Source of the DNA: an uncultured Gammaproteobacteria bacterium
GTDB taxonomy: Bacteria; Pseudomonadota; Gammaproteobacteria; CAWCPV01
Direction of reading: 5' to 3'
DNA: 64,000 nt
NCBI GenBank assembly: GCA_963797555.1
Contig: CAWCPV010000007.1
Location: 480,001 to 544,000 of the forward strand
Of the stretch, positions 1 to 64,000 are shown piece by piece; positions within the stretch are counted from its first letter, which is position 1; each line of letters opens with the position of its first letter. Below the pieces are notes generated by a model. The model ran no database searches, was not told where the DNA came from, and was given only the letters and a program-made list of their open reading frames with translations. The position numbers and the translations under genes were made by a program.

Positions 1-17
1 CACGGCCTCTCGCTATA

Positions 18-1260
18 GGGCACCTCGAATAATTGGTTTTGGCGCCGGTCGGTCCCTCTGATCGAGTCACGGATGAGGGAATTGGGGCGAAACGAGTGGT
101 TTTTGAGGGGTTTTGGGAGGGCTCCCGTCGCCTTGCGGGCGCCGGGCGGAGGCTCCGGCGGCGATCAGGCCGGTGCCGGCATCGGACCTTTACCGCCTGA
201 GCTGACCAGGTAGCTCAGCCGGGGCATGTTGTAGACGAGATTCATGAGCCCTATCTTGGCCCTCGCACGCACCCCTCCGATGGTTCGTACGAGCTTGCCG
301 CCTTGCTCGTTGTGCTGGGAGCCGAAGACATGCTCGACGCGCACCCGGATGCTTGAGCGGCGCCGGTTGAGCGCTTGCTGGTACACGCTGAGCGCCTTGT
401 GACGGTGACCGCGACGGTGAATCCGGCTCCTGAGCCCCTTCTTACGCAGCAGCCGCTCGGTCTCCTCGGAGCGGTAGGCGCTGTCGGCCCAGACCTCGGT
501 GCTGGTGTTGGCGCGGTCGAGCAGCGGCTCGAAGACCTACCTGCGCACCCGCTTGTGGGCAGCGTCCACGCTCAGGTGGTTCTTGTACCCGTAATAGCTC
601 TTGCCATGTTTCTTGGTCCAGCGCGCCTCGGTGTCCTTTTGACGAAGCTTGGCGGGCTTGTCCTTCCAGGACTCGGGCGTCTCGCCCCGCTTGAGGGCAT
701 CGTTCTCTTCCCGGCTGTTGCGCTGCTTGGGGGCCGAGACGATGCTGGCATCGATGATCTGCCCCTTGCGGGCAATGAACCCCCGCCGCTCGAGCTGCTG
801 GTTGAAGGCCCGAAACAGCTCTTGCACGGCGTTCTCCTTCGCCAGCGCCTCGCGAAACAGCCATACGGTGGTGGCATCGGGCACCCGGTCCTCGGGCAAC
901 AGCCCCAGGAATCGGCTGAAGGAGTAACGGTCCCGAATCGGGTACTCGACGCTCTCGTCGCTCACGTTGTACAGGTGCTGCAGAACGAGCACCTTGAACA
1001 TGAGCACGGCATCGTAGGGCTTGCGCCCCGCGTTGCTCTTGCGCGGCCTGTCCCGCAAGCACTCAAGCCGGGGGCGAAAACCCTCCCAGTCGACCACCTG
1101 CCGGATGTGCACCAGGGGGGTCACCGAGCCGGCTCAGACGCTCATAGCGCTCATCGAGGTCGAAGAATCCGGGCTGGGGCATCGCTCTGTTCCTCATCGG
1201 CCACGAACTGGCGCCAGTCTACCGGGCAGCCGCCCGCCGCGCCAATTTTTCGAGGTGCCC
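18..1260 (-). mobile_element. IS5-family insertion sequence
   Basis: 19-bp terminal IRs GGGCACCTCGAATAATTGG (18-36) and CCAATTTTTCGAGGTGCCC (1242-1260), one mismatch; TATA duplicated on both sides (14-17, 1261-1264). Confidence 0.92.
165..1182 (-). pseudogene. IS5-family transposase, disrupted
   Basis: MPQPGFFDLDERY start at 1182; motifs GRKPYDAVLMFK, VPDATTVWLFRE, IIDASIV, YYGYKNHLSVD, RVRVEHVFG; frameshifts and a stop near 537. Confidence 0.85.
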
Positions 1261-1908
1261 TATAGTGGAGACGGGGCAGACGCTTACGTACTCGGACAGG
1301 CCCGAGTGCTGCAGGCCGTGCGGTCGGCCTTCATGCTTCGCTGTCGTGCTGTTCCTTCCGTTGTACGAAGCGGTAACATGGCGAGGCTGGGTCTTGGCGG
1401 CTCACGAGGCGGAGTCAGGAACATGCAAGCGGTTTGCAAAATCGCCCATCAGGAGCAATGGATTTGGGCGGAGGCACAATTTCGGGCGACACGAACGGCG
1501 GCCGCGCTCGCAGAGCTCCGACTGGAGCGACTGGTGCAGCGACGGCAGCGAGCCAGGGCTGTGCGGGACTGGCGAGCCAACTGCGCATATCGGCGAGTGA
1601 GGCCAGGAGCGCCGCCTTTCTGACCGGAGACATGGCGCGGTTCAGCAGAGCCGACGCAAGGCGATCGGCAGGCAGAGGCGCGCCGAAGGGCTGCTGAGCG
1701 CCCTCTGGCCAGAAATCGATGCCGCCCGCCGAGAAAGACATCAGCTCGAGGCCGAGGCCGCGCAGTGGGAAGAGGCTTTTTGGCACCATACCATACAGTG
1801 GTTCATGAGCGTGTGGACCATGGAGACCCGGACTGCGTTCGGGCCGGGAACCGCCGCCGGCGTGGGATGAACGCCCTTTCGCGGCTGGGAAGGCAAGGAT
1901 CACTCCGG

Positions 1909-2283
1909 ATGCCATTATCGCTGCTTATCGTCGATGACTCGCCGGTGGCACGCGCCCTTCTCAAGGGCCGGCTAAAGGCCAAGTTCGGCGCGGAGTTCTT
2001 CCAGATCTCCGAGGCTGCTGATGGCGTCGCCGCTCTCCAAGCCCTCCGCTCGCAATGGTTTGACCTCGTGCTTCTGGATCTCACGATGGGTGGCATGGAT
2101 GGTTATCAGGTCCTGGAACAGATGCGAGAGGAGCAGATGGAGGTGCTGGTTTACGTCGTCACCGCAGATGTCCAGCCTCAGGCCGAGGAGCGCGCCCGCG
2201 CTTTGGGTGCAGCGGGCCTCTTCCACAAGCCCTTTGATGTCAAGCACCTGGAAGCAGCACTGTCGCAAAGGGGGTGGGTATGA
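1909..2283 (+). CDS. CheY-like single-domain response regulator
   Basis: LLIVDDS...LLDLTMGGMDG...VTAD...KPF receiver motifs. Confidence 0.9.
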   Translation: MPLSLLIVDDSPVARALLKGRLKAKFGAEFFQISEAADGVAALQALRSQWFDLVLLDLTMGGMDGYQVLEQMREEQMEVLVYVVTADVQPQAEERARALGAAGLFHKPFDVKHLEAALSQRGWV

Positions 2284-2921
2284 GCCTCGACGTGAGCGGT
2301 GGGAGCCTTCTGACAGGGGAGCAGGTCGAAATCCTGACCGAAGCCGCGAACATCGCCATGGGCCAGGCGGGGGAGCGTCTGGCGCTGCTGCTAGGGGAGT
2401 TCGTCGAGCTGCACGTCCCGCGCGTGGAGGCCGTTACGCGGCAGCAGATCACGGATCACGTCAGCACCCTGACTGCCGACTTCAGCGAAGTAGCCGCGGT
2501 ACGTCAGGGGTTTAGCGGATCGCTGGAAGGAGAGGCCATCGCGCTGTTCAACAGCGACGCTCCGGTCACCGTGGCCGACCTGCTCGGCTACGACACCCCC
2601 CCAGACCCCGCCAAGGCGCGTGAGGCGCTGCTGGACCTCAGCAATATCATTATCGGGGCCTGCGTGAACCGCATCGTCTCGCTGATGCAGGGCCAACTGG
2701 ATTTCTCCAGACCTTCGGTGCTTGCCGAGCGGGTGCCGGTGCAGCAGCTCATCGCCTCTCTCTTCGCACCCCAGAAGCTCGCCTGGGAGGCCGTCCTGCT
2801 ATTCAAGATCCAGTTCAGGATTACATCCCGCGGCTTCAACAGCGACCTGCTGCTGCTGTTCACGGAGGCGTCCATGAATATGCTCAAGGGCCGTATGGAC
2901 GTCCTGCTTCGGAACCTTTGA
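2280..2921 (+). CDS. CheC-like phosphatase family protein
   Basis: EAANIAMGQA and LDLSNIIIGAC CheC-type repeats; ATGA overlap with the upstream gene. Confidence 0.85.
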   Translation: MSLDVSGGSLLTGEQVEILTEAANIAMGQAGERLALLLGEFVELHVPRVEAVTRQQITDHVSTLTADFSEVAAVRQGFSGSLEGEAIALFNSDAPVTVADLLGYDTPPDPAKAREALLDLSNIIIGACVNRIVSLMQGQLDFSRPSVLAERVPVQQLIASLFAPQKLAWEAVLLFKIQFRITSRGFNSDLLLLFTEASMNMLKGRMDVLLRNL

Positions 2922-2924
2922 CGG

Positions 2925-3893
2925 TTGGAACCGGACGCGGACCAGCGCCCACTCCTGGCACCCGAACTGCTGAACAGGGTGCTCGACCACGTCAGCATCG
3001 GAACGGTCTTGGTGGACCGGTTCTGGACTATCTGCCACTGGAATGACTTCATGGCCAGGCACAGCGGTCGCGGCGCGGCGGAGGTGCTGGGCAAGAACCT
3101 GTTCGCGGCCTTTCCCGAGCTGCCGAAATCGTGGCTTGAGCGTAAGCTGCGTAGCGTACTGGTGATTCGGAACTACGCGTTCACGTCCTGGCAGGAGCGG
3201 CCCTATCTGTTCCGCCTCAAGAACCTGCGGGCCATTACCGGAAACGTGGACTACATGTACCAAGACTGTAGCTTTATTCCCATCGTCGACGAGCGGGATG
3301 AGGCCGAGTACGTGCTCATCAACGTGCTTGACATGACGGACGTTTACGCCTACGAGAACAGGCTGGACGCCGTAGCGGAAACGATGACCGAACTGGAGCG
3401 GCTGAGCCACCGCGATGGCCTGACCGCCCTATACAACCGCCGCCATCTGGAGCAGAGCTTGGCGACAGAGTTCCACAGAGCAGTCGCCCAAGGCCATCCT
3501 CTTTCGTTCATCCTGGCCGACATCGACCACTTCAAGCTGTTGAACGACACCTACGGTCACATCGCAGGCGACGAGGTCTTGCGGTCAGTGGGAGCGTGCA
3601 TCGCGGGAAACGTCCGCGGCAGCGATATCGCCGCGCGTTACGGGGGGGAGGAGTTTGCCGTCGTGCTGCCCGAAACTGGACCCGATGTCGCGGGCAGAGT
3701 CGCTGAGCGGCTGCGCGGCGCGATCGCCGCTCTTTCCGTGATGTTCGAGGACCAACCCATCGCCGTCACCGCCAGCTTTGGCTTCAGTACCCAGGGCCCC
3801 GGCATGCACGGCTATACGGAGTTGGTCCAGGCTGCCGATCGCGCGCTCTATCAGTCCAAGCAAGGAGGCCGCAATCGGGCAACCTCCGCATGA
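2925..3893 (+). CDS. PAS-domain diguanylate cyclase (GGDEF)
   Basis: N-terminal PAS; DGLTALYNRR, DIDHFKLLNDTYGH, RGSD I-site and RYGGEEF. Confidence 0.92.
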   Translation: MEPDADQRPLLAPELLNRVLDHVSIGTVLVDRFWTICHWNDFMARHSGRGAAEVLGKNLFAAFPELPKSWLERKLRSVLVIRNYAFTSWQERPYLFRLKNLRAITGNVDYMYQDCSFIPIVDERDEAEYVLINVLDMTDVYAYENRLDAVAETMTELERLSHRDGLTALYNRRHLEQSLATEFHRAVAQGHPLSFILADIDHFKLLNDTYGHIAGDEVLRSVGACIAGNVRGSDIAARYGGEEFAVVLPETGPDVAGRVAERLRGAIAALSVMFEDQPIAVTASFGFSTQGPGMHGYTELVQAADRALYQSKQGGRNRATSA

Positions 3894-3943
3894 CGGCGGC
3901 GGGTCAAGGGGGACGGAATTCCACCACCGGCGGTGCGGATGGC

Positions 3944-5434
3944 TCAGAGAGCCTGCTCCAAGTGGAGCTGCCCGGGCGGCATCCCGTGGCGGGCGAGCAG
4001 AGCTTGCAGCGTGTCGAGGAAAGGCGGCGGGCCTGCAGCATACACCTCGTACTGCGCGATTTCTTCCAGCTCTGAGATGCCGGCCGCCAACGCCCCAGTC
4101 GGCTCCTGCGGCCCTTCGTCCAGGCCGAGCACACGCGGCGTGTAGTCGAAGTTGTCCAGGGCGTCGGTCCAGGCCCGGCAGCGGTTGTCCATGTAGTGGC
4201 CGCCCGGCGCGGATACCAGCCAGTACAGGTGGTAGCTCTCCGCGTTCTCGATGGAGATCGCGTTCTCGATCAGGCTCTTGATCGGCCCGAATCCCTCGTC
4301 GTAAGCAAAGAACAGGATGGGATGGGTGGTCTCTTCGTCGAGCACGAAGTTGCCATGCGGCCCGTGGGCGGTGACGGGGTGGCCTGGCTGAATGCGGCCC
4401 CCAAGAACGGCGTCGGTGAAGGGGGAGGGGGAGGAAGCGTGTCGGCGGATATGGATCTCCAGATTCCCACCATCGCAGGGGCAGCTCGCGAGCGGCAGGT
4501 CGGCGGCAGCGCCATCTTCCAGGGTGAGGGTGACGCGCTGTCCGGCCAGGAATCGCAAGCGCTGGGTCGGCGGGGTCTGTAGGCTCAGGATTGCCAGTTC
4601 GTCGCTGGGGCGCACGATTTGCCTGACCCGCGCGTAGATCGTCTGGAGCGGGATGTCCTCGCTCCGGTGTGCCTCCGCTGCCTCGATGGTGAGGTCCGTG
4701 ACTGCCGTATAGGAACACATCAGGATGTAGCCGAGGCTGTGCTCGGTCGGGCTGATCTCGTAGTCGTGATCGCGAACCTTGAGTACTTCGCCCGCGACCA
4801 CCCTCGCTTTGCACGACCCGCAACTGCCGTCCTCGCAGCCGTAGCACAGGGCCAGCCCGGCGCGCACGGCTGCATCCAGGATCGAGTCCGTCCCTTCCAC
4901 GAAGAATTCGCGGCCGCCGGGAATTACCTTCACCTGGGCGGCGAGCAGACGCAGGAAGGTGTCCCTCGCCAGGATCTGGGCTTGGCGCTTGGGAACCTTC
5001 GGGCGACGTTCCACCTCCCGTCCGAGCCATTGCGCGAGTGCCTGCACCTCGGGGCGCAGCGCGGCGTCGTCGAAGCTCTCCAGGGCGGCAAGCCGATCGC
5101 CGAGCGTCGTCACCAGGGACGAGTATGTGCCGATCTCGGACTTGGCCTCGGTAAGCTCCCGCGACAGGCGGGCCAAGCGCGTCGCGAGCACCTCCGGGGA
5201 AGGCAGCTCGGCTATCTCCTCCCTGCGTGGCATCGCGGCCGCCTTGATGCGGTTGACGCGCTCCAGCGCCGAGTCGTCCTCCAAGTGAGCCTCGGGAAAG
5301 GCGCGCAGCAGGTCGGAAACACCGACCTGGCCCTCGAAAGTCTCCAACTCGTTGTCTCGGATGCGTTTCTGTAGCTCGCCGCGGGTCACTCCCACGAGGC
5401 GCGCGGCGCGCGACAGAGTCAAGAACTCAGTCAT
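3944..5434 (-). CDS. HTH + 2Fe-2S ferredoxin + FAD/NAD reductase-like fusion protein
   Basis: N-terminal LTLSRAARLVGVTRGELQKRI helix-turn-helix; CEDGSCGSC...C ferredoxin motif; C-terminal flavin-reductase fold (GPHGNFVL, YAAGPPPF). Confidence 0.8.
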   Translation of the reverse strand: MTEFLTLSRAARLVGVTRGELQKRIRDNELETFEGQVGVSDLLRAFPEAHLEDDSALERVNRIKAAAMPRREEIAELPSPEVLATRLARLSRELTEAKSEIGTYSSLVTTLGDRLAALESFDDAALRPEVQALAQWLGREVERRPKVPKRQAQILARDTFLRLLAAQVKVIPGGREFFVEGTDSILDAAVRAGLALCYGCEDGSCGSCKARVVAGEVLKVRDHDYEISPTEHSLGYILMCSYTAVTDLTIEAAEAHRSEDIPLQTIYARVRQIVRPSDELAILSLQTPPTQRLRFLAGQRVTLTLEDGAAADLPLASCPCDGGNLEIHIRRHASSPSPFTDAVLGGRIQPGHPVTAHGPHGNFVLDEETTHPILFFAYDEGFGPIKSLIENAISIENAESYHLYWLVSAPGGHYMDNRCRAWTDALDNFDYTPRVLGLDEGPQEPTGALAAGISELEEIAQYEVYAAGPPPFLDTLQALLARHGMPPGQLHLEQAL

Positions 5435-5784
5435 GAGTCGTCCACCCGCGGGCGAATCTCCCGCCTCTCTCTTCCGACCCCAGATCGTCGTCCGAGCGGG
5501 CGAGGGGGTCAAGGGCCTGGGAGCGGCGATCGCGGCCGCGGGTCGGTCCGCCGCCGCCCGGTCCGGCACACTGCCGCGCCGATCGGGCAGTCATGGCCTG
5601 CCACCGACCTGAGGGTAGAGATCTTACAGAGAGTGGGTGCTGGGCTGCCGTGAGCTTTACGCACCTGGAGTGGCTTTGGGGTGGCGTCCCCCAGGCTTCG
5701 TCAACACGCGCGGTGGCGCCGGCGTCCCGGGTGAGCGGCGAACGCACTTTCGGGGTGGACCGTGCTCGGACCGCGGGCGGTAGA

Positions 5785-7866
5785 TTATCCCCGGAAGATG
5801 TCTACTTTTGTCTCCAGGCACTTCCGCAGACTCAAATCCTGGGCGCCGATCTCGAAACGGCTGCCGGGCTTCTGATAGAAATCCAGGCCGCGCCCGATCT
5901 TGATGCTCCAACCGTTGTCGAGGCGAATCTCGCGATCGTGCAGGTTTGGATTGAGCTGTACGTCCAACACGACGTCCAGCTCCAGCAGGCTTTGCTTGAC
6001 CTCTTCCAGCTTCTCCTGGGCATCGGCCCGTTGCTTCTTGTCGTCGTAACCGGTGACCAACTTGATGTGTTTCACGGTTCCGGCCTTGACCACGGTCTCG
6101 CAGAGACGGAGGAAGTTCTGGATCTGGTGTTGCGCCCTGATGTAGGGGTCTTCGATGGTGACCTCCGTTGCGCCTCGCAGATACGGACCGATGATCGAGT
6201 CGTAGGTGTGGCCAGTGTCCCCATATAGGATGCTGAAGTGCTGCTCCTTCAGCTCCGGCGCCATGGGTTCGGTGCCCGGAAGAGCCACGTCTACCGCCGA
6301 GAGGACTGCCGGTGTGGCAGCGCGGTCATCGAGGTTTGCGGGAACGCCGACTGGGAGCTTGCGAGGTCGCAATTCCTCTCCGATCCGTCTTCGCGTGGGA
6401 TGCAGTGTCGCTGGCGCGTGCTCGGACTCCGGACAATAGACGACGACCTCCTCGCCGCTCGCCCCGAAGTAGGATAGGCCGATCTTCGCGAACTCGTCGT
6501 CCGGCTTGCGTTTGTTCATCTGCTCCTTGACCCGCCGACGGCACTCGACCGCGTACGCCACGTACTCCTCGAATTCTTGGTCCGATGGGGCGGCAGACGG
6601 ATGCAGGATCTTCAGGAAGGCGCACACCGTCTTCTTGATGGCCTTCTCATCACGCCCCTCCACCGCCTGCCCGAGCGCGATGCGCTTGTTCACCTCCTCG
6701 TAGCGGTTGGTGTGCATGAACAGGTAGTGGAACGCCTCGGCCAGGTAGTCCGTGATGAACCCGTAGTTCCTTGTCAGAAACTCGCTGCTGTTCTTCGGCA
6801 TCTCCCACCCGGGGAGATAGCAGGCGAAGCGGTCCATGACCGCGAGATCGAACTGCGGCGGCAGCGGCTGGAACAGGTCGTATTCGGTGGAGTTGACGAC
6901 CTGCTCCACCGACAGGTCGATGTTGCCGACGAAGGCCAGGCTCGCATCGGCGATGACCTCCACTCCGCGCGAGAAGCGCCCGTTGGCCATGAAGTCCTTC
7001 ATGATCTGGACGGTGTCCGGGTCCTTCACCTTGATGCCCGCGACTTCGTCGAAGGCCACCGTGTCCCAGAACCCGACCAGCCCCACCTTGCCGCGCGCGT
7101 TGTTGTAGAACAGGGTGGCCTTGGTCGCCTGGCCGCCGCTCACCAGCGTCGAATAGGGCGAGAACTCGCTGAAGAAGTACGACTTGCCGGTGCCGCGCGG
7201 CCCCAGCTCGATGAAATTGAAGTTGGCTTCGACCAGTGGGGCGAGCCGGGCAACGAAGTGCAGCTTGACGCGGTGCGACAGCTTGCCCGGCTCGAGGCCC
7301 ACCGAGCGCAGGACGGCGTCCAGCCACTCTTCGCGCGTGAAGGCGACGCGGCCTTCGGCGTAGCGGTCGAAATCGAAGCGGGTGAGCTGAATGGGGCGCA
7401 TGTCCTCGACGTAGAAGGCGTAGTCGTCCTCCTCGATGTCGTTGTGGGCGATGGTCACCTCCGCCCAGATGCCGCCTTCCAGCAGGCGGTCGTTGTCCTG
7501 ATAGAACTTCTGCCCGACGGCGATGCGTTGGGAATTGAAATTCTCCAGCGCCGCCCAGTGCCGCTTCTCCTTCTCGACGTAGCGCACATGCACCTTGTCG
7601 ATGAAGCGGTGACGCCCCTTGGTGGCCACCCTCGACTGCGCTGCGTTCGATTCGTCCGGGCGGACGTAGTTGTCCTGCAGGGTGGCGAGGACCGCCTCCA
7701 TGCCGGCGTCGATCTCGGCCGGGTCGTTGCTGGCGCAGAACTTGGCGAGCAGGAACTCGAGCACGAAGGTGGGGACATTGGTGCCCTTCTTGATACGGTG
7801 CAGCAGGTCCTTGCGGACCACCCTCCCGTCGAACACCTCGTTCAGTTTCCTGTCCAGCGCGTCCAT
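5785..7866 (-). CDS. brxL: BREX BrxL-type AAA ATPase with C-terminal MIT_C/PLD-like domain
   Basis: [21 protein letters not shown] Walker A, VAFDEVAG Walker B, [13 protein letters not shown]; C-terminus IEDPYIR...[19 protein letters not shown]. Confidence 0.9.
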   Translation of the reverse strand: [693 protein letters not shown]

Positions 7867-7889
7867 AGTCTCCCTATACCTACATGTCA

Positions 7890-8023
7890 TTACACACAAA
7901 TCGACACCTCGCCGTCATTCCGGCATGGATTGCCGGAATCCAGCGACCAGGGACGGTCACCCCAATCACATCCCTGTGTTCTAGATTCCGCCATTCCCTG
8001 GCGGAATGACGAGATGTGTGTAA
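7890..8023. repeat. Palindromic REP-like element (GTCATTCC...GGAATGAC type)
   Basis: CGTCATTCCGGC..GCCGGAATCCAG ... CTAGATTCCGCC..GGCGGAATGACG, enclosed by TTACACACA/TGTGTGTAA; lies between pglZ and brxL. Confidence 0.75.
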
Positions 8024-8032
8024 GGAGATGCC

Positions 8033-10561
8033 CTACACCGTATAGTCGGTCTCCAGACTCAGGCTGCTGTAGGCCGTAAGAGTGGTGGGATTCAGCGCCT
8101 TGACGGTAAACTTGCCCTCGAAGTCCGCATCCATGCGCAGCGCGATTTGCTTGCGCGCCCCCGCGGCCAGGGTGATCGTCCGTGTCGCCGGGTTCACGTC
8201 CCCGCCGGGCCGCGGCTCGCCCACCACGTTGCCCTTAGGGTCCTGCGCTTCCAGCAGCACCTCGACGGCATCGCCTGCGCCCGCAAACAGGCTGTCGCTG
8301 TGCAGCTCGACCTCGATCACGGGCAGTCGGGTCGTGATACGCTTCGCGCCGCTCTTGTAGGAAAGCACCACAGTGTAGCGCCGCGCGTCCGGCTGTACCG
8401 GGGCCTCGAAGCGCACCCGCAGCACCGGTACCACGGCCTCGGGCAGGGAGATCCCGCCGTGGAAGTAGAGATAGCCCGCTCGATAGGGCGCCATGCTGCG
8501 GGGACCCGCCACTTGCGCGAAGGCACCGCGAATCCCGAGCTTCTCCGCGGAGACCACGAAGTTGTGCCCATCCGCGACCCCATCGCCCAGCATCAACCGA
8601 TCGTGCGCGGCGACCGGCCACCGCCCCCGGGGCTTGGTGCACACGTCGCCGGCTTCCGCCTGGGCGTTCAGGAAAAACCCGTGGTCGGTCCCGATGACGG
8701 CCTCCCGGAATCCCAGGCCCCGCAGCTTGTGCAGGGCGACTCGGATCAGCTTGAGCGTGCCTGGAACGAGGCTCAGCGTGCTTTCCGGATTGCTCTCGAG
8801 CTGACTGTCGATCTCGGTGCTGCGCAACACCAGCAGATCCACGGTGTCGGGCAGCTTGGCCTTGCCCCGCACGAAATCGCTCAGCGCCATCTCCGCGAAC
8901 CGGTCGCCGTAGCGCTTGCGCAGCACGCCCATGCGCTGGGAGACGTTATTGACGGGAATCCCGGCGAGCTTCAGCACCAGCGAGTCGCCCTCGCTCTCCA
9001 GGGAAAGGTCCGCGTGCGCCCCTGGGAGCAGACTGGCCATGCCGACCGGGGTCACCGTCGGCAGTTGGGCGCAGGCCGCCCGGAGCTCGACCGGACCGTC
9101 CTCGGCGACGAGCTTCTCCAGCGCCACGCCCAGCTCGTAGCGCAGCGCGTCCACCATCAAGTAGGCCAGCCGGTGGCCGCGCTGCTTCAGCCGCTCGCCG
9201 ACGAAGCGATCGAACACGTCCGCGTTGGCGAGACGCCCCGTCGGCGGCCAGCCGTCCGTCTCCAGGTGGCTCACGAAGGCGGCCTGGACCTTCTCCGCAA
9301 GGCGGCGGTAACGGCTGCGCGCCACCTGGATGACCTCGCCCATGAAACCCTGGGCGTCCAGGAAATCGCCGACCGCCTGCTCGAATTCACGCTGCAATCG
9401 GTCCGCCTCGCGCAGGCTTCCGATATAGAAATCCAGCAGGCTTTCCTGGCGCCGCCCGTGGTCCGGCAACTGGCGTTCGAAATCCTCGCAGGCCTCCATG
9501 AGATGCAGGGCTGCCCGGATCAGCGCCCATTGCACCTGGCTCTCGCCCTTGCCAATCCACACCGACCGAGCGTGGCGGCCGAGCAGGGCGCGGGTTCGAT
9601 CGGCATTGTCCCGCAGCAATGCGTCCATGGCCTGCCGCAGGAAGGTGCGCTCCTCGAAGGGGAAGGTGTCCTTCTGACCCAGGTCTTCAATCTCGGAGCA
9701 CACCTCGGGCAGGTTCATCTCGGCCTCGATAGCCTCCGCCCTCTCGACATAGCTCGCCCGCGTGCGCAGGTCGCTGCGCAGCCGCTCGCACAGGTCCTCG
9801 ACCAGCGGCCGCGCCTCCTCCGGTGCGCGCGGGACGCCCGCCAAGGCATCAGGTAGCACGCCGGGCAAGTCGAAGACGAATTCGCTGAACAGCAGGAAAC
9901 GCCAAAACTCGTCGGCCAATGGTCCCCAGCTCTTGGCGCGGGTCTTCAGTTCCATCTCCAGCGTCGCGCGCAGGAGATCGCGTGCCTCCTGCGACCAGCC
10001 GTCCGCGGCCTTTAGCGTCTTCGCTTGCTCCGGATTCGGCACCAGCAGCGCTGCGAGGATATCGCCTGCCGATTCGACCTTCAGCGTCGCACGCAACTGG
10101 GGCCAGCCCATGCCGCCGCCAATCGCATCCATCACCGCAAAGGCCGGGGAAGGGTTCTCCGCGAACACGCGGCGAACCTCGGTGGCGAAATCCGGCTTGG
10201 CCCGCAGACAAACGCTCAAAAACTCGTCCCCGTCATCCTCCGGGAACACCGCGCCGCACTCGGCGTAGAGCGCAAAGGGATCGGCCTGTTTCTGCTGCTC
10301 GCTGAGAGGCTTTCCGGCCGGCACGTAGATTAGCAGCCCCTCCACCGACGCTTTGGCCGCGCCCAGCGCGCGCAGTCCCCGCAGCGCCGCCTCCCGGCTC
10401 TCGATGCTGCTCTCCGAGGCATCGACCACATAGATGGCGTCGGAAGCCAGACCCAGACACAGCTCCCGATAGCGCCGTTCGGGGTCGTACACCACCATGC
10501 ACTGGGCCTTCTTCAGGCGGGGGAGCAGCACCTGCTCGCGGATGAACGCTGTTAATCTCAT
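8033..10561 (-). CDS. pglZ: BREX PglZ alkaline-phosphatase-domain protein
   Basis: YLMVDALRYELG, LPTVTPVGMASLLP, GTDHGF and YFHGGISLPE motifs; BREX context. Confidence 0.92.
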   Translation of the reverse strand: MRLTAFIREQVLLPRLKKAQCMVVYDPERRYRELCLGLASDAIYVVDASESSIESREAALRGLRALGAAKASVEGLLIYVPAGKPLSEQQKQADPFALYAECGAVFPEDDGDEFLSVCLRAKPDFATEVRRVFAENPSPAFAVMDAIGGGMGWPQLRATLKVESAGDILAALLVPNPEQAKTLKAADGWSQEARDLLRATLEMELKTRAKSWGPLADEFWRFLLFSEFVFDLPGVLPDALAGVPRAPEEARPLVEDLCERLRSDLRTRASYVERAEAIEAEMNLPEVCSEIEDLGQKDTFPFEERTFLRQAMDALLRDNADRTRALLGRHARSVWIGKGESQVQWALIRAALHLMEACEDFERQLPDHGRRQESLLDFYIGSLREADRLQREFEQAVGDFLDAQGFMGEVIQVARSRYRRLAEKVQAAFVSHLETDGWPPTGRLANADVFDRFVGERLKQRGHRLAYLMVDALRYELGVALEKLVAEDGPVELRAACAQLPTVTPVGMASLLPGAHADLSLESEGDSLVLKLAGIPVNNVSQRMGVLRKRYGDRFAEMALSDFVRGKAKLPDTVDLLVLRSTEIDSQLESNPESTLSLVPGTLKLIRVALHKLRGLGFREAVIGTDHGFFLNAQAEAGDVCTKPRGRWPVAAHDRLMLGDGVADGHNFVVSAEKLGIRGAFAQVAGPRSMAPYRAGYLYFHGGISLPEAVVPVLRVRFEAPVQPDARRYTVVLSYKSGAKRITTRLPVIEVELHSDSLFAGAGDAVEVLLEAQDPKGNVVGEPRPGGDVNPATRTITLAAGARKQIALRMDADFEGKFTVKALNPTTLTAYSSLSLETDYTV

Positions 10562-10588
10562 GGTTCTACCGGAAAGCAGCGCTGGCCC

Positions 10589-11009
10589 TCACGGAGCCGC
10601 CTCGTCCCAAACGACCCGCACGTACCCGCTATCCGCGAGCGATGAGTCTTTGGTGAGCAACGGCACTCCCCATGCCCACGCCTCAGCCGCCACGAGCCGA
10701 TCGAAGATATCCGGAATCGCTGTGAGCTTCGTGCTCTCGATGACACGGGCGGCGGTTAGCGGAAGGAGCCGGTAGTTATCGCTGTCCTGCAACTGATCCA
10801 GCACTGGTATCAACCGGGTCAGGGTAAAACCCCGTAGGCGCTGCTTTTCCGCGACCATGCAGGCCTCGGCCACCACCACGGCCGGCACCAGCAAAGACTG
10901 CTTCCCCGCGCTCCACCTCCGCCAGCGCATGCGCCGCCCCGCGCCCGATGCGATCGGGTGCCATCAGATGCCATATCAGGACGTGGGTATCCGTAACGTA
11001 CCGATTCAC
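10589..11009 (-). CDS. PIN-domain (VapC) toxin, one frameshift near 10900
   Basis: YVTDTHVLIW...VVVAE...DIFDRLVAAEA...PLLTKD, split across two frames. Confidence 0.8.
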
Positions 11010-11299
11010 CGCTTCGATTCTCCCGCGAGCTCGTCGATCAGCCTGTCGTGCCGGGCGTTGCGCTCCGCGCGCGACTCGTCCAGGGCCGATCGCACCGGGT
11101 CACCCTCGGGCATAGGCCCCCGTGTCAGCACTCCGCGTATGCTAGCAATCTGCTGGACGGGCGATTCAGACCCGAGAGGAGTCTCCGCTTCCGAGGATAA
11201 GACAATCACCTCCACCTCACCGACGGGAACCTCCGGGGGCAACTGAAGGGACAGGCGGTGATCCGCCTGGACGGTCGCTCGGTATCGGTAGGCTTGCAT
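11006..11299 (-). CDS. putative antitoxin paired with the PIN toxin
   Basis: Small ORF (LQLPPEVPVGEVEVIVL) whose stop overlaps the toxin start. Confidence 0.65.
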   Translation of the reverse strand: MQAYRYRATVQADHRLSLQLPPEVPVGEVEVIVLSSEAETPLGSESPVQQIASIRGVLTRGPMPEGDPVRSALDESRAERNARHDRLIDELAGESKR

Positions 11300-11388
11300 G
11301 GATGTTCTCCTCCTCATTCAAGCACCACCAACGAATGCTGATGGAGCCACGTTTATCGACGCCGGACAGGTTGATCGGAACCGAGCCT

Positions 11389-11595
11389 TCACTCGCCACC
11401 CTCGAGGAGATTGAAGACTTCGTCTCGTCCTATCGAGGCCGTGCTCTCGGCCTCTTCTATGGCGCGAGCGAGCGCAGCGTCCTCGATGGCCTCATCGACG
11501 ATGTCGCGAAGCAGATCGCGTCGCTCTTCGAGGACTTCCACGATAGCCGCCTTCAGCAGCTCCTTGAGCCGGCGTTCATCAACAGGTGTTGCCAT
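11389..11595 (-). CDS. small acidic antitoxin-like protein (orphan)
   Basis: LKELLKAAIVEVLEERRDLL...AIEDAALARAIEE; its stop overlaps a GTG opening MKARFRS, which resembles a truncated RelE/ParE start. Confidence 0.6.
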   Translation of the reverse strand: MATPVDERRLKELLKAAIVEVLEERRDLLRDIVDEAIEDAALARAIEEAESTASIGRDEVFNLLEGGE

Positions 11596-11627
11596 GCTGG
11601 CCTCACGGGTTCAAGAAATTAGCACCC

Positions 11628-11660
11628 GTAGGTTGGGCAAAAGCGCAGCGTTGCCCAACA
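11628..11660 (+). repeat. GTAG-type REP hairpin
   Basis: GTAG GTTGGGCAA AAGCGCAGCG TTGCCCAAC. Confidence 0.7.
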
Positions 11661-11754
11661 CGAACGCCGATCGGTCCATCTAGCCGGCGATACATCCGGA
11701 CTGTCGTATGAATTCCGCGTCCCAAGGACCGGTCAACTCGACCCGTTCGCCGTC

Positions 11755-12159
11755 TCAGGACGACCCGGATGCATGGACCAGCCGGACGTTGTCCGTATAG
11801 CGTGCCAAAAGACTGTCGTCGGTCAACAGGAGCATGGGCTCCACACGGCTTTGCGCGACCAACAGCCGGTCGAACGGGTCCTTATGGATCGGCGGCAGCC
11901 GCGATACCAGCGCTGCGTGTTGCGCGGTGACGGGCAGCTCGGCAAAGCCGGTTTCCGGCATCACGGCCAGGATCTCGGCCGGATCGGCCTGGAAATCCTG
12001 CCGGCCCAACGCGCTCTTGATGGCAATCTCCCAGATATTGGCAGCGCTGAAGTAGATCTCGTTGTCGCCGTCCTCAAGCATGCGGCGCACCGCCTTGGGT
12101 ACCCGGTGGCTCGCACCCACGGCCCAGAGCAGCACGTGCGTATCGAGCAGGATGCGCAT
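11755..12159 (-). CDS. vapC: VapC PIN-domain toxin
   Basis: ILLDTHVLLW, SAANIWEIAIK, HKDPFDRLLVAQ. Confidence 0.92.
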   Translation of the reverse strand: MRILLDTHVLLWAVGASHRVPKAVRRMLEDGDNEIYFSAANIWEIAIKSALGRQDFQADPAEILAVMPETGFAELPVTAQHAALVSRLPPIHKDPFDRLLVAQSRVEPMLLLTDDSLLARYTDNVRLVHASGSS

Positions 12160-12401
12160 CAACGCTCGCCTTCGAACTGAGCCAGGATCTCATCGGGCAG
12201 GGGTGCGTTGAAGTCATCGGGAATGCGCAGCTTGCCGTCCAGCAGCCCCAGCTTGCGGAGCCGCCGTGGCGATGCCAGCGGCACGAGCCGGGCAACCGGT
12301 TTGCCGGCCTTGGCGATGACGAACTCCTCACCCGCCTGGGCCTGTTCGACCAGCCGGGAAAGGTGCGTCTTGGCTTCGTGGATGTTTATCTGTTGTGCCA
12401 T
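12159..12401 (-). CDS. Phd/YefM-family antitoxin
   Basis: INIHEAKTHLSRLVE...GEEFVIAKAGKPVARLVP; ACTAAG direct repeats upstream at about 12420-12438. Confidence 0.92.
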   Translation of the reverse strand: MAQQINIHEAKTHLSRLVEQAQAGEEFVIAKAGKPVARLVPLASPRRLRKLGLLDGKLRIPDDFNAPLPDEILAQFEGER

Positions 12402-12490
12402 GGCTGGCATCTCTGGATGGACTAAGGTGAACTAAGCTTATCATGTTGAAGGGCCTGCGCGGCCCGCGGCGATCATGCACCCTAGTCGCC

Positions 12491-15400
12491 CTAGTCGTCC
12501 CCGCCATCTTCCGCGACGGGCTTGCGCCCCCGTTTTTTCTTCGCGCTCTGCGGGGGCGCCTGGTAGAGGTCTTCGAGGTCGTGGGCGATGGCCAGTGACT
12601 TGTCGGTCTTGCATTTCTCGCGCACGCGGTCGGGCCAGAGGGTATAGGCCAGGTGCGCCCAATCGTAGTCGCCGCGATCCAGCTTCTCCCAGGTCTCCTT
12701 CAGCGTCTTCTGCCACTTGGGCAGGCGGAACAGCTTCCAGAGGGGCGCCGCCGTGATCTGGACGCCGTCGTTCAGGTTCGGCTTCCAGCGGGGCGCCCAG
12801 GCGAGCAGCTCGTCGCGGAAGGCCTGCAGCTCAATCTCGAAGTCCTGCAGCCCTTCCAGCTCCTTTTCATCGGCACGGGTGCGGGCGCTGCCTTTGGCCT
12901 GTAGCCGGCCTACCGCCTCGCTGACTTGACGGAGCTTCGGCTCCACGAAGTGCACGACGCAGGCATAGAGCGTTTGATCGGTGAGGCGGTGGTAGTAGAT
13001 CCAGAGCGTGTAACGGCCGGAGGCGGTGGAGAGCGGCCAGTAGATGGGGGCCTGGCGGCGGCTCTTGGAGTAGCGCTTCAGGTGGTCGGCGAAGAAACTG
13101 GCAGGCTTGCGGAAGTAGTCGCGCAAGGTGCGCACGCCCAGGATGTCGCACGCCTCGCGCTCGATGGCCTCCCAGCGGTCCTTCCAGATGATTTGCAGCA
13201 CCTGGTGGACACGGGCCTCAATGTCCAGCGGATGGCCCGGGTCATCCACCAGGATGCCGTCCCACGGGATCTCGATCGGATAGTTCCAGCGGCCTTCCTG
13301 CTTCAGCCTTGCCACGTCCTCCTTGGTGACGGGTAGCCCTTGCTCGTTCTGGAGCTGGCCGGGCGGACAAACCGGCAACGGCGCAAACGGGTCGGGCAAC
13401 TCCGGCGCCGGTTTCTCGCCCGTGGCGAAACGGATGTCCCAGCGGCCAAAGGCGGTGCCGAGGGCATAGGATGGCGCAAATTCGAAAGCGGGTCGTCCCG
13501 ACGCTGCCAGCGACCGATGAAATCTTGATTCACTCGCAAGCTTCTCAAGATCGCAATTGAACCTCAAAGCCAACGATTCGAACTCGGCGTGTATGACGTG
13601 AGAGCGTTTCATGAGCTGCCGACTTACGCCTTCGACGGGTGCCTCCTTTTCATCTCCGTCCAAAGTCGGGAGATTGGGACTGCCCCAAAAGCCCTCCGGT
13701 ATCTGCCCGCCGCCGCAGTGGTATGGGTGCCGCGCAAAATCTGCCTCAAGTAATCCGTCATCAGCCTCGGAAAACCCGAAAATATGTCTCCATATTTTGT
13801 CAACCATCCAATCCGACCGAAGGACCTCTAGCGCGTCTGCAAGAAACGACTTGGCGTTAGATATCGCGAAATCTTTGAGAGACTGACGTGTCGCTCCGAA
13901 TCGAAGACCCTGAAAGGTTGGAGACAGCTCGTCGACAGCCAACTGATGAGTTTGAACACACCGAAACCGCCGATCGATACTCTGTTTGATGTGTTCGGAC
14001 TGAGCGGAGTTCAGGCGGTCGAGAAGGCATGGAAGTCTCTTCATGATCCCCGTCGTATAATTCCGGGCGGCACTACCTCGAACGGCAGAATCTCCGGACC
14101 CGACGCAGAATTCAACTAAGGCCCCGACCGGACGACTATTGAGATACGAAAGTAGCGGCACAAGGTGTTGGCCGGCGAGAGGAATAATGCCAGGGCCTCC
14201 CGGACTGAAGACGCTTCCCGCAGGTAATGCTCGAAACGAAAGAAAGCTAGTCGTTCGCTGGGTATAAGTAATCCCCGGAACTCCGTAAATCTCGGAATCG
14301 GTCGTCCTTCGAGCAACAGGTAGCAACTTGAAGTCAACTACCAACTCGTAGTTCCCAGCGGTAGGTTGATAGTCGCCGCCTTTTGCATAGCGCCGCCATC
14401 GGCCGTCCAACTCGTTAGGTGGAACTTCGACGTGGAGGCGCAAGAATCGATCGTCTTCACCTGTCTCAAGCCCCTTCGAAACTTTCGCAAAAGCCTCGAC
14501 CGGCCGTTCCGCGAAAAGGTCAATCCAATGCTTTGGCGCCCAATAAGCAATGCGGTGGCTGGGAATCTGGCCCCAGCAATTTGGCACGGCAAAGACATCG
14601 CGTTTAGGCGTGGACTGGACAATCGCAGCAGCCAAAGCAGTCGCTTTATCGCTCGCCGAAAGCAGGCGAAAGAATGTTCCGAGTCGTCCTTCACGAGAGA
14701 TAACGAAAGCGGCAGGTTCAACCACCGCATCCAAAACCCCGTATCCCAAATCAGCGACGAGAGCGAAGTTGCAAGACGACAGGATCGCTTCCCGCCACTC
14801 GTCGAGCTGATCGAGGAACATCAGAAGGCGTGTCGCAAGCACACCGATACGGCCGCCGACTGATAGCTGCTGAATGCTGCGCGTTAAGAATAGCGACGCA
14901 ATTTCGCGACTAGATCCTGCAGGTGCCGGAATCTCCTGTTGGTAAATGGCTCTAGTCGCTTCGCCAAACGGCGGATTCATGAGGACCACGTCATATCGTT
15001 TGCGGCACAGGTCGATGAAGGCAAAGCCACGGGCGGCATCATCGGCAAACAGGCGGCGCTGGTAGCCGTCGCCGTGCTCCGCCCGTCCAGCGTAGGTCTG
15101 GAGGGCGGCGTAGATGCGTTCCTCGGCCTTTTCCCAGAAGGTTTCGTCGGTGATGCCGGTTACATCCAACCCGAGTTGCTGTTGCACGGGCGGAGCGGTG
15201 TCGTCGGCGAAGAGACGGCCTTGTTCGCGCTTAGGGCCGACGAGCCATTTCTGCTTCGCCTCGGCCACGGCGCCGGCGATTTCCTCCTCGATCTTGAGCA
15301 AGGAGCCGGCTTCGCCCGCGAGCTTCATGGCCTCGAATACCCGCCGGACGAGTTGCCCGAGAAGCTTTCGCTCGGGCGTGGCGGAGAGGTGCGCCGTGAC

Positions 15401-16757
15401 GAACTCCTCCAAGAACGCTTCCTCGCCGGGCATGGGCTCGGCGCAGACGATGTTCGAACGGCGGATGCGGAAGCGCTCGCCGGGCTTGAGGCCCTGCTGC
15501 TGCCAGGTGCGCTGGGCGCGCAGCCAGAGAGACAGCCCGGCGATCTGCACCGCGCGGGGGTCGATGTCGATGCCGTGGATGTTGCGCTCGATGATGAGGC
15601 GGGGAACATCCCGCAGCAGCTCGCCCTTGTCTGCGTACGTCTCCCGTAGCGGCTTCAAGCCTTCGCCCCGCGCATCTCCTCCCGTGGGCGAAGGGAGCAC
15701 ATTGAGATCCCATGCCTCCTCGTAGATGCACTCGAACAGGTCGAAGGCATAGAGCCCGAAGTGCATGGACCCACAGGCGGGGTCCAGCATCTTGATCTCG
15801 CGCGGATCCTTCAATGCCCGGAAGGGGATATATACCGGCTGCTGCAGCAGTTCCTCCTGGCTGAGGTTGCCCTGATCGCTCGGCGGCTCGGGCGCCACTT
15901 CTCCGGGCGCCAGGAAGACTTCGCGCGGGCGACGCACCAGATAGCCGCAGCGTTCCTTCAGCGCCGTCCTGCCCTGGGCCATCTCGTACCAGATGCGGCC
16001 CAGGGTGTTGTCGGTGAGGAACTCCACCACGTAGCGCGGCGTGAAGAACTGGTTGCGCACGGCCAGCTCGCGGCTGTTGCGCGGCGCGGCCGATTCGTCG
16101 CGCATCTTTTTCCGCTCTTCCTTGGAGTTGAAGTACTGGTAGATCCAGCCGATGGTCTCGTCCTCCGCCCACAGCGGTGCGATGTCGGGGGCGTTGATGA
16201 GCTGGAGCGCCTCCAGCAGGGCTGGCTCGCGCGGGAAGAGCCGCCCTTGGGGCGAGTAGCGGTCGAACAGCACCTTGAGGTCGAGCGCCAGTTCGTCGAA
16301 GACGCTGAAGAGGTAGCAGCGGTAGGCATCGCCCATCTCCCCGAGGCCGCTGCCCGCCAGCCTGGCGTACAACTGAAAGCCCTTGGAGTTGTGGCCGCTC
16401 GCCACCGACTCGATCAGCAGGCCGCGCGCCTCGGCCATGCGCAGGCGCAGCGAGGCGGTTGAGCACGGTGAAGGCCTGCTCGCGCACGATGCGCTCCAGC
16501 CCGCTGCTGCGGTTGCCGCCCGTGGCGGCTGGTCGGCGCAGGTAGTGCGCCAGCGTCTCGCGCAGGATGCGGGCCGTTTCGCGCCGGGCATCATCGAGGT
16601 GGCGCAGGCTTGTCCAGGTCGCGCCACCTGCGCCGGAGATGCGGGTCCAGGCCGTACTCGTTCTGCAGTTGGCGGGTGAACTCCTCGGTCAGCAGCGCGC
16701 GCGCGCCTCGCTGACGAAGCGCTGCAGGCGGTTGCGGGTGGGTTGATCGAAGGCCAT
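12491..16757 (-). CDS. pglX: BREX PglX adenine DNA methyltransferase (N-terminus frameshifted)
   Basis: MAFDQPTRNRLQ start at 16757; QFFTPRYVV, LDPACGSMHF, NPPF; C-terminal YSKSRRQAPIYW and YDWAHLA. Confidence 0.9.
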
Positions 16758-19700
16758 TAGCCATCGTCCTCGATGACTGAAGCGTCACCTCGACGTCTCG
16801 AGTAGATGGGCCAGATCTCGCTTTGAGCTCTTGCAGCTGCCGAATCAGGTCTTCGAATCTGCGTCGGGTCGCTGATCGCTGACAGTGGACGTCGCACGGT
16901 AAGCTTCGTACGTCGCGCACGGAATCGCCGATCCTTCGCGCGCCCGCTCCTCCATCCGCCGGCGCGCGCGCTCCTGGCCCTGACGGCCGATCGACGTCTT
17001 GAGATCGCTGACCGTCGGAGATGATCTCGTAGTCGCGGTTGAGCAGCTGCTTGAGGCCGGCGAGGTCCTGCGTCGGCCTCCATCGCCAGCGCTGTCCAGA
17101 CGCGGCCAACGCGTTCGCGCTGCTCTTCCTGGGTGAGTCTCTGCCATTCGGGCAGGCGCTGCAGGTCCTCTGGCGCCTCCTTGAGGCGCAGCTTCTGCTG
17201 CTCGGTCGAGCTGCGGTGACCGCGTTGCTGACCCGGCGCCTTGATGTGCGGTGAGCGGGGTGCTGAGGTCGGCGGCGTGGCTGGAAGAAGTCGTCCTTGC
17301 CGAGGCGCTCGGCGAGCTGCTGCAAGCTCTCGGCGAGGTCGCGGCGCAGCTCCCCGGGGATGCCGGTCGCGGGCAGCGCACTCGATGTCGCGGCGGTGGC
17401 GCCTGCAGATCCCGCGATGGTGGTCTCCAGGCCGTTGCTTGAGCGCTCGGTTCGACCTCGCCGGCCCACTTCAGGCTCTGGTACAGCGCCGACTCCTCGC
17501 CGCCCAGGCGCTGCGGGGCATCGGAGGCGTCGGTGAACAGCACGTCGGCGATGTCCTGGTTCAGTGTGCGGATGCGTTCCGCCGCCGGCCAGCCTGTAGC
17601 GCCGAGAGCTTTTCCGCGAGCGGGGCGTACTGCGTGCTGGAAACGCGGGAAGCGCTTGGCGGCGGCCTTGCTGATCTCCTCCTCCAGCGGGATCACCGTG
17701 TCGCCGATCAGCTCGGTGAGGCGTTCGGCGGCGCGCGCCAAGGTCTCGATGGAGGGCCGCTCGTCGCGCAAGCGCTACGCCCGCGGCTGGCAAAGCTTCT
17801 GTTGGTCTTCAGCGCATCGATCGCCTGCTGGCCGGTTGACCGTGACCTCGCGGCCCGAGACCTTGAGCTTGATCTCGCCCGCCACCAGCATCGCGGCGAG
17901 GAGGTAGCGGATGCGTGTCCGGCGACCAGCCGAACGGCGCGCTCGGTGAAGTGGTCGAGCAGGCGCTTGCCTTCGACGGTGCCGTTGCGCTCGATGTAGT
18001 CGCGGATGCTGACGAGGGCCTTGTGGTCGGTCTTGATGCGCGGCCGTGCCGCCGGCTGATCTGCACCAGCCCCAGCGGATCCAGGGCGCTGGTGATGGCC
18101 GCGGGATTGCCCGACGCGCAGGAACTTCTCGGCCAAGGCCGTCTCCGCCCGCACGGGCGCCTCGGCGTAGCGGTCGAAGACCTGCTCGGCGACATCCGCG
18201 AGATGCTTTCTTGCAAGGCCTCGAGCACGTCTGGTCGAGGGCTCTCGACGGCGGTGGTCTGGCCGCGGAAGAGGAACGAGCCCTGCGCGCAGCTGCCTGC
18301 TTGAGCAGTTGCTGCAAGTTCGCCGCGAGCTTGGCGGCCCGCTCGCGTCTGGCTGGCGCAGTACTCCTTGACCTCCTGGTCGGGATCGTTGCGGTGCAGC
18401 TCGGCGATGCGCTGGCAGCGGTAGATCTCGGCCGACCAGATCGTCGGCTTCGGCGGCTGCGCGGCCGAGCAGGTAGATCACGTTTTGCCGTGCGCTCGCT
18501 GGCGCGACTCGTCGAGCAGCCGGGTGCGCTGGCGGTCTCGTAGTCGGTCGGATTGGCGAACTCGACGACGGTCTGGATCGTGCTCGCGCTCGCCGGCGAG
18601 GCTGGTGATGAGTGCTGCCCGACTGCGCCTTGAGCCCCGTGGTGACGGCCAGCGTGCCGTGCAGGCGTGGCGGGCGGCAGCGGGTCGAAAGCGTCGCGGA
18701 GCGCCTCGTTGAGGATGCGCCGCGTCTCGACGGTGCGCAGCGGTATCTGCGCCGCGCTCCTGCTCGATGTCGTTCAGCTTCTCGCTGAAGAAGCAGCAGG
18801 TTGCCGTCCTTCTCGCCGAGCGGCACCAGCGGATCGTTCAGCATCTCCTCGACGCGCCTTGCGCACCTCGTCCAGGCGCGAGGGCGCGGTCGACGGCGGG
18901 TGCATGAGGCTGGCGAGATTCTGCACCGTGACCGGCATATTGCCGAGGATCTGCAGCACGGCGACGGTCTTCGCCACCTCCTGGTGCAGGGCGGAGTCGT
19001 GGAAAGCGAATGCAGGACCTTGCCGACCGCCTGATGGATCGACGGAAAGGCGCGGCGGATGTCCTTCTCCAGCGCGTCGTACAGGGTCACCGTGGTGGCC
19101 AGCCAGCCCGACCGGCTGATCCGCGACCGGCGTGCGGCCGTCGCTGCCCTCGACCAGAATGTCCTGGATCACCTTGATGGCGGAGCGCAGGCCGATGCCG
19201 CCGGTGGATTTGGCCAGGGCACCCAGCAGGTGGAGCAGGATATCGAAGTGCGCCGGCAGGAAAGGGTAGAGGTTGATGAAGGTCTCGCGGTTGAAATCCG
19301 CGTCGTAGTAGCTTGGCGTCGTGCAGCTTGGTGTTGTGCCGCAGGGCCTGCCCGAGCTGCATCGAACAGCTCGCCCGAGCGTCTGCTCGCCGGCTGGCGA
19401 CTTGCCAAGCAGCCGGCGGTAGCAGATCTCCTTGATGTCGCTCGACTCCAGGTCGACCTGGATGGGGAAGCGGTCCTTGAGCTTGAAGAGCTCCGGCGAA
19501 TTGAAGGCCGCGCGCGGGTCGTCCTCGGTCAGCGTCTGCTGCGCGGTGCCGATGATCCAGACCTTGCCGTCGCCCATGCTGCTTGAGGTTCTTGGCCAGG
19601 CCGTCGAGGTTGAGGATCGAGGTCTGGCGCGCGAGCCGACGTACTGGCCCACCTCGTCGATGATGAAGAGGATATACTGCTTGCCCGATGCTTCGCGGAC

Positions 19701-20460
19701 GATGTCGATCATCTCCTGCACGCGCTCGTTCTCGAACCGGACGAAATCGCTGGTGCCGGTGGAGAACGACGTGGGCGTCTGTGAACAGCGCCGGGTACAT
19801 CTCGTGGGCGATCTCCGGCAGCAGACTGTCGACCACCAGCGGATCGTTCTGAACGTCGCTCCAGGTCAGCCCGGCTCGTGCCTGCGATCAGCGCGCGTGA
19901 AACTCGTCATAGCGGCCGTCCTTCTCCAGCCGCCGCTCCAGCGCCGCCACCTTCAGGTTGCGCGAATAGCCGGCCCACTGCAGCACCTTGTAATAGAGGA
20001 CCGTGGAGACATCCTCCATGCGTCGCCCCGGCGAGCATCTCGCTGGCGAGGTCCAGCATGACGACGGCGGCCGGGTAGCGCGTGCGCCACCGTGGTCGAG
20101 CAAGGCCTTGGTCTGGGGCTGTGTGCAGGCGGTCCTGCAGGTGCTTAAGGAAGGGCACGCCGTCGACCGTGCACGCGCTCGTCCAAGGCGAAGCCGAGAT
20201 ACTTGGTGAACGAGCTTTTGCCCGGATCCGTAGAAGCCGGAGACCCAGACGCCGATCTCGTTCTCGCCGCCCGGCTCCATGGCCAGCTTGCATCTTGTCC
20301 AGCAGCTTGCTCGAACTGCTCCTCGATGCTGTCGGTGACGATGTACTCGCGTGATCTCGGCCTTGAGGCGCTCTTCCTGCGAGGCACTGTAGGTGATCAC
20401 CTTCTCGATGGTGCGGTCGATGCCCTTGCTCGGGTCGAACAGCGTGCGGATCTGGTTCAT
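16757..20460 (-). CDS. brxC: BREX BrxC P-loop ATPase (many frameshifts, probably sequence error)
   Basis: DRTIEKVITY, VWVSGFYGSGKS, FIIDEVGQY, KLKDRFP and YPFLPAHF in successive frames; TAA overlaps the pglX ATG. Confidence 0.85.
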
Positions 20461-20488
20461 GCGCGATCAGCCTAGTTCTGACGGGTTA

Positions 20489-21064
20489 TCAGCCGCCCAC
20501 ATGGACGGAGCGGTAATTGCCGTCTCGGGATAGAAGCCGAGGAACTTCAACCGCGTCTTGCCGGCTCCGGATGCCCGGATAAAGAAAGACGGTCGGCACG
20601 TGGAACTTGCCCTGAAGCTGCCCCTCGATGGAACCGATCCGCAGGTAAGGGTGGAGCGCCTCCAGGTCGGTGACCAGCAGCAAAGCGTTACTGGCCCCTT
20701 CGAGGGAGGTCAGAGAAGCTTCCAGGCGGCGCTGCAGCGCGCCGTTGCTGTCAGCGCATTCGCCAGGGACTGGTTGGTCTTGGTCCAATTCTGCGGCTCC
20801 CGGCGGTCGGCGGTGAGCCACAGCGCACGGCGCGGATCGTTTTGCAGGACGGCCTCGATGTGCTTCGGCTATCGAGAACGTGGTCACCTCCCAGCCCTCG
20901 TTGCGCAGCCGTGCAATCCAGGCCGGCGTCTGGCGCTTGACCTCGAGGATCTGCGAGGGGTGGAACACCAGGTAGTAGATAGGCTCGAAGCTGGCGTGGC
21001 CGAGTTCCCGGCCATGGCGGATGCGCTCCCGCAGCTCGTCGAAGTCAGCCTTGAGCGAGGACAT
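20489..21064 (-). CDS. brxB: BREX BrxB (DUF1788)
   Basis: PIYYLVFHP, DLEALHPYLR, PTVFLYPG, DGNYRS; position between brxA and brxC. Confidence 0.8.
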   Translation of the reverse strand: MSSLKADFDELRERIRHGRELGHASFEPIYYLVFHPSQILEVKRQTPAWIARLRNEGWEVTTFSIAEAHRGRPAKRSAPCAVAHRRPPGAAELDQDQPVPGECADSNGALQRRLEASLTSLEGASNALLLVTDLEALHPYLRIGSIEGQLQGKFHVPTVFLYPGIRSRQDAVEVPRLLSRDGNYRSVHVGG

Positions 21065-21837
21065 CGCAGAGCGCCTTCATGTCTCGATGTTTCCAGCTTA
21101 TTCGGACCACGTCGCCCGCCGCCTGGACGATGAACAGTCCCGTCAGCGACAGGCGTTTCAGCTCATCCAGCGCATCGTCGCGGCCGAGCCCCGAACAGTC
21201 CCCAATCTTGGTGACTCATTACCGAGTTGTCGCCCAGGCCCGAGAAGTGCAGGTCGTGCGCCAGGTAGGCCGCGACCCTGGGCGACATACGGAAGGCGGC
21301 GATACGCCGGGCCGTCTTTTGCCCGTTTTCGAGCAGGCCGTAATCGGCGCAGCAGCCGGTCAGATAACCGGCCACATTCTGGATCGTCCTGTCGGACCAG
21401 CGTGTTGCAGTCTTGCCGTCGTCGACGGCGCGCTCCACGAACGCTCGCGCATGGTCGTTCGATATCTCGCCGGCGCCTGCCGCGTACCGCTCCCAGTAGA
21501 CCTGCCGGATGAAGTCCCCGAGGATCGGATTCGCCCGGCTGGTGAAAAGCATGAAGAGCTGATTGATCTCCGGCGGCGCAAGGCGAACCACCAGGCGCTT
21601 CAGGTGTCCGGCGGGTGCACCGTCTCTGACAAGGTAGCGGGGAGCGAAGCATTCAGTGACGATGTTCCGCAGCCTTCGGTCGGCAATGTTCGGGAATCGA
21701 CCGGACTCAAGCGCCGCTTGATGGATCTGCGGTGCTCTCATTCCGGGCTCCCATAGCTCCAACAGTGCCTTGGTTTCATCGACGAGTCCGAGGCCGGCCC
21801 CAAGCCTGATAGTATATGGCGCCCTCTTGGTTACCAT
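21045..21837 (-). CDS. brxA: BREX BrxA (DUF1819-like), frameshift near 21175
   Basis: LGAGLGLVDET, RRLRNIVTECFAPRY, LTGCCADYGLL; position upstream of brxB. Confidence 0.78.
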
Positions 21838-22340
21838 CAGGCGACGAAGTAGGGGTACGTCCTCGTGCCCGCCTCGAAGGCTGCCAAATAGCTGCCGGCG
21901 ATGGCCTCCTGACTGCGCTCAGCACCGAGGTCGTCCGCCCCGCCAATCGAGATCGGACCCTCCGCTTTCGGCCTGTTGCCGCCCGACATCGTGGCCAACA
22001 CTGCCAGTGCTGTGTCTTTGCTTTGCAAGCTCGAGAGCAGATTGTCGTCCCCCAAGGACTCCAGCAGCAGGTTGTGCAGATCCTGCTCGGTTTCTTCGGG
22101 CAGTCGGAACAAGTGGAAGACATTGCCGATGCCGATGTGTTCATCGTGCAGGCGCCTGGCCGCTTCGACAATCCCATGATACCGCGCCAGGCGAACCGTC
22201 TTGGGAAAGACGGGCTCCGAGAACAGTTTGCTCGCCGGGGTGAAAAAGGAGGTGGACCACCACCCGAACTGGGCCCGCTCGCCCAGGTACCCCACAATCA
22301 GCCTGAGCCGCACGTATATCGATAGACGTGGTTCCGCCAT
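21837..22340 (-). CDS. brxE: BrxE-family protein
   Basis: LRLIVGYLGE..QFGWW.TSFF, HDEHIG.G.VFHLFRLPEETE and terminal YPYF; AAGGGAG ribosome-binding site. Confidence 0.78.
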   Translation of the reverse strand: MAEPRLSIYVRLRLIVGYLGERAQFGWWSTSFFTPASKLFSEPVFPKTVRLARYHGIVEAARRLHDEHIGIGNVFHLFRLPEETEQDLHNLLLESLGDDNLLSSLQSKDTALAVLATMSGGNRPKAEGPISIGGADDLGAERSQEAIAGSYLAAFEAGTRTYPYFVA

Positions 22341-23099
22341 CGTCAGCAACTCCCTTACTTGTGCGGGACCCAGCGGCCCGCTCGGCCACTGCGCCTGCCC
22401 GAGCGCTGCTTCGGTATGGCGCCGCTTCTGCTTGCACTAACCCCGCAAAGTGCGCTTGCTCGCGTCCGCCGGTGAGCCTGGCATCACCCCAAAACGAGAC
22501 ATCGGCTCCGACGCCTGCGCACTTGCTCGCTGCGCCGTTCCCCGCAAGCATAAGACGCGGCTGGAAGTGCCACGGCGGAGGCGTCGCCGGCTTCCGGAAA
22601 CCCTCCGCGGCGCGGAGCAGGCCGCCCAAGGCCCCGTGCATTCACGAATTGTGGAGAAAGTATCGACGCACCTCAACTATAAATGTGGCATATCTCCGCT
22701 TGAGGGTCCGCGCGACGACTTGGAGATCAACCGCACCTGCCCACTTCCTCATCGTCTTCTTCTAACGTGCGCTCCTCGATCGCGCCGGATCGGGGCGAGG
22801 GTGACCCCGGCAACCGTGTGCATCGCAGCATCGACCGGTTGGCCGGGCCAAGCCGAAGTGCCGAGAGGCGCATGCGGCCACGGTCCCGGGGTCGATACTC
22901 GGATTTTTTGGGAGTCATTGTCTTGTTTCGAATCTTGTTGATTCGATCTGGCTTGGAGTGTCTCGCGGGGTTCGCACTGGCGCGCCGAGGGCGCCAAATT
23001 CCGGAGACAGCGGGGAGCGGCGAACTATCCTGTTCAACCGCTGCCGAGCCATCCTTAGGTCCTTTTGCTCATCGTCCCGGCCTTACTGGGGCAGTGGTA

Positions 23100-23326
23100 C
23101 CACCTGACTCGGTGCTCCTGTATTGTATGCCTTCCAGTTGCATATATCCCATCCCTTGGTGGAAGGCTCAAACTGGGAGCCGGATGGTGTAACCCTCCAA
23201 GTCCGGTTCTGCGAGGAGCCGGGGACGAATCGATGCATGGCCGAGATCACGTGGCACCGCGGGGAAACCAGGCGGCAAACAGAGAACACAAACTTCTACC
23301 GTCGGCAAGGACCCGGCTTACTCTCC
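23100..23326 (+). ncRNA. group II intron 3' fragment (domains V-VI)
   Basis: Domain V GAGCCGGATG..GTAA..AAGTCCGGTTC (23177-23209); domain VI GAGGAGCCGGG...CCCGGCTT-A-CTC with bulged A at 23320; upstream HISHP maturase-tail-like relic. Confidence 0.72.
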
Positions 23327-23339
23327 GGGCACTTTTTTG

Positions 23340-23440
23340 ACGAAAACGCTATGCCGAGTTCATGCGCGCAGCGATCCCCGAGGAGGAGCAGACGCTGATA
23401 CGCGAAGCGCTGCAGCTTGGACGATTACGGGCAGCGCCCG
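23340..23440 (+). pseudogene. fragment resembling the C-terminus of a REP-associated/IS200-like Y1 transposase
   Basis: RYAEFMRAAIPEEEQTLIREALQ.G resembles the tail of such transposases; recalled similarity only. Confidence 0.4.
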
Positions 23441-23751
23441 GCCCGGAATCCACTCGGCATGCAGGGGCAGGGCCGGGCGACCTGTCCCTTGCCGCCGGCG
23501 TCCCCATCCGCCTCGTCGGCTGCGAGGCGGGGACCGGGCTGAGCGCCGCCGGGAACAGCGGTCATGGCGCTCTGTACCGGCCCTCAGCGGGAACCTGTTC
23601 GTGACGGTTTTGTGATCGGGCTTGACTTGCCGCGCCTGCTACATCACTCTGCGCCTGTGCGCCGCCGGGCGCAGCTTACCGACGCGGTTCGTATCCCTTC
23701 GCTGCTGTGTCACGTTACAAAACAACCCACCAAACCGAGGAGGCAGCACGC

Positions 23752-25392
<1,641 letters not shown>

Positions 25393-25411
25393 CCGGAGTG
25401 ACCGTCACGGC

Positions 25412-25433
25412 GGGCGGCTCGCAAGGGCCGCCC
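25412..25433 (+). terminator. GC hairpin after sulfatase 1
   Basis: GGGCGGC-TCGCAAGG-GCCGCCC; near-copy of the hairpin at 27447-27473. Confidence 0.5.
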
Positions 25434-25436
25434 GTC

Positions 25437-25567
25437 TCCGGCCCAGGGGTTGCCCGACACCTGGCCCGGCACCTTCACCCAGGCGCTGTACGACGGGCGA
25501 AGCAGCACGGGTAGGTCGTCATCAGCGTGAAACAGGACTGGAGGAGGATCTCGCGTTCGAGCAATGA
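25437..25567 (+). pseudogene. relic 3' end of a HAD-family hydrolase
   Basis: Decayed copy of about 27775-27907 (PAQGLPDT..GTFTQALYD...VISVKQDWRRI). Confidence 0.75.
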
Positions 25568-25686
25568 GCGCTGCGGAGCGGTGGGCATAGGTGCCCAAGC
25601 TCGGCGGCGCTTTTCCGTCCATCCCGTACCTGCCCGACGGTACGCGGGATGATCCAGTCAACCACGAGGCAACAAAGGAGGCTGTA

Positions 25687-27416
25687 ATGGTTTACCCACG
25701 AAGAGTTTTGCTGAGTCTGTTCGCGTTGTGCAGCGCCCTGGCGTTCAGCACCGGGTCTGTCTCTGCGGCCGAGGAGACGAAACCCAACATCCTGTTCATC
25801 ATGGGCGACGACATCGGCATCATGCAGCCGTCTATCTATCACCGCGGCCTGATGGTCGGGGAGACACCCAACATCGACCGCATCGGGAAAGAGGGCGGGA
25901 TGTTCATGGACTATTACGCCATGCAGAGCTGCACCTCGGGGCGCAACGCCTTCTTCACCGGCATGTATCCGCTGCGCACCGGCATGGTCGAGCCGCAGCT
26001 CCCCGGCAGCCCTTCCTACCTGCGACCCGGCACGCCGGCGCTCGCCAAGGTCCTGCTCGATCTCGGCTACAACACCGGCGAGTTCGGCAAGAATCACCTG
26101 GGCGATCACACCGCCGCGCTGCCGACGGCGCACGGCTTCCAGGAATTCTGGGGCTATCTGTACCACCTGGATGCGATGCAGCAGGTGAGTTTCCCGGATC
26201 ATCAATTCGAGCCCGACCGAGCAGGCCATCGTGCCGCCGTGCAAGAACACGCCGGTCCCCGGCCTCCAGAGATCCCCGGGGTCCGTTGACCCCATGACGA
26301 CGACCTGCCTGACGCCGCCGCGCCCGATCATCTCGTGCACGTCCTCCGACGGCACGGAGAAGAATCAGACCTGCAAGGACGAGGGCCCGCTGACGCTGGA
26401 CCGTTCGAGGACGGTGGACGAGGAGATCTCGGCAAAGGTCATCGACTTCCTCGACCGCAACGATCCCAAGAAGACCGGCAAGCCCTTCTTCGTCTGGTAC
26501 AACCCCGCGCGCATGCACGTGACGACCATGCTGTCGCCCAAGTATGAAGCCATGCTGGGCGTGCGGGGCGGCAAGGACTGGGGCGTCAACGAGGCCGGCA
26601 TGAAGCAGATGGACGACAACATCGGCTACGTGCTGAAGAAGCTGGAGGACATGGGCGAGTTGGACAACACCATCGTCGTCTTCACCACCGACAACGGCGC
26701 CGAGGCGATCAGCTTTCCCGGACGGTGGCGTCACGCCGTTCAAGGGGCAGAAGGGCATGGCCTGGGAAGGCGGCTACCGGGTCCCGGCGGTCATTCGCTG
26801 GCCGGGTCAGATCAAGGCCGGCACGGTGTACACGGAGATGTTCGCCTCCTTCGACTGGATGCCCACGCTGGTGGAGATCGCCGGCGGTCCCAAGGGCGAC
26901 GGGCTGAAGAAGGAGATCGAGGCCGGCCAGTATCCCGGCTTCGTCAAGACCACCCTGGACGGGATCAACCAGATCGACTACTTGACGGGCAAGTCCCAGA
27001 AATCGGCGCGCGACGAATTCTTCTACTACTCGGGCGCAACTCTGTCGGCGCTTCGCTACAAGAACTGGAAGTTCTACTGGACGATGCCGAGTCCGTCGGC
27101 GCAGGGATGGCTGCTCCCCAAGACCACGTACAACTTCACGCTGGTCGACAACATCAAGCGCGATCCCTTCGAGCAGGCCGTCGGCCCGCTCCAGGATACG
27201 GCCATGAGCATCGGCGGCGCACTGGCGGCCCCGATGACCGCCTTCATTTACGACTGGAACCTCCTGCCCCTCGGCCAGCGGCTGGCGCTGCAGTTCCTCG
27301 AGACCTACGCGAAGTTTCCGCCGTTGCAGGCGCCGTCTTCTTACAACCTGGCGCAGGTAATGGAGGAAATCGAGGCGCAGAAGCGCGCTCTCCATACCGG
27401 GCACCCGAGCGACTAG
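25687..27416 (+). CDS. arylsulfatase 2 (frameshifted)
   Basis: KPNILFIMGDDIG, SCTSGR, GKNHLGD, WEGGYRVP; contains a Cys-rich insertion. Confidence 0.88.
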
Positions 27417-27446
27417 CCTGACAGGAAGGGCATGAGGTGACAAAGC

Positions 27447-27473
27447 GGGCGGCCCGAAAGGGTCGCCCGTTTT
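27447..27473 (+). terminator. rho-independent terminator
   Basis: GGGCGGCCC-GAAA-GGGTCGCCC followed by GTTTT. Confidence 0.65.
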
Positions 27474-27496
27474 ACGTGATCAAGGAGAAACCACCC

Positions 27497-27907
27497 ATGA
27501 GACACATTCCCTCGTTATCGCAATTCGCGCGCTTCTTTGCGCTGGGCGCCCTGCTCGCCCTGCGCGCGCGCGCCCATGCCCAGACCGATCCGCTGCCGTC
27601 GTGGAACGACGGCGCCGCCAGGCAGGCAATTGTCACCTTCGTGGAGGAAACCACCGACCCGGCGAGTCCCAAGTTCGTGCCGCCGGCCGAGCGCATCGCC
27701 ACCTTCGATCAGGACGGCGCGCGGCTCGCCATGCTGGTGTTGCACGACGGCGCGCAGCGCGAGTATGCGTATGGTCCGGCCCAGGGGCTGCCCGATACGA
27801 AGGTCGGCACGTTCACCCGGGCGCTGTACGACGAGGCGAAGAAGGACGGCTGGTTCGTCATCAGCATGAAGAACGACTGGAAGCGAATCTTCGCCTTCGC
27901 GCCGTGA
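27497..27907 (+). pseudogene. HAD-family hydrolase with in-frame internal deletion
   Basis: DPLPSWNDG...ERIATFDQDG joined directly to the C-terminal LVLHD...REYAY...SMKNDWKRIF. Confidence 0.8.
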
Positions 27908-28036
27908 TGTGAACTCCTAATGAATACCGGGCATTCGGCATTCGGGACAGTGCTATTATCAGACCCCCATGCCGCAACAAGTAGATCCCGCGGCGCCCGC
28001 CGGAAGTGTAAAAGACACGTTAACTGGAGATAAACA

Positions 28037-29670
<1,634 letters not shown>

Positions 29671-29714
29671 CGCGAGTCGATCCCGAGATCCGTTTCACTT
29701 CAAGGAGACAGACG

Positions 29715-31760
29715 ATGCGCAAACGCTCGATATCGTCGGCACTCGCCGTTTTCGGCCTCTTGTCGACGGTTTCTGCTTTCGCGGCCACCCTGAACGGCCA
29801 AGTGCTCGGCGCAGGCGCGCCGATCGCCAATTCGACGGTGACGCTTTGGGCCGCAAGTGCGGATGCACCGAAACAACTGGCAGAGGCGCAAACCGGCGCC
29901 GATGGCCGCTTCGCGCTGACGGTTCCCGACACGCGAAGCGCGGACGCGAGTCTGTACCTGGTCGCCAAGGGCGGCCAACCCGCGGCTAACAAGGCAAGCG
30001 GGGACAACCACGCCATTGCGCTGATGGCGGTCGTGGGCATCAAGCCCCCGGCCAGGGTCGTCATCAACGAGTTCACGACCGTGGCTTCGGTGTGGACCCA
30101 CGCGCAGTTTCTCGATGGCAGCGCAATCAGCGGTCACGCGCTCGGCCTGCAAGATCGCCGCGGGCAACGTGCCCAACTTCGTTGATCTCGCAACCGGCGG
30201 GTGGGGTGGGGCCATCCAGGGTCCGCTCAACAGCAGCCAGACGCCCACGATGGCGAACTTCGCCACGCTGGCCGACGTGCTGGCCGGATGCGTTACGCGC
30301 GTGACGGCGGATGCGTGCGGCAAGCTCTTTGCCGCGTCTACGTCGCCCAAGGGCAGCGTCCCGACCGACACGCTGACGGCGGCGCAGTCGATCGCACGCA
30401 ACTCGTGGTACCAGCCCGAGCGAATTTTCGCGCTGCTGGACGCAGTTCTATCCGGTTCCGCAGGGCAAGAATCTGCGCGCGGTTCCCTTCATGCCGTACC
30501 TTGAGTTTCTCGCCCAGCGCGTGGGTGCTACCGCTCAAGTTCGACGGCGGGGGGTATCGCGCGGGCGGCAAGGCGATGTTCGACAGCGAGGGCAACCTCT
30601 GGGTCGGCGACAACTTCACCGTCGGTTGGCAGGGGCGAGCGACGCGCTGTGGCAGGGCCATGCCACCAAGTTCGCGCCGAACGGCAAGCCGCTGTCGCCC
30701 AGCACCACCGGGTTTTCCGGCGGCGGAATGGAAGGCGGCACGTTCGGCGCGGCCGTCGACGCCAAGGACAACGCCTGGTTCACCAGCTACGGCAGCAAGT
30801 CCATCACGGAATTCGACAAGAACGGCAAGCCCCTGACGCCCCCTGAAGGCATCAACTTCGGAGGCCGGCTCGGACTGATGCAGGGAATCATCGTCACGCC
30901 GAGCGGCGATGTCTGGGCCCTGGGCATTGAGAAGAGGCAACTCGTCTACTTCCCCAAGGGAGATCTGACCAAGGGCCGGATCGTTTGCGAGGGCGACAGC
31001 GCGGAGCCGTGCAAGTCGTTCCTGGGGCCATTTCACCTCGCCATCGACCAGCAGGACCGGATCTGGGTGTCCGACAGCAGCGACAAGGTCACCCGCTTCC
31101 CCGCCGCCGATCCGAGCAAGGTGGAGAACTTCAAGACCGGACTCCAGAACAGCGGTCTGAACATCGACAGCCAGGGCAACGTCTGGGTCACCAATCGGTT
31201 CGGTACGGGCCTGCTGGGCATGGCCCATCTGGTCGACTTTGCGGTACGCATGAAGGCCGAGGGTCTTACGTCCGCCGCTGACTACCTGACGAAGACCATG
31301 TCCGAGCAGAAGGGAGGCGCCGGCAGTGTCACGCTGCTGCGGCCGGACGGCACTCCATTTCCGGGCTCGCCGTTCAAGGGCGGCGGTCTTCCGGGACCGT
31401 GGGCGGTGGCGGTGGATGGCAACGACAACGTCTGGATCTCCAACTTCGCCATGCCCGCTAGTCCAATCGTGCAGTTGTGCGGCGCCCGCACCGAGAACTG
31501 CCCGCCCGGCTTCAAGACCGGCGACCAGATCTCGCCGCCCGGCGGCTACGTCGGCGGTGGCCTGCAGATGCAGACGGATTTGGCCATCGATCCGGCCGGC
31601 AACGTCTGGGTGATGAACAACTGGCAGGACGTCGACAGCTTGCTATGGGAAGCCTCCCGAAGCGCTCTCGACCCGCTGCGGCGGTCAGGGCGTCGTGATT
31701 TTCTATGGAATGGCCAAGCCCGTTCGCGCACCGCAGATCGGGCCGGCGCGGCCGTATTAG
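29715..31760 (+). CDS. secreted NHL/beta-propeller repeat protein (frameshifted)
   Basis: Signal peptide; repeated (A/I)D..GN(V/L)W(V/I).N motifs. Confidence 0.75.
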
Positions 31761-31779
31761 GAAGCCGGTCGGTCACTTG

Positions 31780-31818
31780 GTAGGTCGGGTTAGCCCGATA
31801 GGGCGTGACCCGACCTAC
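31780..31818. repeat. GTAG-type REP palindrome
   Basis: GTAGGTCGGGT-TAGCCCGATAGGGCGTG-ACCCGACCTAC. Confidence 0.75.
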
Positions 31819-31919
31819 CCGACGCTCCAAATTGGTGCGGCCCCACCACCCGCGCATTCGGCACATGCTGATTCGGACAGGATTCGGCATCCAAGGCACC
31901 GACAGGAGAGATACCACCC

Positions 31920-32741
31920 ATGACCGAAACGAACGAAGCTAGATCGCTGGCTGGCGCGGTACTGATGACCACGCTGCTTGCGGCCACGCCGGCAGTGGCG
32001 GAGATGAGTGCCGAGGAACTCGCGAAGCTCGCGCAGAACCCGGTCGGCAACCTGATCAGCGTGCCGTTCCAGAACAATACCAACCTCAACTTCGGGCCGG
32101 AGAAGGGGACGCAGAACATCCTCAACATCCAGCCGGTGATTCCGATTTCGGTGAACAGCGAATGGAACATCATCACCCGCACCATTCTGCCGGTGATCTC
32201 GATGCCGCCGCTCTACCCGGGCGATGACCGGACGAATGGCATCGGCGACACGGTCTTCACCGCGTTTCTGTCGCCGGCGAAGCCCGGGCACTGGATTTGG
32301 GGCGCGGGGCCGGTCATCCAGCTTCCGACGAACAGCAACTCGGAGCTCGGCAACAAGAACTGGGGCCTGGGTCCGTCGTTCGTGGTGTTGCACCTCGAAC
32401 ACGGCGATCCCTGGGTCTACGGAGTGTTGGTCAACAATATCTGGTCGCTCACCAGCGACCAGCAGGGCGGGTCGTACAACAACGGCCTGATCCAGCCGTT
32501 CGTCAATTACAACTTCGAGGGCGGCCTTTATCTCACCAGCGCGCCGATCGCGACCGTCGACTGGAAGGCGGACAGCGGCCAGCGATGGACAGTGCCGCTG
32601 GGCGGTGGCGTCGGCAAGATATTCCACCTCGGAAAGCTGCCGGTGAACACGCAATTGTCCGCATACTACAACGTGGTGACGCCCGATCTAGGAGCGAACT
32701 GGCAGATTCGCGCGCAGGTGCAGCTCATGTTCCCGAAGTAG
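31920..32741 (+). CDS. putative outer-membrane beta-barrel protein ('neuromedin U' annotation family)
   Basis: ELAKLAQNPVGNLISVPFQNN, LNIQPVIP and terminal QLMFPK. Confidence 0.8.
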   Translation: MTETNEARSLAGAVLMTTLLAATPAVAEMSAEELAKLAQNPVGNLISVPFQNNTNLNFGPEKGTQNILNIQPVIPISVNSEWNIITRTILPVISMPPLYPGDDRTNGIGDTVFTAFLSPAKPGHWIWGAGPVIQLPTNSNSELGNKNWGLGPSFVVLHLEHGDPWVYGVLVNNIWSLTSDQQGGSYNNGLIQPFVNYNFEGGLYLTSAPIATVDWKADSGQRWTVPLGGGVGKIFHLGKLPVNTQLSAYYNVVTPDLGANWQIRAQVQLMFPK

Positions 32742-32769
32742 CGCGCCCACGAGGCGAACACAACGGATC

Positions 32770-34434
32770 CCTGGATCCGTGACTTCGAGTTCTGGGCATC
32801 CGGGGCACGGGATAATGGGAGGTATTCTCAGTTGAGTTGGTTAGTGTTTAGCCAACTGGCGACATCGGCTGTGCACAGCAGGCGTGGAACCTGGTCGGCG
32901 CAGGAGTGATGGCGGGGCTTTGACCTTTTGGCGCTGAATTTCAGGCATAGGTTTACACCGGGGCCTGGTGAGGCCCGGGTCGAGTTTCTAGGGATGTCGT
33001 CCTAGCTACCCGAAGGCGAGTTGGTAATACACCTGCTCGAAGGCGCGAAAGCCGGGACAGAGCCGGCTGAAGCGCAGCTTCAGTCTGCGGGCGGTGGCGA
33101 CCAACCGGGCGGCGAGGTACATCAGTTCCTGGAGGACGGTCTTGATCCGCCGGCGCTTGGCCGGATGGCGCAGGGGAGCCGACTCGCCGGTCAGCCCGAT
33201 GAGTCCGATGAAGCGCAGGATGTTGTAGGCGAACACGGCAAAGGCGAGCACCAGGTCATTGGTGTCGAATTTCCCGGAGGGCAGCCGTTCGATATCGAGG
33301 TCGGTCTTGAACTCGCTGTGGAACTGCTCGGAGGTGCCGTGGTCACGGTACAGGGCGACAATCTCCGCGTCCGGATAGGCGAGCGAGGTCCACCAGCCAT
33401 CGATCTCCAGCTCCGGTACCAACAGCGCCTGGCCCTTCTTGTCGATGGTGCGCTCGGTCACCCGCATCACCCGGCGAACGTGGTAGGTGTGCTCCCGATG
33501 GGGGTGCTCCTCGACGACGCTGAACAGCGCCACGCGCTTGCCGGGTCGGGGTGTCTCCCATGCCCCTTGGCGCTCGGCGCGCTCCAGCCAATGGGCAGGG
33601 TCCTCGCCCCGAGGGTTCCACTGGATAATGAAGTCCACCTCCTCTTCGAGGTAGCGCAGCCGGTTCTCCAAGGCGTCGTGGGCGCTGTCCTGGCGCACCA
33701 GCAGCGGCAGTTTGGTCAGGCGCCTGGCCCGCGGCAGGATGCGCTCCCAGACCTAGCCGAATTCCTTCTGACTGTGCTGCTTGCCTTCTCGCAGCTCACA
33801 GCCGACGCACCACCCTTCGGTTCCCACGTAGGTCGCGATCGGCGCATAACCGTCATAGCCGTGGTAGGTGCGCGAGACTCCTTCTTGCTTGGTCCCGGAG
33901 TTGTCCATGGGAAAGACATCGATGTCCACCGGCACATGACCGGTCTTGAGCGCACTGACCGGCGCCTTGGCGTTGACCATGAACTCGATATCGGCCTCGT
34001 CAATGACCTCCCGCAGGACCGCTGCGTGCTCGTCGAGACGCTGCCTCAGCGTTTCTGGCGAGGGTACCCGCTCCAGCCCCAACGCCTGGCGGAAGAAATC
34101 GTCCTCTCGGACGTTGGAGACCGCTTCGAAGTCGCTCTTGCCCAAACACATCAACCCCAGATAGCTCTTGGCTACGTCTTCATGGGAGATGCCGTGGCGT
34201 AGCGGGATGGCCTGCTTCAGCGCCTTGCCCAGGCCGCTGAAGCGGTTGACGCAAAGACCGACCAAGGCCAGACCAGAATGGGAGGTGTAGAATTCTTCGT
34301 CGGACTGCTCCAGGATGAACCGCTTCATCGTTCACCTGCCGGGTGAGTGGGCGTGCGGGCCGATTTTACCCGAACTGCCACGATAAATCAGCAGGTTGCA
34401 GCCACCCGCTAAGACGCGAAGTCACGGAATCAGG
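32770..34434 (-). mobile_element. IS1380-family insertion sequence
   Basis: IRs CCTGGATCCGTGACTTCG / CGAAGTCACGGAATCAGG; GGATC duplicated at 32765-32769 and 34435-34439. Confidence 0.9.
33006..34328 (-). pseudogene. IS1380 transposase interrupted near 33753
   Basis: YTSHSGLALVG, VDIDVFPMDNS, YRDHGTSEQFHSEFKTDLDIERLPSGKF. Confidence 0.88.
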
Positions 34435-34499
34435 GGATCCTGATGCCAGGAAAGATGACATGGCATGCGAAGTTCCTGGCCTTTCTGTGAGCCGCCATC

Positions 34500-34640
34500 C
34501 CGTGGGTTCCGGCGCTTGCATTCGCTGCAGACAGGAAGCCGAACGATCCTGAGATCATCCGGGCGGACAACGTCGGCTGGTTACAACGGCAGCGCATACA
34601 ACCTCGGCGTGATGGGCTACCGGACACCGAGCGCATCGCC
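34500..34640 (+). pseudogene. relic arylsulfatase N-terminus
   Basis: AADRKPN..II.ADNVG...SAYNLGVMGYRTP across frameshifts; similar to sulfatase 3. Confidence 0.7.
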
Positions 34641-35099
34641 GCGGACAAGCCCGCGGCATACCCGACCGAGCATGGCTACCGCTGCTGACCCAACGTTTCG
34701 CGCCACGGATGGTGGACGGAATCCGCGAAGAAGGATTCCGGGGGCGCCGGCCGCTGGAAGTCTCCCATGCGCTGCGACGGGGGTGGATCGCGCTACCGCA
34801 ACACCGGGACGGTCAGGACGAGTGTAGTCCTCTGCTCCACGCTTCGGCCATCCGCACCGATATGAGGGTCTCGAGGAGGCGGAACGCCAGCTTGCTCACC
34901 ATATCCGTGGCGTCGATGGAATACCGCTATCCGTGACGCTTGACTGCGAACATCGACTGCTCGGGGCGCTGCTTCGAGCTACGGATGCGGTCCTCTGTCC
35001 GGCCGCTCTCGTCGGTGGCAGCCGCGGGGCCAACCCCGACTGGATGTGCTCCTCGGGCACTTCCAGAGAGTCCGCTGCGATGCTGAAGAGATCGTAGAC

Positions 35100-35215
35100 C
35101 GTGCCAGATTGATGCTGGATCGGGACGACGCCCAGGAAAGCTGCAGCCTGTTTGGCGGAGTGGAAACGGTGGGTGAAAAACAGGGCGAGAAACCAGGCCG
35201 AGAGCTTGGGGCGGC
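35100..35215 (-). pseudogene. IS110-family transposase fragment
   Basis: RFHSAKQAAAFLGVVPIQHQSGT motif. Confidence 0.75.
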
Positions 35216-35288
35216 AAGGATGCTCCCCTTTGTCGGATAGCCAGACTCGGCCACGGATTTCGGTACCGTTGCCTCCGGGACTATTCGA

Positions 35289-35324
35289 TTGACGGTATAT
35301 ATGGATGTCGGTATATTGACCGTC
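35289..35324 (+). promoter_or_regulatory. sigma70 promoter with probable ArsR operator
   Basis: TTGACG-17 bp-TATATT (35289-35317), overlapped by the inverted repeat GACGGT...ACCGTC. Confidence 0.75.
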
Positions 35325-35681
35325 ATGGCATTGCATCCCGAGGTCTTTTACCAAGCACTTGCAGACCTGACGCGCCTGCGCTGTCTTCTGCTTTTGGAAT
35401 CGGAACAGGGGCTCTGCGTCTGCGAGCTGACCTATGCATTGAGGGTGCCCCAGCCCAAGATCTCCCGCCACCTCGCCCAGTTGCGGGAAGCCGGAATCGT
35501 GCGCGACCGGCGCCAGGGGCTGTGGGTCTACTACCGCCTGCATCCAGATCTGCCGGCCTGGGCACGTGCCGTGCTGGCTGAAACTGCCGCGGGCGTGGCG
35601 GGGGAGCTGCCGTTTGCCGAGGACCGCGCTGCGCTCCGGGAGATGCCGAACCGACCCCAAGGGCGCTGCTGCGTCGCCTGA
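35325..35681 (+). CDS. arsR: ArsR-family repressor
   Basis: LADLTRLR, LCVCEL, QPKISRHLAQLR, G.WVYYRL; C-terminal CC. Confidence 0.92.
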   Translation: MALHPEVFYQALADLTRLRCLLLLESEQGLCVCELTYALRVPQPKISRHLAQLREAGIVRDRRQGLWVYYRLHPDLPAWARAVLAETAAGVAGELPFAEDRAALREMPNRPQGRCCVA

Positions 35682-35715
35682 CATAGTCCTGACCATCCCT
35701 TGCCAGGAGTTGCTC

Positions 35716-36246
35716 ATGAGCGGTAACAAGGTCTACAACGTCCTCTTCCTGTGCACCGGGAACACTGCCCGCAGCATCCTGGGCGAGTGCCTGATCAATC
35801 GCTGGGGCGGGGGGAGGTTTCGGGGCTTCAGTGCGGGCAGCCACCCCAAGGGCTATGTCCACCCCCTGACCTTGGAGCTGCTGAGGCGCTTAGATTTCGA
35901 CGCCAGTGGTCTACGCAGCAAGGACTGGGCCGAGTTCGCGGAGCCGGGCGCGCCCCGGATGGATTTCGTGTTCACAGTCTGCGACAAGGCGGCTGCCGAG
36001 GTCTGCCCGATATGGCCGGGCCAGCCCATCACAGCCCACTGGGGGGTGCCCGACCCAGCCGCCGTCGAGGGTGATGAGATCACCCGTCTCAACGCGTTCC
36101 GCCGCACCTTTCGAGAGCTAGAGAACCGTATCAAGATCTTCGTGAGCCTCCCCATCGCCGCGCTGGACCGCCTCAAGCTTAAGCGGGAGCTCGATCGCAT
36201 CGGGCAGGCCAAGCTAGACGACAGCGACGGCGGAACGGCTCCATGA
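35716..36246 (+). CDS. arsC: arsenate reductase (LMW-PTP family)
   Basis: LFLCTGNTARS, TVCDKAAAEVCPIWPG, HWGVPDP. Confidence 0.92.
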   Translation: MSGNKVYNVLFLCTGNTARSILGECLINRWGGGRFRGFSAGSHPKGYVHPLTLELLRRLDFDASGLRSKDWAEFAEPGAPRMDFVFTVCDKAAAEVCPIWPGQPITAHWGVPDPAAVEGDEITRLNAFRRTFRELENRIKIFVSLPIAALDRLKLKRELDRIGQAKLDDSDGGTAP

Positions 36247-37376
36247 GCGCGCAATCCGAAGTCACCGCGAAGAAGGCATCGAGTGCCCGCATGGGCGTCT
36301 TCGAGCGCTACCTCACCGTGTGGGTGTTCTTGTGCATCCTGGCCGGGATCGGCCTGGGCCATCTCTTCCCCGGCGCTTTCCAGGCCGTGGGGAGGCTGGA
36401 GCTCGCCCGCATCAACCTACCCGTGGCGCTGCTCATCTGGCTCATGATCATCCCCATGCTGCTGAAGATCGACCTCAAGGCGCTCAGGGGCGTGGCCCAG
36501 CACTGGCGCGGAGTGGGGGTGACGCTGCTCGTCAACTGGGGCGTGAAGCCGTTCTCGATGGCGCTGCTCGCCTGGCTGTTCATCGGCGGGCTGTTCCGCG
36601 GCTACCTGCCCGCGGGGCAGATCGACTCCTACATCGCCGGCCTCATACTGCTGGCCGCCGCCCCCTGCACCGCCATGGTGTTCGTCTGGAGCCACCTGTC
36701 ACGCGGGGAGCCGCATTTCACGCTCTCCCAGGTGGCGCTGAACAACGTCATCATGGTGTTCGCCTTCGCACCGATCGTGGGGCTGCTGCTGGGGCTCTCC
36801 AGCATCAGCGTGCCCTGGGACACCCTGCTGCTCTCGGTGGCCCTTTACATCGTCGCACCCCTGGCAGTGGCCAGCCTCTGGCGCCGCTCCCTGTTGAACC
36901 ACGAACAAGGCTACGCCCGGCTCGACCGGCTGCTGAAGATCTTGCACCCGCTCTCGCTCTCGGCTCTGCTCGTAACGCTGGTGCTGCTGTTCGGGTTTCA
37001 GGGCGAGCAGATCGTGGCCCAGCCGCTCATCATCGCGCTGCTCGCGGTGCCCATCCTGATCCAGGTGTTCTTCAACGCGGGGCTCGCCTATCTGCTCAAC
37101 CGGGCGGTGCGCTCGCCCCACTGTGTGGCCGGTCCCTCGGCCCTCATCGGCGCGAGCAACTTCTTCGAGCTGGCGGTCGCGACAGCCATTGCGCTGTTCG
37201 GCTTCGAGTCCGGCGCCGCGCTTGCCACGGTCGTGGGCGTGCTCATTGAAGTGCCAGTGATGCTCGCGGCGGTGGGGGTGGTGAACAGGACCCGCGCGTG
37301 GTATGAGCGCCGCGACGGCGTGGTGCCGTACGAAGTGTGCTGTCCGGCGGACCTGCGCCTGCACGCCGGGCATTGA
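36243..37376 (+). CDS. acr3: Acr3 arsenite efflux transporter
   Basis: FERYLTVWV, APCTAMVFVWS, ASNFFELAVA, VGVLIEVPVML. Confidence 0.95.
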   Translation: MSAQSEVTAKKASSARMGVFERYLTVWVFLCILAGIGLGHLFPGAFQAVGRLELARINLPVALLIWLMIIPMLLKIDLKALRGVAQHWRGVGVTLLVNWGVKPFSMALLAWLFIGGLFRGYLPAGQIDSYIAGLILLAAAPCTAMVFVWSHLSRGEPHFTLSQVALNNVIMVFAFAPIVGLLLGLSSISVPWDTLLLSVALYIVAPLAVASLWRRSLLNHEQGYARLDRLLKILHPLSLSALLVTLVLLFGFQGEQIVAQPLIIALLAVPILIQVFFNAGLAYLLNRAVRSPHCVAGPSALIGASNFFELAVATAIALFGFESGAALATVVGVLIEVPVMLAAVGVVNRTRAWYERRDGVVPYEVCCPADLRLHAGH

Positions 37377-37408
37377 ACCCATTATGGGTAATCGGAGGCA
37401 ATGAAGCC

Positions 37409-38074
37409 ATGAAGCAGGAACAGATCACCGCCATGCGCGAGTTCGGCGCCAAGGGTCGGGCCTTCGGCGATCTCTGGGACACGTTCCTGGAGTCCGCCTT
37501 CTTCATCCACGGCCACATCTGCGGCGGCATGCCGCTCGGCTTCCGCGCCGCGCGCAAGGCGCTGGAGGCGCTGGGTGCGGAGCGCGAGCTCAACATGGCG
37601 AAGCTCGCGTTCGTGGAGACGGGCACCGGCCACGCCGCGGGCTGCTTCGCTGACGGCGTGCAACTGGGCACGGGTTGCACCTTCGGCAAGGGACTCATCG
37701 AGCGCACCCAGTACGGCAAGTGGGCACTCACTCTGGTGGACCGTGACAGCGGCAAGGCCGTGCGCGTGTCCGTGCGCCCCGAGGTCATCCAGGCTTCCTT
37801 CCAGTCGCCCTTCGTGCAGCAGCGCAAGCAGGGTGTGCCCCCGACCGAGGTTCCGCTGGAGCTGAGCAAGCCGCTGGTGGAGAAGCTGCTCGCGCGCAGC
37901 GCCGCGGAGCTGTTCAGCGTCTCGGAGGTCTTCGACTATGCGCCGCCGCCGCGCCAGCCGGCGACCTTCAACCTCGTCACCTGCAGCACCTGCGGCGAGG
38001 CGGTGGCAGAGAACAAGGTCCGCATCAAGGACGGCCGGCCGGTGTGCATCCCGTGCTCGGGCTACGGCGGCTGA
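37409..38074 (+). CDS. FmdE-family protein with C-terminal zinc finger
   Basis: HGHICGG, CFADGVQLGTGCTFGKG, CSTCGE...CIPC. Confidence 0.85.
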   Translation: MKQEQITAMREFGAKGRAFGDLWDTFLESAFFIHGHICGGMPLGFRAARKALEALGAERELNMAKLAFVETGTGHAAGCFADGVQLGTGCTFGKGLIERTQYGKWALTLVDRDSGKAVRVSVRPEVIQASFQSPFVQQRKQGVPPTEVPLELSKPLVEKLLARSAAELFSVSEVFDYAPPPRQPATFNLVTCSTCGEAVAENKVRIKDGRPVCIPCSGYGG

Positions 38075-38077
38075 GGC

Positions 38078-38857
38078 ATGACCGCTGCGCCAGAGACCTA
38101 CGTCCTGGCGACCGCGCTGGTGTTCGTCGTCTCGGCGGTGTTCGCGGCCCTGGGGCTCGGCGGCGGCATGCTCTATGTCCCCATCCTCAAATGGCTGGGG
38201 CTGCCGCTCAAGACCGCTGCCATCCCGCTCGGCCTGCTCCTGAACGGCCTCAACACCCTACTCGCCTTCCTGCGCTACGCACGCGAAGGTTTGGTGGACT
38301 TCCGCGGCGGGGCGCCGGCGGCCGTGGCGGCGCTCCTGACCGCGCCGCTCGGTGCTTACTGCGTGCGTTACCTGCCGCGCAATATGCTGATTGCACTGTT
38401 CGCCCTGATGGTAGCGCTCGCGGGGCTACGCAGCCTCGCCGGCCGCAAGCCGGCCATGCGGGTCTTGTCGGGGTTGAAACGCCTCGGGATCGGAGGGGGG
38501 ACCGGTGCCGCCGCCGGCTTTCTCGGCGGGCTGCTCGGCATCGGCGGGGGGTTTCTCATCGCCCCGGTGCTCATGGATCTCGGCTACGAACCCAAGCAGG
38601 CCGCCGGCACCACCGCCTTCGTAGTGACCTTCTCCTCGTTCTCGGGTTTCCTGGGGCACGCTTTCGGGGCGCTGCCGCCGCTGCGGCTCCTACTGCTTAC
38701 GGTGTTCGCGGTGATTGTGGGATCGCAGCTCGGGGCCTGGTTCATGGCGCGCAAGGCGCAGCCGCAGTGGGTGCGGGCGGCTTATGGGGTGCTGCTCCTC
38801 GGGGTGGCCGTGAGGCTCGGCTGGGAGCTTCTCGCGCCGCGGCTTCTGGGAGGATGA
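38078..38857 (+). CDS. TauE/SafE-family sulfite exporter
   Basis: LGLGGGMLYVP and GLLGIGGGFLIAP repeats; multiple transmembrane helices. Confidence 0.88.
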   Translation: MTAAPETYVLATALVFVVSAVFAALGLGGGMLYVPILKWLGLPLKTAAIPLGLLLNGLNTLLAFLRYAREGLVDFRGGAPAAVAALLTAPLGAYCVRYLPRNMLIALFALMVALAGLRSLAGRKPAMRVLSGLKRLGIGGGTGAAAGFLGGLLGIGGGFLIAPVLMDLGYEPKQAAGTTAFVVTFSSFSGFLGHAFGALPPLRLLLLTVFAVIVGSQLGAWFMARKAQPQWVRAAYGVLLLGVAVRLGWELLAPRLLGG

Positions 38858-39079
38858 GATGCAAGCCCATCTTGAGTTCCGTGCTCACCTGTCCGCACTG
38901 CGGCGTGCGCACCGAGGAGACCATGCCCGACGGACGCCTGCCAGTGGTTCTACGAATGCGCTGGTTGCGGGCGGCTGCTGCGGCCCAAGCCGGGCGACTG
39001 CTGCGTGTTCTGCTCCTATGGCAGTGCGCCCTGCCCCCCGATGCAGCAGGAGCTGACCCATGTTCGAGATCCTCGCTAA
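38853..39079 (+). CDS. GDCCVxC-domain small metal-binding protein (frameshift near 38925)
   Basis: SVLTCPHCG..TEETMP + DACQWFYEC.GCG.LLRPKPGDCCVFCSYG..PCPP. Confidence 0.8.
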
Positions 39080-39551
39080 CCGCCTCGTCTATCAGGCGTT
39101 GGGCTAGGACCCACAGAGCATAGCGGGGGCGGCGTTACACTTCTTGGTCATGGGACGTCACCAGATCCTGGTGTTGCTGACCGCGGTTATCTACACGACC
39201 AAGTGTACTCCTACGCAGCGTACACGTTGGATCATCCCGGAATGGCGGAGCATCCCTGTGCCGAAGGCGGCGTTCAACTGGACGCCGAGGTAGCCCATCA
39301 CCTTGGTGAAGACCAGGCTCCTGGCGATGGGTCCGATGTCCATGTAGAGCATCCGGGGCGGCCGAGGCGAATGCCTGGCTGATGCGCTTCCTGACCCGCA
39401 GTGACGGGGGTCCAGGAATGAGCCGTGCAAAAGGGAAGCCTTTTGCGCGGTTTGTTGTTGATCTTTAAGACGTTGATTTATTTAATGCTCGAAGCGAGCA
39501 AAAGGGTCTGGCACGGATACGGATAACGGGCACGGACCCGACGGCGGCAAG

Positions 39552-39836
39552 TCATTTCTTCATTTCCTCCTGCTTCATCTTTTCGTCCATGACGGCTTCT
39601 TTCTTCATGGCGTGCGCTTTAACGTCACCTTTCTTCATATCTTTTCTGGCCATGCCGGTCGGCATCGGTTGGTTCATGTTCATGGGCTGTTGCGATTCGG
39701 TCCGTGTCATCTTGTTCAACTCGATGTCGCCCGCATCGGTTTGGCCGGGCGCCGGCGGCGTGTTCTTCTCGGCGGCGAGCGACGGCAGAGGCCACGCCAG
39801 CGCCAGGACGAGCGCGGCGATGAAGCGTTTTTTCAT
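39552..39836 (-). CDS. small secreted Met/Lys-rich protein (MXKDX-like)
   Basis: Signal peptide; MARKDMKK, AMKKEAVMDEKMK. Confidence 0.65.
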   Translation of the reverse strand: MKKRFIAALVLALAWPLPSLAAEKNTPPAPGQTDAGDIELNKMTRTESQQPMNMNQPMPTGMARKDMKKGDVKAHAMKKEAVMDEKMKQEEMKK

Positions 39837-39844
39837 GCCGTGCC

Positions 39845-40606
39845 TCACAAGCCGGAGAACCAGTTGTAACCCATGTCCTCCCAGTAGCCGCCCGGGTAGA
39901 CGTTGGTGACGAAGATTTCCGCGATATGTTTCGGGTTCTTGAAACCGAGCTTGGTGGGAATCCGCAGCTTCATGGGGAAGCCATACTTGGCGGGCAATAT
40001 CTCGTCGGCGTACTTGAAGGTCAATTGCGTCTGCGGGTGCAGCGCAGTGGCCATGTCGATGCTGGTGTAATAGTAGTCGAGGCAGCGGAAACCGACGTAT
40101 CTGGCCGACAGGTCGGCGCCGACGCGCTCGAGGAAGTAGCGGAACGGCACTCCGCTCCATTTGCCGATGGCGCTCCAGCCCTCGACGCACACGTGGCGGG
40201 TGATCTGCGACACCTGGGGTAGGGCGTAGAGCTGCGGCAGCGACCAGGGTTTTCGGTCGCGGATCAGGCCGCCGAGCATCAGCCGGTATCGCGCGGCGTC
40301 GACCCGGGGGACCTCGTCTTCGGCGTAATAGGCGTTGAACGGAAACGGCTTGGTGATCGCGCTTTCCGGGTAGACCGGCGCGAGCTTGTCGGGATTGAAC
40401 AGCCAGCCTTGCACGCGGTCGTTCCATTTCGACATGGCCCACAGCGTCTTATGCACCGCGTTGACGTCGGTGACGTCACATCCGGTGAGCAACGCCAGGG
40501 CCCCGAGGCTCAGCGAACGCTTGAGGAACAGCCGGCGCTCGATGAGCTGGATTTGTTTCGGGGGAACGGTCGCGAGAGCGGTGTAGCGGCGCGGGCGTTG
40601 CTTCAT
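39845..40606 (-). CDS. molybdopterin-dependent oxidoreductase (sulfite-oxidase family)
   Basis: Tat-like RRLFLK; HVCVEGWS, YYTSIDMATALHPQT, GFPMKLRIPTKLGFKNPK. Confidence 0.88.
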   Translation of the reverse strand: MKQRPRRYTALATVPPKQIQLIERRLFLKRSLSLGALALLTGCDVTDVNAVHKTLWAMSKWNDRVQGWLFNPDKLAPVYPESAITKPFPFNAYYAEDEVPRVDAARYRLMLGGLIRDRKPWSLPQLYALPQVSQITRHVCVEGWSAIGKWSGVPFRYFLERVGADLSARYVGFRCLDYYYTSIDMATALHPQTQLTFKYADEILPAKYGFPMKLRIPTKLGFKNPKHIAEIFVTNVYPGGYWEDMGYNWFSGL

Positions 40607-41262
40607 GTTGCTGTCGTGCCTTCCGGCAACGTGGAATCGCGCGGTGCGCGGCCGGTGAATATGGGCGGGAGCGTGCTCGGCACCAGGACCACCAGGGTGA
40701 GGTGGATCACGATGAAGCCGACGACGCCGGCCATGGCGAAAAAGTGCACCAAGCGCGCGCCTTCGTATCCGCCCATCAGCGCGGCCAAGCCCTGGAACTG
40801 CACCGGTTTCCAGATGCTGAGCCCGGACAGCACCAACACCACGCCGAGCAGGATGACCACGACGTAGGCCAACTTCTGTATCGCGTTGTAACTGCCGAGG
40901 CGATGTGAAAGGTGCCCGCGCAGCAGGTTGCCGAATTCGCGCGCGATGGCGCGCGGCGTGAGCGGGAAGAAGTTGTGCCGATAATGGCCGGAGAAAATGC
41001 CATAAAGCACGTACACGACGCCGTTCGTCACCAGCAGCCACATCGCCGCGAAATGCCATTGCAGCGCGCCGGCGAGCCAGCCGCCCAGGGTCAGGCTGTC
41101 CGGAAATTGAAAGGGGAACAGCGGCGAGGCGTCGTAGATGCGCCACCCGCTCAGAATCATGACGAAGATCGCGAACGCGTTGACCCAGTGGCCGATGCGC
41201 ACCGCTAGCGGGTGGATCACGGCGCGCGGTGGTTCAGGCGGATGGTCGACGTCAGACTCCAT
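40603..41262 (-). CDS. cytochrome b/b6-domain membrane subunit
   Basis: HPLAVRIGHWVNA, QWHFAAMW, YNAIQKLAY, ARLVHFF. Confidence 0.88.
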   Translation of the reverse strand: MESDVDHPPEPPRAVIHPLAVRIGHWVNAFAIFVMILSGWRIYDASPLFPFQFPDSLTLGGWLAGALQWHFAAMWLLVTNGVVYVLYGIFSGHYRHNFFPLTPRAIAREFGNLLRGHLSHRLGSYNAIQKLAYVVVILLGVVLVLSGLSIWKPVQFQGLAALMGGYEGARLVHFFAMAGVVGFIVIHLTLVVLVPSTLPPIFTGRAPRDSTLPEGTTAT

Positions 41263-41334
41263 TGACGCTCTCCGATCTGACCGCGTAACGGGTCAGGCAG
41301 GCAACACAATAGGACGGTCACGCGTGAAATGCCA

Positions 41335-41534
41335 TGTATAGCTCCGATTTCTCTGGACACGAGGAGAAGTGATACTTGAAGTGTCGTGCAGAGGAGATCG
41401 GAGATGACCAAGAAGTCTGCGTTGAGCGGAGAGCAGCGTTCGCAGCTTGTGTTGCGGCTCTTGAGCAAGGAAGAACCGGCGGCCCAGATCGCGCGCCGGG
41501 CTGGGGTGTCGGAGCAGAGCCTGTACCGCTGGCG
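41335..41534 (+). mobile_element. IS3-family left end with truncated orfA
   Basis: TG...GGACAC end; HTH AQIARRAGVSEQSLYRWR starting at 41404. Confidence 0.7.
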
Positions 41535-41684
41535 TGAGAGGGTTGTGAAGAAATCGTCGCGAGCGGATCCGGGAATGCAAGGCGCCCGGCAGCGAGGGAC
41601 GAGACAATACAAGGGACTACGAGGATGCGAGCGGGGAGGGACGCTGCACACGGGCTCCGCAGCAGATTTGTTCACAACCTCTCA
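41535..41684. mobile_element. MITE-like element
   Basis: Imperfect terminal IRs TGAGAGGGTTGTGAAGAAATC / GATTTGTTCACAACCTCTCA, 150 bp end to end; no coding content. Confidence 0.65.
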
Positions 41685-41900
41685 GCGGGCTTCGGGCCGG
41701 GTCGGAGGCTCGGCGCCTTGCACCAGCGGGATCACGCGCTCGCCGCCGGCGCCTCGCAGGACCACCCGTCCGAGATCGATGGCCTGCACTCTCAGCCCGC
41801 TGACCTGGTCTCCTACGCGGCAGGGGCGTCCGTCGATAATGGCGATGGCGTGATGATCATTCACCATGATGGCGCTTACGTGAAGCGATCCACCCAGAAA
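41682..41900 (-). pseudogene. fragment resembling a MshK/GspB-type C-terminal domain
   Basis: VSAIMV...AIIDG....VGDQVSGLRVQAID.GRVVL; no clear start. Confidence 0.45.
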
Positions 41901-42026
41901 ACGCGTCGGAAGCCTATGAGGTGTCGGGGACGCACCGCGCCGCGTAACCAGTCCCGACCGCGGAAGGACCCACTGCCGCCCGCCGGTCCTTTCTCCCGAT
42001 CCCCGATAAATGATTACTGATGCCGT

Positions 42027-42887
42027 ATGGTACTGCCCGCCTTCCACCCGGCGGTAGCTGCCTGGTTCGGCAGGAACTTCCCGCAGCCCACCGCCCCGCA
42101 GACTGCCGCCTGGCCCGCGATCCAGGCGCGGCGGCACACGCTCATCGCCGCCCCCACCGGGTCCGGCAAGACCCTGGCGGCGTTTCTCGCCGCCATCGAC
42201 GACCTGGTGCGGCAGGGAGAGGTCGCAACGCTGCTCGACGCCACCCAGGTCGTCTACGTCTCTCCGCTCAAGGCGCTCAGCAACGACATCCAGCGCAACC
42301 TCGAGGCTCCGCTGGAAGGCATCCGGCAGGAGCTGGCCGCGGGCGGCTATCCCGATGTCGTCGTCCGCACCCTGGTGCGCACCGGGGACACCCCCCCGGC
42401 GGTGCGCCAGGCCATGCTGCGCCGCCCGCCGCACATCCTGGTGACCACGCCCGAATCGCTTTATATCCTGCTTACCAGCGACGGCGGTCGCAGGATGCTG
42501 GCGACGACGCGCACCGTCATCGTCGACGAGATCCATGCCGTCGCCGGAGCCAAGCGCGGCTCGCACTTGGCGCTCACGCTGGAGCGCCTGGAGGCTCTGA
42601 CCGGACCGGGGCTAGTGCGCATCGGGCTGTCGGCCACGCAGCATCCTATCGAGGAGGTGGCGCGGTTTCTGGTGGGGAGCGCAAGCTCCTCGTCGGAGTG
42701 CGCGATCATCGATTCCGGCCATATCCGCGATCGCGATCTGGCCATCGAGGTTCCCGGCTCTCCGCTGGGAGGCGGTGATGTCGGCCGAGGTGCGCGAGGA
42801 GGTGTACGACCGCGTGGCCGAGCTGATCCAATCTCATCGCACCACGCTGGTGTTCGTCAACACCCGGCGCATGGCGGAGCGGGTTGA
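42027..42887 (+). pseudogene. lhr: Lhr-family helicase, 3'-truncated
   Basis: [28 protein letters not shown]...KRGSHL, LSATQ; breaks off after [11 protein letters not shown]. Confidence 0.88.
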
Positions 42888-43340
42888 ATCCAGGCCCGAC
42901 ACTCCTGGGTTATCCTGGACGCACAGCGCAGCGGGTGGCTGAGCCGCGGGCTGTGACATGGCACCGCGCATCGCCGTTGGACACGTCCTGCGGACGCGCG
43001 GCCGGGTCCAAGACAGGATGAACAGGATATGCGGGCGTGCTCCGGGCGCGGGGCTGGGTTCGGGCTCGGCAGGGCATTCCTGACGCCCGGCGGGCCGGGC
43101 CGTATCCTGCGCAGGCCCGGTGCTTTCCACCAACGTGCCGTACTCCCTGTCCGCACGCGCTGGGGGGATGCTTCGTCAGTCCAGCGTTCGGGGAGCAGGG
43201 TCCGCGCCGCCCGGCCCACGGCATGGGCATGGCAGCCGATCAGCGGGGCCGGCACGCCCGCGTATCGCCGGCGTCTGTCAGGCTTCAGGGCGTCAGGCCC
43301 GCTAATTTGCGGTGTCACGGCTGCGTGGCAGGAGGAAGAG

Positions 43341-44297
43341 ATGCGCGCGATGGTGCTTCCCAAGTTTGGTGGTCCGGAGCTCTTCGAGCTTCGCGAGATG
43401 GACCGGCCCCGGCCCGGACCCGGCGAGGTGGTGGTCCGCGTGATCGCGTCGGGGACCAACCCGGTGGACGCGAAGCTGCGGGCGAACGGGACATGGGCGA
43501 AGCTGACACCGCCCGTGGTACTGGGCTACGACGCGGCGGGCGTGGTCGCGGAAGTGGGCGCGGGTGTCAGCGCCTTCAAGCCGGGCGATGAGGTGTGGTA
43601 CACCCCCGAGGTCCTCGGCAACCCGCTCGGCACCTATGCGGAGTACAACGTCACCCGAGCCTCGATTGTCGCCAAGAAGCCCAAGGGGCTGTCGTTCGTG
43701 GAAGCCGCCGCCATCCCTCTGGCCGGCGGCACGGCTTGGGAGGCGGTGCTCCGGCGGCTTCAGGTGCGCCCGGGCGAGACCGTCCTGATCCACGGTGCCG
43801 CGGGCGGCGTGGGCTCGTTCGCCGTGCAGTTCGCCAAAGCGGCCGGAGCGCGGGTCCTGGCCACGGCGAGCCCCAATAATCTCGGTACGCTGCGCGAGCT
43901 GGGGGCCGACGTGGCGATCGACTATCGCGGGCAGGACGTTTCGGAGGTGGCGCTCGCCGAGACCGACGGCCAGGGGGTCGACGCCGCCTTCGATATCGAG
44001 GGAGACAACCGCGTGGCGCGCTGCTTGCCGGCGCTGCGGCCGTTCGGGCGCGTCGCTTGCATCCTGCCGCCTCAAGGAGATCTGACACTCCTCTATCAGA
44101 AGAACATCGCCGTCCACGGGGTGTTCTTGACCCGCGAACGTCGCCGCTTGGACGAGATGCGCCCGCTGTTCGAGCGCGGACAAGCGCGCCCGCTGATCGA
44201 TGCGGTGCTGCCGCTCGAAGAGGTGCGCAAGGCGCACGAGCGCCTGGACTCCCACCACGGTCGGGGCAAGCTGGTTCTGCAGGTCGCCGACGGCTGA
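43341..44297 (+). CDS. MDR-family zinc-type alcohol dehydrogenase / quinone oxidoreductase
   Basis: NPVDAK, LGYDAAGVV, HGAAGGVG, GKLVL. Confidence 0.9.
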   Translation: MRAMVLPKFGGPELFELREMDRPRPGPGEVVVRVIASGTNPVDAKLRANGTWAKLTPPVVLGYDAAGVVAEVGAGVSAFKPGDEVWYTPEVLGNPLGTYAEYNVTRASIVAKKPKGLSFVEAAAIPLAGGTAWEAVLRRLQVRPGETVLIHGAAGGVGSFAVQFAKAAGARVLATASPNNLGTLRELGADVAIDYRGQDVSEVALAETDGQGVDAAFDIEGDNRVARCLPALRPFGRVACILPPQGDLTLLYQKNIAVHGVFLTRERRRLDEMRPLFERGQARPLIDAVLPLEEVRKAHERLDSHHGRGKLVLQVADG

Positions 44298-44635
44298 CCG
44301 CCTCGGCCCATCCCGCCGGTTTTACCCAGCGCCAGACGCAGGAGGCGCTGGTCTGCCCGCAGAGGAAGCTCTCTCAACGGCAGCCGCAGCAGCGGCCACA
44401 GCAACGGGGTGTTCCTCTGGCCGCAGAGAAGGTGGCGTTGCGAGCAGCCGGCGCGTGCGGGTTACGGGTAGGGTAAGCTACTGGCGAGCCGGAGCCTCGG
44501 ACCCGCGGACACGCATCCGACGGGAGAATGTCCGTGGCAGGGGGTCGCGGGCTTCCCCATCGCTCCGGGGAAAGCGCACGGGCGCGCGGTCGGGTGCGGT
44601 CGTGACCGACCGCTTCCGACCCAGAGAAGCTGGGG

Positions 44636-45691
44636 ATGAGGATGAGCAAGACACGCTTGAGAGTGACGCTGCTGCTCCTGCTGGTGGTGGGCGGGCTGGG
44701 AGCGGGCGCATGGTTCTGGCGGTCGCGGTCGGGAGGCGCCGCCCCCGATGTCCTCGTGATCTATGGGAACGTGGACATCCGCCAGGTGCAGCTCGCCTTC
44801 AACGGCGCCGAGCGGATCGCCCGGATGCTGGTGCAGGAGGGCGACCCGGTGCGGGCGGGTCAGCTCGTGGCGGAGCTGGACACCCGGCGTCTGGATCTGG
44901 CGGTGGCCAATACGGCGTCCCAGGTGGAATCCCAGCGGCAGGTGCTGGCCCGCCTGGAGGCGGGCACGCGCCCGGAGGATATCAAGAAGGTTCGCGCCGA
45001 CTTCGAGGCCGCCCAGGTGGAAGCCGGCAACGCCCAACGCAACGACCAGCGGCTGCGGGACCTGGCAGCCAGGCACCTCGCCTCCCAGGAGCAGGCCGAC
45101 AACGCGCGCGCGGCAGCCGATGCAGCCGCGGCCCGGCAACGGGCGGCCGCGGAGACGCTGGCTCTGGCAGTGGCCGGGCCCCGCAAGGAGGACATCGCCG
45201 CTGCGCGGGCCACGCTGGAGGCCCTCCAGGCCCAGCTCGCCCTGGAGCGCCGCAAGCTGGCGGATGCGGAGCTGTATGCGCCGGCCAGCGCCGTCGTCCA
45301 GGACCGCCTTCTCGAGCCGGGAGACATGGCCTCCCCGGACCGGCCGGTGTACACGCTGGCCCTCGTCGACCCCCTCTGGGTGCGGGCCTACGTCAGCGAG
45401 CCCGACCTCGGGAAGATCCGACCTGGAATGGCCGCCCGGGTGACCACGGACAGCTTCCCAGGGAGGACCTACCGGGCCTGGATCGGCTTCATCTCGCCTA
45501 CTGCCGAGTTCACCCCCAAGTCCGTGGAGACGAGGGAGGTGCGCACGCAACTCGTCTATCAGGTCCGAGTGTACGTCTGCAACCCCCGGAACGAGCTGCG
45601 CCTCGGTATGCCGGCCACCGTCACCATTCCTCTGCAGCAGCCCCCAGTCAAGGCAGGGAGTGCGGCGACCGGCCATTGCCAGGGCTCCTGA
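44636..45691 (+). CDS. HlyD-family membrane fusion protein (YbhG-like)
   Basis: YGNVDIRQVQLAF, ISPTAEFTPKSVET, LRLGMPATV. Confidence 0.9.
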   Translation: MRMSKTRLRVTLLLLLVVGGLGAGAWFWRSRSGGAAPDVLVIYGNVDIRQVQLAFNGAERIARMLVQEGDPVRAGQLVAELDTRRLDLAVANTASQVESQRQVLARLEAGTRPEDIKKVRADFEAAQVEAGNAQRNDQRLRDLAARHLASQEQADNARAAADAAAARQRAAAETLALAVAGPRKEDIAAARATLEALQAQLALERRKLADAELYAPASAVVQDRLLEPGDMASPDRPVYTLALVDPLWVRAYVSEPDLGKIRPGMAARVTTDSFPGRTYRAWIGFISPTAEFTPKSVETREVRTQLVYQVRVYVCNPRNELRLGMPATVTIPLQQPPVKAGSAATGHCQGS

Positions 45692-45707
45692 GCACGAGGG
45701 GGCGGAG

Positions 45708-47480
45708 ATGGAGGTGAGGGACCGCCCCTCGGCGCCGCAGGGCGTCGCCCTGGAGCTGCACGAGGTGAGCAGGAGCTTCCAGGCGGGCGGGCGCCATGTG
45801 GAGGCGCTCCGCGGCGCCAGCCTGCGCGTCCGCCACGGGCGGGTGACCGGGCTGATCGGCCCGGACGGCGCCGGCAAGACCACGCTCATGCGCTTGGCGG
45901 CGGGCTTGCTTCTGCCAGATGCCGGCGACATCACCGTGCTCGGGCTGGACGTGCAGCGCGAGCCGCTGGCGGTCCAGGCCACGGTAGGCTACATGCCACA
46001 GCGCTTCGGTCTCTACGAAGACCTCACGGTGCAGGAGAATCTGGACCTGTACGCCGACCTGCAGGGCGTCCCGCTCACCGAGCGAGCGGAGCGTTACCGG
46101 AGTCTGACCCGCATGACCGGCCTCGATCCGTTCACCCGGCGGCTCGCCGGGCGCCTGTCGGGCGGCATGAAGCAGAAGCTGGGCCTGGCCTGCACGCTGG
46201 TGCGGGCGCCGCGTCTTCTGCTCCTGGACGAGCCCACGGTGGGGGTGGACCCGGTGTCGCGGCGCGAGCTGTGGACCATCGTTTACGGCCTGGTGGAGCA
46301 GCAGGGGATGACCGTGCTGCTGAGCACCGCTTACCTGGACGAGGCCGAGCGCTGCGCCGAGGTGGTCCTGCTGCACGAGGGTCAGGTGCTGGGCAGCGGG
46401 CCGCCCGAGAGTTTCAGCGCCGGCCTGCGAGGCCGCACCTATGCGGTGCGTGCCCCCGCCGACCGCAAGCGTGCCGTGCAAGAGGCCCTCGCCGGCAGCC
46501 CGGGCGTGGTGGATGCGGTGATTCAGGGTGGGCACGTCCGCGTGGTCATGGAGGGGGAATCGCCACCGGCCCTGGAGCGAATCTCGGACGTCGCCGGCGG
46601 TCTCTCATCGGAGCCCGTACCTCCGCGCTTCGAGGACGGGTTCGTCGCCACCCTGCGGGGCCGCGGCGGCTCGCCGCACCGCGGCCGTTCCGTGACCCCC
46701 GCGCCCGGCAGCCGAGACCGGCCGGGGGACGAGCCGATCATCCAGGTGGACCGCCTGCAAAGGCGCTTCGGGGACTTCTACGCGGTGAAGGACATCAGCT
46801 TCCACGTGGACCGCGGCGAAGTATTCGGTCTGCTGGGCGCCAACGGGGCGGGGAAGTCCACCACCTTCCGCATGCTCTGCGGACTGCTCCCGCCCAGCGG
46901 CGGCGCGCTGCGCGTTGCCGGGGTGGATCTGCGTCACGCCGCCGCGGCGGCGCGCGCCCGCATCGGCTACATGTCCCAGAAGTTCTCCCTGTACGGCAAC
47001 CTCAGCGTGTACGAGAACCTGCGTTTCTTCAGCAGCACGTACGGGCTGGGGGGGCGGCACCGCGTGGAGCGCACGGACTGGGCACTGGAGCAGTTCTCCC
47101 TGAGCCCGGTGCGCGACGCCCCCAGCGCGGACCTCTCGCTCGGCTACAAACAGCGCCTGGCGCTGGCCTGCTCGCTGATGCACGAGCCGGAGATCCTGTT
47201 TCTGGACGAGCCGACCTCGGGCGTGGACCCGCTGGCCCGACGGGAGTTCTGGGCGCGCATCAACACCCTCGCCGAGGACGGGGTGACTGTGCTGGTGACC
47301 ACGCACTTCATGGAAGAGGCCGAGTACTGCGACCGTCTCGCCATCATGGCGGCCGGCGAGATCCTGGCCCTGGGCACTCCGGAGGCGATCAAGGAACGCG
47401 CGCGGTCGGAGGAGCAGCCTGCGCCCACCATGGAAGACGCCTTCATCGGGCTCATCGAGGCCCACGGCACGGTGCAATGA
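45708..47480 (+). CDS. double-domain ABC ATPase (YbhF-like)
   Basis: GPDGAGKT and GANGAGKS; LSGGMKQK; DEPT twice. Confidence 0.92.
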   Translation: MEVRDRPSAPQGVALELHEVSRSFQAGGRHVEALRGASLRVRHGRVTGLIGPDGAGKTTLMRLAAGLLLPDAGDITVLGLDVQREPLAVQATVGYMPQRFGLYEDLTVQENLDLYADLQGVPLTERAERYRSLTRMTGLDPFTRRLAGRLSGGMKQKLGLACTLVRAPRLLLLDEPTVGVDPVSRRELWTIVYGLVEQQGMTVLLSTAYLDEAERCAEVVLLHEGQVLGSGPPESFSAGLRGRTYAVRAPADRKRAVQEALAGSPGVVDAVIQGGHVRVVMEGESPPALERISDVAGGLSSEPVPPRFEDGFVATLRGRGGSPHRGRSVTPAPGSRDRPGDEPIIQVDRLQRRFGDFYAVKDISFHVDRGEVFGLLGANGAGKSTTFRMLCGLLPPSGGALRVAGVDLRHAAAAARARIGYMSQKFSLYGNLSVYENLRFFSSTYGLGGRHRVERTDWALEQFSLSPVRDAPSADLSLGYKQRLALACSLMHEPEILFLDEPTSGVDPLARREFWARINTLAEDGVTVLVTTHFMEEAEYCDRLAIMAAGEILALGTPEAIKERARSEEQPAPTMEDAFIGLIEAHGTVQ

Positions 47481-48649
47481 GGCGGGGCGCGCCGCAGGCG
47501 AGCCCGGCAGCCGCCGCGGCGGCGCCACGCGGCGCTGCCCTCATGCGCCTGCGCGGCCTGGTGCGCAAGGAGTTCCTGCAGATCCTGCGCGACCCCAGCA
47601 GCATCGCCATCGCGTTCCTGATGCCCGTGGTCCTGCTGCTGATCTTCGGCTATGGCGTTTCCCTGGACGCGAAGCACGTCCCGATCGCCGTGGTAGTGGA
47701 TCAGCCCACGGCCGATACGGCGAGCTTCACCGGCGCACTGGGAGGCACCGACTACTTCGCCGCGCGGCCGATGGCGAACATGCGGGAGGCCCAAAGGGCG
47801 CTGCTGGCACGGCGCGTGGACGCCATCGTGCGCTTGCAGGAGGATTTCGGGAGCCGCCTCAGGCGGCCCGCCGGAGCCCCCATCCAGCTCATCGTGAACG
47901 GGGTGGACGCCAACAACGCGCGCCTCGTCCAGGGCTACGTCGAGGGGGCGTGGAGCGCCTGGCTCCAACATCAGGCCGTAGCGCGGGGCGAGACGCTGCA
48001 GACCCCGGTGCAGGTGCAGCAGCGCGTGTGGTTCAACAGCGAGGTGCGCAGCCGCAACTTTCTCGTGCCGGGACTCATCGCCGTGATCATGACGCTCATC
48101 GGCGCGCTGCTCACGGCGATGGTGATGGCCCGGGAGTGGGAGCGGGGGACCATGGAGGCTCTACTGGTGACGCCTGTGGCCATGCGCGAGGTCCTGGTGG
48201 GCAAGCTCATCCCGTATTTCATTCTGGGCATGGGGGGTATGGCGCTGTCCGTGGCCATGGCGGTGTGGCTGTTCGACGTGCCCCTGCGCGGCTCCCCACT
48301 GGTGCTGTTCGCCGCGGCCTCGCTGTTCCTGCTGGTGGCTCTGGGGATGGGACTTCTCATCTCCATCGTGGCCAGGAACCAGTTCGTCGCGGGGCAGGTG
48401 GCGATCATCGTCACCTTCCTGCCGGCCTTCCTGCTCTCCGGGTTCATCTTCGACGTCGACAGCATGCCCGCGGTGGTGCAGGCGATCACCCATGTCATCG
48501 CGGCGCGCTACTTCGTCGCCATCCTGCAGACGGTGTTCTTGGCCGGAGACGTGTGGTCGGTCATCGTGCCGAACGCCCTCGCCCTCATGGTGATGGCGGC
48601 CATCTTCCTGGGTCTCAGCCGGCGCAAGGCTCGCAAGCGTCTGGATTAG
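47477..48649 (+). CDS. ABC-2 permease (YbhS-like)
   Basis: KEFLQILRDPSS, REWERGTMEALLVTP. Confidence 0.9.
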   Translation: MRRGAPQASPAAAAAAPRGAALMRLRGLVRKEFLQILRDPSSIAIAFLMPVVLLLIFGYGVSLDAKHVPIAVVVDQPTADTASFTGALGGTDYFAARPMANMREAQRALLARRVDAIVRLQEDFGSRLRRPAGAPIQLIVNGVDANNARLVQGYVEGAWSAWLQHQAVARGETLQTPVQVQQRVWFNSEVRSRNFLVPGLIAVIMTLIGALLTAMVMAREWERGTMEALLVTPVAMREVLVGKLIPYFILGMGGMALSVAMAVWLFDVPLRGSPLVLFAAASLFLLVALGMGLLISIVARNQFVAGQVAIIVTFLPAFLLSGFIFDVDSMPAVVQAITHVIAARYFVAILQTVFLAGDVWSVIVPNALALMVMAAIFLGLSRRKARKRLD

Positions 48650-48657
48650 GAGGGGCC

Positions 48658-49776
48658 GTGGGGAGCACTTGGCGGCGCATCGTGGCCTTGACGAAGAAGG
48701 AATTCCTGGCCGTCCTCAAGGACAAGAAGAGCCGCTTCGTGCTCGTCGGTCCGCCCATCATCCAGGTACTGGTGTTCGGCTACGCCGCCACGTTCGACCT
48801 CAGCCACGTCCCGTTCGCCGTGTACAACGAGGACCCCGGGGCGGCGTCGCGGGACCTCCTCGCCCGCTTTCGCGGCTCCCCCAGCTTCCGCGAGCTGGCT
48901 CCCGTCACCCGCGAGGGCGAGATCGCCCCGCTCGTCGACCGCAAGGAGGCATTGCTCGTGCTGCACTTCGGGCCGCATTTCAGCCGCGACCTGCTCCTGG
49001 GCCGGCCCGCCGACGTGCAAGCGATCGTCGACGGCCGCAACTCCAACACCGCTCTGCTGGTGCTGAATTACACCCGCGCTATCGTGCTCGCCTTCAACGA
49101 GCAGTGGGCCGCGCGCACTGGACAACGAGGCCCCCCGGCCCAACTGGAGACGCGGGCCTGGTTCAATCCCAACCTGGAGAGCCGCTGGTTCTTCGTTCCG
49201 GGCATCGTGGGGCTGCTCACGTTAGTCGTCACCTTGCTGGTGACGGCTCTGTCCGTGGCGCGGGAGCGCGAGCAGGGGACCTTCGATCAGCTCCTGGTGA
49301 CTCCGCTGCGTCCGGTCGAGATCCTCGTCGGCAAGGCTTTGCCCGGATTCCTCATCGGGCTCGGCGAAGCCACGGTCATCATCCTGATCGCGGTGTTCTG
49401 GTTCCGCATCCCGCTGCTCGGGGGTCTGCTCACCCTCTACACCGGCGTGCTCCTGTTCCTGCTGTCGGGTATCGGCGTCGGGCTCATGATCTCGTCGCTG
49501 GCGGTGACCCAGCAGCAGGGGCTCTTAGGGGCCTTTCTGTTCCTGGTGCCCAGCGTTATCCTGTCAGGCTTCGCCACCCCCATCGCCAACATGCCGCCGG
49601 CGGTGCAGGACATCACCCTGCTCAACCCGATGCGCTACTTCATGGTGGTGCTGCGAGGAGTGTTTCTGGAGGGGACGCCCTTCGATCTGCTGGTCAGCCA
49701 GTTCTGGCCGATGGCGCTCATCGGCGTGCTGACCCTGTCGGTGGCGGCCTGGCTGTTCCGCCACAGGATGTACTGA
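48658..49776 (+). CDS. ABC-2 permease (YbhR-like)
   Basis: KEFLAVLKD, REREQGTFDQLLVTP, LSGFATPIANMP. Confidence 0.9.
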   Translation: MGSTWRRIVALTKKEFLAVLKDKKSRFVLVGPPIIQVLVFGYAATFDLSHVPFAVYNEDPGAASRDLLARFRGSPSFRELAPVTREGEIAPLVDRKEALLVLHFGPHFSRDLLLGRPADVQAIVDGRNSNTALLVLNYTRAIVLAFNEQWAARTGQRGPPAQLETRAWFNPNLESRWFFVPGIVGLLTLVVTLLVTALSVAREREQGTFDQLLVTPLRPVEILVGKALPGFLIGLGEATVIILIAVFWFRIPLLGGLLTLYTGVLLFLLSGIGVGLMISSLAVTQQQGLLGAFLFLVPSVILSGFATPIANMPPAVQDITLLNPMRYFMVVLRGVFLEGTPFDLLVSQFWPMALIGVLTLSVAAWLFRHRMY

Positions 49777-49782
49777 GCCACC

Positions 49783-51900
49783 TTGCTGAGGCTCCGCGCA
49801 CAACGGTTTCAGACGACGCCCGGCTGCCCGCTGCCGCTGGGGGCATGGCCGCGGGGGGAGGGCTTCAACTTCGCCCTGTTCAGCCGCAGCGCCACACGGG
49901 TGGAGCTCCTCCTGTATCGTTCGCCCGCCGACGCGGAGCCGTACCAGACGGTCGATCTCCGCCCCGACCGTCACCGCACCGGGGATATCTGGCACGTATG
50001 GGTGTCCCACGTCGGTCTCGGACAATGCTACGCCTTCCGAGTGGACGGCCCTTACCGCCCCGAGCTCGGGCTGCGCTTCGACCCCCGCCGTCTCTTGCTG
50101 GACCCCTACGCCATCGGCGTCAGCGGCGCCTCCACCTGGGACTTCCATGCCGCCCGCGACGATCGTGCGGGTCCTTCGCCAGAGCGGTCTCCTTCCGTTG
50201 GCGATGCTGCAGCCTCTGCCGGGAAGGCGGTGCTGGTCGGCAACGATTTCGACTGGGGAGAGGACCGCTTCCCGAAACGCCCCTGGTCGCAGACCGTGAT
50301 TTACGAGACGCACGTGCGGGGTCTGACGGTCCATCCGTCTTCCCGCGTGGGGCACCCCGGCACCTACCGCGCAGTGGCGGAGAAGATCCCCTACCTCCGC
50401 GACCTCGGGATCACCGCCGTGGAGCTGATGCCGGTGCAGGAGTTCAATGAGAACGAGCTGGCGCTGTCCAATCCGGACACCGGTGAGCCCCTGCGCAACT
50501 ACTGGGGTTACAGCCCGATCGCGTTCTTTGCGCCCAAGCAAAGCTACGCCTACAGGCAGGGAGCGCACGATGTGCTGCGCGAGTTCAAGGAGATGGTGCG
50601 GGCGCTGCACCGGGCGGGCATCGAGGTCATCCTGGACGTGGTGTTCAACCACACGGCCGAGGGGAATGAGCGGGGTCCCACCTTGAGCTTCCGCGGGTTC
50701 GGCAACTCCATCTATTACCTGCTGGGCGCGGACCGAAGCACCTACCTGAACTACACCGGGACCGGCAACACTCTGAACTGCAACCATCCGGTGGTGCGGG
50801 ACCTGATCCTCGACTGTCTGCGTTACTGGGTGGTCCAGATGCACGTCGACGGCTTTCGCTTCGACCTGGCATCCGTGCTGGGCCGCGACGAATCGGGCAA
50901 CATCGCGCACAATCCCCCGCTGCTCGCGCACATCGCTGAGGACCCCATCCTGCGCGATACCAAGCTCATCGCCGAGGCATGGGATGCCGGCGGAGCGTAC
51001 CAGGTGGGCAGCTTCCCGGGGGGCCGCTGGTCGGAGTGGAATGGCCGTTTCCGCGATGACGTGCGCCGCTTCTGGCACGGCGATCCGGGGATGATCGGCG
51101 AGCTTGCCAGCCGCATTGGCGGCAGTGCGGACCTTTACCAGCGCAGCGAGAAGGTGCCCATCAACAGCATCAATTTCGTGACCTGCCACGACGGGTTCAC
51201 GCTCAACGACCTGGTCAGCTACGAGCACAAGCACAACCGGGCGAACGGCGAAGGCAACCGGGACGGCAGCGACGAGAATTTCAGTTGGAACTGCGGGGTG
51301 GAGGGACCGACGGACGATCCGACGGTCGAACGGCTGCGCCTGCGCCACATCAAGAACCTGCTGGCGACGCTGCTGCTCTCGCGCGGCGTGCCGATGCTCC
51401 TCGGCGGCGACGAGTTCCGCCGCACCCAGCACGGCAACAACAACGCCTACTGCCAGGACAATGAGACCTCCTGGTACGACTGGCGTCTGGTCGACCGTCA
51501 CCGCGAGCTGCTGAGCTTCACGCGCAGCATGATCGCTTTCCGGGCGCGACACCCCACCCTGTCGAGGGAGGCCTTCTATACCGAGCAGGACGTGCGCTGG
51601 TTCGACGCGGCCGGCGGCGTCCCGGGCTGGGGCGGCACCGACCGCACGCTGGGATGCGTTCTCCATGCGGCCAATGGCCAGGACATGGATCTCTGCCTCT
51701 TGTTCAACGCTCGAGAAGTCGCCGTGGAGTTCCGGCTTCCCCCCACGCACGCCCGGACGCACTGGCGGGTCGCCGTGGATACCGCCGCCCCGTCACCCGA
51801 CGACATCTGCACGTCGGGCCGCGGCAAGCCCGTACCGGACCCCGAACGCCACTGCGTCGCCGCCCACTCTCTGGTCGTCCTGCTCGCAGACAGGCGCTGA
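49783..51900 (+). CDS. glgX: glycogen debranching enzyme (isoamylase)
   Basis: NYWGY, DVVFNHTAEG, DGFRFDLAS, IAEAWD, NFVTCHDGFTL, GNNNAYCQDN. Confidence 0.95.
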   Translation: MLRLRAQRFQTTPGCPLPLGAWPRGEGFNFALFSRSATRVELLLYRSPADAEPYQTVDLRPDRHRTGDIWHVWVSHVGLGQCYAFRVDGPYRPELGLRFDPRRLLLDPYAIGVSGASTWDFHAARDDRAGPSPERSPSVGDAAASAGKAVLVGNDFDWGEDRFPKRPWSQTVIYETHVRGLTVHPSSRVGHPGTYRAVAEKIPYLRDLGITAVELMPVQEFNENELALSNPDTGEPLRNYWGYSPIAFFAPKQSYAYRQGAHDVLREFKEMVRALHRAGIEVILDVVFNHTAEGNERGPTLSFRGFGNSIYYLLGADRSTYLNYTGTGNTLNCNHPVVRDLILDCLRYWVVQMHVDGFRFDLASVLGRDESGNIAHNPPLLAHIAEDPILRDTKLIAEAWDAGGAYQVGSFPGGRWSEWNGRFRDDVRRFWHGDPGMIGELASRIGGSADLYQRSEKVPINSINFVTCHDGFTLNDLVSYEHKHNRANGEGNRDGSDENFSWNCGVEGPTDDPTVERLRLRHIKNLLATLLLSRGVPMLLGGDEFRRTQHGNNNAYCQDNETSWYDWRLVDRHRELLSFTRSMIAFRARHPTLSREAFYTEQDVRWFDAAGGVPGWGGTDRTLGCVLHAANGQDMDLCLLFNAREVAVEFRLPPTHARTHWRVAVDTAAPSPDDICTSGRGKPVPDPERHCVAAHSLVVLLADRR

Positions 51901-52123
51901 CGGGCGGCGTCCGCCGCGCGGACGTGCGGACCCCACCGATTGCCGAAAGCCTCGACCTTGCAGAGGGCGCCGCTCGGTCCCCCGGCCAGATCGAGCGGCT
52001 GCCGCCGTCAACAGGGAGCGGCGCAGAGAGAGTGCGCAGCCGAGACGCACCCCACGGATTTTTTCACACGCTCCCGGCGCCGCCTGCGGCTCGCCGGATG
52101 ACTTCCGACGCGCCACGCGAGCC

Positions 52124-52393
52124 TCAGCGGACGTCGTTTTCGCCCGTGCGCTGCGCGAAGAGATTGTAAAGCCACGCAAAGACGAATCCGCCGACCGTTC
52201 CGTCAACGAAGGCCCAGGCCAGACCGATGACGCTGCCCAAGGGGCTTATGCTGTAGCCGCGGTAGATGCGCCCGATGAAGGTGATCTCTCCTGTGACGCC
52301 GTCGAAGGCGATGATCCACCAGGTCAGGAAGAACAGGCCCAAACCCCAGATAATCCCGCAGGCGAGCGCGAACGCTTTTGCATTGAGTTTCAT
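52124..52393 (-). CDS. small membrane protein (putative holin-like family)
   Basis: MKLNAKAFALACG...YRGYSISPLGSVIGL.WAFVDG...AWLYN; GGAGG ribosome-binding site. Confidence 0.65.
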   Translation of the reverse strand: MKLNAKAFALACGIIWGLGLFFLTWWIIAFDGVTGEITFIGRIYRGYSISPLGSVIGLAWAFVDGTVGGFVFAWLYNLFAQRTGENDVR

Positions 52394-52608
52394 CTCGACA
52401 CCTCCATGAAGCGGGTTATAGGACGAACGCCATCTTATCCGTCCAGCGCCTCCGCGGTGAGCTTTAAGTAGACCGACCGCAGGTCCGGAGGCGGACGTTT
52501 CGATTCGCCCGGGCCGAGGCAATAGCCTTGGCCCCGGCGCGCGGTGCCGTGTATCCTTGGCCCATCCTCAGGGGAAAACCGCGCGAAGACGCGGCTCGAA
52601 CAGGGAGC

Positions 52609-55285
52609 ATGGACGACTCGGCACCCCGCTATGATTTGTTCCTGAGCTACCACTGGCGCGACCGCCAAGCGGTCGAGTCGGTCGCGAAGGCGCTCACGGC
52701 GCGGGGGCTCAAGGTCTTCCTGGATCGCTGGTACCTCCCCGCCGGCCAGCCCTGGCCGCTCGCGCTCGAACAAGCGCTCGGCACCTGCCGCGCGGCGGCG
52801 GTGTTCCTCGGGCCGAACGGCGTGGGGAGCTGGCAGCAGCGGGAGAAGTGGCTCGCGCTCGACCGCCAGGCGCGGGAGCCGGGCTTTCCCGTGATCCCGG
52901 TGCTGCTGCCGCGCGCGGAGCAGCCAGCCCTGGAGTTCCTCTCCCTCAACACCTGGGTGGACCTGCGTGCCGCGCTGGACGATGCCGAGGCCCTGGACGT
53001 GCTCGTGCACGCCGCGCGCGGCGAGGCGCCGGGACCTACCCTGTCGGTGCGCCTGAGCGCCACGCTCGCGAGCATCGCCCCCTACCGCGGCCTCGGCGTG
53101 TTCCGCGAGGAGGACGCCCCCTTCTTTTTCGGCCGCGACGAGTTCATCGATCAACAGCTCCGGCCTACCGTCGAGGGGTGCTCGCTGGTCGCGGTGGTGG
53201 GGGCCTCGGGCAGCGGCAAGTCCTCGGTGGTCCGAGCGGGATTGCTGCCGCGGCTGCGCCGCGGCGAGGGCGGCAAGGTGTGGGAGATCGCGACCCTGCT
53301 CCCCGGCGACCGGCCGCTGCACGCGCTGGCCGCCGCCCTGCTGCCCTTGTTGGAGCCGGAGCGGGCCGAGCTGACCGAGACCGACCGGCTCGCCGAAGTG
53401 GGCAAGCTCGCCGGGCACCTCGCCGCGGGCACGGTGGCGCTGCGCGACGTGGTGGGTCGGGTGCTGGAGAAGCAGCTCGGGACCGAGCGCCTGCTGCTGG
53501 TCGCCGATCAGTGGGAGGAGCTTTACACGCTCACTCGGGAAAGCTCGGCTGCGCAGCGCTTCATCGAGGAGGTGCTGGACGCCACCGCCACCGCGCCGCT
53601 CACCGTGGTGCTGACCTTGCGCGGCGATTTCTTCGGCGAGGTGCTGGCGCACCGCGGGCTCGCCGATCGGCTGCAGGGCGGGGTCGTCAACCTGGGACCC
53701 ATGAATCGGGAGGAGATCGCGCAAGTGGTGGTGCGGCCGGCCGAGAAGGTCGGGCTCGCCTTCGAGCCGGGGCTGCCCGAGCGCATCCTGGACGAAGTCG
53801 GCGAGGAGCCGGGCCACCTGCCGCTGCTGGAGTTCGTGCTGACGGGGCTATGGCAGGACCGCCAAGCCGGCCGGCTGCTGCACGAGGCATACGATGCCAT
53901 GGGCGGCGTGCAGGGGGCGATGGCGCAGCGCGCGGAGGAGGTCTGGAAAAAGCTAGGTGAGCGTGAGGAGACCACGCTGCACCATCTCTTCCTGCAACTG
54001 GTCAGCGCCGGTGCGGGGACCGCGGACACGCGCCGACGTGCGGTACTCGCCGACCTTGCGCCCGCCGTGCGACCGGTGGTGGCGAAGCTCGCCCGCGAGC
54101 GGCTGCTGGTGATCGGGCGCGACGAGGCGAGCGGCGAGGAGACGGTGGAGGTCGCCCACGAGGCGTTGATCCGTCACTGGGATCGGTTGGGGAAATGGCT
54201 CGACGAGGACCGCGAGTTTCTGCTCTGGCGCCAGCGCCTGGAGGTAGCGCTCGCCCAGTGGAAACGTGCCGGCCGCAAGGACTCCGGCACCCTGCTGCGC
54301 GGGGCCCCGCTGGCCGAGGCCGAACGCTGGCTGGGGGAGCGTGGGGACGACCTGACCGAGGAGCAGCGCGCCTACGTGCGCGCGAGCCTCGCGGCGAGGG
54401 ACCGCCGCCGCTGGCTCACGGGAAGCGCGGCGGCGCTGGTCTTGCTCGCCTCTCTAGCGGTCGCCACCTGGCAGTATGGCGTGGCTGAGCGGCTGCGGCG
54501 TGAGCGGGCGCCGATCCCGCCCGCGATGGTCCTGATCGAGCCCCGCCCCTTCATGATGGGCTCCCCCGAGGGTGACAAGGAGGCACATCCCGATGAGTGG
54601 CCCGCCCACGACGTGGTGATCGCCAAGCCGTTCAAGATCGGCAAGTACGAGGTAACCTTCGAGGAATACGACCGCTTCGCGCTCGCCACCGGCCGTCGCC
54701 CGCCCAGCGACCAGGGCTGGGGCAGCGGCCAGCGCCCGGTGATCAATGTCTCCTGGGACGACGCCGTCGCCTATGCCCAGTGGCTGTCGAAAAAAAACCG
54801 GCCAGCGCTTTCGGCTGCCCACCGAGGCGGAGTGGGAGTATGCCGAGCGGGCGGGCAGCGTCACCGCACGCTTCTGGGGCGACGATCCGAAGCAGGCGTG
54901 CCGCTACGCGAACGTCTATGACAAGACGGGCGAGGCCGGAGGCAAGGAGAAATACGCGATCACCTGGGAGGCGCACGACTGCGAGGATGGCTTCGTCGAG
55001 ACCGCGCCGGTAGGTCGCTTTCAGCCCAACGCCTTAGTACTGTACGACATGCTGGGGAACGTCTGGGAGTGGGTGCAGGACTGCTGGCACGAGAGCTACC
55101 GTGACGATCCGCCGCGGGACGGCTCGGCCTGGCTGGAGGCTGATGGCGGCGATTGCGGTCGGCGCGTGGTCCGCGGCGGCTCCTGGAACTACGGACCGAG
55201 GGACGTGCGCTCGGCGGTGCGTGACAGGATACCGGCCGACTACCGGACCAACTACCTCGGTTTCCGCCTCGCCCAGGACTTGTAG
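52609..55285 (+). CDS. TIR + STAND NTPase (nSTAND1-like) + TM + FGE-sulfatase/C-lectin-fold protein; DGR target; frameshift in A8 tract at 54790
   Basis: DLFLSY..WQQRE (TIR); PYRGL..F, FFGRD, GASGSGKSS, DQWEEL, LPLLEF, AHEALI; TM helix; FMMGS, EVTFEEY, RLPTEAEWEY, DMLGNVWEW, RGGSW, GFRL. Confidence 0.88.
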
Positions 55286-55342
55286 CCCTTTGCTCTTTAT
55301 CCTTTTACCCTTTCGGGGGTCCAGGGGGCGGAGCCCCCTGGA
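55163..55342 (+). other. DGR variable region, pyrimidine tract and stem-loop
   Basis: RGGSWNYGPRDVRSAVRDRIPADYRTNYLGFR with NNC codons at usual Asn positions; C/T tract at 55286-55314; hairpin TCCAGGGGGC-GGA-GCCCCCTGGA (55320-55342). Confidence 0.78.
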
Positions 55343-55357
55343 GCGTCGGCTGAGCCG

Positions 55358-55632
55358 GTGAAGGACCTCACCCCCCACGCCGTGCAGTCCTGCCACGAGC
55401 TGCTGCTGTGGCTGCTGCCGCTGTTGGACAAGCTGCCTCGGGTACGGCGCTTCACGCTCGGGGAGCGCATCGAGAGCGCGCATCCTGGATGTGCTGGAGG
55501 CGCTCGTGGAGGCCGGCTACAGCGCCGGCGGGGCAAAGCGGACGGCGCTCAAACGGGCGAACCTGAGGCTGGAAGTGACGCGCCACCTCTGGCGCCTGTG
55601 CCACGAATCCCAGCTCGTATCCGCGCGGCGCT
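55358..55632 (+). pseudogene. avd: DGR accessory variability determinant (Avd), frameshifted and truncated
   Basis: HELLLWLLPLLDKLPR.RRFTLGERIE + LDVLEALVEAGYS...LKRANLRLEV.RHLWRL; final helix missing. Confidence 0.82.
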
Positions 55633-55857
55633 CTTCCCCCACCGACGGCGCGGCGTCATCGAATCTCAACTCCCCCCGGACCACGACGGTGGGCGAAGGC
55701 GCGCTCGGGCACCTATATACTACGTAGCAAGGACGCCCTCCGGGCCGGTTCGCGGCCGAAACTACCGGCTCGAAAACGTAGCGCAGCCTGGGCAGCGCCC
55801 GCGCGAGGCCCCAACGCAGCGAGGCCACCCAGACAGGTCTGCAACAAGGAGAAACGC

Positions 55858-57192
55858 ATGAACCGCCCCCTTTGCTTCGTCCTCATGCCCTTCGGCAAGA
55901 AGCCGGATGCCGGGGGCTCGGTGGTCGACTTCGACGCCGTCTACCGGGAGCTGATCGCCCCGGCCATTGAGGAGGCCGGGTTGGAGCCCCTGCGCGCCGA
56001 CGAGGAGATGACCGGCGGCATCATCCACAAGCCGATGTTCGAGCGCCTGATCCTCTGCGAGTATGCGGTGGCCGACCTCACCACGGCCAACGCCAATGTG
56101 TTCTACGAGCTGGGCGTGCGCCATGCGGTGCGCCCGTTCAGCACGGTCCCGCTATTCGCCGCAGGCGGCAGCCGCTTGCCCTTCGATGTGGCACCGCTGC
56201 GGGCGATGCCTTACCGGCTGACCCCCGAGGGCAAGCCTGCGGAAGTGGAGGCCGACAAGAAGGCATTGGTGGAACGTCTCGAAGCGGCCGAGCAAGAGGC
56301 CGCTACCGACAGCCCCGTGTACCAGCTCGTCGAGGGGTTCCCGGACGTCGACCACGCCAAGACCAACGTCTTCCGCGACCAAGTGCGATACGCGGCCGAG
56401 ACCAAGCAACGGCTCGCGGCGGCCCGCAAGCAGGGGGCCGAGGCGGTGCGGGCGGTGGAGCGGGAGCTCCGGGACATCCGTAACCAAGAGGCCGGCGTGG
56501 TGATCGACCTTTTCCTGTCCTACCGCGCCGTCAATGCCTGGGAGGACATGATCGCCCTGGTGCCGAAGATGTCTCCGGCACTCGCTCCCACCGCCATGGT
56601 GCAGGAGCAGCTCGCGCTCGCACTCAACCGTGCGGGGCGCGGGGAAGAGGCCGAGCGAGTGCTCCTCGACCTTATCCAGAGGCGCGGGCCGAGCAGCGAG
56701 ACCTACGGCATCCTGGGGCGGGTATACAAGGACCGCTGGGAGGCCGCAGCCAAGGCCGGTGATCGCTTCCTCGCCCGCGGGCTGCTGGACAGAGCGGTCG
56801 AGGCGTACCTCAAGGGCTTCGAGGCCGACTGGCGCGACGCCTATCCCGGCATCAACGCCGTCACCCTGATGGAGCTGAAGGACCCGCCCGACCCGCGGCG
56901 CGGGGCGCTCCTACCGGTGGTCTCCTACGCCGTGGAGCGGCGCATCGCCGCCGGCAAGCCCGACTACTGGGACCACGCCACCCGCCTGGAGCTGGCGGTG
57001 CTGGCCAGGGAGGAGCAGAAGGCGAAGGCAGCGCTCTCCGACGCGCTCCCTGCGGTGCGCGAGCCCTGGGAGCCCGAGACCACCGCGCGCAACCTGCGTC
57101 TGATTCGAGAGGCCAGGGAGGGGCGGGGGGAAGAGGTGCCGTGGGCGAGGGAGATCGAACGGGAGTTGGAGCGGCGATCGCAGCGGCGCTAG
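55858..57192 (+). CDS. DUF4071 / MAP3K TRAF-binding-like protein: nucleoside deoxyribosyltransferase-like N-terminus + TPRs
   Basis: CFVLMPFG, LRADEE, ADLTTANANVFYELGVRHA; LFLSYRAV.AW, ETYGILGRVYKD, YPGINAVTL, DYWDHATRLE. Confidence 0.82.
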   Translation: MNRPLCFVLMPFGKKPDAGGSVVDFDAVYRELIAPAIEEAGLEPLRADEEMTGGIIHKPMFERLILCEYAVADLTTANANVFYELGVRHAVRPFSTVPLFAAGGSRLPFDVAPLRAMPYRLTPEGKPAEVEADKKALVERLEAAEQEAATDSPVYQLVEGFPDVDHAKTNVFRDQVRYAAETKQRLAAARKQGAEAVRAVERELRDIRNQEAGVVIDLFLSYRAVNAWEDMIALVPKMSPALAPTAMVQEQLALALNRAGRGEEAERVLLDLIQRRGPSSETYGILGRVYKDRWEAAAKAGDRFLARGLLDRAVEAYLKGFEADWRDAYPGINAVTLMELKDPPDPRRGALLPVVSYAVERRIAAGKPDYWDHATRLELAVLAREEQKAKAALSDALPAVREPWEPETTARNLRLIREAREGRGEEVPWAREIERELERRSQRR

Positions 57193-57460
57193 TGCCCCAC
57201 AGCCGCGACCTCACTTAGCGCTCTGAGGGGATCGAGATCCCAGGTGCGCCAGCGTAACGCACCAGGCATACAGACCAAGGTCGGTTCGTTACGTTATGCT
57301 CGGGCGGTTGGCGCTGAGACGCCGACCAAGCTGCCAGAGCGCTCCGACGACAGGATATGAATGCGGTGCGTGGGCAGGCGCAGATGCGTCGGTCAGGTGT
57401 ACTTTGGGCACTTTATTGGGGCTGGATTGGGGCTGAGCGGGGAGTTTCGGCGGAGCATCG

Positions 57461-58111
57461 ATGCGGATCAAGAACGCATGTTTCATCAGCTATTGCCACG
57501 GTCAGAATGAGCTGATCAAGGGTTTCATCGAGCAGCTCTGTAGAGCACTCAAGAACTACCTGGAGCCGCTGATGGACGAGGGGGTATATGTCGATTACGA
57601 GCGGCTTCAGCCCGGTTACCGATTCAACGAAGCCCTGGCCAGAGATATTTGCGAGAGCGTTTGCATGATCGTGGTCTACTACCCCAGATACGAGCAGCAC
57701 TCGTATTGCCGGCGCGAGTTCGCGGCCATGGAGATCATGGAGGAGCACCGCAAGGCCCTACTGGGTGCCCACCTACATGGACGTGGCTTCATTATTCCGG
57801 TGATTCTCACTACCGGCGCTGACGGAGTCCCCGACAAGATCAAAGGTGCCCTCCACTACTCCGATTTCTCTGGGTGGACCCTTGCCAGCAGCGATATTAG
57901 CCGTAACCCGGACTTCATACCGGCCATTAAGGACATCTGCACAGCTATCCACGAGCTCTACGAGCTGCTGCGGCAGAAGATTGCCGCCGGAAATCAGCAT
58001 ATGGACTGCGTCGACTTCCGGGTTCCCGCTGAAGCCGACGCGCCGCCTTGGCAACACGGGGGGACAGTGCCTGGCCCATTGCCCTTTCCCGGCCGGAAGT
58101 CCGCCCCGTGA
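57461..58111 (+). CDS. stand-alone TIR-domain protein (FxsC-like)
   Basis: CFISYCH, LARDICESVCMIVVYYPRY..SYCRREF, IIPVI. Confidence 0.8.
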   Translation: MRIKNACFISYCHGQNELIKGFIEQLCRALKNYLEPLMDEGVYVDYERLQPGYRFNEALARDICESVCMIVVYYPRYEQHSYCRREFAAMEIMEEHRKALLGAHLHGRGFIIPVILTTGADGVPDKIKGALHYSDFSGWTLASSDISRNPDFIPAIKDICTAIHELYELLRQKIAAGNQHMDCVDFRVPAEADAPPWQHGGTVPGPLPFPGRKSAP

Positions 58112-60912
58112 AGCCAGCCATCGCGGGCGAGGTAATCACCTTCTATTCCTACAAGGGTGGTACGGGCCGCTCCATGGCGCTGGCCAATATCGCTTGCCTG
58201 CTTGCTGCCTCGAGTGCAGACGGCCGTGAGGTGCTTATAGTGGACTGGGATTTGGAGGCGCCAGGCCAGCACTGGTTCTTCCTCCGCTCGCAGCTTCCTG
58301 GGGCGAACGACGGATGGCGTGCGGCCGGGAGTGACGAGCGACCAGGGTTGATGGAACTGCTTGAGATGCTAGAACGCAAGGTGCCGAAGACCGATGCGGA
58401 GTCGGTCGTCGAGGCTGAAGCGCAGGCCGAGAAGCTATTTGAAGGCCTGTCGCTCGAAACCTACGTCACTCCGACGGCCTTTCCCAAAGTCCATTTGCTC
58501 AAGGCCGGACGGCTCGACTCGGGCTATCCAGAACGGGTCAACACCTTCGCCTGGGAGGGCCTCTACCGGCGTGCGCCGTACCTTTACCAGACCTTAGCCA
58601 GGCACCTTGCGGCGCGGTACCGCTACGTCATCATCGACGCGCGCACCGGGCTTGCGGACATGAGCGGGATATGCACGACCCTCATGCCGGAAAAGCTGGT
58701 CGTGGTGTTTACCCCTAATCGACAAAGCCTGACCGGTATGTCGGAGGTAATCAAGCGAGCTACCACGTACCGTCGCCGTTCCGACGACCTGCGGCCCCTG
58801 CTCGTCTACCCTCTGCCATCGCGCATCGATTCAGAGCGGGACGAGTTGCGCAAGCGTTGGCGGTATGGGGACTCCACGCATGGAGTCGACGGTTACCAGC
58901 CACTCTTCGAGCGGCTGTTCCAGAACGTCTACGGGCTGAAGCAATGCGACCTGGGGGCCTATTTCGATGAGGTGCAGATCCAGCACAGCCCCGATTACGC
59001 CTATGGTGAAGAGATCGCCGTCAACGTGGAGACGAGCGAGGACCGCTTTTCCCTCGTTAGGAGCTACAAGGCGTTGCTGGAATGGCTGGCCAACTCCTAC
59101 GCGCCTTGGGAAGGTCTGGAGCAGGCACGCGCGATCCGCGACCTCGGCGTACTGGAGGTGAAGGAGCGCGAGTTGCGGGCTCGGGCCGGGGCGGACGCCG
59201 AGGCGAGGCGCGAGCTAGCGTCGTTGCGAGAGGAAATCTTCACCCGCAAGGCAAAGTTAAAGGGCGAGCAGGATCCCGATACCCTGGCGGCAATGGACCG
59301 GCTGGCCCGAACCGTCTGGGAGCAAGGTGACTGGAACGCAGCGCGACGGCTGCAGGAGCAGGCGATCGAGGCCCGCCGCCGGGTGCTGGGCGAGGAGCAC
59401 CCCGACACCCTGACCAGCATGGGCAACCTGGCCGCGACGCTCCGGGCCCAGGGCGACCTCCCCGGCGCCCGCGCCCTTCAGGAAAAGGTCCTGGAGGTCA
59501 GCCGCCGGGTGCTGGGCGAGGAGCACCCCGACACCCTGACCAGCATGGGCAACCTGGCCGCGACGCTCCGGGCCCAGGGCGACCTCCCCGGCGCCCGCGC
59601 CCTTCAGGAAAAGGTCCTGGAGGTCAGCCGCCGGGTGCTGGGCGAGGAGCACCCCGACACCCTGACCAGCATGGGCAACCTGGCCGCGACGCTCCGGGCC
59701 CAGGGCGACCTCCCCGGCGCCCGCGCCCTTCAGGAAAAGGTCCTGGAGGTCAGCCGCCGGGTGCTGGGCGAGGACCACCCGGACACCCTGAGGAGCATGG
59801 GCAACCTGGCCGCGACGCTCCGGGCCCAGGGCGACCTCCCCGGCGCCCGCGCCCTTCAGGAAAAGGTCCTGGAGGTCCGCCGCCGGGTGCTGGGCGAGGA
59901 CCACCCAAACACCCTGACCAGCATGGGCAACCTGGCCTGGACGCTCCGGGCCCAGGGCGACCTCCCCGGCGCCCGCGCCCTTCAGGAAAAGGTCCTGGAG
60001 GTCCGCCGCCGGGTGCTGGGCGAGGACCACCCAAACACCCTGACCAGCATGGGCAACCTGGCCTGGACGCTCCGGGCCCAGGGCGACCTCCCCGGCGCCC
60101 GCGCCCTTCAGGAAAAGGTCCTGGAGGTCAGCCGCCGGGTGCTGGGCGAGGACCACCCGGACACCCTGACCAGCATGAACAACCTGGCCGGGACGCTCTG
60201 GGCCCAGGGCGACCTCCCCGGCGCCCGCACCCTTCAGGAAAAGGTCCTGGAGGTCCGCCGCCGGGTGCTGGGCGAGGACCACCCGGACACCCTGACCAGC
60301 ATGAACAACCTGGCCGGGACGCTCTGGGACCGGGGCGACCTCGCCGACGCCCGCGCCCTTGAGGAAAAGGTTCTCGAGGTCCGCCGCCGGGTGCTGGGCG
60401 AAGACCACCCAAACACCCTGACCAGCATGGGCAACCTGGCTGGCACGCTTGGGGCCCAGGGCGACCTCCCCGGCGCCCGCGCCCTTCAGGAAAAGGTCCT
60501 GGAGGTCCGCCGCCGGGTGCTGGGCGAGGACCACCCAAACACCCTGACCAGCATGGGCAACCTGGCCTGGACGCTCCGGGCCCAGGGCGACCTCCCCGGC
60601 GCCCGCGCCCTTCAGGAAAAGGTCCTGGAGGTCCGCCGCCGGGTGCTGGGCGAGGACCACCCAAACACCCTGACCAGCATGGGCAACCTGGCCTGGACGC
60701 TCCGGGCCCAGGGCGACCTCCCCGGCGCCCGCGCCCTTCAGGAAAAGGTCCTGGAGGTCCGCCGCCGCCTGCTCGGCCCTGAGCACCCCGACACACTTCG
60801 GGCAATGGCCCAGCTCGCCGAAACACTCGATAAGTCGGACGACAAGGCTGCCCTCGCCGCGCTGCAGAAAGAGATCATTGCCTCAGTACAGCGTTTGCAG
60901 AAAACGCCCTAG
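58108..60912 (+). CDS. ParA/MinD-like ATPase (KGGxGR variant) fused to a 42-aa TPR array
   Basis: ITFYSYKGGTGRSMALAN, VDWDLEAPG, YVIIDARTG; HPDTLTSMGNLA repeats; GTGA overlap with the TIR gene. Confidence 0.88.
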   Translation: MKPAIAGEVITFYSYKGGTGRSMALANIACLLAASSADGREVLIVDWDLEAPGQHWFFLRSQLPGANDGWRAAGSDERPGLMELLEMLERKVPKTDAESVVEAEAQAEKLFEGLSLETYVTPTAFPKVHLLKAGRLDSGYPERVNTFAWEGLYRRAPYLYQTLARHLAARYRYVIIDARTGLADMSGICTTLMPEKLVVVFTPNRQSLTGMSEVIKRATTYRRRSDDLRPLLVYPLPSRIDSERDELRKRWRYGDSTHGVDGYQPLFERLFQNVYGLKQCDLGAYFDEVQIQHSPDYAYGEEIAVNVETSEDRFSLVRSYKALLEWLANSYAPWEGLEQARAIRDLGVLEVKERELRARAGADAEARRELASLREEIFTRKAKLKGEQDPDTLAAMDRLARTVWEQGDWNAARRLQEQAIEARRRVLGEEHPDTLTSMGNLAATLRAQGDLPGARALQEKVLEVSRRVLGEEHPDTLTSMGNLAATLRAQGDLPGARALQEKVLEVSRRVLGEEHPDTLTSMGNLAATLRAQGDLPGARALQEKVLEVSRRVLGEDHPDTLRSMGNLAATLRAQGDLPGARALQEKVLEVRRRVLGEDHPNTLTSMGNLAWTLRAQGDLPGARALQEKVLEVRRRVLGEDHPNTLTSMGNLAWTLRAQGDLPGARALQEKVLEVSRRVLGEDHPDTLTSMNNLAGTLWAQGDLPGARTLQEKVLEVRRRVLGEDHPDTLTSMNNLAGTLWDRGDLADARALEEKVLEVRRRVLGEDHPNTLTSMGNLAGTLGAQGDLPGARALQEKVLEVRRRVLGEDHPNTLTSMGNLAWTLRAQGDLPGARALQEKVLEVRRRVLGEDHPNTLTSMGNLAWTLRAQGDLPGARALQEKVLEVRRRLLGPEHPDTLRAMAQLAETLDKSDDKAALAALQKEIIASVQRLQKTP
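59392..60777 (+). repeat. 11 x 126-bp near-identical coding tandem repeats (TPR)
   Basis: Unit E(E/D)HP(D/N)TL(T/R)SM(G/N)NLA(A/W/G)TL(R/W/G)AQGDLPGARALQEKVLEV(S/R)RRVLG; 1386 bp. Confidence 0.97.
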
Positions 60913-61302
60913 CCGACAGCGCCTGAGTGCCGGGGCATCATCCGCGGCGGCCTGACGAAACAGTGCGTCCCTCAGCTCGATGGGGTGGATGTGGGCGGCC
61001 CTGGCCTCGGGATTCACGACCAGCACTCGACACCTCGGATCGCCCTCGCGGCTTGTGGCGAGAAAGCCCGCCGTCGGCTCCCACTGGCAGGCGCGGGAGC
61101 GCGCGTAGTGCTCGGAGTAATAGGCGAACACGGCCTTGGAATTGGCGATGCCCTCGACGATGGCGCGGGTGATGCTGGAGTAGTCCCGGATGTCGCTCTC
61201 GTCCTGCCAGACCGCCAGGCCGGAGGCTCGCAGCGCCTCGACGATGGGACGCACCGCGCCCCGGTTCTTGTGCGGATAGCTGAGGAATAAGTCACAGGAC
61301 AT
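60883..61302 (-). pseudogene. TIR-domain N-terminal fragment of a larger gene
   Basis: DLFLSY, LAVWQDE, YSEHYARSRACQWE; runs into the convergent TPR gene end. Confidence 0.7.
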
Positions 61303-61359
61303 CGCGGACTCTTGGCTGTGCATGCAGCGCGGGCCGCCGTTGGATCGAAGCCGACGGTC

Positions 61360-61803
61360 TCAGGGAGCCAGCAACCGATGCTTGACGCTGAGGGAAGCGG
61401 CCGATCGGGCCAGCAGTACATCGCAGGTCACCAGCACGGCGCCCAGCGCATGTGCACAGGCGAGGTGCAGTGCATCCAGGGTGCGCAACGGTGTCATCCG
61501 GGCGAGCAGCCAGCGCTCTGCCTGCCGATAATGGCGTGCATCGAGCGCAACGACCCGAAAGCAGCCGCTCTCCAAATCCTCGCGGTAGGCGGATTCGACT
61601 TCTGCGGCCTGAGCGGGGGTCAATTCACCCATTCGCACCCATCGGGCCAGTGCCGAGGCAAGCTCGATCTGGGTCAGGAGGGTCAGCAGCGCCGGGCGGG
61701 TCAACGACATCAACAGCGCCTGCACAGCATCACTCACGGCCTCCTCACGGTAGTAAGGCAGCAGCGCGCTGGTGTCCAGGTACAGCTCCTCAGTAGCGCT
61801 CAT
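61360..61803 (-). CDS. vapC: VapC PIN-domain toxin
   Basis: YLDTSALLPYY, ELASAL, LRTLDALHLA, LVTCD. Confidence 0.9.
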   Translation of the reverse strand: MSATEELYLDTSALLPYYREEAVSDAVQALLMSLTRPALLTLLTQIELASALARWVRMGELTPAQAAEVESAYREDLESGCFRVVALDARHYRQAERWLLARMTPLRTLDALHLACAHALGAVLVTCDVLLARSAASLSVKHRLLAP

Positions 61804-62032
61804 CCTCTCTCAGACCGCGTACGATCTCGGCGCTGGTGATCTGGCTGACAGGTAGCCGCTGGCGGAACGCCCGCCGGTCCGGAAAGCACACGCCCTGCGG
61901 CTGTGGAGCGATAGCCACCAGGCGTGCTATCGCTTTGCCGCGGCGCTCGATGACGACCTCCTCGCCAGCCTCGACGGCATCCAGAAGCCGGCCTATCTGG
62001 GCCCGCAGTTCGCGGATATTGACTACGTGCAT
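61790..62032 (-). CDS. Phd/YefM-family antitoxin
   Basis: VNIRELRAQIGRLLDAVEAGEEVVIERRGKAIARLV. Confidence 0.9.
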   Translation of the reverse strand: MHVVNIRELRAQIGRLLDAVEAGEEVVIERRGKAIARLVAIAPQPQGVCFPDRRAFRQRLPVSQITSAEIVRGLREDERY

Positions 62033-62047
62033 CGTGTCCTCCCCGGA

Positions 62048-62069
62048 ATGTACACCGAGCAGTGTACAT
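62048..62069. promoter_or_regulatory. palindromic operator upstream of the TA pair
   Basis: ATGTACAC-CGAGCA-GTGTACAT. Confidence 0.65.
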
Positions 62070-62122
62070 GCACTAACGGCGGATTGCCGGGGGCCGACGA
62101 CAGCGTTCTGGCAAAAGCTTGC

Positions 62123-62146
62123 GGCGGCAAGGGGTTGCCGCCCTAA
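62123..62146 (-). repeat. REP-like hairpin
   Basis: GGCGGCAA-GGGG-TTGCCGCC followed by CTAA (a variant GTAG foot on the minus strand). Confidence 0.5.
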
Positions 62147-62239
62147 AGGCTCCGCGGAGTCATGTCTCGTCGATCTGAGGGCCTCGCCAGCGCGATGCTT
62201 GCGACGTGTACCGACTTACGGACTCGATGCCGCAGCTAC

Positions 62240-62418
62240 CAGGACGAGCAGAAGGCGATACCGGCGCTCGCGGACGCGCTGGCCGCGGTGCGGAGCCCTG
62301 GGAGCCCGAGACCACCGCGCGCAACCTGCGGCCCATCCGAGAGGCCAGGGAGGGGCGGAGGGACGACGTACCGTGGGCGAGGGAGATCGAGGGGGAGTTG
62401 GAGCAACGGGCACGGTAA
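62240..62418 (+). pseudogene. diverged copy of the DUF4071 gene 3' end
   Basis: Matches about 57007-57192 (EPWEPETTARNLR.IREAREGR...VPWAREIE.ELE.R). Confidence 0.9.
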
Positions 62419-62632
62419 TAACTAAGTCTTTGCGGCTGGCACATCGCTGAAAGGATGCTGCGTTACTCGACGTACGCCGGCAAGAAACACGATACTGCGG
62501 ACTTCAGCACGGCTCGATTATCATAAACGGTGCGCCCTCGGCTTTTTGTGTGAGTCCAACTGCGAAGGGTCCGCAGAGGCTCTTGCAGGCCAGCCATGTC
62601 AAAATCACTGCTCCGTAGGTGGGGTTACGTGC

Positions 62633-64000
62633 GTGCAGCACCCTGATCACTTCGAGTGGGACGTGTTCCTGAGCTACAGCCATGCGGACAAGCCGCGAGT
62701 TCTCCGTCTGGCCGAAAGGTTGCGCGATGCCGGGTTGCACGTTTGGCTGGATGACTGGGTAGTCCGGCCCGGCGATGACTTCAATCTTGCAATACAAGAG
62801 GGGCTTCAGCGCTCCCGGCGGCAGGTGTTCTGCATTTCGAAAGAATCGGTCGAATCTGACTGGGCCCGCGCTGAGCAGAATAGCGTTCTTTTCCGGGACC
62901 CTCTCAACCGCGAGCGCCGGTTCATACCGTTCTTTTGGAAGACTGCGGCATACCCGATTTCGTCGGGCGCTTCCATCGTGTCGACCTCCGCTCGGAAACC
63001 GAAGAGGCATGCCGCCAGCCCATCGACGCCTGCTCACCGGCACATTACGGGACCATGGCCGCAAACGCGCCAGGTACCGCGACTCGGGAGGAGCTTGACG
63101 TCCTTCGCGACAGGTTCGCCCATGCATCGCAGGACCTCCTCCGCTGGCCCGCATCTCTCCCCGGAGGCACATGGTTGGAGCGGCCGGAGCTGGACGATAT
63201 CCTGCGCTCGATCGAAACCACACGATCCTCCTTGACCCTTCTGCTCGGTGAACCAGGGGGCGGCAAGTCGGCCCTGTTGGCCCGCCTTGGTGCGCTTCTC
63301 CAGGAGCGCGCTATAGCCCTGCTGGCGATCAAGGCTGACTTCCTGCCCAGCAACGTCCTGACGCTCTCGGATCTGTCGACCTATCTGCAGTTTCCCGTCA
63401 CGGTGGACCGGGCATTCCCACTGCTCGCAGCCCAAGGGCCCGTGGTGCTCCTCGTCGATCAGCTCGATGCCTTGGCCGACATGGTGGTGCAGCATGCAGA
63501 GCGCCTGAAGCCCCTGCTCGAACTCATCGAGACTCTCGCTGAGATCGATACCGTCCATATCGTGGCATCGTGCCGTACCTTTGAGCACCGCCACGATCCA
63601 CGCCTGCGGAGCCTTGCTGCGGAGCCCCTGCAACTCTCCCTCCCTGGCTGGGAATCTGTGGCGTCCACATTGCGCCATTGGGGTATCGAAGCAGGAGCCT
63701 GGAGCGCTTCGATCCGCGAAGAACTCCGTAGTCCTCACGTATTGGCGCTGTTCCTCGACTTGCTGAAAGACAGGCACGAAGCGCACGTGCTCTCTTGCTA
63801 CCAGGCGATGCTGGATACCCTCTGGCAGCAACGGGTGCTGCACGACACGACCGGGGCACGACGCCAACTGCTATTCGACATGGCGGAACAGATGGCCGAA
63901 CGAGAGACGCTATGGTTGCCGTTGGCGATGTACGAGGACCGGCGGGAGACGGTTCACGCGCTGGCGCGCGATGGAATCCTCACCACGGACGACGCGGGTC
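62633..64000 (+). CDS. TIR + STAND-type ATPase (Avs-like), frameshifted, runs off the window
   Basis: DVFLSYSHADK...SDWARAE..LFRDPLN; in another frame WLERPEL, LLGEPGGGKSALLA, LLVDQLDAL, VASCRTFE. Confidence 0.75.

What the first reader, a model, noticed from the sequence alone, without database searches (positions are those of the whole stretch)
5785..6250. BrxL ends in a MITD1-like PLD-fold domain instead of the Lon protease
Seen: after the AAA domain and a Pro/Ala-rich linker come [24 protein letters not shown] and [30 protein letters not shown]...[12 protein letters not shown], with no Lon protease motifs. From memory, these blocks closely match the C-terminal PLD-like (MIT_C) domain of human MITD1 ([36 protein letters not shown]), an ESCRT-III-binding protein. 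Inference: this BREX subtype uses a PLD-fold effector (nuclease or lipid-binding), pointing to a link between bacterial defence and a eukaryotic protein. The fusion may already be catalogued in domain databases.
Basis: partly seen in the sequence, partly recalled or inferred. Interest (0 to 1): 0.75.

Follow-up and report, generated by a model that had tools for sequence, protein, structure and literature searches.

The report
BrxL with MITD1-like PLD tail
The last gene of this bacterial anti-phage BREX operon does end in a phospholipase-D-fold domain about half identical to one in human MITD1, but this is a common BrxL variant already described in print whose proposed DNA-cutting activity has never been tested.

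Summary
The BrxL gene (5785-7866, minus strand, 693 aa) has BrxL_N, the BrxL AAA+ ATPase, a variable Pro-enriched linker and a complete Pfam MIT_C domain (E 3e-52). That domain matches human MITD1 at E 5e-39 and in fold (TM 0.95, Z 25). No Lon-like C-terminal domain is present.

It is not new. PADLOC has a full-length model of this architecture. NAR 2025 (PMC12065111) noted MIT_C on many BrxL proteins. NAR 2026 (PMC12839542) counted it in 1030 of 2913 BrxL-bearing type-1 BREX taxa and described the H-R-D motif. This scan has already reported the same thing in at least 14 other genomes. In my own sample, 6 of 20 BrxL genes carry MIT_C.

The most likely function is a PLD-type nuclease tethered to the DNA-loading BrxL ring. 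This is inferred from the fold, the invariant H-D-R and Asp residues, and nearest structural neighbours that are mostly PLD nucleases; it is untested. Rival readings are a ring-dimerising module and a membrane-binding module.

New for this locus: brxC carries an in-frame stop and several frameshifts and pglX one frameshift, so this BREX copy is probably defunct.

The parts
5785..7866 (-). brxL, 693 aa plus stop (the ORF is open back to TTG at 7899; the probable start is ATG at 7866)
   Evidence: PADLOC BrxL model PDLC02508 covers ORF residues 12-703 as model positions 1-694 of 698, E 7.6e-288. NCBIfam TIGR02688 scores 477 bits against a cut-off of 329. The database copy P0004 has 693 aa.
7447..7839 (-). 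BrxL N-terminal domain (ORF residues 21-151)
   Evidence: Pfam BrxL_N, E 7e-44.
6484..7416 (-). BrxL AAA+ ATPase domain (ORF residues 162-472), with GPRGTGKS and FDEV motifs present
   Evidence: Pfam BrxL_ATPase, E 8e-121. Aligns to solved BrxL 8emc at E 4e-123. Motifs read from the translation.
6214..6483 (-). Variable Pro-enriched linker (ORF residues 473-562)
   Evidence: No Pfam hit on 6238-6480. Pro is 11% against 4% overall; mean identity to 26 homologues is 45% against 76-82% in the domains.
5791..6213 (-). MIT_C (MITD1-type PLD-fold) domain, ORF residues 563-703
   Evidence: Pfam PF16565, E 3e-52, profile 1-142 of 142. MITD1 4a5z/2ymb at E 5e-39. AF2 model pLDDT 97.3, TM 0.95 and rmsd 1.1-1.2 to 2ymb/4a5z, Z 25.
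5917..5940 (-). HDREIRLD, an H-x-R-x4-D variant of the PLD HKD motif (His643, Arg645, Asp650 of the 693-aa protein)
   Evidence: Conservation in 105 MIT_C domains: His 104 of 105, Asp644 101 of 105, Arg 105 of 105.
6148..6150 (-). Asp573 of the IEDPY block (693-aa numbering), a conserved acidic residue
   Evidence: Asp in 95 of 105 domains and Glu in 9 more. NAR 2025 names this acidic residue as part of the putative site.
8033..10561 (-). pglZ, intact, 842 aa
   Evidence: PADLOC PglZ PDLC02561 covers 1-842 as 1-840 of 840.
10589..11009 (-). Second PIN (VapC-like) gene, split over two frames (10776-11009 and 10589-10930)
   Evidence: Pfam PIN on 10589-10930, profile 21-115 of 120. The N-terminal piece is read. 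No Pfam hit on the N-terminal piece alone.
11755..12410 (-). Phd/YefM antitoxin (12159-12410) plus PIN toxin (11755-12162), inserted between pglX and pglZ
   Evidence: Pfam PhdYeFM_antitox, E 2e-11. Pfam PIN, E 5e-12.
12491..16757 (-). pglX methyltransferase with one frameshift near 16445 (codon ~100)
   Evidence: NCBIfam BREX_1_MTaseX, 596 bits against a cut-off of 500. tblastn with a relative's PglX: residues 1-99 in one frame (16757-16446), 100-1289 in another. Local sequence.
16760..20460 (-). brxC, broken: in-frame stop at 19888-19890 and at least three frameshifts (near 19720, near 18860, between 17440 and 17790), probably a fourth near 16800
   Evidence: PADLOC BrxC PDLC02483 positions 4-188, 207-293, 245-530, 528-883 and 993-1196 lie on five ORFs in three frames. 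Stop map. Gene end.
20489..21064 (-). brxB
   Evidence: PADLOC BrxB PDLC02465, E 3e-77, full length.
21163..21837 (-). brxA
   Evidence: Pfam BrxA, E 9e-23. PADLOC BrxA, E 7e-96.

Best explanation
This is the MIT_C (also called 'HKD/HRD-endoDNase') variant of BrxL, the last core gene of a type-1 BREX anti-phage operon. The N-terminal domain and the MCM-like AAA+ ATPase are those of the solved BrxL, which assembles as rings on double-stranded DNA. The usual catalytically dead Lon-like C-terminal domain is replaced, after a ~90-residue flexible linker, by a single PLD-fold domain of the MITD1 type. Most likely this domain is a PLD-type phosphodiesterase acting on DNA. Its His (HDR motif) would be the nucleophile, and Arg would take the place of the canonical Lys. 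As in other one-domain PLD nucleases, two copies would have to pair to make one active site, so cutting would depend on BrxL assembling on DNA. Shown here: the domain identity, the fold, residue conservation and the operon context. Inferred: catalysis, the substrate, pairing of two domains, and gating by assembly. In this particular genome the operon is probably no longer a working BREX system, because brxC and pglX are broken.
For: Identity and fold: Pfam MIT_C E 3e-52. MITD1 at E 5e-39. AF2 model pLDDT 97.3, TM 0.95 to 2ymb/4a5z, Z 25.

PLD superfamily: the next structural neighbours are SauUSI Z 9.0, NgoAVII R-protein 8.7, NucT 8.0, phosphatidylserine synthase 7.9, Nuc 7.8, Tdp1 7.8, BfiI 7.4 and Zucchini 7.2. 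Foldseek adds PLD2, PLD3 and F13 at E 2e-5 to 1e-3.

Active-site-like conservation in 105 MIT_C domains: His 104 of 105, Arg 105 of 105, Asp644 101 of 105, Gly660 105 of 105, plus Asp573, Gln581, Thr605, Arg659, Asp662, Arg681 and Cys683 at 90% or more. The pattern is the same in BrxL-type (15), other prokaryotic (57) and MIT-type (23) rows.

Print: NAR 2025 proposes that BrxL and MITD1 are enzymes (passages). NAR 2026 calls the domain an HKD-endoDNase with an HRD motif, present in 1030 of 2913 BrxL-bearing taxa (passages).

Precedent: a 2026 preprint reports that Druantia DruE carries two PLD-like domains 'closely resembling' MITD1 with a His-x-Arg pair. D1740A was the inactivating nuclease-domain mutant in its ssDNA cleavage assays, and Ala changes of D1740, D1917 and R1918 abolish defence (passages).

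Context: solved BrxL is an ATP-dependent DNA-binding ring (passages). In other prokaryotic proteins MIT_C is fused to S1, IF2_N and Schlafen/AlbA_2 modules.
Against: No enzymatic activity has been shown for any MIT_C domain. The only activity I know of for MITD1's domain is membrane binding, taken from the title of Hadders et al. 2012 seen in reference lists; the paper itself was not held.

The canonical Lys is Arg, the Gly-Ser-x-Asn that usually follows HKD (recalled) reads G-R-G-L-D here, and the motif's final Asp is only 62% conserved.

Structural Z scores of 7-9 lie in the range the tool warns can reflect a common arrangement, and rows within 1 Z unit are ties.

I could not confirm the DruE link by sequence. 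The C-terminal ~450 residues of 2 DruE3-like proteins gave no Pfam hit at E<=1 and hhalign probability below 1% against the MIT_C alignment. Those proteins may differ from the preprint's DruE.

Fusions to dynamin-like GTPases and to MIT/ESCRT-III in eukaryotes would suit a membrane role. The canonical BrxL C-terminal domain is non-catalytic and serves ring-ring dimerisation, so a purely structural replacement is possible.
Confidence: 0.6

Rival explanations
1. MIT_C is a non-catalytic assembly module. It replaces the Lon-like C-terminal domain as the element that pairs subunits or joins two BrxL rings tail to tail and tunes the ATPase, and it cuts nothing.
For: In solved BrxL the Lon-like domain has no protease motif, lies far from the DNA, mediates tail-to-tail dimerisation of the rings, and a mutation in it (Q661W) changes ATPase and DNA affinity (passages). 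MITD1 is said to dimerise (passage). About two thirds of BrxL proteins work with a dead C-terminal domain.
Against: A dimerisation surface does not explain near-invariant His, Asp, Arg, Gln and Thr across bacteria and eukaryotes in very different architectures. Type-4 BrxL has no C-terminal domain at all, so the position is not structurally indispensable.
Confidence: 0.15
2. MIT_C is a phospholipid- or membrane-binding module, as reported for MITD1. It would station BrxL at the inner membrane where phage DNA enters, or act on a lipid phosphodiester.
For: Membrane binding is the only reported property of the MITD1 domain (title of Hadders et al. 2012 in the reference lists; summary passage). 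MIT_C is fused to membrane-remodelling machines: the ESCRT-III-binding MIT domain in eukaryote-type proteins (27 of 76 scanned) and Dynamin_N GTPases in P0321 and P0322. Phosphatidylserine synthase and phospholipases D are among the structural neighbours.
Against: BREX and BrxL act on DNA. Other prokaryotic fusions are to nucleic-acid-binding modules (S1, IF2_N, AlbA_2). Five of the seven structural neighbours ranked next after MITD1 act on DNA; a phosphatidylserine synthase and a polyphosphate kinase lie among them.
Confidence: 0.12
3. This reading is about the locus and does not exclude the others. This BREX copy is a decaying relic, and brxL-MIT_C is intact only because decay is recent, so it does nothing in this organism.
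For: brxC has an in-frame stop and at least 3 frameshifts. pglX has a +1 insertion near codon 100, and a neighbouring PIN gene is split. The assembly is not generally indel-ridden: it has 96 open frames of 1000 aa or more. A second BREX locus on contig C3 has brxL in three frames and pglX in pieces.
Against: The genome is an incomplete assembly (84.6% complete, 20 contigs), and rpoB and rpoC models find nothing in it, so local assembly or consensus errors cannot be ruled out. No sequencing run was listed to check the reads. brxL and pglZ (4.6 kb together) have no lesion.
Confidence: 0.5

Closest known systems
BrxL 'HKD-endoDNase' / MIT_C variant of type-1 BREX (Li et al., NAR 2025, PMC12065111; 'Expanding the landscape of BREX diversity', NAR 2026, PMC12839542; PADLOC model PDLC02508)
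   Same: Same architecture end to end: the PADLOC model covers ORF residues 12-703. It has the same H-R-D motif and sits in the same operon position. The closest database relatives, from Alcanivorax, Xanthomonas, Aeromonas, Pseudomonas and others, are ~697 aa and 79-81% identical in the MIT_C domain.
   Different: Nothing in the protein differs. The operon around it is damaged here (brxC and pglX), and two PIN toxin-antitoxin modules sit between pglX and pglZ.
Canonical BrxL with Lon-like C-terminal domain (Acinetobacter BrxL, PDB 8emc/8emh; TIGR02653)
   Same: N-terminal domain and AAA+ ATPase align over residues 14-478 at E 4e-123. Both are the last gene of a BREX-1 operon.
   Different: The C-terminal ~200 residues are unrelated. 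The TIGR02653 match stops at model position 482 of 675 and falls below its cut-off.
Human MITD1 C-terminal domain (PDB 2ymb, 4a5z; Pfam MIT_C)
   Same: 48-49% identity, TM 0.95, rmsd 1.1-1.2 A, Z 25. It shares the same near-invariant residues.
   Different: MITD1 has an N-terminal MIT domain that binds ESCRT-III, and BrxL has none. MITD1 works in cytokinesis (passages), not on phage DNA.
One-domain or helicase-linked PLD nucleases of restriction systems (SauUSI, NgoAVII R-protein, BfiI, Nuc, NucT)
   Same: PLD fold (Z 7.4-9.0, 115-124 residues aligned). A His-x-basic-x4-Asp motif. A nuclease joined to an NTP-driven DNA motor, as in SauUSI.
   Different: Sequence identity is 9-12%. Arg replaces Lys. 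No Pfam PLD nuclease family is detected, even at E<=10.
Druantia DruE C-terminal PLD-like domains (bioRxiv 10.64898/2026.05.13.724313)
   Same: The authors say the domains closely resemble MITD1. They contain a His-x-Arg pair and essential Asp residues, and the nuclease is coupled to a DNA motor in an anti-phage system.
   Different: DruE has two tandem domains in one chain. No sequence similarity to MIT_C was detectable in the 2 DruE3-like proteins I tested.

Membership tests
Pfam MIT_C (PF16565) | HMM score above the gathering cut-off over the whole domain | tested here: met
   176.7 bits against 25, profile 1-142 of 142; 181 bits on the genome scan.
Pfam MIT_C (PF16565) | Fold of the MITD1 C-terminal domain | tested here: met
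   AF2 model pLDDT 97.3. TM 0.95 and rmsd 1.1-1.2 to 2ymb/4a5z. Z 25.2 and 25.0.
BrxL of type-1 BREX | BrxL_N plus BrxL AAA+ ATPase domains | tested here: met
   Pfam E 7e-44 and 8e-121. TIGR02688 scores 477 bits against a cut-off of 329.
BrxL of type-1 BREX | Last gene of an operon with brxA, brxB, brxC, pglX and pglZ | tested here: met
   All five were found upstream on the same strand; brxC and pglX are damaged.
Lon-type BrxL (TIGR02653) | Lon-like C-terminal domain; score above the model's cut-off | tested here: not met
   551 bits against a cut-off of 628, and only model positions 3-482 of 675 align. 8emc aligns only to residues 14-478.
PLD-superfamily HKD nucleases | PLD fold | tested here: met
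   Neighbours after MITD1 are PLD enzymes and nucleases, Z 7.2-9.0 and Foldseek E 2e-5 to 1e-3.
PLD-superfamily HKD nucleases | H-x-K-x4-D catalytic motif (definition recalled; also stated) | tested here: inconclusive
   HDREIRLD has His and Asp in register but Arg in place of Lys. Arg is invariant in 105 of 105 domains.
PLD-superfamily HKD nucleases | Two domains pair to form one active site | not testable with these tools
PLD-superfamily HKD nucleases | Phosphodiesterase or nuclease activity | not testable with these tools
   No experiment on any BrxL MIT_C was found in the searches.
MITD1 (eukaryotic ESCRT-III-binding protein) | N-terminal MIT domain | tested here: not met
   No PF04212 hit in the BrxL protein, whereas 27 of the 76 scanned representatives have MIT plus MIT_C.

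The most novel reading that the evidence does not exclude
The six MIT_C domains of a BrxL hexamer are inactive alone. They become composite H-x-R PLD nuclease sites only when they pair, within a ring or across two tail-to-tail rings loaded on DNA, so that phage DNA cutting is gated by ATP-dependent assembly. Because the same residues are invariant in eukaryotic MITD1, MITD1 would then also be an unrecognised phosphodiesterase at the midbody, inherited from a prokaryotic module.
Probability: 0.25. Interest if true: 0.6.

Novelty: already known. Interest (0 to 1): 0.15.

Why it matters
How BREX stops phage is still unsettled. A BrxL variant with a built-in nuclease would give roughly a third of type-1 systems a direct DNA-cutting arm. 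It would also suggest an enzymatic role for human MITD1. Both ideas are already in print (NAR 2025, NAR 2026) and need bench work rather than further sequence analysis. This window adds one more example, and a damaged one at that.

Tried and rejected
1. Complex prediction for a MIT_C homodimer was not available and nothing was folded.

2. The full-length AF2 model of BrxL from 27 close homologues was poor (mean pLDDT 53, the ATPase core below 50). Nothing is concluded from it, including about the linker.

3. The DruE link could not be shown by sequence. Two DruE3-like proteins were taken from the class sample. Their C-terminal regions have no Pfam hit at E<=1, and hhalign against the MIT_C alignment gives probability 0.4% and 0.1%. 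The link rests on the preprint's structural statement alone.

4. A lenient Pfam scan of the domain (E<=10) found no other PLD family, only chance-level hits.

5. The tree of 105 MIT_C domains is poorly resolved (150 columns; 12 of 101 inner branches starred). All 23 MIT-type rows and 10 unlabelled rows lie on one side of the midpoint root, but that branch has support 31, so neither the direction of transfer nor a single eukaryotic origin is shown.

6. The look-up of sequencing runs listed no run for the brxC region, so the frameshifts could not be checked in reads.

7. rpoB and rpoC models found nothing in the genome, so they could not serve as an indel control. Long open frames were counted instead.

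8. The search for related loci with the dynamin-MIT_C protein P0322 found no relative.

9. PADLOC on 24 non-BrxL or fragmentary MIT_C proteins gave only tail hits to the BrxL model, apart from P0315, which is a full BrxL.

10. Plasmid neighbourhoods of three MIT_C hits gave no clear functional clue.

11. Hadders et al. 2012 was not held.

12. A search with 'MIT_C' and 'BREX' returned only unrelated Brexit and brexpiprazole papers.

13. The plus-strand ORF 5593-6228 overlapping the domain has no Pfam hit and is taken as spurious.
Full report
**Observation**

The minus-strand ORF 5785-7899 encodes a protein with three Pfam domains: BrxL_N (ORF residues 21-151), BrxL_ATPase (162-472) and MIT_C (563-703). 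MIT_C scores E 3e-52, 176.7 bits against a cut-off of 25, and the whole 142-position profile is matched. The quoted peptide blocks are present.

Against the sequences of all solved structures, residues 14-478 match Acinetobacter BrxL (8emc, E 4e-123). Residues 559-703 match human MITD1 (4a5z at E 5e-39, 2ymb at E 2e-38), with about half of the aligned positions identical. The Lon-type BrxL model TIGR02653 aligns only to its positions 3-482 of 675 and stays below its cut-off. The shorter model TIGR02688 passes.

The linker between ATPase and MIT_C is Pro-enriched and much more variable than the domains. The real start is probably the ATG at 7866, giving 693 aa.

**Surroundings**

The gene closes a type-1 BREX operon on the minus strand:
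- brxA, 21163-21837
- brxB, 20489-21064
- brxC, about 16760-20460
- pglX, 12491-16757
- pglZ, 8033-10561
- brxL, 5785-7866

These assignments rest. Between pglX and pglZ sit a Phd/YefM antitoxin with a PIN toxin, a RelB-like antitoxin, and a second PIN gene.

**Already known**

- PADLOC has a BrxL model (PDLC02508, 698 positions) that this protein matches end to end, MIT_C included (E 7.6e-288).
- RefSeq annotators use the name 'MIT C-terminal domain-containing protein'.
[quoted passage not shown] - The NAR 2026 BREX survey (PMC12839542, passages read) found the Lon-like domain replaced by an 'HKD-endoDNase' in 1030 of 2913 BrxL-bearing type-1 taxa. It describes the Lys-to-Arg 'HRD' motif and proposes direct degradation of invading DNA. 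Its supplements were not read.
- This scan has reported the same thing in at least 14 other genomes. Those notes gave me the 2026 paper as a lead, which I then checked myself.

**Distribution, my own counts**

- With the 150-residue domain as query, 3711 clusters (90% identity) of 264-2000 residues match at E<=1e-3. Nearly all of the 120 listed are BrxL_N+ATPase+MIT_C proteins of about 697 aa, 77-81% identical in the domain, from Pseudomonas, Xanthomonas, Aeromonas, Alcanivorax, Paraburkholderia and others.
- The full-library search found 1268 representative clusters (50% identity) at E<=1e-3.
- In 400 other genomes sampled from the same class, 17 carry BrxL_ATPase (20 genes). Five of these genomes (6 genes) have MIT_C in the same frame. 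Two of the 17 (G039, G140; 3 genes, none with MIT_C) are unpublished genomes. Without them the count is 5 of 15 genomes and 6 of 17 genes. This agrees with the published one third.
- 24 of 72,556 plasmid records hold a match, mostly annotated brxL. None of 50,697 phage records does.

**Structure and residues**

The domain folds with very high confidence (pLDDT 97.3, 64-sequence alignment). It superposes on MITD1 at TM 0.95, rmsd 1.1-1.2 A and Z 25.

The next neighbours in a search of 48,161 representative chains are all PLD-superfamily proteins. They are led by nucleases of restriction systems: SauUSI 9.0, NgoAVII R-protein 8.7, NucT 8.0, Nuc 7.8, BfiI 7.4 and Zucchini 7.2, with phosphatidylserine synthase 7.9 and Tdp1 7.8 among them. 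These Z values are modest, and rows within one unit are ties.

In an alignment of 105 full MIT_C domains the polar residues that stay fixed look like an active site. In 693-aa numbering:
- His643 in 104 of 105, Asp644 in 101, Arg645 in 105, and Gly660 in 105
- Asp573, Gln581, Thr605, Arg659, Asp662, Arg681 and Cys683 at 90% or more

The pattern is the same in BrxL-type, other prokaryotic and MIT-type rows. HDREIRLD fits H-x-K-x4-D with Arg for Lys, but the last Asp is only 62% conserved.

**Mechanism**

Solved BrxL is an ATP-dependent ring that encloses double-stranded DNA. Its Lon-like domain is catalytically dead, lies away from the DNA, and joins two rings tail to tail (passages).

The best-supported reading of the MIT_C variant is a PLD-type nuclease tethered to that DNA motor. 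Because it is a one-domain PLD, it probably needs two copies to pair.

A 2026 preprint gives the first experimental precedent for such a domain. Druantia DruE has two PLD-like domains that the authors say closely resemble MITD1. Their pocket includes His1999-x-Arg2001 and Asp1740. The nuclease-domain mutant D1740A was used as the inactivating control in the ssDNA cleavage assays, and Ala changes of D1740, D1917 and R1918 abolish defence (passages). I could not confirm that relationship by sequence in two DruE3-like proteins.

Two rivals remain:
- A purely structural ring-pairing module, supported by the role of the canonical domain.
- A membrane- or lipid-binding module, supported by the reported property of MITD1 and by fusions to dynamin-like GTPases and to MIT.

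Other prokaryotic fusions (two S1 domains, IF2_N, FHA, DUF2196, Listeria-Bacteroides repeats, and BrxL with an extra Schlafen/AlbA_2 domain) lean towards nucleic acids. No experiment on a BrxL MIT_C domain turned up in the searches.

**Eukaryote link**

The shared element is the domain only, because BrxL has no MIT domain. In a quick maximum-likelihood tree, all 23 MIT+MIT_C rows fall on one side of the midpoint root, together with 10 unlabelled short rows. The dividing branch has support 31 and the tree is unrooted. The data neither show nor exclude transfer from a bacterial defence gene.

**State of this locus**

- brxC is spread over five ORFs in three frames. It has an in-frame stop at 19888-19890 and frameshifts near 19720, near 18860 and between 17440 and 17790, with probably another near its end.
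- pglX changes frame near 16445, where one extra C is apparent.
- The second PIN gene is split by what looks like one extra T.
- The assembly as a whole has 96 open frames of 1000 aa or more, so these lesions are locally concentrated rather than a general indel problem.
- However, the genome is an incomplete assembly (84.6%) and no reads could be consulted.
- The same genome has three further BrxL loci. Two are intact without MIT_C. One on contig C3 is itself broken, next to a fragmented pglX.

**Verdict**

The feature is a common, catalogued and published BrxL variant, seen many times in this scan, and its biochemical activity is the only open question. Interest is low.

Noticed in passing
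window 16760-20460 and about 16445: brxC carries an in-frame stop and at least three frameshifts. pglX has a one-base insertion near codon 100. brxL and pglZ are intact, so the BREX copy looks defunct, unless these are local assembly errors.
   Followed up: partly
window 10589-12410: Toxin-antitoxin genes are inserted between pglX and pglZ: a Phd/YefM antitoxin with a PIN toxin (intact), a RelB-like antitoxin (11389-11595), and a second PIN gene split over two frames.
   Followed up: partly
G000 contigs C3:513337-528681, C4:682300-683757, C16:110109-111599: The same genome holds three more BrxL loci, none with MIT_C. The one on C3 has brxL in three frames and pglX in pieces beside an open brxC.
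   Followed up: partly
L084 3964-9864 (G000:C4, about 600960-606860): A 1966-aa DruE3-like helicase (PADLOC E 8e-163) is present, so the genome probably also carries a Druantia-type system.
   Followed up: no
proteins P0249, P0314, P0321, P0322, P0328, P0339, P0344, P0304, P0315: Outside BrxL, prokaryotic MIT_C is fused to FHA, two S1 domains, Dynamin_N GTPases, IF2_N, DUF2196 and Listeria-Bacteroides repeats, and one BrxL has an added Schlafen/AlbA_2 domain. Many further proteins of 400-590 aa have N-terminal parts with no Pfam family.
   Followed up: partly
PADLOC model PDLC02508: In 23 of 24 MIT_C proteins tested, this BrxL model matched only through its MIT_C tail (model positions ~480-698), at E 1e-28 to 1e-46. 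Partial hits to it could be miscalled as BrxL.
   Followed up: no
L087 (Hymenobacter sp. BRD67 plasmid) 4409-6450: A plasmid BrxL-MIT_C gene is annotated as five separate short CDS, beside a short PglZ-domain CDS. This is another fragmented BREX copy.
   Followed up: no
G000, whole genome: The rpoB and rpoC family models find nothing in this 5.35-Mb, 20-contig assembly (84.6% complete), so a region with core genes is missing from it.
   Followed up: no

Follow-up and report, generated by a model that had tools for sequence, protein, structure and literature searches.

Within the 64,000-nucleotide stretch of DNA analysed here (the window), a stand-alone TIR gene and the ParA-TPR gene overlapping its end probably form a two-gene TIR-ParA immune module of the abortive-infection (or 'apoptosis') kind, belonging to the ConB2 clade and to a subtype in which a short TIR is paired with a ParA fused to TPRs only. 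Judged from its sequence, the locus is a member of an already described, so far only predicted class: Li, Burroughs & Aravind (bioRxiv 10.64898/2026.10.19.760177, 22 Oct 2026) defined 'TIR-ParA apoptosis systems' computationally, and their text gives the same model of a ParA switch instead of STAND, and names as ConB2 hallmarks an Arg at the Walker A Lys position and, beyond DxD, a PG motif. An initial sequence-only reading had taken the pair for an undescribed defence system, a claim that this preprint overturns. MinD/ParA-like domains had been noted in such contexts by Kaur et al. 2020 (PMC7159879), and the ParA ATPase is already catalogued as NCBIfam NF047398; no relevant literature was found under the name KGGVGR, and none explaining PDC-M28. 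What is new here is the predicted interface between the two proteins, a TPR array that was recently amplified, and the relatives in cultured Oxalobacteraceae. The features of the locus, and one further gene of the same window, are the following:

52528-54921: gene for a TIR-nSTAND1-FGE protein
57461..58111, + strand: stand-alone TIR gene, 216 aa (ORF translation)
58094..58098, + strand: Shine-Dalgarno-like GGAAG read in the sequence, 9 nt 5' of the GTG, within the 3' end of the TIR gene (putative role)
58108..60912, + strand: ParA(Arg-P-loop)-TPR gene, encoding 934 aa if read from the GTG at 58108
58108..59142, + strand: ParA/MinD-fold module, residues 1-345 from the GTG (NF047398, invariant columns, AF2, Foldseek)
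59143..59241, + strand: helical charged linker from the ParA module to the first TPR unit (translation; putative role)
59242..60879, + strand: TPR_10/TPR_12 array, 13 units of 42 aa (Pfam, unit table)
59368..60767, + strand: DNA tandem repeat, 126 bp x 11.1 copies, 95% match

The TIR stop codon (TGA, 58109-58111) shares bases with a GTG at 58108, in frame with the next gene, forming the GTGA overlap (58108-58111) that had been noticed at the outset. The ParA-TPR frame is open upstream as far as a TTG at 58048, and GTG 58108 is favoured as the start because, in the alignment, the relatives begin about 6-20 residues ahead of a GE(I/V)ITFYSYKGG motif. By their sequence, the two genes are translationally coupled; a scan for promoters and terminators gave no signal beyond shuffled expectation.

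The TIR protein matches Pfam TIR_2 over residues 8-139 (E 1.1e-10), and represents a short form of the 'TIR-FC' type, without the FxsC-C domain. Its putative catalytic Glu86 is located within YCRREF, where the sequence-only reading had placed it, and belongs to the columns that are invariant across 33 aligned upstream TIRs (F8, S10, D45, S66, Y77 and E86); the C-terminal tail, including P210, is also conserved. A Foldseek search with the AF2 model (pLDDT 87.2) retrieves the TIRs of SPARTA, RUN1, RPS4, MyD88 and AbTir, the fold being that of NADase-type TIRs, and the protein is likely an NAD-destroying executioner.

The ParA-TPR protein scores above the cut-off of NF047398, the 'KGGVGR-motif variant AAA ATPase' (121.7 bits against 90, residues 28-237), and its gene is the sole copy above that cut-off in the genome. 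Instead of the canonical KGGxGK[ST] Walker A of housekeeping ParA/MinD, it carries KGGTGRS (K16, R21), the deviant motif reported in the first reading, together with DWDLEAPG (D46, D48, P52, G53) and, as Walker B/switch II, IDARTG (D177); in the alignment of relatives, K16, G17, G18, G20, R21, D46, D48, P52, G53 and D177 are all invariant. The AF2 model of the module (pLDDT 89.5) matches MinD, ParA and Soj in Foldseek (E 1e-9 to 1e-8, TMt 0.64-0.74, probability 1.00). NB-ARC, NACHT and nSTAND domains gave no Pfam match at E 0.01 or better, in agreement with the claim that the partner has no NB-ARC/NACHT domain, and the protein thus falls outside STAND/NLR-like NTPases. TPRs had been described as following the Walker A module directly: the repeats are indeed present, but they are preceded by a ParA module of about 335 aa and by some 45-60 aa of helical linker. 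No Pfam family was matched in the linker (59143..59241).

The repeat array matches Pfam TPR_10 in 12 stretches (E 1.7e-202), with 11 near-identical units and a degenerate first and last one. Units 2 and 3 are identical at the nucleotide level, as are units 5, 6, 10 and 11; amino-acid variation is focused on unit positions 23 (A/W/G), 13, 3, 10 and 26, and codon differences from the unit consensus comprise 33 nonsynonymous and 12 synonymous changes. These patterns are evidence of a recently amplified array, and of a putative sensor being rapidly remodelled. At 1.4 kb and 95% identity the array is not spannable by short-read contigs; among DNA sequencing runs, four from a single soil-metagenome study contain no more than 0.23 of the words sampled, and no RNA run was listed as containing the locus sequence.

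Is the pair conserved as such? A same-strand TIR gene lies directly 5' of the ParA gene in 73 of the 80 best related loci (a non-random sample, the best of 596 confirmed stretches), so that the pairing exceeds chance, and two of the seven loci without an upstream TIR (L079, L082) have almost no upstream DNA. According to automatic start calls, the spacing is between -4 and +30 nt in 51 of the 73 loci, with a 4- or 1-nt overlap in 15. Arg at the position of the P-loop Lys and the DxDxxxPG motif are found in 80/80 loci, and the ParA-TPR-only architecture in 17 of the 46 closest ones, each with an upstream TIR of 201-218 aa. The pair spans at least 12 phylum-level groups, and more than 3398 related database proteins were found, which is a lower bound. 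The C-terminal domains of the relatives include TPR, WD40, LRR, PASTA, pYEATS, FGE, STAND and others, and ParA-nSTAND1 fusions without the STAND NTPase core also occur among them. About 18 of the 80 loci come from Oxalobacteraceae, and six that were checked represent one inheritance event, since they share their flanking genes; near relatives are available in cultured Duganella, Janthinobacterium, Rugamonas and Pseudoduganella strains of this family. Among the matches listed, no third conserved gene stands beside the ParA-TPR dyads, and flanks are common only within Oxalobacteraceae; a TPR-S-type gene, found near both the window locus and the related locus L016, is an exception among these matches.

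A model of the TIR-ParA complex reached an ipSAE of 0.73 (0.73, 0.71 and 0.80 in three runs), the best of three controls giving 0.00, with at least 91% of contacts agreeing between runs and a partner pLDDT of at least 77. The 0.73 mark was attained by 116 of 157 complexes with a solved structure and by 2 of 215 mismatched pairs, counts that serve only as a rough guide because the alignments were custom-made for this analysis, and the score expresses the model's own confidence rather than a measurement. On the ParA side, the predicted interface is formed by invariant residues (217-232 and 184-192), and on the TIR side by Y77 and P210. The TIR would sit on a clade-specific ParA surface adjoining the helix after switch II; this surface includes the clade-specific motif YRRRSDDLRPLL (ParA residues 221-232), whose pattern is YRRxSDDLRPL. 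No similar solved complex was retrieved by a PDB profile search, which matched MinD/ParA over the P-loop region only, the region to which sequence similarity with the solved members is confined. The model supports direct binding of the TIR to the ParA module.

The locus belongs to a cluster of genes of the TIR, STAND, TPR-S and toxin-antitoxin kinds, in which the GC content dips locally. The toxin-antitoxin pair Phd/YefM-PIN is encoded 450 nt downstream in convergent orientation on the opposite strand, and a TIR gene of its own follows it. The ORFs at 55358-55861, 61312-61839 and 61836-62450 matched no family and have a composition typical of wrong-frame ORFs; the last two were rejected as genes, the PIN and Phd genes occupying the other strand there.

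In the mechanism that we propose, the TIR and ParA-TPR proteins would form a resting complex, and the TPR solenoid would bind an invader-derived protein or peptide. Sensor binding would permit the ParA module, whose signature Lys16 is kept, to dimerise or multimerise in an ATP-dependent manner, and the Arg P-loop would probably result in slow or no hydrolysis, hence in a long-lived 'on' state. The TIR domains would then be gathered, or set free to self-associate as NADase activity requires, and depletion of NAD+ would lead the infected cell to die or arrest. The change from Lys to Arg in the P-loop may abolish hydrolysis altogether, and 'switch' is possibly too strong a word.

STAND NTPases are the basis of NLR-type immunity in bacteria, plants and animals. 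The idea, already put forward in the sequence-only reading, that a SIMIBI ParA/MinD switch replaces the STAND switch gains support from the conservation of the dyad, the invariance of the nucleotide-binding residues and of those in the TIR active site, the complex model and the ParA-nSTAND1 fusions without a STAND core. In its fullest form, the Arg-P-loop ParA would be a true STAND alternative in NLR-like immunity, pre-binding the TIR via YRRxSDDLRPL and the post-switch II helix and gating it by ATP-dependent dimerisation, and in nSTAND1-derived relatives it would have taken the place of the STAND NTPase core, while the helical domain and the sensor downstream were kept; we advance this tentatively, with less than even confidence. 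If true, control of a TIR NADase would for the first time have been shown for an NTPase of the SIMIBI class, and if a MinD/ParA-type module does the job of STAND, the sensor-switch-executioner design would be independent of the fold of the switch. Being among the simplest forms of the class (two genes, a single type of sensor and a single NTPase), the locus is suited to a first test, to which the present work adds a testable interface and candidate residues to mutate.

Does the ParA module gate the TIR, or simply hold it? It could be a nucleotide-binding, hydrolysis-dead scaffold or adaptor that tethers the TIR to the sensor, activation coming from ligand-driven clustering of the TPRs. The replacement of the P-loop Lys by Arg in all 80 loci is consistent with this, as are the inactivity predicted for such domains by Kaur et al. 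2020 (PMC7159879), the adaptor-like position of one module ahead of very different C-terminal domains, and the predicted direct binding of the TIR to the module. However, invariance extends to the other nucleotide-binding residues, among them the dimer-forming Lys16, the DxD and the Walker B Asp, which would be superfluous for a pure scaffold, while the helix directly after switch II is in predicted contact with the TIR, and we consider this explanation rather unlikely. A similar question arises for the TIR itself, as bacterial TIRs that deplete NAD+ and those that make signals have the same Glu and the same fold, and both kinds are present among its Foldseek matches. That the TIR, in the manner of Thoeris, makes an ADPR-derived messenger acting on an effector from another locus, instead of depleting NAD+ in bulk, nevertheless seems quite improbable: only the dyad is conserved, with flanks that differ among the window, loci L016 and L026 and Oxalobacteraceae, there is no ThsA-like, SLOG or SIR2 gene among the neighbours, and PADLOC gave no ThsB match for the TIR at E 0.01 or better. 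Assignment of the locus to Thoeris was rejected on the ThsA and ThsB results.

A role of the pair outside immunity, either in developmental or kin-directed cell death or in the ParA-like positioning of a complex, would accord with the function of classical ParA/MinD proteins as positioning ATPases, and with the multicellular habit to which the preprint text ties the class. It is very unlikely in view of the surrounding conflict-gene cluster and its GC dip, of sensor repeats that were recently amplified and vary at few positions, and of a variety of C-terminal domains typical of conflict systems. Still less can be said for membership in the FxSxx-COOH (FxsABCT) peptide-modification system, which is largely refuted and hardly credible. 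Some features favour it: in the FxsC/FxsT loci of Actinomycetota (NF040588, NF040586), a TIR gene also lies directly 5' of an Arg-P-loop ParA ending in TPR_10/12, the actinomycetotal relatives are true FxsT proteins, the ParA-TPR protein exceeds the cut-off of NF040586 (FxSxx_TPR; 511.5 bits against 300), and FxsC_Nterm (NF040588) is the top NCBIfam match of the TIR. The best stretch of the NF040586 match is, however, TPR-only (residues 502-806 against profile positions 433-739 of 830), and FxsC_Nterm reaches 40.8 bits against a cut-off of 130. FxsT is a ParA-TIR-NB-ARC-TPR protein of about 1300 aa and FxsC measures about 400-440 aa with a second domain, whereas the partner in the window has neither TIR (TIR-FT) nor NB-ARC, and its TIR protein has 216 aa. 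No radical SAM or precursor gene was found among the neighbours of the pair, and in the genome, which is 84.6% complete, the FxsB model TIGR04269 is matched at best with 39.2 bits against a cut-off of 370, on another contig (C8). The sequence-only reading, which saw no radical SAM or peptide precursor gene and treated FxsC/FxsT as relatives and not as the same system, was correct on both points.

We return to the TIR-ParA module and to its place among related systems. With the ConB2 TIR-ParA systems, as presented in the preprint text, the locus has in common the upstream TIR with an active-site Glu, the fixed TIR-then-ParA order on one strand, Arg for the Walker A Lys, the PG motif after DxD, the deviant Walker A signature Lys, a variable C-terminal sensor, and the proposed logic leading from sensor to ParA switch to TIR NADase. 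The subtypes named in section 25 of that text are STAND-fused, ligand-binding or receptor-like; a ParA that has TPRs as its sole fusion partner, without TIR-FT, and is paired with a short TIR devoid of FxsC-C is unnamed there, although figures or supplements may show it, and the preprint's text contains no binding model for the dyad. The TA-ParA systems of the same preprint also combine, in its text, a ConB2 ParA fused to TPRs with a type II toxin-antitoxin pair, but in the window the gene co-transcribed with ParA is a TIR rather than a toxin or antitoxin, and the toxin-antitoxin pair is convergent on the other strand.

Bacterial TIR-STAND or NLR-like proteins (for example, the TIR-nSTAND1-FGE protein of the window) likewise combine an effector TIR, an NTPase and a repeat sensor, whereas here the NTPase has the SIMIBI MinD/ParA fold instead of the AAA+-type STAND and the effector is a polypeptide of its own. 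With MinD-MinE, ParA-ParB and comparable deviant Walker A ATPases regulated by a partner, the ParA of the window shares the fold, the signature Lys, the DxD, the Walker B and a small partner predicted near switch II; in contrast to these, it has Arg for the P-loop Lys, about 90 extra residues and the YRRxSDDLRPL motif, and its partner is a TIR enzyme. In PADLOC, the search for a known system returned a weak and partial match to gene B of PDC-M28 (E 4.1e-16; profile positions 129-318 of 438 aligned with residues 28-237), and the TIR matched neither PDC-M28A nor anything else specific; membership in PDC-M28 was rejected, B being matched in part only and A unmatched. The host can be placed only loosely: GlgX gave matches of no more than 54-65%, spread over many phyla, rpoB is absent from the assembly, and GyrB matched at 54-71%, best to MAGs of uncultured Gammaproteobacteria. 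By its GyrB, the host resembles an uncultured soil gammaproteobacterium, whereas the preprint text describes the class as enriched in multicellular bacteria.

The two coupled genes listed here very probably form a TIR-ParA dyad.

57461-58111, plus strand: TIR gene, open reading frame of 216 aa
58108-60912, plus strand: ParA-TPR gene, likely GTG start, 934 aa

The sequence-only reading had described a TIR whose stop overlaps the GTG of the next gene and which keeps the Glu expected for catalysis, followed by a ParA/MinD-like ATPase carrying TPRs and lacking an NB-ARC or NACHT domain; this description is correct in all points, since open reading frames, overlap and domain matches are as it had them. 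The TIR stop (TGA, 58109-58111) shares the GTGA at 58108-58111 with the in-frame GTG of the ParA-TPR gene, and GGAAG lies 9 nt 5' of this GTG. The downstream frame is open from TTG 58048 to 60912, and relatives start 6 to 20 residues ahead of an invariant GE(I/V)ITFYSYKGG, so that comparison with these sequences makes GTG 58108 the likely start and 934 aa the likely length (residues are counted from this codon). GC content is 59-62% in 57000-59000, against 68-73% on both flanks.

The sole Pfam match of the 216-aa protein is TIR_2 (E 1.1e-10, residues 8-139), and its AlphaFold2 model (pLDDT 87.2) resembles the TIR domains of SPARTA TIR-APAZ, RUN1, RPS4, MyD88 and AbTir. Residues F8, S10, D45, S66, Y77 and E86 are unchanged across 33 aligned upstream TIRs from related loci, and conservation of E86, the Glu of YCRREF, is at least 95% in a broader, local alignment (54 sequences). 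In the model E86 sits near the beginning of a long helix (81-105), a site which we take to be that of the catalytic Glu in plant TIRs.

The partner protein passes the cut-off of NCBIfam NF047398 ('KGGVGR-motif variant AAA ATPase'; 121.7 bits, cut-off 90), shows weak N-terminal matches to AAA_31, CbiA, ParA and MinD, and in family searches gave no match to a STAND domain, NB-ARC and NACHT included. Its ParA module (about 335 aa) has at least 3398 related proteins at E<=0.001 (query residues 21-400; 8000 candidates scored), and is N-terminal in all 18 matches scanned, where it precedes TIR, TIR-PASTA, TIR-FGE, TPR-NACHT-FGE, TPR-Roc-COR-TIR, FGE, part of nSTAND1, a nucleotide cyclase, CHAT, TPR-S or TPR alone. 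Across these architectures the module retains 49-54% identity and dozens of invariant residues, a conservation that is unusually high. K16, G17, G18, G20, R21, D46, D48, A51, P52, G53, D177, R179 and G181 are among the positions invariant in 33 ParA sequences; Arg at the canonical P-loop Lys position and DxDxxxPG both occur in 80 of 80 related genome loci, and KGGxGR[ST] in 119 of 120 database proteins among the matches listed. The AlphaFold2 model of the module (pLDDT 89.5) resembles MinD, MinCD, ParA, Soj and McdA structures (E 1e-9 to 1e-8, target TM 0.64-0.74), and solved structures match it in sequence over about the first 45 residues only. The module is therefore modelled as a MinD/ParA fold of the SIMIBI class that carries about 90 extra residues and lacks a close relative of solved structure.

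Is the pairing itself conserved? A ParA-module profile searched against contigs of one genome per species gave 596 confirmed stretches, of which the best 80, the closest matches and not a random sample, were searched with local HMMs built from the sequences of this analysis. In 73 of these best 80 loci of 596 a TIR gene lies immediately upstream of the ParA gene on the same strand, in keeping with the proposed two-gene module. With automatic start calls, the gap between the two is -4 to +30 nt in 51 of the 73 (15 loci having a 4- or 1-nt stop/start overlap) and exceeds 30 nt in 3, and the overlap is larger in 19, where start codons were most likely placed too far upstream. The seven loci lacking an upstream TIR are L059, L064, L070, L079, L082, L085 and L086, two of which (L079 and L082) have hardly any upstream DNA. 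The upstream protein is about 200-290 aa long in 53 loci, closer relatives that resemble the window, and about 390-440 aa in 20 more distant ones, including those of Actinomycetota. Judging from record titles, the 80 loci come from Acidobacteriota, Armatimonadota, Bacteroidota, Cyanobacteria, Chloroflexota, Planctomycetota, Nitrospirota, Verrucomicrobiota, Desulfobacterota, Myxococcota, Actinomycetota and Pseudomonadota. About 18 of them belong to Oxalobacteraceae, and the six of these that were compared have flanking genes in common (60-97% identity), so that they count as one inheritance event.

The ParA module (345 aa) and the TIR (216 aa) were modelled as a 1:1 pair, with a 33-row alignment for each, and the outcome agrees with a direct association. 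The ipSAE was 0.73 (median of three runs: 0.73, 0.71, 0.80), against 0.00 for the best of three controls; of solved complexes 116 of 157 reached that mark, and of mismatched pairs 2 of 215, which is a rough guide here, as custom alignments were used. Contacts agreed between runs at 91% or more, and partner pLDDT was at least 77. The search for a similar solved complex found none, so that mere recall of a known complex by the model is unlikely. The prediction thus supports, and does not show, direct binding of the TIR to the ParA module. On the ParA side the predicted interface comprises 149-158, 184-192 (the helix directly after the Walker B/switch II IDARTG), 217-232 (the clade-specific invariant YRRxSDDLRPL), 274-278 and the C-terminus; on the TIR side it comprises 16-22, 74-80 (with invariant Y77), 116-122, 137-151 and the C-terminal tail 204-212 with its nearly invariant P210.

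Several known systems were considered for the locus. PADLOC places the dyad in none of its systems, Thoeris included. An FxSxx-COOH peptide-modification system of the kind found in Actinomycetota was also rejected: the best NCBIfam match of the TIR, FxsC_Nterm, stays below its cut-off (40.8 bits, cut-off 130), the ParA-TPR protein carries neither TIR nor NB-ARC, unlike the FxsT of Actinomycetota relatives (ParA-TIR-NB-ARC-TPR), and the highest-scoring FxsB match of the genome (84.6% complete) reaches 39 bits (cut-off 370) and lies on a different contig. The ParA-TPR protein passes the cut-off of NF040586, the NCBIfam equivalog of FxsT, through its TPR repeats alone, and automatic annotation would therefore probably mislabel the gene as FxsT.

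The claim that the pair is an undescribed defence system does not stand, as a recent survey of ParA in immunity already defines the class (Li, Burroughs, Aravind, bioRxiv, 22 Oct 2026, 10.64898/2026.10.19.760177). Its text describes 'TIR-ParA apoptosis systems', in which an active upstream TIR (TIR-FC, the TIR of FxsC) accompanies a ParA fused to variable sensors, and proposes that the sensor acts through a ParA switch on the TIR, which destroys NAD+; no experiments are reported in that text. The window locus has every sequence-level trait of the class as the text gives it, and is thus a member of this predicted class, the NLR-like inference of the sequence-only reading being essentially the published hypothesis. 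The combination of a ParA-TPR-only protein with a short TIR is unnamed in the text of section 25, and Fig. 5G, S8 and S9 of the preprint may list it. MinD/ParA-like domains had been noted earlier in such systems and predicted inactive (Kaur et al. 2020, PMC7159879).

As to mechanism, the account we favour, with some reserve, is a stepwise one. The two proteins would form a resting complex until the TPR array binds a ligand; the ParA module would then dimerise in an ATP-dependent manner, with hydrolysis proposed to be slow because of the Arg P-loop, and self-association of the TIR would follow, ending in NAD+ depletion. Its main rival, by which the ParA module is a nucleotide-binding scaffold and no switch, appears rather improbable.

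The TPR region of the putative sensor comprises 13 units of 42 aa, and TPR_10 matches the protein in 12 stretches. Eleven units form a tandem array at the DNA level (59368-60767, 126-bp period, 95% match), in which units 2 and 3 are nucleotide-identical, as are units 5, 6, 10 and 11. Against the unit consensus, 33 codon differences are nonsynonymous and 12 synonymous, with a concentration at unit position 23 (A/W/G), followed by 13, 3, 10 and 26. Among 17 TPR-only relatives, DNA-level arrays occur only in L016 (7.4 copies, 87%) and L026 (8.3 copies, 86%), and of the arrays seen, that of the window was amplified most recently. Such a pattern would be expected for a sensor in rapid remodelling.

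The 46 closest loci differ in what follows the ParA module.

Domains following the ParA module in the 46 closest loci
TPR_10/12 only, window-like: 17
One or more TIRs: 7
C-terminal part of nSTAND1 with TPR, WD40 or LRR: 6
WD40 only: 2
F5/8-type lectin-like domain: 1
ParA module alone: 4
No Pfam match: 9

The 17 loci of the TPR-only form belong to Duganella, Rugamonas, Janthinobacterium, Pseudoduganella, a Sulfuritalea MAG and a betaproteobacterial MAG. L015, L036 and L044 are near relatives of the dyad in cultured strains of Duganella or Janthinobacterium. The FxsT type (ParA-TIR-NB-ARC-TPR, about 1300 aa) is found among the 34 more distant loci, as are pYEATS, pentapeptide and TPR-S forms.

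Fusions of ParA to nSTAND1 were seen in eleven cases (the ParA genes of L008, L010, L011, L018, L031, L033, L056, L057, L063 and L083, and protein P0022). In 11 of 11 the Pfam nSTAND1 match is confined to profile positions ~254-378 of 379, beginning directly after the ParA module, and the ten locus fusions align to residues ~459-655 of the window's TIR-nSTAND1 protein, past its P-loop at residue 225. A second P-loop motif is absent from nine of these ten, L011 having one within its WD40 region. As only the end of nSTAND1 is matched and nine of ten fusions have no second P-loop, ParA seems to stand in place of the STAND NTPase core and not to be prefixed to an entire STAND module. Where ParA is fused to NACHT or NB-ARC proteins, these retain their own NTPase.

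In the window, the dyad is surrounded by conflict genes.

52528-55285: TIR-nSTAND1-FGE (sulfatase-modifying-factor-like) gene, split by a frame change
55858-57192: MAP3K_TRAF_bd/TPR-S gene
60883-61323, minus strand: TIR gene (146 aa), 30-nt convergent overlap with the 3' end of the ParA-TPR gene
61360-61803, minus strand: PIN-domain toxin gene
61790-62032, minus strand: Phd/YefM antitoxin gene
62546-63235: stand-alone TIR gene (PADLOC PDC-S66, E 1e-16)
62935 onward, past the window end: start of a STAND NTPase (PDC-M54A, E 6e-11)

The split gene consists of open reading frames 52528-54921 and 54746-55285; in one frame the FGE match (profile positions 3-110) stops near 54792, and in the other it is taken up again near 54803 (positions 110-254). 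Either the gene is frameshifted or the assembly is in error. A 167-aa open reading frame (55358-55861) that overlaps the start of the TPR-S gene has no family match. Its first ~40 residues are reminiscent of how Avd-type four-helix-bundle proteins of diversity-generating retroelements begin, and the remainder resembles wrong-frame sequence; at the settings used, the search of 52000-64000 yielded no template/variable repeat pair. The minus-strand genes, in the order Phd/YefM, PIN and TIR, converge on the ParA-TPR gene, and the Phd-PIN toxin-antitoxin pair with its TIR gene may be a separate module. At the far end, the stand-alone TIR gene overlaps the STAND NTPase start, and 62546-63999 may hold a further TIR and STAND pair.

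A direct repeat of 164 nt (87% identity; 57009-57172 and 62242-62404) flanks the 5.2 kb that hold the dyad and the minus-strand Phd-PIN-TIR genes. On the left the repeat forms the 3' end of the TPR-S gene, and on the right it encodes a frameshifted remnant of about the last 60 residues of a TPR-S-type protein (80% over 41 aa); it could reflect an insertion with target duplication, or be what is left of a second TPR-S gene. L016 has a TPR-S-like gene immediately downstream of the ParA-TPR gene. The GyrB of the host finds its best matches, of up to 71%, in MAGs of uncultured Gammaproteobacteria. The only sequencing runs in which some of the stretch occurs are soil metagenomes from a single study.
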